64,000 nucleotides of DNA. Origin: Carcharhinus longimanus (lineage: Eukaryota). The stretch's first letter is position 1. Every line of letters begins with the position of its first letter. The DNA is taken from NCBI GenBank assembly GCA_030264375.1, contig JASCQW010000190.1, positions 25,568,497 to 25,632,496 on the forward strand, in the 5' to 3' direction. Both the position numbers and the translations under genes were made by a program. The notes under the pieces are model-generated. The model was not told where the DNA came from and ran no database searches. It worked only from the letters and a program-made list of their open reading frames with translations. This document shows positions 1-64,000 of the stretch, one piece after another.

Positions 1-437
1 CACTTTCCTCACTCCCCCCCACCACAACCAGTGAATGATCAGGCCCGCCTCTCCACCCCCCTCATTGCTGATCTGAGTCAGAGAGCCGTTGGAAGCTCTG
101 AACCCACTCTTCAGCAGCTGGAGCGCCCGATTCAGAGTTTTATTTAGCAGGTTCATTATGGTGCAGTTCCAGATTGGCAAACGCGATAGTAAAGGGGGAA
201 ATGCTGATAAAGTTGGGTGGGCAGTTCATTAATTCAATTTAAATGGATGCAAATGCATTTAAATCTTCGTTGCGCCTGTTTTGGGTGTAAATTGAATTGC
301 AGCCATTCCCGTGTGTGTTTCAGTAAAGTGGCTATCTGCGCAGGCGCGGGTGCGGACCGCGTTAATGGCCTCACACCCAACTTTACCATGTTTCCGCACC
401 CGAAAACAGGTGTAACACAATGGTAAAATCAGGCCCA
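1..437. mobile_element. End of a non-autonomous DNA transposon
   Basis: CpG-rich segment ending GTAAAATCAGGCCC, which resembles the TIRs of MITEs elsewhere in the window. Confidence 0.45.
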
Positions 438-1067
438 ATGTGACCCATAATATAGGTCCCAGGGACAAATATTGACAAGAACACCGGCAGAATCCCCTTG
501 TCCTGAGAGATCAGATGGGGTCTTAATGGCTTCACCCATTCGATCGAACTCTCTGTTCTGCATTGCACCAATTATCTGTTCAAGTCTCTGAAGTGGGATG
601 CAAACCCAAGTACTTCTGACTCAGGAACAAGAATGTCACCACTGAATCAAGGCTAACACCTGATAATAGTACTTAAACTGACATCCCTCACACAGAGATT
701 GATAGATAAAATTGAATGGCTGGTTAATGCAGTTTCTTTACCAGGGCACAGTGACAGTGCAGCTGTGCTGAAACAGTCAAATTCGTTTCCAGACTCCTGA
801 TGGTGCACGGGACTTCGTCAGAAAATGTTTAATACAACTGAGTAACGATCATTCTGTTTTAGTTTCTAACAAGTGAAGTTTTGTCTAAATGCTTCATTAA
901 TAACATACGAAACAGCCAGCACAATATCTTTATTCAAAAATGTCATTCAATTGCTAGCATGACATGATGATTGGTGCAGACGCATGTCATTCTCAATGCA
1001 ATCATCTACGTTGGAGATAAATCTATATGCAGCCTTTTGAGCTTTAGCAAATTGTAGGTCTCGAGCA

Positions 1068-1382
1068 AGAGTCATAGAGTCATAGAGATTTACAGCATGG
1101 AAACAGACCCTTCTGCCCAGCTTGTCCATGCCACCCCTTTTTTTAAAATCCCTAAGCTAGTCCCAATGCCTGTGTTTGGCCCATATCCCTCTATGCCATC
1201 TTACTTATGTCACTGTCTAAATGATTTTTAAAAGGCAAAACTGTACTTGCCTCTGCTACTACCTCTGGCAGCTTGTTCCAGACACTCATCACTCTCTGTG
1301 TGAAAAAAGTGTTGCTCTGGATCCTTTGTATCTCTCCCCTCTCACCTTAAACCTATGCTCTCTAGTTTTAGACTCCCCTGCC
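1068..1382 (-). mobile_element. CR1-type LINE 3' end
   Basis: (AGAGTCAT)n tail, then AGATTTACAGCATGGAAACAGACCCTT and degenerate ORF2 C-terminal sequence on the minus strand. Confidence 0.75.
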
Positions 1383-1487
1383 TCACACAATGCACTGCAT
1401 GAAATTCTTTCGAAGTACACTTAGTTGATGCAGAAAGGTTTGCCATTTTCATTTGTTACCGAGGTGCCAAGTAGTATTTCCTTTATT

Positions 1488-1817
1488 CATAAAAAAACAG
1501 AAGCCCGCTCCTTTTTCCTTCTTTTGCACTCAGTAATCCTAGCTCACTGTGGACTACACCAAGGCAATGTGTGTCCGAGTATGTTACTGCTTTTATGCTT
1601 TTCCAGCTGTTTTCCAATGTTTGCTAGCCACCGACTTTGGAACTGATGCAGTGGGAAGAAGCTCTTGAGAGTGTGTGCCAGTGACTTGTCTTCTGTTCAG
1701 CAAAAAGGTCAGGAAGGAACTGAAAAATAATCACAGAGAAACAGAATTGATTTCAGAAACAAACACCTTCTTTCAGCTGCGCTCTAACTATATGATGGAC
1801 TTTTGGGATAGGTATGA
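1488..1817 (+). other. Candidate promoter / non-coding first exon of trhr2
   Basis: Non-repeat sequence with CATAAAAAA near 1488 and a good donor AG|GTATGA at 1811/1812. Inference only. Confidence 0.25.
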
Positions 1818-2585
1818 ATAACAATAAATATGGTGCAATAGCAAATAAAGTCCAATTTCAGAATGTCAGCTTTACAGAAAATAGAAGTATATGGGGAATA
1901 GAAAAGTTTAATTTTAAAATGATTCAATATTTCAATCAATGTATGATAATGTTACCTTGCTAAAAGAATAGAATTACTGAAGACAAATCCAGCTTAAATC
2001 CAGCTGATTTATCCCATCACAGTAAATAAAGAAAAAAAATCTGTTTTCAGAATATTAAAACTATTAAATTGCCACCCTGTAAAAAGATTATCTAGTCACC
2101 ACCTTTCATCCATTGTTCTCCTCTCCACTCTCTCTTTTACTCAGTCCTATAAAGGGTTTTGTTTAAACTTCAGTTTCCAATAGATTATGCCTTTGTTAAT
2201 TAAATTGGTTAAAGTGGCACTGTACAAAGACTCCATTCCAAAAGTGCCCTCATTAAGAAGGTACTATTAACAATAACCTAACCCGTGCTGTCTAATTGAA
2301 ATAATAGAGATTTAAACTAAAGCAGAATTACATCTGTCAGTTATTCAATGAACATCCTGCAGTGCCCATTGCCCTCACGGAAGTCTTTGAGCAATCTCAC
2401 AGACACTGCTTGTTCCCTCTTCAGGGTCACTGGGGAGCAGGCTAGGCTGGGGAAGAGAAGCAGACAGACAGCCTGAACAATCTCTATTCTGGTCCGGTGA
2501 ACTGCTGTTTCAGCCTGGCTGGTGAGCGGGTCTCTAAGCTGCATACCCCTTTGGAAACCAGGCCAATCCATACTGGGCAGATATT

Positions 2586-2900
2586 TAGAATCGTAGAATC
2601 TCTACAGTGTGAAGGAGGCCATTCAGCCCATCGAGTCTACGCTGACCACAATCCCACCCAGGCCCTGCCCCCATAACTCCATGCATCTATCCTGCTAATC
2701 CCGCCTGATACTCAGGGGCAATTTAGCATGGCCAATCAAACTAACCTGCACATCTTTGGAGTGTGGGAGGAAATCGGAGCACCCGGAGGAAAACCACACA
2801 GACGCGGGGAGAAGGTGCAAACTTCACTCAAGGCCAGAATTGAAACTGGATCCCAGGCATGTGAGGCAGCAGCGCTAACCACTGTGCCACCATGCCACCC
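2586..2900 (-). mobile_element. HE1-type V-SINE, full length
   Basis: Minus strand reads GGGTGGCATGGTGGCACAGTGGTTAGCGCTGCTGCCTCAC (tRNA-derived head), the V-domain GGTTTCCTCCGGGTGCTCC, and the tail CACTGTAGAGATTCTACGATTCTA. Confidence 0.88.
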
Positions 2901-5091
2901 ATACTTGGTGAGATTTACTTATGTGTACAAACAAAATAACGGTGCAGAAGCACAAATTCCTCATTAGGATACTGCATCAGAGAGTGAGGACATTTTCCAG
3001 GGAGACTTAATTAGTTTTTGACTGATCAGAATTGAATCTTATAATGAATTATTCATATTGACAGCAAACCAATTGTTATGATTAACATTTTTCTCAACAG
3101 CAGCTAAAAGCAAGGAAGATGCAGTTCATGACAATATTATAGAAAGCATGCACGTAGTTTGGAAATAGCACACTGTACCCAAAAGGGTTAAATAACCAAT
3201 GAAGGAATTTAACTATAGCAATTCATGTCACCACAAAGGCCTTTCAAAACTGATCTCTAAAATGACCAGAAAAATATATANNNNNNNNNNNNNNNNNNNN
3301 NNNNNNNNNNNNNNNNNNNNNNNNNNNNNNNNNNNNNNNNNNNNNNNNNNNNNNNNNNNNNNNNNNNNNNNNNNNNNNNNAACAGAAAAATATATATTAA
3401 CTTCTTCACTGGTAAATGTGGGTCTTTAGTATTGCTGTTACTCCATTTAAGGTTATTTTGTAAACTAACTAATGAATCAGATAGTCAGAAAGTTCTGTGA
3501 AATCAAACAGTGGATGATGAATGGTATCAGTCTGTGCACCATGTAATTATCTGCAATGTAATACATGAGAGAAGGCAAAACAGCAGCTTCAATAAGTTCA
3601 ACAGGTTGTCTATTTACTAAAAGCATCTTATATTGTAGAAATATCATCAAAGAATTTACCAAAATAATAATGTAATGCATGTATAATAATTTGCAACTAA
3701 ACAATGTGTTTAGAAACCAGCTTTGGCTCTGCAATAGCAAAGGAAAAGAAAGACTTAATAACCACATTGTGTTAAAGTCAATGTGATTCAAAATTGATGG
3801 GCATTGGATGACTAAATTGTTGAATTACGCGGAAGAATATAAGCAGTGTAACCATGGAAGCATATAAGCTGTGTAACTATGGTTACAAATATAAATTCAG
3901 ATCAAAAGCATGTGACTAGTGGCTGATTGAAGGGACTATATCAACCCACTTCTGAGCTGGTTGCCTACAATATTGTAACAAGTCTTCTACAGGGGGCTCT
4001 GCAGTCTTTCTCCATAAAACCCTGTCTCACCAGGTACAGAAATCAAGGATATACACACAAATCTTTTCAGAAAGCGACTACTCCCAATGCAGTGGATCTT
4101 ATTTTAAGGTATGCTATTACATAGAAAACTATTAATTTGGGGAAAAGTACAAGTTTGAAAGAAGGAAACTGACAAGAACCTTCTATTCCAAATCTTAAAA
4201 ATTAATAATGTTCATGTACAGTAAATTAAAAACTGACTAATGAAGCTTACAAAATACATCAAATCAACATAGCTAATAATTCGAAAATCTAGACTGTTGA
4301 TTGTGCAGATTATATTCCTTAATCGCTTGATTGAAATACTAACTGCATCACTTGTAAAATAAAAAGAAAGGCAGTTGCAAGTAGGGTTATGGATAATTTC
4401 TTTTCAAATGTATTAGCATTATCTCCCAGCATGAAGGGAAGTTGATAATCCGAGATGTTAGCTACCTTCAGCTAATCTGTTTTTAGCTGTTTTTGTTTTA
4501 AATCTAATTAATAGTTAATTATATGTGAGGTGCTTATGTGTGACCAAATGATAAAGTTGCTATTTTGAATCCACAACTCACTATGGATGCTTACATTAAT
4601 AATTTACTAACTAACCATCTATTGTAGGAAACTAAAATCAACAAGTAATATTCAACATTCTGGAATGGAATAAATGTATTAAAAAAATACCAATGGATAT
4701 AAACAGCTGAACGGACGTACGACTTTGTAGATTTCAGGATCATCGTATTATATAGTAAATGAATAAATACATTAATCATACCTTGATGAATGAAGCAATA
4801 ACAGAAGAATGCAACAAGGTTCTGTTTTAAAATAGATTCCAAATGCATTACATTTGAACAAATCTTTGAAAGTTCTCTCTTTTTTAAAATAAAGACAATC
4901 TTTAAGTATCCATGAAGCAATCATTTTTCAAGATGTTTTTAGAAACATCGGCAAATGCTTTTTGAAAGTCTTTCAGTTTTCGAGAGTTAAGTAATCGGTT
5001 TGCGATAGACAAGTGAACAACTTTGATATAGTGTGTATATATTAATAATGTCGTTTTGAAGAAAATATATTGAGTGTAAACAATGGCAACT

Positions 5092-5104
5092 GCCTATTTT
5101 TCAG
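5092..5104 (+). promoter_or_regulatory. Probable 3' splice acceptor upstream of the ATG (5' UTR intron)
   Basis: GCCTATTTTTCAG ends 88 nt before the ATG. TRHR genes commonly have a non-coding first exon. Confidence 0.5.
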
Positions 5105-5192
5105 CACTCAGTGGGGCCACAGAAACATCATCATCCAAGTTAAACCCCTTATCTCCTCTTAACCTTGAGAAAGAAAGACTTCTTTTTCCACT

Positions 5193-5990
5193 ATGAAAAA
5201 CGTGAGTAGATTTCTGACCCCCACTAATATCTCTCTGGCAAATGCAGCTTCCGCAGGGACAGACTTGATTTACAAATCCATAGAGTACAAGGCTGCCTCG
5301 GTGCTGCTGGTGTTGGCCATTTGCGGAACTGGGATCATTGGGAATATTATGGTGGTCCTGGTGGTTCTGACTGCCAGACACATGCGAACCCCAACCAACT
5401 GTTACCTGGTCAGTCTTGCTGTGGCTGACCTGATGGTCCTGGTGGCTGCTGGGTTACCCAATATTTCTGACAGTTTGATTGAGGAATGGATCTATGGGCA
5501 TGCGGGCTGCCTGGGTATTACCTACCTCCAATACTTGGGCATTAATGTGTCATCATGTTCCATCACAGCATTCACAGTGGAAAGATACATCGCTATCTGC
5601 CATCCAATAAAAGCCCAGTTCATGTGCACTGTCTCCAGAGCTAAGAAAATCCTAGCATTTCTCTGGGTAATTACCTCCTTCTACTGCATGCTGTGGTTTT
5701 TCTTGGTGGATATCAACATCAATAGCAGGCAGAATGCCGAGTGCGGCTACAAAGTCTCCAGGAATCTATACTTGCCCATCTACTTCATTGATTTCACCAT
5801 NNNNNNNNNNNNNNNNNNNNNNNNNNNNNNNNNNNNNNNNNNNNNNNNNNNNNNNNNNNNNNNNNNNAGTCCTCTTCCAAACCAAGTTGAGACGGGGACA
5901 GAACGTTGGAAGGAGCGCCCCGGGACAGAGAGTAACAGCTCACAATCTTCCAGCCGGACAAGCAAGGGGGCCATCTCATCCAGGAAACAG
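5193..5990 (+). CDS. trhr2: Thyrotropin-releasing hormone receptor (TRHR2-type), coding exon 1 (N-terminus to ICL3)
   Basis: Class A GPCR motifs [63 protein letters not shown] and [14 protein letters not shown]. It ends SSRKQ at a phase-0 donor CAG|GTAATG (5990/5991). [24 protein letters not shown] and the short ECL2 fit recalled TRHR2 better than TRHR1. The N run 5801-5867 keeps frame and covers TM5. Confidence 0.92.
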
Positions 5991-6339
5991 GTAATGTCAT
6001 CTTCCAGGGAACTCGACAAGCCTCAGCTTTTGGATTTTATTAGTCTGGAAAGCTACATGAAATTCCATGACCTTTGGTGGTGACCATTTTAATGAAGAGG
6101 GAGATTGCTGAAAGTAAATAAATGATACAAGGTCAATAAAAACATTTGAAATTCTGTGGAAAATGAAAAGAAAAATTTGATAAGGATTTTCACCCTTCAA
6201 CAAGTAACGCAGTAAGGAACATTTTCTCTTAATGAAACTTCTCTGCCTGGCTTTATTTTAGACTACATGTCTCACTCAAATTGCCATGGTGATGATGCAG
6301 CCCTTATTTTTAAACCACATCTTGACTTCTGGCAATTTG

Positions 6340-7750
6340 TCCTCCCCTGACCATCTCCGTTTGTTCAATTACTCAAGATTCACCTTTTTTTAACACTCCC
6401 CTAAGTTTCATACAAACTTCCTCACTGAGGTATCTCTCTGCTTTCCTTCTTCACCCTCTGTACTAGGCAGTTTTCCATCTTTGGTGATTTCAATCTCTAT
6501 CTCCACTCTTCTTACTCTCTTGTCTCTGAGCCCCTGCTCTCACTTCCTCCGTTAATCTTTCCTTACATATTCACTATTCCCCCCAACATTCGCAATCTCC
6601 TTAATCTTGCCAACTCATGTGGCCTTGCTATTTCCATTGTAACTATCACTGATAAGGTAACCTTTGATCACTTCCTGATATTACTTTCTACCTATTTTCT
6701 CTTTTCCACTCCCAACCCCACTTCTTTCTGTGTTAACCACTGGAAAGACACTCCTGCAAATCATTTCCCACTGCACTTTCCAATTCTCAACTATCAAGCC
6801 TTTGGCTCACAAGTCATCATGACATTTCTGCAGCAACCGATCTGTTAGATCACCCTCTCTCTGCCACCTTTGAGCCCATTAAAACCAATATAGTTTCTCA
6901 TCCTAGTGATTCCCCCAGTCATTTCTCCTGCTTCCCTACCCAACCCCTTGCCTCAGCTCCCTTAAGTAGAGGGAAACAGGTTTGAATATATTTGTTGGAG
7001 AAACTAGCTTAAGCACCCTTTACCTAATCGGGCTGACCACATCAAAGTATGATTGGATCCTGGTTACCATCACGAAAACTGCTTACTGTTCAAAAATCAC
7101 GCAGGAAAGTAAAGGTGGTTCCTTTCTTTCACCACAAGCTACCTCCCTAAACCACCCTCCCTTTACTTTCACCTCCAACAACAAGTGTGAGGGCCTCATG
7201 GATTTATTGGGTGGGATTTTCTGGCCGCACTCACCATGAAACTGGAAAATCCGATTCAAGGTCAATGGATCTTTCCATGGTCCGTCCCTCATTCGCTCCA
7301 ATTCCCATGGCCGGTGAAATGGAAAAATTTGCCCCAAATTGTCACAAGTATCATGACCTTCCATTCATCTGCTTCTCCTGCTCTATTTCTAATGGTCCCT
7401 CGTCCCTTGGTGACATCACCCAAAAACACAGCATTATTCTCCACATGTACTCTGAAATCACCATCCAGCGCTTCCTCATTATCACCTCTTTCAATCACTC
7501 CATTGTCTCTGCATGCCTGACTTCCAGTAGTTCAATGAACAGAAATTTCCTCCAACTACATATTGAGATACATATTTAGTCCACTTCACTAACTCTGTTC
7601 CCTCGTAACTGACTCCATTCCTTCCCATGGGAATGGACTGAGGCTGAACCAGAATGTTTGCAAACTTAATGTCATATTTGATCTCCAGATGGGCATCTGA
7701 TCATTTATCTTTGACGCCACTAAAACTGCCTGTTTCCTCCTCTGTAACTT
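6340..7750 (+). mobile_element. Decayed L2-type LINE ORF2 fragments
   Basis: Endonuclease remnants IFGDFNL (~6477) and DHFLI (~6666) in C/T-rich sequence. It probably continues at 8570-8770 with an L2-like 3' end. Confidence 0.55.
7209..7336. mobile_element. Palindromic MITE
   Basis: GGGTGGGATTTTCTGGCC ... GGAAAAATTTGCCCC imperfect TIRs, with an inner AATGGA/TCCAT palindrome. Confidence 0.6.
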
Positions 7751-7754
7751 TGCC

Positions 7755-8170
7755 AGGTCCAGAGAAAGTTCACAAGAATGATCCCAGGAATGAAAAGCTT
7801 GACGTCTGAGGAGACTTTGAGGACTTGGTGTCTGTACTCGATGGAGTTTAGAAGGATGAGAGGGGACCTAATTAAAACTTATAGAATACTGAAATAGAGT
7901 GGCCGAGGGGAAGATGTTTTCATTAGCAGGCGAGACTAGGTTCTGAGGGCACAACCTCAGAATAAAGGGGTAACCCTTTAGAACCGAGATGGGGAGGAAT
8001 TTCTATGGAATTTATTGCCACAGAGGTCTATAGAGACCACTTCATTGAGTATATTTAAGACAGAGATAGATAGTTTCTTGAATGATAAGGGAATCAAATG
8101 TTATGGGAAAAACACGGGAGAATGGGGGTTGAGAATCTTATCAGCCATGACTGAATGATGGAGCAGACTT
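7755..8170 (+). mobile_element. CR1 LINE 3' fragment
   Basis: VQRKFTRMIPGMK-like coding remnant, GAGTTTAGAAGGATGAGAGGGGA, and ATCAGCCATGA...GGAGCAGACT 3' UTR. Confidence 0.8.
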
Positions 8171-8256
8171 AGAACATAGAACATAGAACACTACAGCACA
8201 AACAGGCCCTTCAGCCCACTAGTTGCGCCGATCACTTGTATACCTACTAAGCCATA
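8171..8256 (-). mobile_element. CR1 LINE 3' end running into a gap
   Basis: (AGAACAT)n tail and ACAGCACAAACAGGCCCTTCAGCCC. Confidence 0.7.
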
Positions 8257-9179
8257 NNNNNNNNNNNNNNNNNNNNNNNNNNNNNNNNNNNNNNNNNNNN
8301 NNNNNNNNNNNNNNNNNNNNNNNNNNNNNNNNNNNNNNNNNNNNNNNNNNNNNNNNNNNNNNNNNNNNNNNNNNNNNNNNNNNNNNNNNNNNNNNNNNNN
8401 NNNNNNNNNNNNNNNNNNNNNNNNNNNNNNNNNNNNNNNNNNNNNNNNNNNNNNNNNNNNNNNNNNNNNNNNNNNNNNNNNNNNNNNNNNNNNNNNNNNN
8501 NNNNNNNNNNNNNNNNNNNNNNCTTGCCCCACAGTTGGTGGTTGTGTTTTCAACTGTCAAGATAGTAAGCTCCGGAATTCCCGCACTAAGTATCTCAAAC
8601 CCTCTTCCATTCTGTCCTTTCTGATGCACCTTAATAACCCTTTGACCAAGCTTTTGATCATCTGCCCTCTTAATGGAGCTCAGCATTAAACTTTATTTGA
8701 TAATACACCTGTGAAACACCTTGGGATTTTTTTTAAATACATTTTTAATACATATTAGTGCAGGTTTTTGTTTTAAAGTGTCTTTCCCAGATTTGGAATT
8801 TGAGCTTTTTGTTTTAATGAATTTTGTTTTAATGAATTTAATGAATTGTTTTAACGAATTCAGTGATCGATACTGTTCAACTGAACAATGGTTAAAAAAA
8901 TACATTTATCCATATGCCAAGTTCTTATTTTTGCATGAATTTTAGTGCCTATTGAACTATGATTGCTGCTACTGTGACAATGTTTCTTACTGTATATTGA
9001 AGGGCAGCACCTAAGGCTATTAGGACATTTGTGGCAAAGATCAGTTGCAATAAACAGTTTCACCAAATACCTGTGACAGTACAATCAGTGCCTGCTTGCC
9101 TCACATCAGTGGCATGTTTGCCTCTGAATTAGGTCATAGTTCAAGCCGCATTCACAACTTGAACCCTTTGAGCCTTCTT

Positions 9180-10390
9180 CACCACTTAAAAGGATAGATT
9201 CTTATCTTCTATCTCTGTTATATTTCCAAAACTAACCCTACATCCCTTGATTCCCATTGTATCCAAGAAGCTATCAGTCCCTGATTGAATATCCTCAATG
9301 GTGGAGCATCCACTGCTCTCTAGGACAGGAAATTCCAAAGGTTCACAACCCCTTAAGTAAAACAACTCTTTTTGTTTCAATCCTAAATAGCTGACTCTTT
9401 ATCTGGAGATTGTGATCCTCAGTTCTAGATTCCCAAGCCAGGGGAAATATCCTCCCAGCACCTATCCTGTCAAGACACTGAATCTGTTCAATCTCTCCAC
9501 ATAGTCTAGTTGTTTCATCTCAGGAATCAGTCTCGTGAACCTTGACCCTGTGAATATCAACATTTCCCAGTTTCTGTTATTAAATAAATATTCTGCTTTT
9601 CTATCTAATTTCACATTTTTCCACATTATATTTCATCAGCCACATTTTTGCCCTTAACTACCTCTTAACCTGTTTCTTTCCTTCTGCAACCTCTTTGTAG
9701 CCTCCTCACAGCTTCATTCCCCACCAAACTTTGTATAACTGGCAAATCTGAATACATTACACACTCCCATAATAAATGGCTGAAGTCTAAGTAGTCATTC
9801 TTGCAATATCCCACTAATTATAGCCTGCCAACCCATATATAACCTATTTATTCCTATTCCCTGGTTTTTGTTCATTAAGTAATCTATGATCAAAGCTAAT
9901 TTAGTGTTTTTAATCCCATAAACCTTAATTTTGTGTAATAACCTCTTGTGTGGCACATTATTGAATGATTTTTGAAAATTCAAAGAGATTACATCCACTA
10001 GTTCCTCTTGCCTGTATTGCTAATTACCAAAAGTTCCAACAGATTTGCCAACACAATTTTCCTTTCATAAATCCATGTCCACTTTGCCCAATCACATTAT
10101 GATTATCCAAGTAACCTATTACCACATTTCTAGCATTTTCCCTACTGCTGATGTCAGGCTAACTGGCCTCCAGTTTGCTGTTTTACTCTACCTCTTTTCT
10201 TGAGTGCTTTCCCTTCCAAGCCTTGAAGACTTTTCTAGAATCAAAACCAATGCATCCTTCATGTCTACAGCTATCTCTTTTGGAATCCTTGGATGGAGGA
10301 GTGACATCCAGGTGATTTGTTGGGTTTTGGTCCTATTAACGTCTCCAGTGCTGTTTCCTTGACAATACTAATTTCCTTCAGATTCGCATT
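9180..10390 (-). mobile_element. CR1 LINE reverse-transcriptase relic
   Basis: ORF 9795-9998 reads DVISLNFQKSFNNVPHKRLLHKIKVYGI, matching the CR1 RT motif DxIYLDFQKAFDKVPH. Confidence 0.85.
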
Positions 10391-10409
10391 TCACTGTCAG
10401 ACTAGAGGA

Positions 10410-10494
10410 GAAATTATGAAAGCGTATGGTATGTTAGCCTTCGTAGGAAGGGGTATAGAATATAAGAGTAGGAGTCTGATGTTGCAGTTGTATA
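10410..10494 (+). mobile_element. Young CR1 LINE fragment (rest in gap)
   Basis: KAYGMLAFVGRGIEYKSRSLMLQLY. Confidence 0.8.
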
Positions 10495-10874
10495 NNNNNN
10501 NNNNNNNNNNNNNNNNNNNNNNNNNNNNNNNNNNNNNNNNNNNNNNNNNNNNNNNNNNNNNNNNNNNNNNNNNNNNNNNNNNNNNNNNNNNNNNNNNNNN
10601 NNNNNNNNNNNNNNNNNNNNNNNNNNNNNNNNNNNNNNNNNNNNNNNNNNNNNNNNNNNNNNNNNNNNNNNNNNNNNNNNNNNNNNNNNNNNNNNNNNNN
10701 NNNNNNNNNNNNNNNNNNNNNNNNNNNNNNNNNNNNNNNNNNNNNNNNNNNNNNNNNNNNNNNNNNNNNNNNNNNNNNNNNNNNNNNNNNNNNNNNNNNN
10801 NNNNNNNNNNNNNNNNNNNNNNNNNNNNNNNNNNNNNNNNNNNNNNNNNNNNNNNNNNNNNNNNNNNNNNNNNN

Positions 10875-11130
10875 ATTTATTGCCCATCCCTAGTTGCCCT
10901 AGAGAAGCTGATGGTGAGCTGTCTTCCTGATTGCTGCAGTCCATGTACTGTGGGATGACCCACAATGCCGTTAGGCAAGGAATTCCAGGGTGTTGACCCA
11001 GTCACTGCGAAGAAACGGCGACGTATTTCCAAGTCAGTGTGGTGAGTGGCTTGGAGAGGAACTTGCATATGGTGGCGTTCCCATGTATCTGCTGCCCTTC
11101 TCCTTCAAGTTGGAAGTGGTCATGCATTTG
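10875..11130 (-). mobile_element. LINE 3' fragment with a DeuSINE-like tail
   Basis: Minus strand ends GGGCAACTAGGGATGGGCAATAAAT, and the translation includes FAVTGSTPWNSLP. Confidence 0.65.
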
Positions 11131-13216
11131 CAGTGTAAGACCTTGTATGGACTAGGATGTAAGCAGCGGAACTCTGGATGAATTAGAGTTTGCGTAGGTG
11201 GAGCTCAGGAGATTGGCTTAAAGGATATTAGAAGGAATAACCTGATACCCCATTTATGCTTCTTTCTAGATTGAATGGACCTAAAACACAAATCCTTCTA
11301 ATAGGCTAAATTTGATGAATCTGTATAAAATAGTTCAGTCAAAACTGTCCGTTCATCTTCCTTCTTTTGAGTTTGATTTCATGCCTCTGGTTACAGAAAT
11401 GCAAAATATTGCTGGGGTTTAGTTTATTCGTACGAGAATTTTAAGATATTCTCTCCTGAGTCTTTTTCCAGCTTCTTTAGTTTATCATGGTATCTTAGGT
11501 ACGCCATCTCCAGTTTTAGTTTATTGTTTGTCTCTTTCCTCACCAAAATCAGGCTGGGTAAGAAGTTAATTTTTGTATTGTCAATTTATGCATTCACTTA
11601 TGATTCATTTAAAGACCATTAACATTTAAAGAGAAATGCAGAAATCTCATTTTGATCAAAAGAAATTGTGCTACAATAGCTTAAGATTTGCTAGAAACTT
11701 CCTGAAGCAAGATTTCGCTTTAACAAACCACAAACTTAATTTTTTTTAACAAACCACAAACTTAATTGCAAAAAGAACCAAATAAAAAAAGCAATCATGA
11801 TTAAGTTAACACTATAGATTATATCCACATATGCTAAACCCTTAAGTTTCTTCTTACTTCCTCTAAGAATTCTCTTATTTGTTATGATAACTTAAAAGTT
11901 ATTTCTTATTTGGGAACAGCCATAACAATGTGCCAGCTAATTGTAGTAATGTACAATTCTCCAGAGCACCAGCTATTCTCAGAGTTAAAAGCTTCATTTG
12001 CTGTCTCTCAACTGTGGAGGCTTTAGTCTTTTGCTTTGGTTACTTTCTGAATACTTCCAAGTTAACCTGTTTGTTACTTTCTTTTGCCACACGCCTCTAT
12101 GAGGACCATTGTTGATTTTTCCATTACTTTCAAACTAAGCCATTTTCCGTCTTTGTTTCCTCAGAAAATTCAAACAGAGTTCAACTCTTACTCATTGTCT
12201 GTCTATATGGTCAATGATGAAGCCCATTTCTTTTTACTCTGCTGACAGTACAGGTCTATCTAACTGTCATTTACTTTGGTTATCTTCTCTCAGTGACTTC
12301 CAACAGCACAAGGTCTAAACTGCAACAACCTTTACCAGGACAACATTTAAATAAACTGAAATCAGAAAACCTTCCTAGGCTTCACCCTTCTCCATGATGA
12401 CAAAGCCTGTTCTAGGCTGTCCCTAAACTGATCTTTAGATTAATTATTCCTCATTTCCAATGTTTTCTTTGACCTGATGAAGTAAACAGGATTTACATCT
12501 TTTCAGAGTTCACTAAATGCTTTTAAACTAATTCAGTTCTAATTCTCAAAACAAGCAGATCTCTCCGGAATGCTGTTCTTTCAAACATTGCAGATGTCAC
12601 ATCTCTAGTTCTTTAGCTAACTAAGCTCACCTGCTGTTTTATGAATTTCCCTTTTTAGCTATTAATCTCCTAATAATACATAGCCCCAAGTGTTTAAGTG
12701 TAATAGACTCCAAACTTGCTTTAATTGCATTGATCTGATTTTATTACAGTTTTTTTATTCCGAAAACATAAATTTATGTGTTAAAGTGCATACACCATGA
12801 ACCAGCATATTAGCAACAAGATCGACACCAATTTTGAGGGGGGAGACAGTGCTACTTGAACGGAGTTCTCTCCCTTGATGTTCTATTGTAGTACAATGAC
12901 CTGAATTGTAGTTAAACCAATGTTTCAGGCAAACTGGAACTAATGTTGTACCATCTTAACTATATATCAGGAGGATAGAATTTTGGGATCGTGCTGCATT
13001 TCAGCTAGTAGCTTTGTGCAAAGTCCCACAGCTGAAAGTCTGAAAGTAGGCCACTTGCTGCCTCTCTTAGGCTAAGATCACATTTGCCTATGATATGGGA
13101 AAGGGAGCATGGGATGACATCTTGTCAAGCTAATGGATGTCTTGCCTGCTGGCTGGAGGGCCAATAGCAGACTATGTTATCACTTTTGTGGAAGGCTAAC
13201 CAAACAATGAGCCAAT

Positions 13217-13460
13217 CATAAGAACATAAGAACATAAGAAATAGGAGCAGGAGTAGGCCATCTGGCCCCTCGAGCCTGCCCCGCCATTCAANNNNNNNNN
13301 NNNNNNNNNNNNNNNNNNNNNNNNNNNNNNNNNNNNNNNNNNNNNNNNNNNNNNNNNNNNNNNNNNNNNNNNNNNNNNNNNNNNNNNNNNNCCTCATAGC
13401 TCAACCCCCTCAACTCCGGTATCAGCCTAGTAAACCTCCTCTGCACTCCCTCCAAGGCCA
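13217..13460 (-). mobile_element. CR1 LINE 3' end
   Basis: (CATAAGAA)3 followed by ATAGGAGCAGGAGTAGGCCATCTGGCCCCTCGAGCC. Confidence 0.8.
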
Positions 13461-14388
13461 AAATATCAACTGGTGGGTATCCAGTACAGACTTTTGCCTG
13501 GGTTCAGGACATTGTGGACAAGGATCATGCCTACAAAAAGCTGCCGGCCAGTCAGAGATCTCTGGCCCTTACACACAGGAAGGCGGTTGCTCATGCAGAA
13601 AAGACATGCACCACAGGCCCAGAATCACAGAGCAGCCCAGGCCACAGTAAGTAATAATGGGTGGGGGAATCAGGGGGATGTTGACAATGATGCCACGGGT
13701 ACGGTTTTCAGTGGATCCTCCCTGCCCTTCCACAATGCCAGGTCCCTCAATCAGCCACTGAGTGTCCTTGAAAGAGGGGTGATTCTACTGGGGAATGATA
13801 AGCATAAATAGTAAGTTTATTTGTCACTTATGCCACATAGCAACATATCTCCTGTTGCTGGGTTAATACCAGAGGCAGCAGGATGAGGCACTTAATTGCC
13901 CACCAAAAGGCCTCAATTGGCAATGGGGTAGGAAAGTTGACCACAGGCCTTCCTGCACTGGACTTAATCGAGATGGAGACAGGAAGATGACGAGGTGCTC
14001 ACCCATCACATTCTGATCTGATTAAATGCTCCCTGTGCTTCCAAACACGCCACTAGAGAGGACAGTACAGCCCACCCCTGAAGTTTTTGATAGTCTTGTA
14101 CACTGAATGCTGGTTTGAGATAGTTAGATAAAATGATGGAAAGCAGATTAATTAATGTTAGTCGTTGGAAAATAACTTCACTTTTCAATACATTTCCAAG
14201 TTTTCAAATGACAAAGGTATGTCTAAATCACGTTTGCAAAAGTTTACTTTCAAAGGAAGTTCATGTAATTTGTCACCAAATTGTGCTACCATAGCTTAAG
14301 ATTTGCAAGAAACTTCCTGAAGCAAAGTGCATTTTATTCAAGATAACCTAAAAAGCTGAACACAATGTATGGATTTGATTCCTTGCAG

Positions 14389-14811
14389 GTCACTAAGATG
14401 TTGGCAGTGGTGGTTATTCTGTTTGCTTTGCTCTGGATGCCTTACAGAACAATAGTGGTGGTCAATTCCTTCATAGACAAGCAATATGAAAATGCCTGGT
14501 TCCTTTTATTCTGCAGACTGTGTGTGTATGCTAACAGTGCTATCAACCCTGTCATTTACAATCTAATGTCCCAGAAATTCAGATCTGCTTTCAAAAAACT
14601 GTGCAATTGTAGCCGAGACGACACTCAGCCACGTACCTTGTACTCAACTCCCCTTAACTACAGTGTAGTGCGAGCTCCGATCAGTGGGAGCCCTGAAGTC
14701 AATGGCAAGACACAAGGTGATAAACAGACACAGCAGGAGGAAGCTTCCAACATCAAAACGGAAGAATGTAAATCTACAGCTAAAGGCCAGATGTACTTTA
14801 GTGTTGTTTAA
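14389..14811 (+). CDS. trhr2: TRH receptor coding exon 2 (TM6, TM7, C-tail)
   Basis: Acceptor TTCCTTGCAG|GTC at 14388/14389. Translation [21 protein letters not shown]...[25 protein letters not shown]...LCNC, stop TAA at 14809-14811. The intron falls at the usual TRHR position RKQ|VTKML. Confidence 0.93.
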
Positions 14812-16283
14812 AATACGACCTTTATCTAAGATAATTTGAATCAACGTAGAAGAGTGAAATAGGGAAAGTTTCTCTGGCTATCAGTGGAAGATTATGTAAA
14901 ACATTTAGACGACATAAGTAATGCCCAGGAAAGCATGTTTAACATACCACTGGGACTGTTCTCCATATCATCTGAAACAATTTCAATTTTCTGACTGTGA
15001 TTGCAATGCTCTGCTTGAAGCTACAACAACCTTGCCCTGGAAATCTACAGTCAATGGGGACTCTCTGCACCTGACCCTGCTCATCATTCTGGGCTCAGTA
15101 ATAATATATCCTGTCTGGTGCCTGCACCCATTAGGGACAAATCAGGGTACATTGCAGGTTGGAGATGTTCAACTGCTTTCAGAACAGGAGGGGTGCTGCC
15201 CACCGACGGGCATACGTTTCCAGGCTCCTTTCAGAAAGGGGCCCACGGTTCAGAATTTCAGGAAGTCCAGGTTGCTTTTCCCAGTCACTATCCTGCAGGC
15301 TGTGACACACCTTCTCACTGGGCGCACTGCCTTGCTGGAAGATTATCAGCCCAGGGTTGGGGGAACACCTAATCTAAAAGTTCCCCAATCCTTGGTTACA
15401 CCTCCTTTGATGCAGACAATGGCCTTGACCCAGGCAGCCCCAATGAAGTGGGAAGGATGGGCTTGGACACAGGATTTTGGTGTTTACTTCACACATGCGG
15501 CCCTCACTATAAAACAAGAAGTTCAAGGTCCACTCTTGTCCATCCGCCCCCTTCCCCCACCTCCCCCACTTCCCCCAACAGCTTCATTTCAGTAATTGAG
15601 CTCCAGCTGGTGGTGCCTCAGTTGGAGCTCGCTCAGTTTGGGAAAATAATTTTGGGCTTTGTGGGTGCAGCCCTTGGCGGGACCCACAGGGGTTTATGGG
15701 GGCAGGTGGGTGGGCGATGGAAGTAGCAACTGTCAGCAACCAGTGCTGCACATAAATCTTCTTAAAAAATGGAAGATGCCTTTTAACACTACAAGCACGC
15801 ACAGAAAACCTCCTGCACTCAGGGCAGCTGAATCTCCACCAGGGCCAGAAAGCATATACAAGGCTAGCATGTTATTTTCAGGCATTCTTAGGGCCTAGGC
15901 TACTGCCCTTTAAAATGGCCATTTTAGCCACCACTTTCCATCCAGAAAACAGGCAGTAATTTCTAGTCCAGTGATCACATTACACAGTTTTCTTTATGGT
16001 GGAATATACACTTGAGGGGAAGTATTTTCAATTTACTCGATAGAGAATAAAACTAACTTTATAGCTGTGGAGCCAATTGGTCGGGGGCATAGATAGAAGC
16101 TCAATTTAAAATGGGCTGCATTTTACAACAAAGATACAATAAACTGCATTGATTTCACTCAAGCTCCAATTTTCACCTTAATTGGCCCATGGTTGTATTT
16201 TGCAGTTGCTTCCTTGACAGTGTTGTTGCTGACTCACTTGAAAATGAAGAAATGGATACAGGCCCTCACCTAGAATAGATAGA

Positions 16284-16411
16284 GGCTGGAATTCTCCGAT
16301 CTCATATGCCCCACCACTGCTGCCAGCAAGAATGGAGGATTTGGTGCTCAGCCAAATCTCCGTTCACTGCAGCAGGATCACAACTGGAGGTGAGGTTAGA
16401 GAATCCAGCCC
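16284..16411. mobile_element. Palindromic MITE (related copy at 22794-22926)
   Basis: TIRs GGCTGGAATTCTCC / AGAGAATCCAGCCC, with a central hairpin GAATGGAGGATTTGG-TGCTCAG-CCAAATCTCCGTTC. Confidence 0.7.
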
Positions 16412-16709
16412 AGAGTGCAGGGGTGGGACACAGATTTGATCCGTGTCCTCGACTGCCTCTCTGTCACAAATATTCCACTATAGAGAGTGGGGGAGCAATT
16501 TCTCCAGAGGGGGACAAATATCTGTGGGAAACATGCATTCGCTTTAGATTGGCTTCAATGGAGGCCTAGGATATCTCATGGCAAGTGCATGAAAATAGAC
16601 TGTGAGGACATTTTTTTAAAAGAGCTTCTAAACTCTTCAATGAAAAGCACCTTTAATTTTAGTTTAAATATATTTATCTTTGGATCCATCTCAGAATATA
16701 TTATTTTTT

Positions 16710-17050
16710 CATTCACTGGAACTGGACATTGCTGCCAAGGCCTGTATTTGTTGTCCATCTCTAATTGCCCTTGAATGGCTTGGTTTCAGAGTACAGTGAA
16801 AAGTCAGCTACAATGCCCTGTGGGTCTGGATTTAGCTGTAGGCCAGACCAGGTAACAATTTTCTCCCGAATCAGAGGGGTTTTTACAACAATTGATGAGG
16901 ATTGCCAGTCACCATTACCATAACAGCCAACTCCACAGATTTGAATCATTGGATTTAAATTCCAGCAGCTGCCATTGGGGTTTGAATCTGTGTCCACAGC
17001 ACATGGATTACTAGTCCAGTGACATTCCCACAACACCACCATCTCCCCTA
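16710..17050 (-). mobile_element. Deu-domain SINE (SacSINE1-like), decayed
   Basis: TGTAGGCCAGACCAGGTAA Deu core on the minus strand, with a tRNA-like head near 16980-17050. Confidence 0.65.
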
Positions 17051-17229
17051 CACATAGTTCCATTTGGAATTGTAGCCCAATTAAAAGAATAGATGATTTT
17101 AGAAAAAAGGATTGAAGTTCACTCTGGATTATAAAATGATTAAGATTTTGAGATCATGCTTCATCTTCCAATTCGGGAAACATCTGTTTTCTTGGTATCT
17201 TGTGGCTCTTTTCCTGAGCTTCTCTTCCA

Positions 17230-17545
17230 GAGTGGCACAGTGGTTAGGATTACTGCCTCATAGCACCAGGGATCCAGGTTCGATTCCCAGTTTGGGTCAC
17301 TGTCTGTGTGGAGTTTGCATTTTTCTCAGTGTCCGCATGGGTTTCCTCTGGGCGCTCCAGTTTCCTCCCACAATCCAAAGATGTGTGGGTTTGGTGGATT
17401 GGCTATGCTAAATTGTACCTTAATGTCAGGGGATTAACAGAGTAAATGCAAGGGTTATGGGGATAGTGCCTGGGTGGGATTATAGTCAGTGCAGAGTCTC
17501 TGGGCCGAATGGTCTCCTTCTGCACTGTAGGATTGTATGTTTCTA
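17230..17545 (+). mobile_element. HE1-type V-SINE
   Basis: GTGGCACAGTGGTTAG (A box), GGTTCGATTCC (B box), V-domain, and tail GAATGGTCTCCTTCTGCACTGTAGGATT. Confidence 0.88.
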
Positions 17546-18669
17546 ATTGTTGGATGTGCATGCTCTCTGTTACTGTAATCTATCTTACTTTGTTTGTGTA
17601 CCAAAACCCAAGTTTAATTTTAACTGTTTGATTTTTTACTCTCTTATTATAGCATGTTAAATGTACCTGTGTATATATTCTGATACTTTATCCTGTATTG
17701 ACAGACATATCTCAGATACCAATTTGTTTGGGTGCATGTTACTTGCTCAGAAAAGTCCTTCCTTATTATTTAAATACAAACACTTTTTGTGGTTAAGTCC
17801 AGTTGATACAATGATACTTACGTATTTCAGTGGTGTTAATTGTTAAAAAGATTAAATAACCTTAAAAGTAATGCAAAGTTCATGTTTGCAACGGTGTAAC
17901 AATATGCCAGAATATATTCATATAAGTGAGGTACTAAACTCATTATCAGCTCAGTTACTTGCATGCATGCATTCTGACAGGGAAATTGGACAGTATCATA
18001 ATGTTAAATGGTGTTGGTTATGAAACTGTTTAATGCAAATCATAGATAAGTAATTTTTGATATGCAATATAACATCTTAATGCATGAGAAATTTCTACAG
18101 TTTGTTTGCCCGATAATGTAGTGTTTAAAGCACTGCCGTTATAGTGTTGTAATTTCCGAGTCCAGGCTGGGTCTGCCAATTTTCTGTCAATTTAACACAG
18201 ACTAGCTTTAGCCTATGTCTGAAGCTCTTTCAGTTATCAACTGAAGGAGGAAGTATAACGTAATATTTAAGGTGGTGATATGCTGTGATTACTCCAGTCT
18301 AGGCTGCATCTAGCACTGGAACAGTATTGGCACTATGGTGGCTGCTTTCACCGGCTGAAGTTGGAAGATTACAAAGAAGCTGCATATATATTTCTGCATG
18401 GCAGGATAGCATAAATAACTTTTGCATAATTAAGCAGCTTAGTAAAAACAACAGGCATTTATTTAATTTATTTATCTCCTACTGCATCTGCAAGTGAGCA
18501 GACTATGAATCCGAAACCAAACTGTTAACAATTAGCTTTGGTGACATGGAACAGTTTGAAAATACATTCTGTGAAAGATGCTGAGGGGTTTTAGTCTTGT
18601 GCTGTCATTTTCTTTTCACTAAAAGCCTCTTGCTCGTATGTGCTTCCCGTCAGCCAGATAACCAGGCAG

Positions 18670-18852
18670 GCTTCTCGGCCTTTTGGCTAAGATCAAGCAT
18701 CGGATCAAGCCCAGGCTGGGGGTGCAGTACCTTACCCTTGCCAGCTTGGATTTTGTTTGTCTCTCTTGTGGGGACCATGAACCGGATTCAATCGAAACTT
18801 GAAATTGTTTTTCCCAAGCAAGGGATGGATTTGGATTTGCCCCGCTCCACTC
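18670..18852 (+). ncRNA. U2 snRNA-derived, remodelled element (variant gene, pseudogene or U2-headed repeat)
   Basis: GCTTCTCGGCCTTTTGGCTAAGATCAAG (18670-18697) is identical to the vertebrate U2 5' end. There is a stem IIb-like GTCTCTCTTGTGGGGAC, an Sm-like AATTGTTTTT, and an SL III-like AGCAAGGGATGGATTTGGATTTGCCCCGCTCCACTC. The branch-point recognition GTAGTA is absent. Confidence 0.75.
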
Positions 18853-19176
18853 TGAGGATTTGTAACTTTAAGGATGGAGTGGAAAATTTGAAAAACAAAT
18901 CTAGACAGTCCAAGTTCCCGCATTCGCTTCCAGTGATTTTAGATCACTGGCTACAAGTCAAATGAGCATCTTACTTATTGCTCCATGTGACTCAGTATCT
19001 TACTGCTTTGAGAGGCAGTAAGTTGAGCTGGTGAGATGCTGAAAACTCCTTAGCACAAGTGAATTTTTGACTGTTCCCAAACTGAAGCTAATACGGTTAT
19101 CAATAAATCTATGGACTATCCAATTAATTACATATTTTTCAATTTGATCTAGAAGCAGCCTAGACACAAAAATGTT

Positions 19177-19316
19177 GGTGGGAATTTTCCCATCGGGCCT
19201 GCCATGGGAATTGTAGTGGGTGGCGAGGAGAAGGGAGGGGTGCACCATGCAATGGTCCATTGATCTCAGGTGGGATTTTCTGGTTTTGGGATGAGCACAG
19301 CTGGAAATTCCTGCCC
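19177..19316. mobile_element. Palindromic MITE
   Basis: GGTGGGAATTTTCC ... GGAAATTCCTGCCC ends, central CAATGGTCCATTG. Similar to copies at 7209, 49141 and 55079. Confidence 0.65.
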
Positions 19317-19679
19317 GTTGGTGGAACAATAGCCACACATGAGTTAACTGCAGTGGGGTTTTGCAGTTGTTGCACGTATATAATTTAAAAAAAATGAATT
19401 TTGCATAATTTGCATCTAATTTGCTTGAATTTTAGATTTGAGCCTGTAAACTGATGTTAATTATATAAATGAGAAATGTTACATTGCTGGCACACTCTCA
19501 GCTTGCTGTAGTATTTGGCAGAATTAGCAGCTGTTTTGACCAGATGTATTGTTCAGTACGAATGTATCCCTGATTTCTAAATGATTTTTATTGTATAATG
19601 TAGTATACGGTATAATGTAATATGAATGTCATGTTGAATATTGAAACTGGGATATCGATATGTTACTTTGGCTTGAAAA

Positions 19680-19715
19680 AATAAAAATGAAAACGTGCAC
19701 TTTTTGTTTGTCGTG
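19680..19715 (+). terminator. Candidate polyadenylation signal of trhr2
   Basis: AATAAA at 19680-19685 followed by a GT/T-rich tract (TTTTTGTTTGTCGTG), at the end of ~2 kb of AT-rich, mostly repeat-free UTR-like sequence. Confidence 0.4.
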
Positions 19716-21289
19716 ATAATTCTGAATTACTTTCATTCCTGTTCTTTTCAATAATGGCAATGTGGAGTTCTACACTTAGTTTCTACATCCATTGCTTAGC
19801 TTGAACAGATTTCCAACTCCTTGCATCGTTTTATCACACTTGCTCCAAGAAAGAAAGACTTGCATTGACATAGTGCCTTTCACAACCTTAGGATGTTCAA
19901 AAACACAACACAGCTAATGGCATGTTAGTCACTGTTGGAATATAGAAAATGAGGCAGTCAAGTTGTAGACAACAAATTTCTACCTGTCTCCATCCAGGCA
20001 GTGCCAGCTGGTGGGATGTTCACGTATGGGAGGCAGTGATGGACTCAAGGTAGCAGGCTGGAGGTGCAGAAGGAGGCATACCAATAACAAAGTGGTCAAG
20101 TTAAAAAGCCCACTTTCATTTGCTAATAATTTGTCCAGTTCTGTAAATGAGTACAAAGCCTACTTCACTCTACACCGCTCAGCCCCTCAAACCGTCATAC
20201 CATACCCTCTTCACCCTTTCATCCATTCACTCTTTTCACCTCTTCACCTCCTTCACCCCAATCTCCCCATATCCACTTTATAATGGTAACTCACAAGCTC
20301 TATAATAACTTTTGGTGGATTTGAAAAGGTCATGAATGTATTAAAGCAAACAAACAACACTTGAATCAGCACTTAATAACCATTATCCTCTTAGAAGCTC
20401 ATAAATCTAACAAAATAAACATACTCCACTGGATAGCTGTATAAACAAACCTTGCAGTGCAGAATCCAATAATGTATTTGAAGGCAAGAAAAATCTCAGA
20501 CATCTGTTAAAACTTTGAAATAGCAAAATAGATGACTGAGATGCTCTTTAAAGAATGACTGAAAACCCTGGGAAAAGTTTCAGCATTTAGCTATTGATCT
20601 CACATTGGGCTACGCTTTCTGTATTGTACAATGCATAATTGCACCAAATCCAGTGGGCAAATTTGAATGCAGCTGAAGACTCTATGTGCCTCATTTATGG
20701 TTTACATCAGCACTCAGCAGATGTGATTTAGAAAAGTTTCCAAAACATGGCTGCTTCCATGAAAGCCGCAGAGATTCTGAAATGTTTATTGACGGAATGG
20801 TGCCAGCAACTTTGAAACAGCAACCTGCCCACCCCCTTTCCTGCAACACTAAAAATAGCCAGAGATGGAAATGTTGGGGAATAAACTTCCACATCCGTAC
20901 TCCAGTGTTATATTTTTCTTCCACCTCACACTGCGTAGTGAATAATCCAGTCTACAATTCCTACCCTTCATTAAAGAATCATTGAGTCCCTACAGAGCAG
21001 AAAGAGGCCATTTGGCCCATCGAGTCTGCACTGACCACAATCAATAACCTTCAAAATCTAAAAGCAGCTGTGTTTTGGCAGAGCAAGTTGCATGCCAACA
21101 ATGGCTAACAGTGAGTTCATTTTGACAACAGTATGAAGAGAAAGTCTCAACTTGTACGCCATTGAACTCACTGACTGCTGTTGTTTTCATTGTATAGATG
21201 CATACCAAAAAGCATGAGAACAGTTAAAGAATGGAGAATGACTTTGCAAATTAGTGCATTCAGAACTATCACAAATATATTAAAAGAGT

Positions 21290-21540
21290 CAAAGAACAAC
21301 ACAGCACGGGAAACAGGCCCTTCGGCCCAACGAGCCCGCGCCGCCGTCCCATTGTCTCAGTGANNNNNNNNNNNNNNNNNNNNNNNNNNNNNNNNNNNNN
21401 NNNNNNNNNNNNNNNNNNNNNNNNNNNNNNNNNNNNNNNNNNNNNNNNNNNNNNNNNNNNNNNAGCATAGTTCCCCTCCTCTGTCCCTGAGAGGACCAAT
21501 CTTCCCTCTAACCATCCTTTTGTTTCTAACATAGGAGTAA
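21290..21540 (-). mobile_element. CR1-type LINE 3' end
   Basis: AAAGAACAACACAGCACGGGAAACAGGCCCTTCGGCCCAAC. The same end occurs at 61153-61216. Confidence 0.7.
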
Positions 21541-22793
21541 TATTGTTTTGATGGTAATCATTTGTCCCCCCAGAACAAAAGAAGACTATCAATAATCACT
21601 AATTTAACAGAATCCTATAGGATGGTTTAAGTAAATGACTTCACTCTAACCAACACATTCCATGCTACACTTCAGGCAGGAACCTACTGACCTGAGGCTG
21701 ATGGTCATAATAAGTCAATGTCACTTTCATTCTTAGCGTAGATATTTCATTTGACGGAGGTAAATGTCTATTTGGAAATTACTTTGTGGCTTTTCTTTTG
21801 TCCCTTGAACTTTAATCTTTTTAATTCCCCTCCTCAGGCTAAATGGGAATAAATTCTGTTCAGTGCCCTGATTGGTATTAGAGTAATTCCTTGTCTAATC
21901 CAGGGTTGAAATACAAGAACAGCATTAAGGCAACAAGAAAATAATAGTTCTGACAAAATAAACCTGCTTCGAGACTATAAATAGCTGGAGCATTGGATCT
22001 TTAATATCTTTTGTAATGTAATAATGAACAGATAAGATTTCACGTCTGGTGCAGGGAAAAGATCATAAATCACTATGTGCAAATAACAGTGTTGAAAGAA
22101 GTCAGTGGAGTTTCAGTGGCGTGGTGACAGTGTTCCTAACTCTGGGTTTGAATCCCACCTCAGGACTTAATGTTGCTGAAAGTATATTCACCACATAGAC
22201 TAATTATCAGGCTGTAGATCCTTCCAGTGCAGGTGGGAAGCTACAAGAGTTTCCTGACACTTTGCCAAGCATAATCATGGATCAATTCAACGGAAGTCCA
22301 TGATTGCCAATGCCTCTTAGACATGGACCCTAAAGGAGGAGACAAAGATGTCAGCACCTTAGCAAGAATGCTAAGATGCATTCTTTTGTTTGACAAGGAC
22401 AAAATAATAGAAAACCATACTTCATTTCACCAAATTGACCTCAAGTACATGTGACATAAAGGTGCATTATCCAGTTAACATGAATATGCCATGTGCTTGC
22501 AGCAAATACAAGCAGGTTTGCCAAATCATTTGTCATTAGAGAAGATAAACAAATATTATTCACTATTCCCACATTGCCACAGCATACATTTTTAAAAAAT
22601 CATGTAAACTTAGAAAGAGATACAAGGAAGTGATCAGAGATAATTAAACCCATGGGAATTTGGAGGCCACATGAGATGGCAAAATCAGGGAGATAGCTGT
22701 GCATGAGATTGGGCGTGCGAATGTGGAAGGAGGATAGGATGTCAGTTAACTGAGAGGAAAGAGGAAAGAATAAGGATGAAATAAAAGAGGATG

Positions 22794-22926
22794 GCTGGGA
22801 TTCTGTGCTATTATGCCCCACTATCACTGTCAGCAAGAACAGAGAATTTGGCGCTCAGCCAAATCTCTATTCATTACAGTGGGACTGGAGAATCCCAGCC
22901 ATGGATGAAGTTGAAGAATCCCAGCC
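22794..22926. mobile_element. Palindromic MITE
   Basis: GGCTGGGATTCT ... AGAATCCCAGCC, with the internal GAGAATTTGGCGCTCAGCCAAATCTC shared with the 16284 copy. Confidence 0.7.
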
Positions 22927-23029
22927 GATATGTCTCATGGTGCAGTGACTGAGAGAAAAAAGTAGTAAAGCTACTTGGCCAGAATGTTACGGCCATTTAT
23001 GTCAGTGGGATTTTTCTAACCTAAGGTGT

Positions 23030-23172
23030 TTAAGTTGGGGGGGATTAGTGAGGTAAATGTGTGGCATTAAGGGGATATGGTGGGGGGTGGGCCTGGCTGA
23101 GATGCTCTGTCAGACAGGTAATGCAGACTCAATGGACCAAATTGCCTCTTTCTGCACAGTAGGGATTCTATG
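23030..23172 (+). mobile_element. HE1 SINE 3' part
   Basis: GCAGACTCAATGGACCAAATTGCCTCTTTCTGCACAGTAGGGATTCTATGA. Confidence 0.7.
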
Positions 23173-23179
23173 AATGTTC

Positions 23180-23855
23180 AACCATGTATCTGTATTGTCA
23201 TTAAAACTGCCTGTTTCTACTCTTGTAATAACACCTGATTTTTGCCCCTGCCTCAGCTCTTCTGTTGCTGAAACCCACATTCCTGTGTTTGCTATCTCCA
23301 AACACCTATTCAAGTGTATTTCTGGCTGGTCTCTTACATTTTACCCTTCATAACCTTTAGATCATCCAANNNNNNNNNNNNNNNNNNNNNNNNNNNNNNN
23401 NNNNNNNNNNNNNNNNNNNNNNNNNNNNNNNNNNNNNNNNNNNNNNNNNNNNNNNNNNNNNNNNNNNNNTTAGATAATCCAAACCACAGCTGCCCCTGCC
23501 CTAATTAACACTGAATCCCATTTATCCATCACCTCTGTGTTTTCTAACAAATACTGGCTCCAGCTATAATACCTTGATCTTAAAATTCCTATCTTTGTTT
23601 TCAATTCCCTCCACGGTCTTGTCTTCCTCCCGATCTCTGTAATCTCCCACAGTTTGCAACTCTCCAAGAAATCTGCACTTCTCTCTAACCTTTTCAGCAT
23701 TGTAATTACTCCACCACTGGTGAATGGCCCTTCAGCTGCCAAGCACCTAAACTTCAGAATTTCCTCCCTTAACCTCTCCAGCTCTCCATCTCACTTCCCT
23801 CTTTTAAAACACTCCTTAAACCTATAGCTTTGACCAAGTTTTTGATCACCTGACC
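23180..23855 (+). mobile_element. L2-type LINE 3' fragment
   Basis: CATCCA...CACAGCTGCCC, TGGCTCC...TAAAATTCC and GGCCCTTCAGCTGCC...CTCCTTAAACC...TTTGACCAAG remnants. Confidence 0.6.
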
Positions 23856-24289
23856 GAGTCACTCTCCAATGAAGTGAATATTATCATTTATGAGTGAATC
23901 ATGTGGTACAGAGGTAATAACTGATTGAGCACCAGTCACTGTTCAGACCAGCAGAAAACAAAGCTGGAAACCAGTGAACCATCACAAATGAATGGGCTTC
24001 TGTGCATTACAAATACTGCCGCACTATATTGTGTATTCTGAGCCAGTAAGGTGCTTGGAGGTTGGACAGTCATTGCCTGTTATGTGTTATCCTTTCTATT
24101 TTGTGGAATATTTCATTCTTTGCGATTCATCACCTGAAGAAGCCAAATCTTTTCTAAGATCTCATGTTATTTTATGCAGCCCATTTGATAGTCTGTGAGG
24201 TCCTGATCGTTGCACAATAAAACTTAATTAAAATCAGCAGCTGAGGTTAAAAGAACAACCCATCTATATGAAATACAAGAGATATTATA

Positions 24290-24835
24290 TTTGATTTGAT
24301 CTGATTTATTATTGTCACATGTACAGTGGAAATATTGTTTCTTGTGTTATACAGACAAAGCTTACCGTAGATAGAGTATATAGGGGAGAAGGAAAGAAGA
24401 TACAAAATGTAATGTTACAAACATAGCTAAGGTGTAGAGAAAGATCAACTTAATATAAGGTAGGTCCATTCAAAAGTCTGATGGCAGTAGGAAAGAACCT
24501 GATCTTGAGTTGTTTGGTATGTGACTTCAGACTTTGATACCTTTTTCCCAAAGGAAAAAGGTGGAACAGAGTATGTCTGGGGTGCATGGGGTTGTTGATT
24601 ATGCTGGCTGCTTTTCCAAGGCAGTAGGAAATGTAGACAGAGTTAATGGATGGGAGGCTGGTTTGCTTGATGGACTGGGCTATGTTCACAACTCTTCATA
24701 GTTTCTTGCATTCTTGGTCAGGGCAGGAGCCATACCAAACTGTGACACATCCTGAAAGGGTGCTTTCTATGTTACATCTGTAAAAGTTGTTGAGTGTCAT
24801 AGCAGACATGCCAAATTTCCTTGGCCCCCTGAGAA
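24290..24835 (-). mobile_element. Rex1/Babar-type LINE 3' fragment
   Basis: ORF 24450-24689 reads KAASIINNPMHPRHTLFHLFPLGKRYQSL...FFPTAIRLLN, with a (TTTGA)n tail. A short second copy lies at 32935-33080. Confidence 0.8.
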
Positions 24836-24994
24836 CCAATTGAGTTCAAACAACTAACAGGCAACGGGTATCACTGACAAAGCTAGCACCAACTGTCCAT
24901 TTCTAATTACTTTTCACAAGCTGGTTATCATATTATGTGCTTAATATGGGTTCTTTATGTTGCAATGGTGGTGGTTCATTGATGAGATCTTGAG

Positions 24995-25350
24995 GTTCAT
25001 TGGTCGTTTATGGGGTGTGGGTGTCATTGGCTGGGTCAATATTCATAGCCCATTCCTAAATGCCCTCCATTTCATAAGGCTTTTGAGAGTCAATCACATT
25101 ACTGTGGCTCTGGAGTCACATGTAGATCAGACCACGTAAGAACGACGGACTTCATTCCCTAAAGGAATGAAAATGAACCAGATGGATTTTTGACAAAAAA
25201 AACAATGGCTTCATGGTCATCATTAAACTTTTAATACTTATTGAATTCAAATTTCACCACTTGCCATGAAGGGATTTGAACCCACGACCCCAGATCTTAC
25301 TCTCTGGATTACTAACCTAGTGACAATACCATTACACCGCTCCCTCCCCT
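24995..25350 (-). mobile_element. Deu-domain SINE
   Basis: GTGGCTCTGGAGTCACATGTAGATCAGACC...TCCCTAAAGGA...GAACCAGATGG, with a head ending CGCTCCCTCCCC. Confidence 0.75.
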
Positions 25351-25704
25351 ATGTACAGTTTCAACTATTGTCTTTCATGGTATAGCTTCCACCATTCAGG
25401 CTCTCTGCTTAGGGAGTTCTGTTTCCTGACCATGTGACTACATACATCACCCTGTGGGTGGTACCATTCTCCAATCCCACACTAACCCTTGCTCTTATGT
25501 TATTATGCATGCAGGCACACATCATCACAGTGGGGAACTACCACAGTCTATGTGATGTGGATAGACCTGCAATGCTGTTTGGCATGGAATTCCAGAATTT
25601 TGACCCAGCAACAGTGAAGGAATAACAATGTATTTCCAAGTCAGAATAATGTGTGACTTGTTGCTGAGCTGATCTCACTTAGGATCACCGATGCCTGTTT
25701 AAGC

Positions 25705-26350
25705 ATGATGGCATAATGGTTAGCCCTGCTGCCTCATAGCGCCGAGGGTTCAATTCCTGGCTTGGGTCACTGTCTGTGCAGGGTTTGTACGTTCTCCTCA
25801 TGTCTGCATGGATTTCCTCCGGGTGCTCTGGTTTCCTAACACAGTTTGAAAGGCATGCTGGTTAGGTGCACTGGCGATGCTAAACTCTCCATCAGTGTAC
25901 ATGACACATGTATTGGGATACAGTCATTTTCTGGTGACTATGGAATCATAGAATCCTAAAGTGCAGAAGGAGGCCATTCCCCTGCACCAGCCACAATCCC
26001 ACCCTGGCCATATCCCCATAAGTAAAAAGTCTGACAACACCCCACATCATATCCCCATAACCCCATGCATTTACTTCAGCTGGTTCCCTGACACTAAGGG
26101 GCAATTTAGCATGGCCAATCCACCTAACCCACACATCTTTGGACTGGGGGAGGAAAATGGAGCATCTGGAGGAAACCCACACAGACACGAGGAGACAGTG
26201 CACGCTACTAAAGGAATTGAACATTGGTCTCTGGTGCTGTGAGACAGCAGTGCTAACCAGTGTGTCACCGTGCAGCCTACGGATTTTCACAATACCTTCA
26301 TTGCAGTGTTAATATAAGCCTATTTGTGACACTAATAAATAAATAAATAA
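25705..26350 (+). mobile_element. V-SINE with alternative (type-2) tail, split by an HE1 insertion
   Basis: Head and V-domain at 25705-25900. The tail GGATTTTCAC...TTCATTGCAGTGTTAAT...GTGACACTAATAAATAAA resumes at 26281-26350. Confidence 0.8.
25945..26277 (-). mobile_element. HE1-type V-SINE nested in another SINE
   Basis: ATCATAGAATCCTAAAGTGCAGAAGGAGGCCATT ... TGTCACCGTGCAGCC, flanked by CTATGGA / CTACGGA. Confidence 0.85.
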
Positions 26351-28232
26351 CTCCAGAGACAATGTTCGTAGAGCGTGTGGAACATTTCCTTTAGTCCCTT
26401 AAAGATTTTTGGACATAAACATGAATGAGTTTTAAAATAAATATAATATCCTTTGATTTCCTGTTTCATGCTCTTCAGCGGTTTCTCTCTGTAAACTCAC
26501 AATAACAATTCTCCAGAATTGGTATTATTGATCCACACTCCTATACCGCAGGTATCCATTTTCTGTCTCAGCCCATCTTCTGTTTTCAAACCTGAAGATC
26601 CAAGATAATCCATTTCCTTTCCTTCTGCTTCGCTGCCCACTCCTTTTCACTCTTTGTTCCTTTCAGACTTGTGTAATGAACGGGGGAATGAAGTATTCAA
26701 ACTGCTGAGTAAAGTATCAACAAAGGTGCTGAAAAACGGAGGCTTGATAAAAGAAAGAACTTGCATTTACACATCTTTTACATCCTCTTGATATCCCAGA
26801 GCACTTCATAACCAACAATATATTTTGGAAATGTCATCATTATTATCTTGTGGGAAAATGTTGCTGCCAATTTGCTAACAATAAAACTCTACACAGAGTA
26901 ATTACCAGATCATTTGATACGGTGGCTGTAATGTTCTTAAATGATTGAATGGTCTGACGAAAGAAATATATTCTGGAAATTGATTTTCTAAGAGTAACCG
27001 AGAGAGAATAGAAAAACAGCAGCTACTAAACGGTTAATTTGTTGAAGGCTTCATATGAGAAAGAAAAATATCTGACTGGTGTAGCAGAGATTAATCCTAG
27101 GAATGTGGGATTGGGTCACAATGTTAAGGGAGCTTGATCCAGCCTGTACTTTTCATAACTTTCAAGTGCTTGATTGTGGCAGTGCATGCAAAAAGCAGAA
27201 ACTACGTCCTTATTCAGAAAATTATCTTTCATCATGATTAGTGACATCAATTGCAGCATCCCAAAAGACAGAAATAGGTAGCTGTAGCTATTAGAGAGGA
27301 GGCGGATAGGCTTAGATTGTAAAATTATATGCTAATCTTTTTTTTCCATTTCTCCAAGTCCCCTCTTCAGATTCATGTGAGTTGCTACCAGAGCTTCCCA
27401 CTTTGGAGCAGCTACTGAGCTAAACAAAGCCTGGCTCATCTTCTGATTTTGCTGTCAGTACTCACAGGGTAGGCAGTTGACATCTGCACCCATTGATTAT
27501 TATGCTGGGCTTGGAAATGAATTTTTTGAACTCCTATTAAATACAGCACATGAAGACATGAGATGGGTTAGGATTGGCAGTAAAAGGTTTTTAATACTTT
27601 GGGATATAGATAAAAATAAAAGTGCCAGTATTTCCTCTGATTTGGACTTGCACCAATTTGTAATTGTAATGGCACATTTTTGAGACTATTTATCTTTGTA
27701 TATGCAGTCGAATGGGAATAAACTAGTCTTCATTTGGGTACGTTTGAACTCATTGTGCTGCTCACAGTCTCTTTTTTGTCTTGCAAAGATTCATAGTCTG
27801 CAACAAGGGGGATTGTAAATATTCCTGGCTGAACAAATTTGGATTAGAGATGTTTTGAGAAAACCAATACAGGTCCTGTGTATTTTTCTTTGCTATTTGG
27901 ACGCTGAAGATGGCTGCATCATCAGGTAGTATTGGGCAACTGAGGGAATATAGCCATGGCCGAGGATGTCTTGGTGAAGGGTACAAGAACCCTTGATGCC
28001 CTTGATGATCTGACTGTATATGATGTAAGGGGGAAAGGAAAAGGGCAGTATTTCTGACTGAAGCAGACCCATAAGTGTATGAGACACTCAACCCAGTAAA
28101 GCCAAAAGACATGCCACTCTTAGACATTTTGTATGATCTTTAGCAGCAATACCTTGCCAAGCCACTGGAGATTGCATAAAGCCATCAGTTTGCAACAAGG
28201 AATCAGTTACCCAGTGAGGGCATTGAGAGTTT

Positions 28233-28334
28233 GGCCAGAATTTTACTGCCATACCCGCCCAGAAACAGAATTCTCCATTAGCCTCAGGCAGGATTTGACT
28301 AACTTCTCCCGAACAAGGTTGTAAAATACTGGCC
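28233..28334. mobile_element. MITE (inverted relative at ~44533-44633)
   Basis: GGCCAGAATTTTAC ... GTAAAATACTGGCC TIRs. The internal GAATTCTCCATTAGCCTCAGGCAGGATTT matches the reverse complement at ~44570-44600. Confidence 0.7.
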
Positions 28335-28604
28335 TTTATGTGGCTTTGAAAAAACTTGGTCATTGTAATGTTGGAGAATTTCAAGAGGCAGCATTGCTGA
28401 ACAGGCTTGCATGCGGTTTGAAAAGTAAACACATTGTTGGTGACATTGTCAAAATTAACTTTTGATATATCTTGCCAAACAGCAATGTCCAGGGACATGT
28501 CAGAACGTGACTCAAGAGAAGTTAGTGTTAACAATCACTAGTTGTCTATTGAAGTTAATAAGTTGTAGCTGAGTAAGCAGGATGCTTCAATGATAGCAAT
28601 TAAT

Positions 28605-28756
28605 AGTAAGAAGTCTTACAACACCAGGTTAAAGTCCAACAGGTTTATTTGGTAGCAAACACCACTACCAAATTACCAAGTTTGCTACCAAATAAACCTG
28701 TTGGACTTTAACCTGGTGTTGTGAGACTTCTTACTGTGTTTACCCCAGTCCAATGC
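28605..28756 (+). mobile_element. Penelope-like element end with inverted 5' arm
   Basis: 56-bp inverted repeat (28605-28660 / 28680-28735, one mismatch) continuing GTGTTTACCCCAGTCCAATGC. The same end is seen inverted at 60591-60655. Confidence 0.7.
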
Positions 28757-29398
28757 NNNNNNNNNNNNNNNNNNNNNNNNNNNNNNNNNNNNNNNNNNNN
28801 NNNNNNNNNNNNNNNNNNNNNNNNNNNNNNNNNNNNNNNNNNNNNNNNNNNNNNNNNNNNNNNNNNNNNNNNNNNNNNNNNNNNNNNNNNNNNNNNNNNN
28901 NNNNNNNNNNNNNNNNNNNNNNNNNNNNNNNNNNNNNNNNNNNNNNNNNNNNNNNNNNNNNNNNNNNNNNNNNNNNNNNNNNNNNNNNNNNNNNNNNNNN
29001 NNNNNNNNNNNNNNNNNNNNNNNNNNNNNNNNNNNNNNNNNNNNNNNNNNNNNNNNNNNNNNNNNNNNNNNNNNNNNNNNNNNNNNNNNNNNNNNNNNNN
29101 NNNNNNNNNNNNNNNNNNNNNNNNNNNNNNNNNNNNNNNNNNNNNNNNNNNNNNNNNNNNNNNNNNNNNNNNNNNNNNNNNNNNNNNNNNNNNNNNNNNN
29201 NNNNNNNNNNNNNNNNNNNNNNNNNNNNNNNNNNNNNNNNNNNNNNNNNNNNNNNNNNNNNNNNNNNNNNNNNNNNNNNNNNNNNNNNNNNNNNNNNNNN
29301 NNNNNNNNNNNNNNNNNNNNNNNNNNNNNNNNNNNNNNNNNNNNNNNNNNNNNNNNNNNNNNNNNNNNNNNNNNNNNNNNNNNNNNNNNNNNNNNNNN

Positions 29399-29610
29399 GG
29401 ACACTAAGGGGCAATTTCTTAGCATGGCCAGTCAACCTAACCCACACATCTTTGGACTGTGGGAGGAAACCGGAGTACCAGGAGGAAACCCATGCAGACA
29501 CAAGGAGAATGTGCAAACTCCACACAGACAGTGACCCGAGCCAGGAATCAAACCCAGAACCCTGGAGCTGTGAAGCAGCAGTGCTAACCACTGTGCTACT
29601 GTGCCGATCC
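29399..29610 (-). mobile_element. HE1-type V-SINE (3' part in gap)
   Basis: GACACTAAGGGGCAATTT...GGACTGTGGGAGGAAACCGGAG...GCAGTGCTAACCACTGTG. Confidence 0.85.
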
Positions 29611-29639
29611 ATACAATTGGTTGAGATCCATACGATCCA

Positions 29640-31075
29640 AAGCACAAGGATGTCCAGTCAAAATTCACAGGGCATCACAGTCCAAGTAACATTGGATAGA
29701 ACTCCAATAAACCTAGAGGCTGGCACAGAAGCCTCATTTTTTGAAGAATGAGTTGTCCGTTGATGTTGTGTTATATGGGTAGCCAGTGTTGTAACCCCTA
29801 AAAAATGCAGATTCCAGTTGCTATGTGGCCTTCATGATTAACACTGAGGGATGAGTTTGACAAAGAGTCCAATGTGAAATTATCTTTGGTGGTCAATGTT
29901 AGATAAGGACATGGAAGTTAAACTGTGTAGTGCATGTCAAGTAGTAGAAAAGAAGCCACCATCAGTAGCTTTGGAACCATGGAATTGGATACTTAGAGTG
30001 TGGCAGAGGCTGCACATAGATCTTGCAGAATTTGTAGCAGTTATTCATTGTGATAGATTGTGAAGCGGGTTGAAGGGTTTCCAATAAATCAAAGAACAAT
30101 CAACTAGCAAAACTCTAAATATTTTGGGCAGTTTGTTTGCTGCTTATGGGTTCCCGGGGGAAATTGTGCCTCGGTTCTGTTGAGAAGAGTCTGTAAAATT
30201 TGTAAGAATGAATGGGGTAAAACAAAAAGGATTTCCACTGCGTCAAGCTGCTTCCAAAGGACCAGCAGAGTACATAGTACAAATTATTAAGCATGCTGTA
30301 GTTAAAAAGTTCTAGATACAAATTGGAAGAAACACTTCAACATTGAATGGGGAATATTTTGTTGTAACATACCTCACAGAACTACAGGATGCTAGCAGAA
30401 TGGTTTCCTAGAAAACAACCTAGGATAAGATTTTTATCGTTGAAGTTACATTCAGCACAGTTGGCAGAAGAGAAAAAAATGAGGCAGAGAGTCATAATGG
30501 GGATACAGTGAGTAAAAGAAGTCTCAAGTTCAACTAGAAGTTAAAGTGAAAGAACATCTTCATAAGTGGTTGAAGTGGCAACCAGAACGGGTCCTAAAAC
30601 ATGTGGTCCTCCTACCTATTTAGCCAAGATGTTTGATTGTAGAAAGGTTAGGTTTGTACATATAGATCATGTTTTACCTTCACAGGTTCATGTAGAAGGA
30701 GGGAATTGGGAAGAATTAAATGAGTCTGATGAATTCGATAGTTGGGATACAAGTAGAGTAACAATAGTTACCCCAACACCAATTGAAACCAGTTCAGATC
30801 CAAGTCAGAATCAGACTGACATGCCTGGTAAAGTTGAAAATTTAATTGAAGATCAGTATTACTTTTTGTTTGGAGAAAACGTCTCCTCAGGCCAAATTGG
30901 GTCAAGATCCTGCCCAATTTCTGCAAGTTTAGGTGAAGAAAGGGGATATCTCCTTAGGAATCAAAAACTAGTGATCAAGTTGGATTTATAAATATATAAG
31001 AAGCAAGAAATATGTGCAAGTTGTATGGAATTTGAACTTTGTGTAACTTTTTCATTATGAAGAGTGGAGTGTAAT
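29640..31075 (+). mobile_element. Deleted Ty3/Gypsy LTR-retrotransposon relic (protease + integrase + PPT)
   Basis: Protease-like ITVQVTLDRTPINLEAGTEAS. Integrase motifs LEPW.W..VWQRLHID (~29970-30020), FAAYGFPGEIV (~30135), NGVK and ASKGPAE. C-terminal GPPTYL...RFVHIDH. Purine tract GAAGAGTGGAG followed by TGTAAT at 31070. Confidence 0.75.
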
Positions 31076-32182
31076 TGTTCTTTTTTGTGGTGACTTGTAT
31101 ATGTATATAGAGTTAAAATGGAATAACCTAATTTTCAGTTGGGTACTTTTGAATGCATCTGCTGCACACAGTCTCTTTCCTGATCTGCAAAGTTCTCACA
31201 GTAATTTTAACAAGCCTAACAGACTTTTCTCACATAATGAGCACATCTGTTGTGCATCTGGCATTCCCTAAGCATTGACTCTTAAGTATGTAAGTCTCAC
31301 GTACTCACCAATATGTTAGAACAATATGTTGTTGTGCAGTAACCTTTATTAATTAGCAATTATTCATCACATGGAATAACTTACTAGCTGTTAGGTGTGC
31401 TAGAGACAATATAGTAGGTGACTCACAAGCCCTGCAGTGACTAATTATAATGAAGGGAAGATGTAACCTTTCATTTACAGAGTAAGAGGCCAACTCCAGT
31501 AATGGCTGAAATGTCTACCAGAATGACATGCCATTTTGCCTCTTGTGAAATGTGTCACTTTTTTGGCAATTGACAAAACTAAAAAGATGTATATTTAATT
31601 GCAACATTTTTGTTTTGGCAGAAGCTGGTTTTAATTATTACAATGCACTCTACTGACTTTTCACAATTTCCCCTTTCTGAGTACAAGGCCTTTTCGGCTT
31701 TATAAATGTCACATCTAGTGGGACAATTTACATCATTTGAATGACAGGTTTTTGTACAAAATTCTACTTAGAAGTCAACTTTTGTTTTCATTCTCATGAA
31801 AGATCATTGACTAGAAATGTTGAACGAGAGTTTTCCTCAGGTTTAGGATCTTGGTATCAGGGCCAAATGAGAACCCCGAGGCCACACTCACCCGGCAGTG
31901 AAACCAGCGATGTAACCCTCCTGAAGGCAACTCCTTAATTAGCCAACATCACAGCTGGCATCCAACAAAGCATGGTGGACATGCTCTTGATGTTCTCAAC
32001 CAACTAGAGGACCATCACCTAGGTAGCCCCACCAGGAGAGGTGGGCATGGGTGAAGCAGGTAGGAGGAGATCACAAAGAACCAGGAACACGGAGATTCAC
32101 TCAGAGAATGAAAATTTAAACGAAAACTCGAGAAGGGCCAAGGCAGTGAGTCCCTCAAAGAGGGGATGAAACCCCTTCCTGG

Positions 32183-32930
32183 AAGTGTTGTGTACAGTAT
32201 TGGTTTCCTTATTTAAGGAAGGATGTAAATACATTGGAATCAGTTCAGAGGATGTTTATTGGACTAATACCTGGAATGGGTGGGTTGTCTTATGAGGAAA
32301 GGTCTTGTATCCATTGGAATTTAGAAGTATGAGAGGCAACCTAATTGAAACATACAAGTTACTGAGAGGACTTGACAGGATGGACGTGGAAAGGATAAAG
32401 TTCATTAGTCATAAGTAGGCTTACATTCACACTGCAATGCCATTCCGGTGAAAGTCCCATTGTTGCCACACTCAGGAGCCTTTTCAGGTACACTGAGGGA
32501 AAATTTAGCTCGGCCAATGCACCTAACCAGCACGTCTTTCGGACTGTGGGAAGAAAACGGAGCACCAGGAGGAAACTCACATGCAGACAAGGGGAGAACA
32601 TACAGACTCTGCACAGACAGTGACCCAAGCTGGGGATGTCTCCTTTTGTTGGAGAATCTAGAACTGGGAGTCGCTGTTTAAAAAGTTGTCCATTTAAGGC
32701 AGTTGAGGAAAGAAAATTCTCTGAGTGTGCTGTGGAATTCTCTTCCTTGAAAATGGTTGAGATAGAGTCTTTAAATATCTTCAAGGTAAAAGCAGACAGT
32801 GAAAGGTTACCAGGGATAGGCAGGAATATGAAGCTGAGGTAAAATTTTGATCAGCCATGAATCTTACTGGATTGTGGTGCTAGCTCCAGGGGCCAAGTAG
32901 CCTCCTCCTGCTTCCAATTCATACATTTGT
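32183..32930 (+). mobile_element. CR1 LINE 3' fragment interrupted by a SINE
   Basis: CVQYWFPYLRKDVNTLESVQRMFIGLIPGM remnant, with 3' UTR ATCAGCCATGA...GCCTCCTCCTGCTTCC. Confidence 0.8.
32397..32633 (-). mobile_element. Type-2-tail V-SINE, 5'-truncated, inside CR1
   Basis: AAGTAGGCTTACATTCACACTGCAATG...ACAGACAGTGACCCAAGC, with GGAT on both flanks. Confidence 0.8.
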
Positions 32931-33809
32931 ATGGTTTGATCTGATTTGATTTGATTTATTATTGTCACATATATAGGGTGTGATACAGTGAAAAGTATTG
33001 TTTCCTTCGCGCTATACAGTTGAAGCATACCGTACGTAGAGAAGGAAAGGAGAGGGTGCAGATTGTAGTGTTACAGTCATACGATAGTGCATTGTTAGAG
33101 AGTTTATAAGAGTTAGAATAGAGTTTTAGAAATATAGAACGATTTGGCTCAGTTTGCAGCCTTTCCTACAGGTGATTTGATTTTTGGGGTATGGAACCCC
33201 CTATTCCCATAGCATCCCCACCCTAACCCACTGAAAGAATGCCACCTCTATGAAGCTTGTGGCTTCCAAGTATGGTCACCGCACCACTAACAAAATGCCA
33301 GCATTGCCACAAAACCATCCCTAATTGGGTGTAAGTTGGTTGCTCTCCTCTGTTCAGTGGGTAGCCATTTTATTTTCTAGGCTGCCCCTGGGAAAATTAA
33401 ATGGGGGAACCATCCTGGATGACCCCACACCACCCACTCCCACGACTCTCTATTTTTCTGGCCCCTTCTCACCTCTAAGAGCCAGGAAAATTCCCTTGTT
33501 AACTCCATTTCTCTCTTTCCATAGATACTACCTGAACTGATGAACATTTCCAGCATCTTCTGTTTGTATTTAATTTGCATTGCATGCTTTGAATAAAATT
33601 GTGCCTCTTACTTAATGAGGTCCAAGTAGGGGGCCATCTTGTAATTTTATAAATTGTTTTGACATTCCAGTTAGCATGATTTTCTCCTCAGCAAGCGTTA
33701 ATGACTCAGATGTTGAATATATGTGGGCAGCAGCTCAAATTGTACAATTTTGAACCTACATTGTAAATTTTACAGAATCATTTTGTGAAGCTTCACAACC
33801 AATGCTCGT

Positions 33810-34280
33810 CCTACCAAAATGCATCACCTCAAATGTCTCCACATTGAACCTCATCTGTCACCTATCAGCCCACTCCATCAACTTGTCCACATTGTTCTGA
33901 AGTTCTACACTGTCCTCCTCACAGTTTACAACTTTCAATTTTTGTTTCATCCACTAACTTTGAAACTAGCTCTGGCACATCAAGACCTAGATCATTTATA
34001 TATAACAGGAAAAATAAATGTCCCGATACTGGCCCCTGGGGTCTTGACTACAAACTTTCCTTCACCCCAAAAAACATCTATTGACTGTTCCTATTATTCT
34101 GTCCATTTTCTACCCACATTGCTGCCGTCCCGTTTATTCTGTGAGCTATAACTTTTCTACAAGTCTATTGTGTGTCATTGTATCAAATGCCTTTTGAAAC
34201 TTCATGTACTCCACATCTAGAGCAGTAACCTCACTCAACCTTCCCGTTCCTTCTTTAAAAAAATCCCCAGCAGGTTAGTT
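33810..34280 (-). mobile_element. CR1 RT fragment
   Basis: TATCAAATGCCTTTTGAAAC reads FQKAFD on the minus strand. CCACATTGAAC.TCATCTG corresponds to QMxFNVE. Confidence 0.65.
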
Positions 34281-34359
34281 ACGTTCAAGGTGATTTTAAA
34301 TGTATTTTACAAATTGTTGGTTACACTAATCCCAATCATTTTTCCCTAATTTGTAACGT

Positions 34360-34925
34360 GGGCTAAGCCAGCATTTGTTCCCTATCCCGTGAGAAGGTAG
34401 TGGTGATTTGCCTCCTTGAAACATTGCTATCCATTTGATGTAGGCACATCCACAGTGCTGTTAAGAAGGGAGTTCCAGAATTTGAACCCAGTTATAATGA
34501 AGGATGGTGTGTAACTTGCAAGTGAACTTGCATCTGGCAGTGTTCCCATTTGCTTTCAAGGCTTGTGGGAGAGATAACGGATTTGGAAGACTCTTATGAA
34601 GCAGGCTTGGCAAATTACTACAGTGCATCTTGTAGATGGCACATACTGCTGCCATAACACACTAGGGACATTAGGAATGTTTAGTGTGGTGAACGAAGTA
34701 CCAAACAGGCTACTTTGTATTGGATGGTGCAGAGATTCGAGTGTTGTTGGAGTTGCACATATCCAGGAAAGTAGAGAAAATTCCATCACACTCCTGACCT
34801 GTACCCTGTGGAGTGTGGAAGGGTGGGTGGGTGGGTGGTGGTGGGTGCGGCGGCAGGGGGCAGGGGGGTGAGGGAGTGGAGCAGTCAGGAGATGAGTTAC
34901 TCATCACAGAATTACCAGTTTCTGA
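34360..34925 (-). mobile_element. LINE 3' fragment
   Basis: Minus ORFs AAVCAIYKMHCSNLPSLL and SWICATPTTL are typical shark CR1/L2-related ORF2 C-terminal sequence. Confidence 0.65.
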
Positions 34926-34927
34926 CA

Positions 34928-35293
34928 TGGGGGAGCGATGGTCTAGTTGTATTATTGCTAGACTATTAATCCAGAAACTCAGCTAATGTTCTGGTGGCCC
35001 AGGCTCGAATCCCACCACAGCATGGTGGGATTCCATCATTGTGGAATTTGAATTCAATAAAAAAAATCTCAAATTAAGAATCTATCGATGATCGAAACAA
35101 TTGTCGGAAAAACCCCACCTGGTTCACTAATGAATTTTAGGGAAGGAAATCTACTGTCCTTACCTGATCTGGCCTACATGTGACTCCAGAGCCACAGCAA
35201 TGTGATTGACTCTCAACAGCCCTCAGGCAACGAGGAATGGGTAATACATGTTGGCCAACCAATGATGCCCATGTCCCATGAATGAATAAAAAA
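34928..35293 (+). mobile_element. Deu-domain SINE (SacSINE1-like), near full length
   Basis: tRNA-like head with GGCTCGAATCCC, Deu core GGTTCACTAATG...GGGAAGGAAATCT...TGGCCTACATGTGACTCCAGAGCCACAGCAATG, and tail CCCATGAATGAATAAAAAA. Confidence 0.82.
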
Positions 35294-36579
35294 GAATGCT
35301 CCTATAGCCCCAATGATTATATGGCTATTCCAGTAGGCAAACTTTGGAATATTGCGGTGAAGGATTCAGTGAGTGTTAGATCATATATAAGCGAGTCTGG
35401 TTAGCATTACAGATTTCCCTCCCTAAAGGATATCAGTGAACCAAATGGGTTTTTACAACAATATTTATGTTTCAAAGTCAGCATTAACTTGAGAAGATTT
35501 TTATTCCAAATTTATTAATTGAATTTAAATTCCACTGAGCAGTCAGGGCCAAATGTTTTTTAAGCTCAGGCCACTGTCTTACTAACAACAGTAGCATTGT
35601 CATACCATTCCTATTAATTTAATTCCACAGAAGATGAATCTTTCCTAGTTGAAAGTCAGCTAGTGTTTTATTTTCCACTCTTAAACTGCTCAGTGCTGAA
35701 GGAGAAAGAGGAAGGAATCCTAAAATGCCACCTGTGAACGTGTCAGCACAAATCATTCAAGCCATAGATCATAGCCCGAATGTGATAATAGAGTTTATCA
35801 CAAAATAATAGCAATAACACAGCCTGTCTGATATCCTTATTCCGCGAATATATTTTGTGGGATGCGATCAACCACTTTTTGTTACACTGTCTGTGTGAAT
35901 TCAGTCATATAATAATGCAGCGTGAGACACTGTCCAGGATTATGATGGTTAGTCAGTGTGAGACACAGAATTGTACACGTTTAGATCAAATGCAGACAAT
36001 TAGTCCAACTTCTATCAATGGAATTTCCTGAACACTAACTAATTTCAACAATATCATCCTTTGTGGAGTAGATTTGCTCAGAAATTCACTGATGTGATAG
36101 TCAATTCCACCTAGATTGGAAATGCATTAAATGTAATTCCAATGTATTTCAAAAGCTGTCGATGTGATTTAACAATAGACCATTATTACTGTCGCACAAT
36201 AGGAATCTAAAAGTATTCTTATTGGTGCTGCTTGGTTGAGTTGTATGGATCATTAAAATCAGTTTTATTGCTGATTCATGAATCCAGAGTTTCACTGACA
36301 TCTGCATAGGTCCACTCCTAGTCCCATCATTATGAATGCTTGGCTAAGCTCTCAGACAACCATTACTCTTATTGAAATAACTATTCTCCAGATTAAACAT
36401 TTATTTGATTGACAGCTGAGGCTTTCTGATCTCTGCTGGCAATTTCACAATGTTCTTTTGTGAACATATGAAAATACAAATGAGGAGAAGGTCATTGGTT
36501 ACAAGAGCAGGTCAAAGGCTGGGAATGCTGCACCATCTACAAATACAAGTCAGAAGTGTGATGAAATACTTTCCAATTT

Positions 36580-36733
36580 TTAAGACCCTTGTCAGGCCTC
36601 ATTTAGAGTATTGTGCGCAGTTCTGGTCGCCTCACTATAGGAAAGATGTAGAAGCAATTGAGAGGGTACAGAGGAGATTTACAAGGATGTTGCCTGGACT
36701 GGGAGGCATGCCTTATGAAGTTAGGTTGAGGGA
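36580..36733 (+). mobile_element. Young CR1 LINE fragment (rest in gap)
   Basis: KTLVRPHLEYCAQFWSPHYRKDVEAIERVQRRFTRMLPGL. Confidence 0.88.
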
Positions 36734-37689
36734 NNNNNNNNNNNNNNNNNNNNNNNNNNNNNNNNNNNNNNNNNNNNNNNNNNNNNNNNNNNNNNNNNNN
36801 NNNNNNNNNNNNNNNNNNNNNNNNNNNNNNNNNNNNNNNNNNNNNNNNNNNNNNNNNNNNNNNNNNNNNNNNNNNNNNNNNNNNNNNNNNNNNNNNNNNN
36901 NNNNNNNNNNNNNNNNNNNNNNNNNNNNNNNNNNNNNNNNNNNNNNNNNNNNNNNNNNNNNNNNNNNNNNNNNNNNNNNNNNNNNNNNNNNNNNNNNNNN
37001 NNNNNNNNNNNNNNNNNNNNNNNNNNNNNNNNNNNNNNNNNNNNNNNNNNNNNNNNNNNNNNNNNNNNNNNNNNNNNNNNNNNNNNNNNNNNNNNNNNNN
37101 NNNNNNNNNNNNNNNNNNNNNNNNNNNNNNNNNNNNNNNNNNNNNNNNNNNNNNNNNNNNNNNNNNNNNNNNNNNNNNNNNNNNNNNNNNNNNNNNNNNN
37201 NNNNNNNNNNNNNNNNNNNNNNNNNNNNNNNNNNNNNNNNNNNNNNNNNNNNNNNNNNNNNNNNNNNNNNNNNNNNNNNNNNNNNNNNNNNNNNNNNNNN
37301 NNNNNNNNNNNNNNNNNNNNNNNNNNNNNNNNNNNNNNNNNNNNNNNNNNNNNNNNNNNNNNNNNNNNNNNNNNNNNNNNNNNNNNNNNNNNNNNNNNNN
37401 NNNNNNNNNNNNNNNNNNNNNNNNNNNNNNNNNNNNNNNNNNNNNNNNNNNNNNNNNNNNNNNNNNNNNNNNNNNNNNNNNNNNNNNNNNNNNNNNNNNN
37501 NNNNNNNNNNNNNNNNNNNNNNNNNNNNNNNNNNNNNNNNNNNNNNNNNNNNNNNNNNNNGTATGATCCCCGGGCACAGCGTGTGAGACATGTACATGTT
37601 GTAAACATCAGTGGGACCAAAGGATCCCACTGCTGGCTAACGGCTGACTGCCTCCAGCCCTGGAAAATATGCCACAGGAGGACAGAAGT

Positions 37690-38585
37690 TGATCGGAATA
37701 TAGTGATAACAGAGCACAGCACAGTCAAAGGGATAGACACAATTTGCTACAGCCAGAAACAAGAGGCCATTCAATTAAAAACCAGAACCTCTAAGGTAAT
37801 AATCTCCGGATTATTGCCAGAGCCACAAACAGATGGGTGTAGGGTAAGTAATCAAGTTAAGGGAATGGCTCAAGGTTTGGATTGGGAGAAATGGGGTGGA
37901 TTTTGGGAAAAGTGGAAGCTGCAGCATTAGAAGGGTCTTCACCCGAACTGTGCTGGGATCAGTGTTCATGGTGACTCATGTAGCTAGGGTGGCAAAGAGG
38001 GATTTACACTGAATAGTAGAGGAGAGGATCTAGTGCATGAAGGTGTGATAATTTAAAGAGAGAAGACAAGTCAGGAGAGCAAGATAGCAATAAAAAAGTG
38101 ACATGGCAGAAAAGGGAGAAAACATACCCGAGTAAGAGTGAGCCAGCGGATAAAGCCAAAGGTTGCAAAAATAGTTAAAGGACAGAACTAATGGCTCTGG
38201 CTGAAATTTTCCAGCCCTTCCTGCCAACGGGATCTTCTGATCCTACTAATGGCTACCCCCCCACCTTGGAATGTTTGCCAGGCAGACAATATGAGGCATG
38301 CAAAATACCACAGATCAGCTGGACTGAAAGATCCCACTGCCAGCCAATGGCTGCACCCATCACTGGAAAATATGTCACAGGGGGTTGGGAAAATCTAAAT
38401 GCCTGTAGCACTCGTAACAAAACCAATGAATTAAGAGCTCAACTAGAATTGTATATATACAATCTACTAGCCAATTCAGAGACACGGCTACATGATGGCA
38501 ATGGCTGGGACCTGAATATTAAATGGGACATGACATTTTGGAAGTACGGGAAGTTAAGAAAAGGTGGAGCAGTACTGATCAACAC
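37690..38585 (+). mobile_element. CR1 LINE 5' relic (end of ORF1, start of endonuclease), interrupted by a MITE at ~38197-38398
   Basis: LKTRTSKVIISGLLPEP (ORF1 esterase-like) and NACSTRNKTNELRAQLE..YNLLANSETRL...WDLNI (APE endonuclease start). Confidence 0.7.
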
Positions 38586-39547
38586 TAGTATCTCTCCCCT
38601 TCCCCCCATCACCGCCAGCATCTCCCTCTCTCCTTCTGCCCCCAACAGTAATCTCCAGTGTCCCCTTGCACCCCCCACCCCGCCACTATTTCCTCCTCTC
38701 TTCATTGAATGCCCTCTCCCTCCCCACTACACATAAATGCCCCCTGCCACCAATGAGGCTCCCACTAGGGCCTGCTCCCTGGCACAGGCTCTCACTGCCA
38801 GGTTTGTGCTATACCAAACCGGCCATACCAACCTGCGCCAGTGGTTAGTGCCAGAAGGCAATGCCAGGTGGCAGTGCCCAGGCATGTCCCTCTCCTCCCC
38901 AGGGGCTATACTTACCATTGCACCCCCTGGGGCAGATCCCCATGACAGATTCATGTCTGGATGATCCTGTTGTAAACGTCACCAACATGATGGAATGTTG
39001 ACAAGGTGCGAAAGTATATTAAAGAGGGAAAGTGGCTGTGAGTCAGGTTCTTACCCGTTATGAGTGTGAACCTAAATACATCACCAGCAAGGGCCAGTAA
39101 AAATCAGAAATCGCAATCTTGCCAGCAAGGTTCGCGATATCTGGGTTTTGCTAGATCTTGAGCCCCCACTGCCGATCCCATGGAGATGTGTGGGCTCAAG
39201 TTCGCCGGCAAAGGTTTTTGAGGTAAGCACAATGTGGAGTTGAGGCCACAATTAGATCAGCCATGAACTATCAGACATGACGCGATGGGCTGAATGGCCT
39301 CCTCCTGTTCCTAATTTTTTTTCACAGTAACTTCATTGCAGTGTTAATGTAAACCTACTGGTGACACTACTAAATAAACTTTTAAAAAAAACCTTTTAAT
39401 TTGTTTCTAATCAAATTGGCTAGCAGCTCTTGACAGTCAGGCATCCTCCCATTGAGGGGCTGAACTCCCACTCTCATGAGGTTCATGCCATGGACAGCTA
39501 CGAGGTGGTTTATTTAACATGGCATTCGACATTTCTTCTGGGGCAAA

Positions 39548-40738
39548 AGTTTATTTTAGTTTATTTATTAGTATCACAAGTAGGCCTACATTAACACTGC
39601 AATGAAGCTCCTGTGAAAATCCCATAGTCGCCACACTCTGGTGCCTGTTCGGGTACACTGAGGGAGAATTTAGCATGGCCAATGCACCTAACCAGCACAT
39701 CNNNNNNNNNNNNNNNNNNNNNNNNNNNNNNNNNNNNNNNNNNNNNNNNNNNNNNNNNNNNNNNNNNNNNNNNNNNNNNNNNNNNNNNNNNNNNNNNNNN
39801 NNNNNNNNNNNNNNNNNNNNNNNNNNNNNNNNNNNNNNNNNNNNNNNNNNNNNNNNNNNNNNNNNNNNNNNNNNNNNNNNNNNNNNNNNNNNNNNNNNNN
39901 NNNNNNNNNNNNNNNNNNNNNNNNNNNNNNNNNNNNNNNNNNNNNNNNNNNNNNNNNNNNNNNNNNNNNNNNNNNNNNNNNNNNNNNNNNNNNNNNNNNN
40001 NNNNNNNNNNNNNNNNNNNNNNNNNNNNNNNNNNNNNNNNNNNNNNNNNNNNNNNNNNNNNNNNNNNNNNNNNNNNNNNNNNNNNNNNNNNNNNNNNNNN
40101 NNNNNNNNNNNNNNNNNNNNNNNNNNNNNNNNNNNNNNNNNNNNNNNNNNNNNNNNNNNNNNNNNNNNNNNNNNNNNNNNNNNNNNNNNNNNNNNNNNNN
40201 NNNNNNNNNNNNNNNNNNNNNNNNNNNNNNNNNNNNNNNNNNNNNNNNNNNNNNNNNNNNNNNNNNNNNNNNNNNNNNNNNNNNNNNNNNNNNNNNNNNN
40301 NNNNNNNNNNNNNNNNNNNNNNNNNNNNNNNNNNNNNNNNNNNNNNNNNNNNNNNNNNNNNNNNNNNNNNNNNNNNNNNNNNNNNNNNNNNNNNNNNNNN
40401 NNNNNNNNNNNNNNNNNNNNNNNNNNNNNNNNNNNNNNNNNNNNNNNNNNNNNNNNNNNNNNNNNNNNNNNNNNNNNNNNNNNNNNNNNNNNNNNNNNNN
40501 NNNNNNNNNNNNNNNNNNNNNNNNNNNNNNNNNNNNNNNNNNNNNNNNNNNGGAGAATTTAGCATGGCCAATGCACCTAACCAGCACATCTTTTGGACTG
40601 TGGGAGGAAACCAGAGCACCTGGAGGAAGCCCATGCAGACACGGGGAGAATGTGCAGTCTCAGCATAGACAGTAAATCGAACCTGAGTTCCTGGAGCTGT
40701 GAGGCAGCAGTGCGAACCACTGTGCCACCATGCTGCCT
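39548..40738 (-). mobile_element. Type-2-tail V-SINE sequence on both sides of a gap
   Basis: Tail TTATTAGTATCACAAGTAGGCCTACATTAACACTGCAATGAAG at 39561, head CACTGTGCCACCATGCTGCC at 40738. Confidence 0.8.
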
Positions 40739-42902
40739 GAAGGTGGGCAATATGCCCCTTCTCCTGCCCATAAAATTCTTTTGTGCTCCAATCTGAAAGC
40801 CTCACAAGTTGGCCATGTTTGGTAAGAAATAGCAGGACTATGGCTCATAATTTTCCTATCACTAAACTAATGCCTACAATACATGTGGTTGCTGGTTGAT
40901 GCTCCCTACCCTCGTATGACAGCATTCCAGACTTTAAAACATTTTCCATTCCCAATGTGTTTTGTGGTGTTTTAAGCATTTTAGTAATAATGGAAGTAAT
41001 TATTTTGCTGAATCCCTTCCTTCCGGTTAATGATTTTGCCAAACCAAAGAAAGTTTCATTTTGAAAGATAATTAAAAGATGTAAGAATAACACTTTTGAG
41101 CATTTATCAATATAATTATCACAGCAACCATTGGCACTCCGGGTGAAACTCATTAAATCATTGTTAAATACTATGCTCTGAACGTAATTCCTTCCAAAAG
41201 CAGATATGTCATGTTTCAAAAATAAAGGAGTCTTGCAGGCAAAGATTACTCAACATGATTAATACAGTGAACGCTTTAGGAGAATGAAAATACTTCAATA
41301 TTGGTTCAGCTCAGATGCAATATCAGCTGGTAAACAAAACATGGAGGAGTTTTTCAATGAAGGAAAGTGATATATGGAAATGGCTTGCTTTTATTTTGTC
41401 AGTTTAACTCCATGAAAATCAAAACATTGTTTGGCTCACAATGAGATTCAAAAAAGTCAGCTTGTTTTTTAAGAACTGAAACAAATAAAAACGTTGTTGC
41501 TGTCCCATNNNNNNNNNNNNNNNNNNNNNNNNNNNNNNNNNNNNNNNNNNNNNNNNNNNNNNNNNNNNNNNNNNNNNNNNNNNNNNNNNNNNNNNNNNNN
41601 NNNNNNNNNNNNNNNNNNNNNNNNNNNNNNNNNNNNNNNNNNNNNNNNNNNNNNNNNNNNNNNNNNNNNNNNNNNNNNNNNNNNNNNNNNNNNNNNNNNN
41701 NNNNNNNNNNNNNNNNNNNNNNNNNNNNNNNNNGCCAGTGTACCTAACTAGCATGTCTTTCGGACTGTGGGAAGAAACTGGAGCACCTGGAGGAAACCCA
41801 CGCAGACATGTGGGAATTATCACAATTGGAATTAAATGCTCCCCACAAACAAGCAATAAAAACAACAAATTATATTTGCTGCTAGGTATCCTGGGAGGAA
41901 AATAAAGCAGGCAAAACCTGAGGAAATTGCAATTTTAACATAAAGAATTAACTGCAGGTCAGAATTCTCCTGCCATTCACGCTAGTAGGATCTTCTGGTC
42001 CCACCAATGCCATGCCCTGGCTGTGGGTTTCCTGGCAGTGTGAGATGTAGTCAGTGCAAAACCCCAATGACAGCGATGGGACTAAAAGATCCGGTGAACA
42101 GCGCACTGCCTTCTGCCGCGGGAAACACACTGCGGGGAAGCCAAAGAATCTGAGTTACACAGAGCCGGTAAATGGAATATCTATATACAATTTATTTTAA
42201 GATCCATCTTTCTCTTTATACTATTCCATGCTGTTAAAACTACTTAGGAGTATGTGGAATTCTTCCACTAACTGCTAATCCCTGTTTGAAGTCCATTTTG
42301 ATGTTTCCTCATAAAGGAAAAATCAACTTCCCAGAGGGGTTACAGAAAATCACACACCGGCCAGGGCGACACTCCATCAAGAAATCCAATCTTCATGAGC
42401 AAACAAAACCAAACTTTCATGTAAGAAATTGGCAACAATATTGAAGCAGTTAATTATTCATCAAAACTCATCCCATTTGTTACACTTCCTGTTGTATCAC
42501 ACAAAAGAAAATTGGGAAATTTTACGTATTATTATTTTTAATAGTTTGGGACAGCTACACCTGCAATACATAGGCTGAGTGTACAATTAATTTGCTGCGT
42601 TATTAACAATACATTAGCTATGATTATGCCATCAGTGCTGCAAGTCAATCATACTGTTATTTTCATGTTTTAGAGTGACCGGGCCAATTTGACACAGTTG
42701 CTCTTGTAATAGAGGGCTTTGTCTGCCAAGAAGACAGAACCAGGAAATCATGGTGCATGCTGTTCACAATTTTATGAATATTAAAATTCATGGGTGGAAA
42801 ATTGTGGCAGTGCACCTACAATTTCCTGGCTTTGTGCTTCCTCTGAATAAGGCACCATGCCAGCCACACACATCTATAAAATTGGCTTTTGCAAGTAAAC
42901 TG

Positions 42903-43004
42903 CTGGATTGCCATATACCTCCTCTTGTTTCTAGCTATGTGGGATTGGCTTTGATTAATACTTGGATGGGAGTGTCAAGTACCACAGGAACATTTGGCAG
43001 TAGG
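42903..43004 (+). pseudogene. Degenerate 5S rRNA-derived sequence, copy 1
   Basis: GCCATA...AGCTATGTGGG...TACTTGGATGGGAG (14 nt identical to the 5S box C region)...GGAACA...GCAGTAGG, colinear with 5S and with an internal deletion. Confidence 0.6.
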
Positions 43005-43939
43005 AATTCCCACTGTTGCTTTTTTCTTGATACCTCAAATTATAAATACATCCAAGAAGAAAATCCTCAGGTTGCTGTTTCCAGCAAAATACCAGGGGAA
43101 ATCCTCCTTAGGCCTTGGACCTCAGAGCTCATCTCAATAATCGGGTGAGCTGTCACACCTCTCCTGCACCACTCTCCATCCACGCTCCAGCTCCTCACTC
43201 CAACGTCTTGCTACCTGGCTCACATTCAGGTGCATTGAGCAATGTGAAATGCCCACACTGGCACTGAGGAAACAAATTAAATTTGCCATGATAAGTTAAG
43301 TCATTTCAGGTCTTTAATGGTGTGGCAAATGTTAATCACTGCCGGACAACCTCGTTGGTTCTAAAATTAACTATTTTTAAAATTTGTTCATGAGATATGG
43401 GTATTATTGATAATAGTATAACTCTTTCAGGTTTTAATTGTTGAACACCATAATAAATAAATCTTTTCTCTCTTTTTCTTTCTGTCTTTTTTCTCTCTTG
43501 CTCTCAGTTAATTTAATATTACAAAGATATGCGGTGTAGAATATTAATTTGCAATATCACCTACAATATATAAAATACATATGTATAGAACTTTTTGAAA
43601 AGAATATTTTATGCTAAACAATGGACATTCGCCAATAGCAGTTAATAGGTTCCATTTGTGAAGGCCACAAGCCACTACATGGAGTCTACACAGCTCTCAG
43701 AGATACTGGCTAAGATGAGTGCCAAACTGAAACCAGACAGTGGTTATGTGACCAAAGGTTTAGATTTGACCTAACAGACACTGTCACTGGGACAGTAAGG
43801 GCAACAGCCTTACACCATCATCCCTCCTCCCCCCACCCTTTGAAATCTCCCTCACCAAAGCTGAGCCCAGTTTGAGGTTTGATAACCCACCAGCAGACCT
43901 CACGCATCTATAAAATTGGCTTTCGCAAGTAAACTGCTG

Positions 43940-44038
43940 GATTGCCCCATACCTCCTCTTGTTTCTAGCTATGCAGGGTTGGCTTTGATTAATACTTGGA
44001 TGAGAGTGTCGAGTACCACAGGAACACTTGGCAGTTGG
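43940..44038 (+). pseudogene. Degenerate 5S rRNA-derived sequence, copy 2
   Basis: CCATACC...AGCTATGCAGGGTTGGCTTTGATTAATACTTGGATGAGAG versus 5S AGCTAAGCAGGGTCGGGCCTGGTTAGTACTTGGATGGGAG. Confidence 0.6.
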
Positions 44039-45554
44039 AGTTTCCATTGTTTCTCTTTTTATCTCAAATTATAAATACATCCAAGAAGAAAATCCTCTGG
44101 TTGCTGTAAAGCAAGAGTTCTTGAAGGAGAATTCAAATTCAATATTGCTGTTCTCAAGAGAAATGAGGATCGACCTGTCACCACTGCAGGGTAACTGCTT
44201 CAGTGAGAAACAATAGTGCCAGCAGCCAATGTGGAAAGTGACTCTGTCAAACTGTGAAAAGCTTTTCTGGCTTTATCTTTTTCACTCAGCCAATGTTTAA
44301 CATCTGATACTCTGTAAAGCTTTACTACTTTTGTGCAATGCCTGGGGAAGTTGAGTGTGTGTTTTTTGCATTAAGGGGAAGTTAGTCATATTTATAGATT
44401 TGAAACCCTTCTTGTTATTTTTTGTATCTATAGCTGAGTGAGTTTTAGTAATAAAGCTGACTCCTTACTTGTAAACTCAATGAATCTGACTGACTGAATT
44501 CTTACCCTATGCTGTACACACTTAAATACATTGTCGGTATTTTACGAACTCGCTCGGGGAAGGCTCATAAAATCCTGCTTGAGGCCAATGGAGAATTCCG
44601 ATTTTGGGACAGACCTGCCGGTAAAATTCCAGCTAATTTGGCATCGCAATTTTTAAAAATTCAAAGTCTGTTATGACCAAACCAGGAGTGGGGCAAAACA
44701 AGACATTAGCTCACCCTTTCCACCCTGACCTGTTTGTAACACTGATCTTGTTTTCTCTCCTTATTTCTCGACCTGTACGTGATTTAATATTAAATTCACC
44801 ATTCCAACACTGCTTTCTCAGTCCTCATAACGTGAACTTCATAATCCTTCAATCAGTTTGGTTGAGGAGGTATACAGGTGTTTTCCCTATTCCCTGAAAG
44901 TGTAACTCATTGTTTCCATATCACACCACCAGCAACCTGCAGTGGGAAATAAACAGGTAAGTATGTAGGTCCATATATCCAAGGATTCACAGCTTTCATT
45001 TGCACAGTTTAATAGCAAAGTAATGGCAGGCCAGAGTGCAATATACAAATAGATGCCAATTCCTGCTACAATGAACATTTGGGGAAATTGATGCAAGGGA
45101 GTAGTTCTGTTTGATAAATACAGCCATTAATTATATACTTTCCTCTCCATTCTCTCCAGCTACTCTTTGGCTTAAAATGGAAGCTAACCATTTCTCTTTT
45201 CACTGTATTGTTAATATTATCTTTTTTCTCTTCAGTGATGGTGCCTGGAGAAATGAATTGGTTCAAGCTAAGTAAGTCTTTACATCTCCTGGGGATATAT
45301 ATAGCAAGGGCACCATTTGTGAGGAGATGTGATTATGATATAGCCTGGAGAGTATAATTTATTTTCATCCTGTGAATTAGAGTGCTCCTGGCTCATGGAA
45401 CTTTCTACAATTGTGACCTAAAGGTTATCTATCCAAAGGCACTGATAATGGAGGCATAACGTTCACTGCTTCGACTTCTGAACATTGTGAAGAGCACAGC
45501 CATTGAGAAATCTATTCCCTATAGTCTTTGATCAGCTCATCACATATGGTTAAA

Positions 45555-45870
45555 AATGTTTTTATTCATTTGTGGGACGTGAATACCATTGGCCAGCATT
45601 TATTACCCATCCCTAGTTGCCCTTGGAGGGCAGTTGAGAGTCAACTACATTGCTGTGGCTTTTAAAATCACAAGTAGGCCCAAACAGGTAAGGACAGCAG
45701 ATTTTGTTCCCTAAAGGACATTACTGAACTGGATGGGTTCTTATGACAATTGACAATGGTTTCATGGTCAGCAATAGATTCTTAATTCCAGATATTTTTA
45801 ACTGAATTCAAATTCCACCATCTGCCCAGAACATGAGCTGAGTTTTTGGATTAATAGACTAGTGACATTG
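45555..45870 (-). mobile_element. Deu-domain SINE
   Basis: TTTATTCATTTGTGGGAC...CATCCCTAGTTGCCC...CCCTAAAGGACATTACTGAAC...GAATTCAAATTCCACCATCTG. Confidence 0.78.
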
Positions 45871-46145
45871 TTAGCAGGACTGCCTCACAGCACCAGGGAC
45901 CCGGGTTCAATTCCGGCCTTGGGTGGCTGTCTGTGTGGAGTTTGCATGTTCTCCCCGTGTCTGTGTGGGATTCCTTTGGGCGCTCTGGGCTCCTCCCAAA
46001 GTTGGAAAGACGAGCTGGTTAGGTCCATTGGCCATGCTAAATACCCCCTCAGTGTACTTGAACAGACACCGGAAAAAGTGGCGACTCAGGAACTTTCACA
46101 GTAGCTTCATTGCAGTGTTAATGTAAGCCTACTTGTGACACTAAA
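45862..46145 (+). mobile_element. Type-2-tail V-SINE
   Basis: GTTAGCAGGACTGCCTCACAGCACCAGGGACCCGGGTTCAATTCC...TTCATTGCAGTGTTAATGTAAGCCTACTTGTGACACTAA. Confidence 0.85.
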
Positions 46146-47507
46146 AGAAAAAATGGGCCAGAAAGTGAATGCAGGTCAACAAGGATATGATGATTGGTGA
46201 AAAGAACTTAGTACAGGATAGGACTCAGGTAGGATTGCTTCAGTTTTTCCTCATGGTACCTTTGGCTCACATAGTATTCCATCCTACTGCAACCAATCAA
46301 ATTTAACCATACAAGCTAAATGAATGCAAGTGACAAGCACCCCTAATCATGAGCAAACTCACCACAACATGTTGTCATTCAGAGAGAGTATTATCGGCTC
46401 GGCAAGCTGTTAGCAAACATCCTTTTACTGAACTCCCAGTGATCCAAATTGACTTCAATCTTGCAGTTAAAATGAAATTATTGTCACACCTCTTGAGAAT
46501 TCAAAGACAGAGATGACTTTATTCAAGCATTGGGACCTCTGTGGAAATGCTATCAAGTGGAAAATGACTATATTGGTAGTTATGTAACAAGAGTTGAACA
46601 CTGGGCTGCAGTATAGAGTTTGACATTGACTTTTCATTTCAGTACAGTGGAGATAAATGCACCATCCCACAGTAAGGTGATCCCTGCAGTAAGTGCAAGC
46701 TGTTGTCGAGTACAGATGGAAAGGTCAATTGGTGTAGAAGAGAGGTGAGTACTTAGAGAGGTTAGGAGTAATAGTCTGTATGGTACATAGAAAGATTTCA
46801 GTCCGCCTTCTTTTGAGACAAATGATTGTGTGGCATTTACAAGGACACAGTACACTAGAAATATCTTCACAGATCAGGAAGATAAAACTTCCCTGGCTCA
46901 TCTGTAAGAACACACTGAACATTCTACCTTTTACTTAGATATTCCCAAAGGCAATATTAATATGCTAAATTAACTTTTCTCAGATAGGAAATACTTCTTC
47001 ACCATGAAAATTACCATTATTCCTGAAACGAATGATGGCTACATACGTTAAACATCTTCAAGTGTCTTTTTCTGTTCCAAATATTTGTGAGACAATCCCC
47101 AAAGAAATCTTGACTCCTCGTTTTTATTTTTCTTTATATAGCACCTTGCTCATTCAACACTGCCTGTTTAATATGTAACTGGTTGCAAATATTCTTTCTT
47201 TTAGCCTCTTCCCTTAGAACAAATTCGGAACAAAACACCCCCATAGAGCCAATGGACTAACCCAACAGCCAAACACTTCCATTGAGACAGTGGACCAACC
47301 AACAACAAAACACCCCCGTAAAGACAGTGGTCCAGTTTACTCCTGAATTGGGAGGGTGGGGGGTGGTACTGTGCTCTGAAGTAGCTATCCTGCCACTCCC
47401 TTACATTACTTCAAACTATGCATGCATCTTTTGATCTTTCTTTTGTTTAAGGCAAATACAGCAAGTCACCATGTCAACATTACCCTTTTGGGCAACTGCA
47501 ACATATT

Positions 47508-48470
47508 CATAGAATATTCCCTATTGTGCAGAAAGAGGCTATTCAGCCAATTGAGCCTGCACCATCAACTATCCCTCCCAGGGCCCATTCCTACAAACCC
47601 ATGTATTTACCCAGCTAGTCCGCCTGACACTAAGGGGCAATTTAGCATGGCCAATCAACCTATCCTGCACAAAGTGGATAGAGCCATAAAGAAGGCTTAT
47701 AGTGTGTTAGCGTTTATTAACAGGGGGTTTGAGTTTAAGAGCCGTGGGGTTATGCTGCAACTATANNNNNNNNNNNNNNNNNNNNNNNNNNNNNNNNNNN
47801 NNNNNNNNNNNNNNNNNNNNNNNNNNNNNNNNNNNNNNNNNNNNNNNNNNNNNNNNNNNNNNNNNNNNNNNNNNNNNNNNNNNNNNNNNNNNNNNNNNNN
47901 NNNNNNNNNNNNNNNNNNNNNNNNNNNNNNNNNNNNNNNNNNNNNNNNNNNNNNNNNNNNNNNNNNNNNNNNNNNNNNNNNNNNNNNNNNNNNNNNNNNN
48001 NNNNNNNNNNNNNNNNNNNNNNNNNNNNNNNNNNNNNNNNNNNNNNNNNNNNNNNNNNNNNNNNNNNNNNNNNNNNNNNNNNNNNNNNNNNNNNNNNNNN
48101 NNNNNNNNNNNNNNNNNNNNNNNNNNNNNNNNNNNNNNNNNNNNNNNNNNNNNNNNNNNNNNNNNNNNNNNNNNNNNNNNNNNNNNNNNNNNTAGGCACA
48201 TGGAGCACTCCAGAATGATAGGGAGTGGGATAGCTTGATCTTGGGTTTGGATGTAGCTCGGCACAACATTGAGGGCCGAAGGGCCTGTTCTGTGCTGTAC
48301 TGATCTATGTTTCTATCTTTGGACTGTGGGAGGAAATTGGAACAGCCATAGAAAACCCATGGAGACACAGGGAGAACATGCAGACTCCATACAGATAGTT
48401 ACCTTAGGCCAGAATTGAACCGGGGTCCCTGGAGCTGTGACGCAGCAGTGCTAACCACTGTGCTGCCAAA
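47508..48470 (-). mobile_element. HE1 V-SINE split by a CR1 insertion
   Basis: The SINE 3' half at 47508-47670 ends CCTATCCTGCAC, and the 5' half resumes ATCTTTGGACTGTGGG at ~48315. Confidence 0.82.
47671..48314 (+). mobile_element. Young 5'-truncated CR1 LINE
   Basis: KVDRAIKKAYSVLAFINRGFEFKSRGVMLQL, with tail GGGCCGAAGGGCCTGTTCTGTGCTGTACTGATCTATGTTTCT. Confidence 0.85.
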
Positions 48471-49840
48471 TTGTAGACGCTAAAATGAACTTGAAGCATT
48501 TTCTGGTTTTAATTCTGATTTCCAGCTGCGAGGCCACACCTCCAGGTCAAAATGCAAGCAGTGTGATTCCTCAAAGTAGACAGAAACAGTTTTATCCATA
48601 CTTAGTTTGGTGAGGCCCTCAATCAAAACTCAATTCCATTTTCTTTTGCTTTCAGTGGTATTGATTCAGAGCTTAATCACACTGCAACTACTTCCAAGTA
48701 AGAGGTTTATACAAAATAAATCTCTGTTTGGGATTCTGCAGCGTGGAACTTGTGATATTTTTGTGTCAGATGTGAAGGTATCAGTGTTGGACAGCCTGTT
48801 GCTGTGTGTGTGCTGGTATCTGAGAGTTTGGAGGAGTTGTGTTACTTTATTCACCTGTGCCCTTTGCAGCCATCCTCCTGCTGTTAAAAATAAACCACTT
48901 TGCCTCAATCTCACCACAGATGCATCCACTCTGACACGCATCGAGTAAAAGATAGAGGACTTTAAGTTGTCCACAGCCTTCCTTTTGAACCCCCATATTG
49001 TTTTCCCTTTCATTTCGTTTATCTGGAGCCACCCTCACCCCCCACCCCCCCCCCAACCCCCCACCTCAGTCTCACGGCCTTGACTAAAACCGATAAATAC
49101 ATTAAGTCCAGGTTGAAGTTTTAAGAATACAGAAAGATTTGGATTGGAATTTCTGGTTGTGCCCGTCCCAAGGTTGGAAATTCCCACCTGAAGTCAACGA
49201 ACCTTTAAATGGTCCTTTCCATAGCACTCGCCCGATAATGGTCTGTGACCATTCTCACGGCAGGTGGGACTGGAAGGTTTGTCCACTTCCAGCCGCATCA
49301 TCTGCAGGCTACTAACTCTATATATGTTCCGAAAAGATGTAATCAATGATAAGCTAGTTAAGTGTGTGAAGGAGAAAGGAATAGAAGGTTATGTTCGTAG
49401 AAAGTATTTGAGGCCAAAACGTTGTGCGATTTCAAATAGAAATTAGATAGAGCTGTTGGGGTAATTGGATGAAGGGATATGGGGGAAGGCGGGATCAGGA
49501 TATTGAATTTATTGATCAGCCATGATCATAATGAATGTCAGATCTCAAAGGGCCATACAACCTATCCTGGTTTCTAGTTTCTGTGAATGTGTTAGGATTA
49601 GGAAGTAGAGTTTAGAGCTTAAATATCAACATTGATCTTTTGTGTCAAATGGCTGGTTTTCATTGAATCAAGTCTATATAATTTGAATAGCAGACCAGAT
49701 TGTACTGTGGCAACTCACCAAGGGTGCTTCTATACCATCTCTCTGTGACCCCTGTAAAGCAGGACAAAGGCAGCAATGTTATGGGAACACCATCATTGTT
49801 AGGACACAGAGCATCCACACTGGATCAAAAACATGGCTAA

Positions 49841-50148
49841 AGTTTAAAGCTTATTTATTAGTGTCACAAGTAGGTTTACGTTAACACGGCAATGAAGTTA
49901 CTGTGAAAATCCCCTAGTCACCACATTCTGATGCCTGTTCGGGTACACCGAAAGTGAATTTATCATGGCCAATTCACCTAACCTACACATGTTTGGACAT
50001 GGGAGGAAACTAGAGCACCCGGAGAAAACCCATGCAGACACGGGGAGAATGTGCAAACTCCACAAAGACAGCGACCCAAAGCAGGAATTGAACCTGGGTC
50101 CCTGGTGCTGTGAGGCAGCAGTGCCAACCACTGTCATCGTGCCGCCCC
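49841..50148 (-). mobile_element. Type-2-tail V-SINE, full length
   Basis: TTATTTATTAGTGTCACAAGTAGG ... GCAGCAGTGCCAACCACTGTCATCGTGCCGCCCC. Confidence 0.87.
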
Positions 50149-52099
50149 ATTTGTAGCTTATCAGGCGAGTGCAATGGGCAGGACCTTTGCACTTACGTGG
50201 ACAATGACTTCATGCTGTCTGGCCAAATAACATGGCCAGTGTGAACCCTGCGCTGTGGGAGGTTCAGCACTGTGGGGGGAGATAATGTACCTCTTACGCC
50301 TCTTGACTCTTAAACCAAGTAAGGGTGGTTTTCACACGGCTCCCTGGCAACTGACAGCTGCGGTGGAGATGCCATAGGGAACCGCAGTGTCGTTACAAGG
50401 ATGTTTCCACACAAAATGTGGATGAGTGGTGTAAGAGGAAAACAAAACACAGGCGTCATATCAGATGTTCAGTAATATAGCTAAATCCACTGGATCAGAC
50501 ACAGGGATTAGTCATTTTAAAACAGAAGAGTTTTTTTAAAAATCAAGGCACCAAGTGTTGAAACCACTTGGACTTCATTCCTGTCCTAATAATCATATCC
50601 CGATAGAGCTAGGCTGAATAGTAAACCGCAGGCAAATTCCAAATCAGGGGCTGTGAATTTACCTCATCCCTTAACATATATCTGTCAGGATATCAATCCC
50701 AAATCTCAATGTTCCTACAACGGAAAAGCAACAGCTTAAATTGTGTTGGATGTGACAAAATCACTGTTGCCTATAAATTACTCAACTGCTTTCTCAAATC
50801 TGGATAGTTTCATTGACCTTTTGTAAGCTTCCTGTTAATTTTTCTCTTGTATAACCAGTTATTTATTTTCTCTAAGAATTATAACAGAAACAAGAGCAGA
50901 AGGAGGTGTGATGGCTCTATATGAGTTTGTGAGGCACTCTGGTATGGAGGATACTTGTTCACCCATGGTTGCTTGCACAGTGAATTCATTGCAATAAATC
51001 AATAATGTCAACAGCAGTTTTGTTTACATTCATCTCTTTCAGGATATGGTTATTTGGCCAGGAATGGGGTCAAAATGATTTGAACACTTGGTGCCTTTTT
51101 TTTCCAAAAAAAAATCTCTTTTGTTTTAAAATGACTAACCTTTGCGTCTAATCCTGTGAATTTATCTATATTACTGAACATCGGAGGTCCTCTTAAGGTC
51201 CACTGTCTGTCTGAAGATTAAAACAGCGGAGCTCCAGAGGTATTGCTGACTTCACCTGCATCGTTTATCATTGTAGCTAAGAAAGGTTACATTTTCATAA
51301 TAGCTGCAGCTCAGAATTTTAATTCAAGGCTTTGTCCAAAGCCTCCTTACTTGTTGCAGTCCTCAGACAGTCTGCCTACTGTACGCAATTCACGTGTCAC
51401 AGTAGTCTAAAGAAGGCAATTTTCATTTCTGTATTTAGAGCAACAAAAATGTTTCAGTGCAGATGTAGTAATTATGTGTCCATCATACATTCCATAAAGA
51501 ATAATCAATTACCTGTTGCAATTTTCAATCTTACAGCATTTTCAGAATTGGAATCTGTAATTTGTATAAATGTTAAACATTAATAAAGTACAGGTATTGT
51601 TGTAATGGAGGCAGGCAATTTTGTCTTCTCTCACAGTTCCGGATCTGCTCATCATTAACTTTTATGTCCCTGATATCAATAGTCGGCAAGACGCCTATTT
51701 TTTGCAACTCTTTGGTTCAGTGTTCATGCACGTAGGACTTCAGAGTACATTCAAGGATAGTGCCTAGGCAAATTTATTAGTCCAAATCTATCCATGATAC
51801 TGCCCTGTCACTCATAGTATCCCTGTGCCATGCTGATGTCCAATCTCTGAGCAAAAGTAAAGGTGGATTGACATCTCAGCAACTCAATTCCTTGACCATT
51901 TTTGCAGAAGCCTTAAAGAAGGGTTGGTAACATTGATCACCTGATGACAGGGGCAGCTTTCAGCTTCAGCAGATGATTGCTGTAGTCATTGGGTCTTTCA
52001 TGGCATGGCAACAAATCTGGCATACTGACCCATGATGTTGAAAGCACGCAGTCTTGCCTGGAATAGGATTTCCAACACTGCTTCATGGTTGTCACATCA

Positions 52100-52408
52100 T
52101 CATAAAATCTCTACAGTACACAAGGAGACCATTCAGCCCATCGAGGCTGCGCTGACCATAATCCCTATCCCTGTCACCTCACATATTTACCCTGCTAATT
52201 CCCCTGATACAAATAAGGGGTAATTTTTTTTTAGAATGGCCGACCCACCTGACCCACACATCTTTGGAGCATGGGAGGAAACCAGAGCACCCGGCGGAAA
52301 CCCACACAGACACGGGGAGAATGTGCAAACTCCACACCAGTCATCCGAGGCCAGAATTGAAGGCAGGTCTCTGACGCTGTGAGGCAGCAGTGCCAACAAG
52401 TGTGCCAC
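52100..52408 (-). mobile_element. HE1-type V-SINE
   Basis: CATAAAATCTCTACAGTACACAAGGAGACCATTCAGCCCATCGAG ... GAGGCAGCAGTGCCAAC. Confidence 0.85.
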
Positions 52409-53511
52409 TGTCTTCTATTTGCCCTATTCCTATGCCCGGGCCATTGGTCAGAAGATATAGTCCATCCTTCTGTCATATCTGCCTAGCGTGTCACATGATT
52501 ATGTGGTGACATCATCAGAGACATTAGGGAGATTTTCCCTCTCTTCCATCTTGGACAGTGAGCAAGAAACACCTAACTAATCAAGCTCCACAAACTGCTG
52601 AAGTAACTCATTGTGTTACTTAACCTTTTCATTCTAATATCTTTACTGATAAAGTGAACTGACCACTTTCAGAGATTTCAGCTTCAACTCTGCTTCATCT
52701 TGGTTACTAGAACGTTATTCACGTCTCTTTTTGAATAGTTGCTTCTCCTATAGCAAGTTGTCTCTTTCTCTCTCACTATGTTTGAGGACCCAACGCTGCA
52801 GTTCGCCACATGTGAACTGGTTTTTACACAGCCTGCTTCCTTATTTTCTTACTCTTGCTCATTTTTTAGAGGATAGACCAATAGGTTTCACTTTGAGACA
52901 AGTGCTGAACAAAGTTCCACTCAATAGGAAAAGGAAGCCCTGAGTATAGTTTTTGGAATCAAGAAAAACTGAAGCTAGCTTTCCCAAAGCTGTGGGGTGG
53001 TAACTATTTGCTGGATTTAGTTCATGGAGTTTAGAGTGTTGAATGTTGTCTGAGGAAAAAGGGACTTCTTTAGAGTTCAGGAAATGTAGGTAGTTGGGAA
53101 TAAGGGGTAACTTCATGAGATAATGTGTGAATCTAACCGTTATTGTAGTTAAGAGTCCTGTTGACATGTATTATGGTCTTTCTTATTGTATGTTTTTTTC
53201 TCAGTTAATAAATATTCTTTATTACTTGATCACAAGAAAACTGGACTAGTACTCACTGGCTTTGTGTATCTTTTCTCACATTATACCAAATCAGCAAGAG
53301 CCCATGTTCCGAATTATTCTTTTTTGGTTTTGGGATACCCTCGCATCTAACATCAGCAGAGTTCTGAATGGAATTGGAGGCTCTTTGGCAGGATTTTTGA
53401 AAAGCATAATTCACTGGTGTAGGAGAATTAGTGACTTGTAAACATAACGAGAATGAGGAAAGTGTTGAACTAAGTGAGGAGCTATGTGAGTTCCTATAAG
53501 GTGACTGCAAC

Positions 53512-54150
53512 ATGGCTTTTGCAATGGTTAAGACTTGTTTGGGAGTAGCCAATATAACCTTGGAAAACTTGCAAAGTGTACCTAAAGCTAAATTGATTGA
53601 ACTGGCAAACACGTTACAGTTGGGATTATCCATCGGGACTAAGAAAACTAAGGTAATTGAAAGAATATCAAAGTATTTAAACGTACTGGAATTGTCAGAT
53701 CAAGTATTTTGAAAAGTGAGATAATTGAATTGGCTAAAATTCAATTACATCGAAAAATAGAAACGAGGAAGTTTAAAATGGGGGAGAAAGGGAAAAAGAA
53801 AGATCTTTTCAAAGGGAAATAGAAATTGAAAAAAATAGCAATGGCAGGAAGGGAAAAGGAGGGAGAGAGAGGATTTCAATTTAAAATACTGGTAATTAAT
53901 GCAAAGACACTAGAACAGGTTGAGGAAGGAAATAGTTCTAGACATGGAGGAGATGTTTAGATTTTTACAGGCTCTTCCAACACTTAGGGAAAGGATGTGG
54001 AGGCATTTTTTTAAACTCATTTGAGAAAATAGAGAGGGAAATGAAGTGACCACAAGATATTTGGCCACTGGTCTTACAGAGTAAACTTACAGATAGGGCT
54101 AGCGAAGTCTATGCATCTTTGTCAGGGGAAAGGTCTGAGAAGAATGATGC
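53512..54150 (+). mobile_element. Gmr1-like Gypsy gag relic (probable LTR/leader upstream, ~52930-53420)
   Basis: LENLQSVPKAKLIELANTLQL...KKTKVIERI, then a charged coiled coil, then frameshifted RFLQALP..KDVEAFF..FEKI..MK*PQDIWPLVLQSKLTDRASEVYASLS. Confidence 0.75.
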
Positions 54151-54522
54151 AGTGAATTAGATAGTTGGTATCATTAAATTTTGAACATTGTATTTTAATG
54201 TTGAAATATATCAAAAAAGCAATGGCCCAAGCAATGACCATTAGATAACACCACTGTTTTCCACCCTCCAGCCTGAAGAACAGCAATCTACCATGACCCG
54301 CTGTGGCCCCTGCTTAACAGCCAGAAAGCAGACTTAACTACCCTGTCTCTGAAGCAATGGGTGAACTGCAGCCCGACACTGGGTCATGTGATGTGAGCAC
54401 GTTGTGATTAGGGGGTAATTTCAACTTAAGCTCCCTGACAATGAAAATGGAGCAGTTCCTGGGCACTGCCTAATTTCAACACCATTGGAGTCAATGAGGA
54501 GTAAAATCAGGCGTGTAAAATT

Positions 54523-54864
54523 ATCGAATCCCTCCTGTGATGATGGAGGCCATTCAGCCCATTGAGTCTGCACCAACTCTCCAACAAAGCATCCCACCCA
54601 GGCCCTATTCCTATGTCCCCACATACTTACCCTGCTAATCCCCCTAACCAATAAATATTTGGAGATTGAAGAGTAATTTAACATAGCCAATCCACTTGAC
54701 CCGCTTATCTTCAGACTGTGAGAGGAAACTGGAGCACCCAGAGGAAACGCATGCAGACACAAGGAGAACGTACAAACTCCACGCAGTCATCAAAGGCCAG
54801 AATTGACCCCATGTCCATGGAATTGTCAAGTAGCAATTCTAACCACTGTGCCGCTGTGCCACCC
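54523..54864 (-). mobile_element. HE1-type V-SINE
   Basis: GGAGGCCATTCAGCCCATTGAGTCTGCACC ... AACCACTGTGCCGCTGTGCCACCC. Confidence 0.85.
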
Positions 54865-56067
54865 AGTAAAATGGGCAACCAGCCCAATGGACAACCAACC
54901 CAAACCTGCCATTTTTAAGTTAGGTTATCATTAGCAAGAGTGGCCTCAGATCCTGAAGGATGAGACAGGTACATCACTATCATCGTTCAGCCTTTCTCTG
55001 AATCACGAGAATGACTTAGACAAATCAGACTAGTTATCCATCCATAAAACACACTCAGTATTAGGAAAGAGAAACAATGGCCGGAATTTTACTGACCCTC
55101 CCACTACAGGAATTGGAGCGGGCGAGGGATGGAGCATGGGAAGGTCCATTAACTTCGGGTAGGATTTTATGGTTTTGGGACGAACGGAGCTGTAGGATCC
55201 CACCCATCGAGAAAGTATCACACACTAAAACTGAGAAGTGAAAGGAACAGGATACTGGGGTGCAGTGAAATGCACGTCACCCATTTCACTCCCTCCACGT
55301 TTCACACTTCTTTCCAAATCATAAATCTAATTTCGCCCAAAATTTCAGTAAAAGAGTAACTTTATTGCGAGATTTCCCTTCAGCAGCTCAATTTCTGTCA
55401 CCGTTAACCTGTTTCGTGGTAGTTTTGAAACTCTTGTATTGTTAAATTAACATTGGGATTGTTTGTTCAGCAATATAAAGTGCTCTATCATTTGAATAAT
55501 CCAACAGAGCTTCTATTCAAAAGTCTTTTCAAAAGATCAAATCAATTAATTATAGATGCTTAATGGTGAGTCTAACCTGCTTGAAGTGAATAGTAAATGA
55601 CACAGAAAATTGATCATACTTTGGCTCTTTAGAAGTCAAGTATTGTGAAAACGGCATTTACGTCTGTCCGTTCAGGAAAAGAAAAATCATTAATAACATG
55701 ATCAGTGATGTGGAAAAAAAATCATTGTGTTCAGCGTTAGTCTCCGATGTATTTCTCTTCAAGCTACAGATAGGAGAGATGTCAAAAAGCAATTGGATGC
55801 ACATACATGTTGTACACTGATGTTTGTAGACGTGTAATCATTTTCAATAGACTGTAAATAGACTTCACATTCTGCTATTCATCCTTTCTTCCTCACTTGC
55901 TGTACTTGTTTGACATGGTTCACTACTCGATCCTCTTTGGCCCATCTCTCTACCACTGCATTCACTCAATCCCGGTTCTAGCTGTTCCAACATAACCAGA
56001 ACATCTCCAGTGATTTCTCCTCCTGCCCAATGTAGCTTCAGATTTAGCCTATGAAAATATGATAAAT

Positions 56068-56372
56068 CTGTAGCCCATTCTTAATTGCCCTTAAACTGAG
56101 TGGCTTTACTAGTCCATTTCAGAAAGCAGTTAAGAGCCAACCACATGTAGGCCAGACTAGGGAAAAGGGCAGATTTCCTTCCCCAAAGAACATTAGTGAA
56201 CCAGATGGGGCTTTACAGCAATTGATGATAGCTGCCATGGCTGATATCAGTTTTATAATTCCAAAATTATAATTAAATTTAAATTCCAGCAGCTGTCATG
56301 GTGGGGTTTGAACCCATGCCCCCTGAGCATTAGCTCGTGCCTTTGGATTACCACCATGCCATTGTCTCCCCC
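56068..56372 (-). mobile_element. Deu-domain SINE
   Basis: CACATGTAGGCCAGACTAGGG...GCAGATTTCCTTCCCCAAAGAACATTAGTGAACCAGATGG. Confidence 0.75.
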
Positions 56373-57875
56373 ACATGGTTGTGCTACGCCTTTTTGTTAT
56401 AACTCATTGGCTCGTGTTCTGCTTTCGAATGCTGGAAACACTAAGAGAAGGAACGTTCTTTGTGAAGGAACATTCCCAGCATCAGGGAAGTGGGTATGTA
56501 GGCGGGAGAAGGGCTTGGAAAATGACAACAGAAAAAAGGACCAGGTCCATTCCCAATGTGTCTCCATTTGTCTAATTTGTAGGAATTCTTGATCAAGGGT
56601 TAAAACTTTTCCTGCTGGCGGGATCATCCGGTCTGCCAGTGGTATCCACCCGCCACCAACCCCCCCCAACTCCAAACCCTGCCCCAACCTCCCCTGCTCT
56701 CCCTCGCATGGTGGACTCCCCAGAGACGGAGGCTATGAGCCATGGTAAAAACATTGATGCTAGCCAATGTCAGACTGCCTCGACAACCCACAAAATATAC
56801 CATAGTCGTAGGGGGTGAGGTGGGAAACCTTATCGAATATAAAAGTTAGATTTCATGCTATCATTTCCATCTCAGCTTCACTCATCATTCTTCATGAACA
56901 ATNNNNCATAATTAGAATTGTTTTGTGTGTTATAATGGAATGCAGCTTACAGGAAATGACCAATATTACAAAATACAAAATGACATAGTCAGGACCCAAG
57001 AAAGTGGGCCCCAACTTTAGCACGAGGTGCCTCAGATTGCGCACCAAGTGTGATGCATGTGGCTCTTAAGCTGAACATAATTCAAGTGTATTTCTGGGCA
57101 ATAAAAGCTGGCCTTGTAATTAATGCCTACATTTCATGACTGAGTTAAAAAAAAGAACTTGCCGTCTGTCACTTACAACTCTAACACTAACTCCATTGTG
57201 GACCTCCCCGGAGTCAGCAATCATTGAAGTCGGTCAGAATTTCAACCTTTCTACTCCCACCTCATTGTTCAAAACCCCATGAAGAATTGCATCTTGTTCA
57301 ATCAGGCGCAACTGGGCACAACACTGTGATTAATAACATTTGATGAATAACAACTGGCCCTGAAGAAAAATAATTGGAAGATCATGGAGTGCTGTTCACT
57401 GATTATTACTTTGATCTTTAAAGCTAAATTTTTAAGTTTTCAAAATTTGTTTTCAAGAATATTTTCACCCCATGGAGATGTGCCAACCTTTAATCTGGTT
57501 GATGTAAAATGTTATAAATGGATTGTGTTTTCCTGCTTTTTGTTTCTCTGTCGGGTTTCTATGAATTTGCTGCTTATGCAGTCCGATGCCACTGTTGCTG
57601 CTCTGTACTGGGCATACCCAATAAAGATGTTGTGATTGATTACAGGACCAATGCGTGGTGATGGAGATGATATCTCACCAGATAGATCACCCCAACTCTC
57701 AGTCAGACTTACTTCAAGGTAATGGCTAGGCCTTGCTTCACCACTGACCAGCAACTCCAGCCTATTACCAAATCCTTGAATTTTGTCCTCTTCTGGATCT
57801 GCTCAGTGCGCTCTACCCAGCGACGCACGTCCAGACTAACATCAGCTGTTGTTGGAGGATTGTCAACTCAGTGAG

Positions 57876-59416
57876 AAACCGCTGATTATTTTCAGCCCCC
57901 CCCCCATTAGACTGCCCCCACACTGCTTAAAGACATGAACATTCCAGGAACCCAGCCTCCAAGGNNNNNNNNNNNNNNNNNNNNNNNNNNNNNNNNNNNN
58001 NNNNNNNNNNNNNNNNNNNNNNNNNNNNNNNNNNNNNNNNNNNNNNNNNNNNNNNNNNNNNNNNTACACTCCTGAAATACCTACAGATTATATTTTCAGA
58101 AATCATAGACAGAACTGATGATCATTTCTCCTTCAATTTATACTGTAATATCATTGCTAATACTGCCCCCCACCAAACATTGCCTATTGTTAATGGGGTG
58201 TAACTGGATTTCTGATGATGTACACCAACTTAGAACTATTGCTGAACAACCTCTCTCACTGGTCTGCCCAAATCTTATTGGTCTTTCAGTGCAAGGCATT
58301 GGCCCCAACCGAGTGTTGCAGACTGATATATTCCAAAGCTCAAGACTACATGCTGAGGGATTGACTAAAGCTTGGAGCAGCCAACATAGAGGCACAATGG
58401 GAGAAGGTCACTCCAATCAGCCACAGTGATCTGAGGGAGGGTAGAATTGTACAGAAGCTCCTCGGGCTGTATGAATGTATAGAGTGAACATTATACATAT
58501 CACAACTGTATGGCAGCACACCAAGTGCAACCTAATGTATGTAGACCAATTAAAAACCTTTGCACTATTTGTAATGACCATTTGAAATGCCTGTAATGTT
58601 TCTTTGACTGCATTGAAGCAGCTCAGAGTGCAACATGATGTATGTAGAGAATATTATTGCACTGCGTGTGATGACCATTTTAAAATGTTTGTGACGTTCC
58701 TTCAGATGTTTTACAAATAAAGTATATTTTTGCAAAAAAAAACTTAACCACCAAGCAAGTCTTACCAGATGAAATCCAAACAATGTTTGTCGTTTGCAGC
58801 ATTCATTTTAGACATCCTCACCATAATGCGTTTGTTGTAAATGTCACCCACTTTTTGACGAGTGCCTGTGTGTCTCTCATATCAGAATCAGTGGCATCTG
58901 TAGCAGAGGCGTTATCAAAGGTTGGGCCAGCCTTCCAGCAGCAGGATTTCTGCTCAGTCCACCCCGGACCAGCAGCCTTTCAATGCATTTTGATCTCATT
59001 AGTTGCTATTTTTATGAATATTAATTTTGAGTTTATAATTTGAATCAAGAGAGTTCGTGGTTAATAATGACCCTATTTAAAAGTCATACTGGCTGCATCA
59101 TCAAACCACTGATTATTTTCAGCCCCCCACCATTAGACTGCCCCCGCACTGCTTAAAGATGTCAAAATTCCAAGAACCCAACCTCCGAGGGCCAGACCAG
59201 CCAGATTATTAAGGCAACTTGAACCGCAACGATGTCTGATAAATCCACCTGAACTTTGCAGCTGTAAGGATGGCAAAACTGTCAGTCACCCAGAAGAACA
59301 GAAACTGCTGTCACTGATACTCAATCCCTCCCCATGGGGTACACTCCTGAAATACCTACAGATTATATTTTCAGAAATCATAGACAGAACTGATGATCAT
59401 TTCTCCTTCAATTTAT
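57876..59416 (+). repeat. Local duplication (57876-58141 vs 59103-59416)
   Basis: CTGATTATTTTCAGCCCCCC...CATTAGACTGCCCCC is present twice, as is TACACTCCTGAAATACC...CAATTTAT. Both copies adjoin N gaps. Confidence 0.75.
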
Positions 59417-60590
59417 NNNNNNNNNNNNNNNNNNNNNNNNNNNNNNNNNNNNNNNNNNNNNNNNNNNNNNNNNNNNNNNNNNNNNNNNNNNNNNNNNNNN
59501 NNNNNNNNNNNNNNNNNNNNNNNNNNNNNNNNNNNNNNNNNNNNNNNNNNNNNNNNNNNNNNNNNNNNNNNNNNNNNNNNNNNNNNNNNNNNNNNNNNNN
59601 NNNNNNNNNNNNNNNNNNNNNNNNNNNNNNNNNNNNNNNNNNNNNNNNNNNNNNNNNNNNNNNNNNNNNNNNNNNNNNNNNNNNNNNNNNNNNNNNNNNN
59701 NNNNNNNNNNNNNNNNNNNNNNNNNNNNNNNNNNNNNNNNNNNNNNNNNNNNNNNNNNNNNNNNNNNNNNNNNNNNNNNNNNNNNNNNNNNNNNNNNNNN
59801 NNNNNNNNNNNNNNNNNNNNNNNNNNNNNNNNNNNNNNNNNNNNNNTTTTGATTTCATTCAGCAAAAAAATATAAAAAATGAATGATAATCAGTGCGTTT
59901 TACATCCTAGATTACTGTCTGTGAGAATGCTTCAATGTGCCTGACTGTTTATCCGGTTTAATAACATTAATGTTGCTGGAGATTCTCTCGACTTAATGCC
60001 AGGTTCAAATGAATAGACATCAGAGAGATCACATGATGTTTGTGGGCAACTTCTGCTGAGATCAGCAGCGAGCTTTGTCTCTTCACCACTGACCACTGGG
60101 CCCTGGTTTCATTCAACTCACTCCTCCTAATTCCTCGTGCCTTCAAGTTTCACAATCAGTGTTTGACAAAATTGTTTCTTGATAAGAAATACTAATGTTA
60201 AACCATTTTTTAACGGTATTGTCAAGGATGATTGGTAATTTTAATACCTAAGAAACGATTGGGTTGTTGAAATCATTGATTTTTGCATTGTGACCATCCA
60301 TGTCATTTCCAGGTTTAAAACAGGCACTTCTGGATGCTTGTGAGTGTACTACTTGTTGCAGTCAGGACTTCAGTGCAGGTGGGTGGATGATTAATGCAGT
60401 CATTAATCACTCGCTGGGATATTGATTAAATCTTTTTCAATGAAATTTCACTGACCTTTAAGTTTAACACCTGTCAAGCAGGCTTCCCAGGGCTCAGGAA
60501 ACACAACAGCTTAAGGGAGGTGAGAATAGCTGGGTGGATTGGACAAGTGCTATTTTAGCATTGCTTGTGGATCTGGAGAGTAAGAGTGTT

Positions 60591-60655
60591 CATGATGTGG
60601 GTATGCCGGCGTTGGACTGGCGTAAACACAGTAAAAAGTCTGACAACACCAGGTT
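60591..60655 (-). mobile_element. Penelope-like element 3' terminus fragment
   Basis: CATGATGTGGGTATGCCGGCGTTGGACTGGCGTAAACACAGTAAAAAGTCTGACAACACCAGGTT, the reverse complement of the 28700-28756 sequence. Confidence 0.7.
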
Positions 60656-60659
60656 TTCA

Positions 60660-61025
60660 GGGAACATAGAAAAGTTACAGCCCAAAAGGTGGCCAGTCAG
60701 CCTGGGGATGCCCAGGTGCTCTTTCTTATCCCACCTTCCTGCACACAACCCGTAGCCCTGTAGCTTACAGCACTTAAGGTGTATTTCCAGGTACTTTTTA
60801 AAAGAGTTTAGGATCCCTACCTACATCATCAACTAGGGCAGCAAATTCCAGACACCCACCAACCTTTGAGAAAAAAGTTCTTCTTCATGTCTCCTCCACA
60901 CCTCCTGCCACTTATCTTGAATCCATGTCCCCTGGTTCTAGAATTCTCCACCTAGGCAAACAAACATATCCTGTCCACTCTCGTTCATCCCCTCATAATT
61001 TTGTACACCTCTATCAAGTCTCCTG
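60660..61025 (-). mobile_element. CR1 LINE 3' fragment
   Basis: GAACATAGAAAAGTTACAGC tail, CAAATTCCAGACACCCACCA (VGVWN) and ATTTTGTACACCTCTATCAAG (LIEVYK). Confidence 0.75.
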
Positions 61026-64000
61026 TTCCGCACCTCTTTGCCATACACTAATCATCTCTCCTCTCTTTCACAGGAATATTTACGAAGCAACAGAGGCCAT
61101 TGACCAGCCAAGCCCTTTAACTCAAGACCTAAAGACATCTCAGATGACGAATCAAAGAACAAAGAACAACACAGCATGGGAAACAGGCCCTTCAGCCCAA
61201 CAAGCCCGCGCCGCCATTTTGGCATCGTGAGTCCCCTCTCCACCCATGACCCTTGTCTATGCTTATGGCATTCCACATTGGAAACCAGATTGAGGGACTC
61301 TAATNNNNNNNNNNNNNNNNNNNNNNNNNNNNNNNNNNNNNNNNNNNNNNNNNNNNNNNNNNNNNNNNNNNNNNNNNNNNNNNNNNNNNNNNNNNNNNNN
61401 NNNNATCGTGAGTCCCCTCTCCACCCATGACCATTGTCTATGCTTATGGCATTCCACATTGGAAACCAGATTGAGGGAATCTAATGATAGATTAATGGAA
61501 CACCCATCACAGCATTCACCCAAATCCCCCACCAACTCAAAAACACAAATCATGCTGAGACCTAGTTCCAGAGGAGCATCAAGAGTCACAATCTGGTGAG
61601 TACGTCACACTGTCTGAGCCACAGCAGGGACATCCCAGGGTACTGCCTCTCAGAGGATAGCCAGAGACCAGGAATCTGTTGCGTCCCAGTCAGATGAAGA
61701 GCATCTGGACTTAGCGCGAGCTCAGTTGCAAGAGCCACAAAGAGAAACTCAAACATAGAGAATGGTTGTCTGCTGCACTCCTCGGATTGTGAGGAAAGAT
61801 GGAGAAGCCTGTATTCCTTCAGACCAAGGTGAAGCCACCAAGGCCAACACTAGTAGGATGGGAGCCACCGTGGAGACCTTGGTCTAGGACGTTGGTCCTG
61901 CAATGCTGCATGAGCTGCATTCCAGTGCTGTGGCACAAGCTAGCATCAGTATAATGGGAGGGCTGAGGGGTATCTTGATCTCACTCCAGCTGCCTGTTGT
62001 CCTCAAGGAGTCAGCTAAGGACCCTTGGACACTCATAATGAGAAGAAACAGCAGCTCTATCAGCTGGGGATAACCGAATAGGTGATTGTGGTAGCGCCCA
62101 GCTACTCACAATCACCTCTTCTTGTGATCCCATTAGCTCTGCATGTCGACGGAGATGCCACTGCCACACAGCAGGACTCTGAAAGCAGAACAAGTGCTAA
62201 TCACTTGCATAAAGTGTTCTCATTATCATGTCTCCTTGTCTATAGCTCTTTGTTATAATGAGGTGAATAAGCCATGGACCCTTCCTGGGCATCGTTCACA
62301 GAACCTGTCTGATCCATTTATTATGGTCCTAGACAGGCTGAACATTCAACAAGTGGAAGCCTTTACAGTTCACATACTAGACAGCTTGTTACCAAGGAGA
62401 TCTCAGAGCCTCATGAGTGCAGTCAATAGCATCCCACACCTGTGAAAAACTGTTCAGGAGCTCTTAGTAGTGCTGTCGAGAATTTGTGTTGCCTGAATGG
62501 GCATTATGGCTTCAGAAGCCAGATTTCAAGCATGTCAATAAAGTTGATGCTGAATTGTCTCAGCTACGGAAGAATGCTGAAACTTGAAATGTTTTTCCAA
62601 ATCCATGGCCAATTTCTTCACCTTCCCCCATCATGTGCTGGTGTACTTTCTCCTATCTGTGATGCCTTACTGCCTTCCCCCCACCTGTACTGGACCCCTT
62701 GCTTGAGGCTCCCCTTGGTGCTGCCATGCAAAACCACCCCTCCTCCCCCACTCACTGGAGCCCTTGTGATGGCACTGCGCTGAAAGGCAGCTGGGAACAG
62801 GTTGCATTGGATACTTACCTGCAACCCACCCTGACCTCCCCAGAATCCGCAGCACCACTTCCTTGAATTCCTATGGGGGATCCTTACAAAAGATACGCTA
62901 AGCTCCGACTTCCCCTCAAAGACTAGGTGGCCAAGCGCATAACTCTTAAAGGCAGTTGTAAATCATAGCATTCTGAAGTCACACTAACGTGGCATTTAAA
63001 TGTAATGCTTTGAATTTAAAACTCATGAGATGTGTGGATGATCCTGACATGTGACCACAATGAAGAGGTGCTTACCTTTTAAAGTTTAGTTCCCGATGTT
63101 TGACAGCCATTGACAGGGGGAGGGAATTATTACATCCTGGATTTTTGTCATCAGGAAAGGTGGTGAGGACTTTCTCGTGAGATTCTCTGATCCCGCCACC
63201 AAACACACCATCAACATGAGGCACGTCCCGGCCTATTTATCCAGCCGTTGCCTTATTTTTCCTCAAAGAAACCATAAATACGGTCATAAAGGATGCATTT
63301 CCAGGGGGTCTGCAGCACCTGTTGCACGACTGTTTAGGAATAATTATTTTTATTGGACATTTTGCAAAATGCAAATGTTGCTAAATTTTGTAGATGCCTT
63401 TTTGACTGTGAAACAGTCAATTCATATCCACAGAGGTTAATAACACAAAAAATAAACATTTCAACATAATTAACTTAACCAATTAGAGTTTTTTATGAAT
63501 CTATGTTCTGTCTCACAAGGTCTCCAATTTCAATGTTCCCTTCAGATATCGAGTTGAGCTCATTGCTGGTTCCCCTCACCAGAAATGGGTCACTGATCAA
63601 TGTAACAATAAATTACAACTAATGGCCACAACTGATTTTTATTCTTTTTCAACATATAATTGCTGAAGTCGAGCATTGATTCCAGTAATTTTCTGTCAGG
63701 CCGACGCACAAATTCATAACATTAAATTTGATTTGTAACTGAGCTAAAAATAGAAACTAAATGTATGCGTTGGAATTGAAAGAACAGATGGTTTACCGAG
63801 TGAGATTTCTCTCGAGTTTCACACTGCTCAATTAGATCTGAATGTGGAGGCCCATTTCTATGCTCAACTAGCTGTGAAAAATTAATGTGTGATTAGAATT
63901 AGAAATAGTTGTAAAAGAGATTAGGTTTGCGAATCATAGATCCTAATGCATAATAGACATCAGTCACTGTAGCAACAGGGGCATCTTGAACTTATTTGGT

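Follow-up and report, generated by a model that had tools for sequence, protein, structure and literature searches.

Several described systems resemble the locus considered here. The SINEU retroposons of crocodilians offer one parallel (PMC4494074). SINEU-3 is described as the 5' 32 bp of U2, a middle U2 piece, and a 3' end of about 40 bp that is not derived from U2, while SINEU-1/2 carry stacked U1 and U2 heads and partial duplications. In SINEU, U2 heads have been added at the 5' end more than once, parts have been duplicated, and a break falls at U2 nt 32 (PMC4494074). Among the snRNA classes of Noll 2015 (PMC5322556), truncated U2 heads with target-site duplications form the largest, with 666 in human and 63 in anole, and 32 of the 33 rows of U2 retrocopies visible there are 32-44 nt long. 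Among the vertebrates examined there, none of them a fish, tailless copies are given for therians and anole only; they are also given for maize. Lastly, Keno (of the Tx1 clade) and Utopia insert before nt 39 of U2 (PMC4640811).

The present locus lies in a 64,000-nt stretch of Carcharhinus longimanus DNA (hereafter the window, of which 59 kb is called sequence). An earlier sequence-only reading of the window had proposed SINEU as a model, and the choice was apt; on the preferred reading, the element is built like the crocodilian one. Both have a U2 head ending close to nt 32 and a second U2 piece further in; both finish in roughly 35-40 nt unrelated to U2, contain partial duplications, and lack an internal promoter. 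A U1-like piece may precede the head here as well. The U1/U2-derived head that characterises SINEU is present as U2 nt 4-31, a U1-like 13-mer before it being uncertain. However, SINEU-3 is a plain internal deletion, whereas in the shark element, head and SL III are separated by about 100 nt that are rearranged or new. It also differs in lineage, in having no clean poly(A) tail and no Mariner target that could be seen, and in being known from one copy in the window.

With tailless U2 retropseudogenes, as characterised in PMC5322556, the element shares an almost complete 5' end, a 3' end of the head in the single-stranded region before SL IIa, the lack of a tail, and, less clearly, a short bracketing direct repeat. 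It departs from them in that the head ends at nt 31, 13 extra bases follow, the target is not A-rich, and U2-like sequence continues afterwards. Keno and Utopia likewise interrupt U2 near the branch-point box, but they join U2 ahead of nt 39 and are followed by clean U2; here, the break comes after nt 31, what follows has changed heavily, and the 87 nearby ORFs scanned include none of a retrotransposon. Relative to the Rfam U2 family (RF00004) and to the expressed U2 variants of PMC8457000, the element has the same nt 4-31, a degenerate SL III, and the loop motif of SL IV and the branch-point box. Unlike U2, it reaches 25.7 bits against a gathering score of 46, lacks a PSE and a consensus Sm site, has a displaced or changed branch-point box, has lost SL IIa, and does not carry SL IV at its 3' end. 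No report of a U2-derived element in sharks was found in the literature; Repbase and Dfam lay outside this search, and a catalogued family is conceivable.

Overall, the element is probably an ordinary U2 retrocopy or chimera with an odd internal order. The more specific account that we tentatively put first, with a little less than even confidence, is that of a non-functional U2 retro-mosaic at one locus, in which a young head sits on an older, rearranged body. Its features and their surroundings are collected in Table 1.

Table 1. Features of the U2-derived element and its surroundings (window coordinates).
Feature	Position	Strand	Remarks
trhr2 first coding exon	5196..5993	+	end approximate (assembly gap 5801-5867); ORF 5169-6083
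trhr2 last coding exon with stop codon	14389..14811	+	ORF 14347-14811
Octamer-like 7-mer, possible DSE remnant or chance	18421..18427	+	7/8; 246 nt upstream of U2 start position; 19 in window
Direct repeat, left copy (9 nt)	18662-18670 within 18658..18670	+	8/9 identical; ends at the head's first base
Perfect U2 head (SL I and U6-pairing region)	18670..18697	+	U2 nt 4-31; nhmmer E 7.3e-07
Block like U2 SL IV 5' arm and loop	18697..18732	+	split by duplicated 8-mer 18703-18710; end 18722-18732 equally branch-point-box-like
New hairpin	18711..18749	+	-20.3 kcal/mol
Weak colinear likeness to SL IIa/IIb	18733..18777	+	898-3147/7720 tiles, not significant alone; IIa unpaired, IIb-like stem 18759-18775
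Degenerate tract at Sm position	18802..18812	+	10/11 to L001, A missing; 129-134/14580 tiles
U2 SL III-like block	18817..18852	+	2-6/7734 tiles; outer stem can pair, inner broken
Terminal hairpin	18846..18883	+	1268-2064/2894 tiles, no significant U2 likeness; excludes SL III fold
A-rich stretch	18884..18899	+	11/16 A; decayed tail or 3'-box-like
Possible second, decayed U2 head with perfect 8-bp inverted repeat	18923..18955	+	50-207/19440 tiles, post hoc
Best-looking downstream poly(A) signal	19680..19685	+	richest in T downstream (0.55) among 11 hexamers on the plus strand, 14812-21500

The head is the firmest part of the locus. The sequence-only reading had taken it for the first 28 nt of U2; the identical stretch is real, but it corresponds to nt 4-31 rather than 1-28, U2 nt 1-3 being absent. 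It covers SL I and the U6-pairing 5' region, and about 3e-10 such 28-mers would be expected by chance in the window. The entire RF00004 score comes from it, and Rfam at gathering level gives 0 matches in the whole window, U2 included. Identity at 28 of 28 positions has a probability of 0.001 for sequence at 79% identity and of 0.24 at 95%, and the single CpG of the head is retained in a window with a CpG o/e of 0.26. On the preferred reading, the perfection of the head reflects youth rather than selection. In unrelated eukaryotic contigs, U2 heads were also found broken at nt 33 (L010) and nt 41 (L003).

Three other candidates were discarded. A supposed older, decayed head just upstream (18638-18661) is not significant (1836-7707 of 19,368 tiles). 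A minus-strand box C/D guide RNA directed at U2 finds no box C in 18560-18900, and the nearest box D lies 17 nt from the antisense stretch; Rfam gives no scaRNA match either. A ZNRD1-AS1_2 match of 24 bits against a cut-off of 60, to a sequence-only lncRNA model, is taken as chance. Directly before the head, 18608-18669 (+) comprises a pyrimidine-rich run, a branch-point-like word, and then three AG, and so resembles a 3' splice site.

Reference sequences for the likeness tests came from a bacterial genome collection scanned with the head, which returned 32 loci, all of them eukaryotic contaminants. Rfam, run on 20 of the 32, identified full U2, U1, U5, and 5S genes, from which nine distinct U2s and five U1s were drawn. 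Three vertebrate-like U2s (L001, L021, and L024) are termed fish-like, a label that is inferred. All reference U2s are stand-ins, the shark's own U2 and tetrapod U2 having been outside the scripted tests, and this limits every likeness test below.

The contaminant loci deserve mention in their own right. L001, L003-L015, L017, L019-L024, and L026-L032 are bacterial MAG records with eukaryotic U1/U2/U5/5S arrays and histone stem-loops, that is, host contamination (20 of the 32 loci scanned). One further contig carries a full-length U2 (L025:2998-3187, +; 150.8 bits) whose branch-point box and SL IIa are unlike those of the other eight U2s while its IIa stem still pairs, making it a candidate natural U2 variant. 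Heads of this variant type, with a common non-U2 tail, occur at L002:2913-3031, L016:2998-3151, L018:3001-3201, and L025:3448-3566. The tail ends in short trinucleotide repeats, and the heads are in one case stacked in tandem; by their sequence, these copies appear to form a U2-headed repeat family in that eukaryote.

Behind the shark head, the sequence very probably derives from U2 as well. General searches see only the head. Without it, RF00004 yields no U2 match at E<=10; nhmmer with profiles of U2 32-end and of U1 finds nothing at the element beyond the head; and a covariance model of nine U2 3' parts (R1, 32-end) reaches at best 0.2 bits there. The same model gives 18.2 bits (E 0.0046, a rough value) on an unrelated AT-rich stretch, 16643-16806 (+), with many broken pairs and probably through composition bias.

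Tests in which hand-placed segments of the element were set against same-length window tiles as background favour the SL III piece and the piece resembling the SL IV arm or branch-point box (about 0.0003-0.03 of background tiles). Boundary-free tests of likeness to the U2 body give 0.004-0.17 of background tiles. Likeness of 18775-18860 to the U2 Sm region plus SL III is equalled by 0-2 of 2868 tiles, and that of the 193 nt after the head to U2 32-end by 12-49 of 2780. Aligning whole U2 to the locus while skipping the repeat-bounded insert brought no improvement (64-184 of 2746). By eye, the SL III-like block agrees with dog U2, its best match among the ten amniote U2 sequences shown, in 30 of 38 columns (E about 0.004), a score that 7-12 of 2228 tiles reach against the stand-in U2s. 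The idea that the element is more than a bare 28-nt fragment has modest support from the SL III-like and SL IV-arm-like blocks, against searches with Rfam, nhmmer, and R1 that detect nothing past the head.

It is decidedly unlikely that the head alone is U2, that is, a simple tailless retrocopy of nt 4-31 that sits in unique DNA between the copies of a 9-nt target-site duplication, all further likeness being chance resemblance selected by eye. Such a reading would fit the failure of Rfam, nhmmer, and R1 beyond the head and the unremarkable scores of strict local alignment (398-1168 of 2228 tiles). It also draws on a boundary-free colinear chain, in which sense U2 was equalled by 32-296 of 1842 tiles, and on an unordered boundary-free test in which antisense U1 plus U2 did at least as well as sense (11 versus 245 and 61 versus 73 of 836 tiles). 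On the other side, the Sm-plus-SL III and SL III likenesses stand in U2 order, the agreement with dog U2 and the SL IV-arm block have to be accounted for, and in each of the three settings of the colinear chain, sense U2 outscored its antisense, reversed, and complemented controls. Controls with U5 and 5S stayed at chance level. A lax local alignment had gap costs that were too low and gave mixed results (3-1011 of 2000 shuffles over the nine U2s); it is given no weight.

The order of the pieces is less clear than their presence. With the three fish-like U2s, reading 18697-18750 as SL IV is equalled by 16-97 of 5806 tiles, and by eye, it matches dog U2 at 14 of 17 positions, plus a 6-mer at the head junction. 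Reading the same stretch as branch-point box plus IIa is equalled by 158-1407 of 5806 tiles, or by 2-26 of 550 GC-rich tiles. Both readings can hold because the U2 SL IV loop and the branch-point box have a motif in common. The loop of the new hairpin had been likened to that of SL IV; the likeness exists, but the branch-point box is matched about as well. No branch-point box directly follows nt 31-32; a 9/11 likeness lies 24 nt downstream, inside the hairpin, with IIa unpaired. SL IV at the 3' end of the element, where the terminal hairpin lies, was rejected as being at chance level.

A plausible order, going by these alignments, is thus the head followed by a circular permutation of the remaining U2, which might in turn be the outcome of template switching at the common motif. 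The domain shuffling proposed in the sequence-only reading has modest support in so far as the SL III-like and SL IV-arm-like blocks are out of order, but it is plausible rather than proven; the downstream pieces and their order are weakly shown. A U1/U2 mosaic was also considered and is kept as a minor point. Hand-placed tests speak for it, and 18698-18722 is U1-like (35-96 of 14,582 tiles), but boundary-free tests do not, with U1 likeness equalled by 438-597 of 836 and 254-764 of 1842 tiles.

Two repeats mark the head. The exact 8-nt repeat (18691-18698 and 18703-18710) is present as had been described, and 30 of 19,499 background positions have an exact 8-mer recurring within 20 nt. A 9-nt direct repeat, which the sequence-only reading does not mention, brackets the head at 8/9 identity. 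Its right copy (18711-18719) forms the 5' arm of the new hairpin, and the head and the duplicated 8-mer lie between the copies; 151 of 11,558 background positions do as well. The repeat abuts the 5' end of the head, while 13 extra bases separate the head's 3' end from the right copy. It is G+C-rich, and the site lacks the A-rich L1-type target consensus. An outer repeat of 12/16 lies away from the element ends and has a chance frequency of 42 in 1342. The 13 nt at 18658-18670 are similar to U1 nt 1-16 as well, if a gap of 3 nt is allowed (3-6 of 23,358 tiles, post hoc). This piece and the other U1-like one fall on the direct repeat. These insertion signs, namely the repeat, the U1 likeness, and the second head, were noticed after looking, and their probabilities are optimistic.

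The uneven decay reported earlier is borne out, with a perfect head beside a best body block of 30/38. Because the direct repeat brackets the perfect head, this unevenness can be explained by two insertion ages. The two-age model is weakened by the lack of a significant older head upstream, by the 13 extra bases, and by a target that is not A-rich.

Uneven decay can also be read in terms of a family. The element may be a copy of an undescribed SINEU-like family in sharks, its master composed of U2 (perhaps also U1) pieces with flanking promoters and mobilised by a Tx1/L1-type LINE; the head would then have been renewed by repeated 5' addition, and the body would differ as the master evolved rather than by decay of the copy. 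This is rather unlikely. The architecture parallels SINEU-3 and SINEU-1/2; the two U1-like pieces, the A-rich 3' end, and the possible second head are what such a family could leave; and the LINE1 superfamily is reported in all vertebrate lineages (PMC4350176). Set against this, the U1 likeness disappears in boundary-free tests and the U1-like pieces overlap the direct repeat. The tail is not a clean poly(A), the sole outer repeat does not sit beside the ends, and Kojima 2015 (PMC4494074) found SINEU in crocodilians only.

There is one copy in the 59 kb of called sequence, which is weak evidence against a low-copy family, and the flanks are unique within the window except for one small repeat 350 nt downstream. 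The common SINE of the window has, by comparison, 14 further matches. This SINE-like repeat is about 310 nt long and abundant, with copies 67-84% identical at 2585-2900, 17232-17546, 26053-26273, 29400-29605, 52099-52408, and elsewhere, one of them between the trhr2 stop codon and the element. It may resemble SINEs of the shark HE1 type. Short open frames beside assembly gaps (36600-36733 and 47700-47765) resemble the C-terminal end of a reverse transcriptase, putatively of the CR1/L2 type.

Secondary structure adds one strong feature to several ordinary ones. The new hairpin folds as drawn in the sequence-only reading. It is stable relative to dinucleotide shuffles (z -2.18; 19 of 500), and 7 of 19,514 other 39-nt tiles are as stable. 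Its inner stem is stable in six of six folding contexts, while the outer stem ranges from 0.09 to 0.99. Several changes in its 3' arm relative to the fish-like SL IIa improve pairing with the 5' arm, by eye. Retained pairing, claimed for the element at large, is an overstatement: only this new hairpin is unusually stable, the IIb-like (50 of 500 shuffles), SL III (190 of 500), and terminal (34 of 500) stems are not remarkable, and neither is the whole element (z -1.45; 12 of 200).

For the SL III-like segment, the SL III fold has a pair probability of 0.0 in all five contexts containing it; its inner stem is broken, as is SL IIa. A IIb-like hairpin is present at 18759-18775, but compared with L001, its two C-to-T changes fall in the 5' arm only (by eye) and are not compensatory. 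The terminal hairpin does have its 7-bp stem (18846-18852/18877-18883), though with ordinary stability. The suggestion that selection has kept the pairing is not upheld, since most stems are at chance stability and the SL III fold is at 0.0.

Signals of an snRNA gene are sparse. Consensus motifs for the Sm site, the octamer, and the 3' box served as references. The vertebrate snRNA promoter layout follows PMC4494074. In five of six fish-like snRNA genes, the PSE core lies at -61 to -65; no PSE was found about 60 nt upstream of the element, whose score is matched or exceeded at 1439 of 1535 background positions and is low for two alternative start sites too. The PSE matrix derives from five fish-like genes, and the shark PSE may differ. 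A U tract (18803-18812) claimed as Sm-like does occupy the Sm position of L001, but neither the A nor the 3' G expected of an Sm site is there; no A-U(n)-G occurs at 18802-18812, the nearest match (at 18749) having four U. The octamer-like 7-mer and a 3'-box-like 8-mer at 18888, which also occurs in the 3' box of the L001 U1 gene and nine times in the window, lie at roughly snRNA-gene distances.

A working variant snRNA, one of the possibilities first raised, is unlikely because the element lacks a PSE, a canonical Sm site, and the native 5' end of U2. It is very improbable that the element is a U2 gene, an old genomic duplicate with its flanks, that decayed in place until gene conversion renewed its 5' end, or one that Keno or Utopia interrupted. 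The octamer-like and 3'-box-like motifs at plausible distances, and IIb, the Sm position, and SL III standing in U2 order, would suit a decayed gene, but the missing PSE and an SL IV that is not at the 3' end would not. For the broken gene, the insertion before nt 39 disagrees with a break after nt 31, and Pfam finds no reverse-transcriptase family among 87 nearby ORFs.

The genomic setting bears on function. The neighbouring gene had been named trhr2, and protein matches uphold the name for this elasmobranch. The first-exon product (200 aa searched) is 98% identical to receptors of Carcharodon and Scyliorhinus, its bony-fish matches carry the name TRH receptor 2, and the top PDB match of the last-exon product is a TRH receptor (E 1.4e-43). 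The element lies sense to trhr2, 3.86 kb past the stop codon, and no assembly gap comes within 2.4 kb of it. Between stop codon and element there are four poly(A) hexamers (16046, 16138, 17080, and 17851), and the signal at 19680, if used, would place it inside a 4.9-kb trhr2 3' UTR. A location within the 3' UTR is possible, going by these hexamers, but unproven because the four precede the element while the best-looking signal follows it. Pfam found no second gene near the element in 87 of 103 ORFs of at least 55 aa (14812-34000), with two weak sub-cutoff matches; the 16 omitted ORFs lie inside SINE copies or beside gaps. The tRNA scan gave 0, and plasmid and phage collections were without match.

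It is unlikely that the element is a conserved, functional U2-derived RNA, whether in the trhr2 3' UTR or as a processed nuclear RNA, with SL I and the U6-pairing bases under selection. The new hairpin would present a U2B''/U1A-type loop or an altered branch-point box, and the element would attract U6 or U2 snRNP proteins, as a decoy or landing pad, and thereby keep the transcript nuclear or determine how stable it is. Several features invite this view: a perfect head against a much-changed body, a strong new hairpin with a U2-derived loop and 3'-arm changes that improve pairing, a sense orientation with a good poly(A) signal downstream, and the octamer-like (-246) and 3'-box-like motifs. They are countered by the missing PSE, consensus Sm site, and U2 nt 1-3, and by the broken IIa and inner SL III stems with one-sided transitions in IIb. 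The context-dependent outer stem of the hairpin and the four earlier poly(A) hexamers count against it too, and a genome scan favours finding rare perfect heads. Human variants with disrupted Sm sites are unstable and poorly bound by Sm proteins (PMC8457000).

A bolder version is quite unlikely, slightly more so than the plain functional element. It posits a U2-derived RNA conserved across chondrichthyans, or perhaps gnathostomes, with a circularly permuted SL IV arm on the new hairpin in place of the branch-point box and an intact U6-pairing head. Such an RNA would function within the trhr2 3' UTR, or would be processed into a nuclear RNA that takes no part in splicing but binds U6 or U2 snRNP proteins; it might be related to the master of SINEU-3, whose break falls at the equivalent point.

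The retro-mosaic remains the reading we prefer. Here, a LINE reverse transcriptase would have copied U2 RNA while switching templates, laying down the SL IV 5' arm and loop, then IIa-IIb, and then the Sm region and SL III. The switch to IIa-IIb may have occurred at the motif common to the SL IV loop and the branch-point box. The body would then have decayed to roughly 60-80% identity before a fragment of U2 nt 4-31 was added in front by internal priming; the duplicated 8-mer and the 9-nt direct repeat would be traces of this late insertion. The element would now be a passenger in or just beyond the trhr2 3' UTR and would not give rise to a separate RNA. We infer reverse transcription, switching between templates, two insertion ages, and lack of function on the strength of an exact head beside a 30/38 body block, stems mostly at chance stability, no PSE core, and one copy in the window. 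The account is weakened by the silence of Rfam, nhmmer, and R1 on downstream homology, by the test in which antisense matched sense, by the very stable new hairpin, and by octamer-like and 3'-box-like motifs at snRNA-gene distances.

What the element means depends on which reading holds. As a lone retro-mosaic, it matters little, but it hints that truncated U2 retrocopies form in sharks too. If it belongs to a family, the literature found contains no earlier SINEU-like retroposon from any lineage but the crocodilians. If it is conserved, a spliceosomal RNA would have been reused as an mRNA or nuclear regulatory module, which would be a new role.
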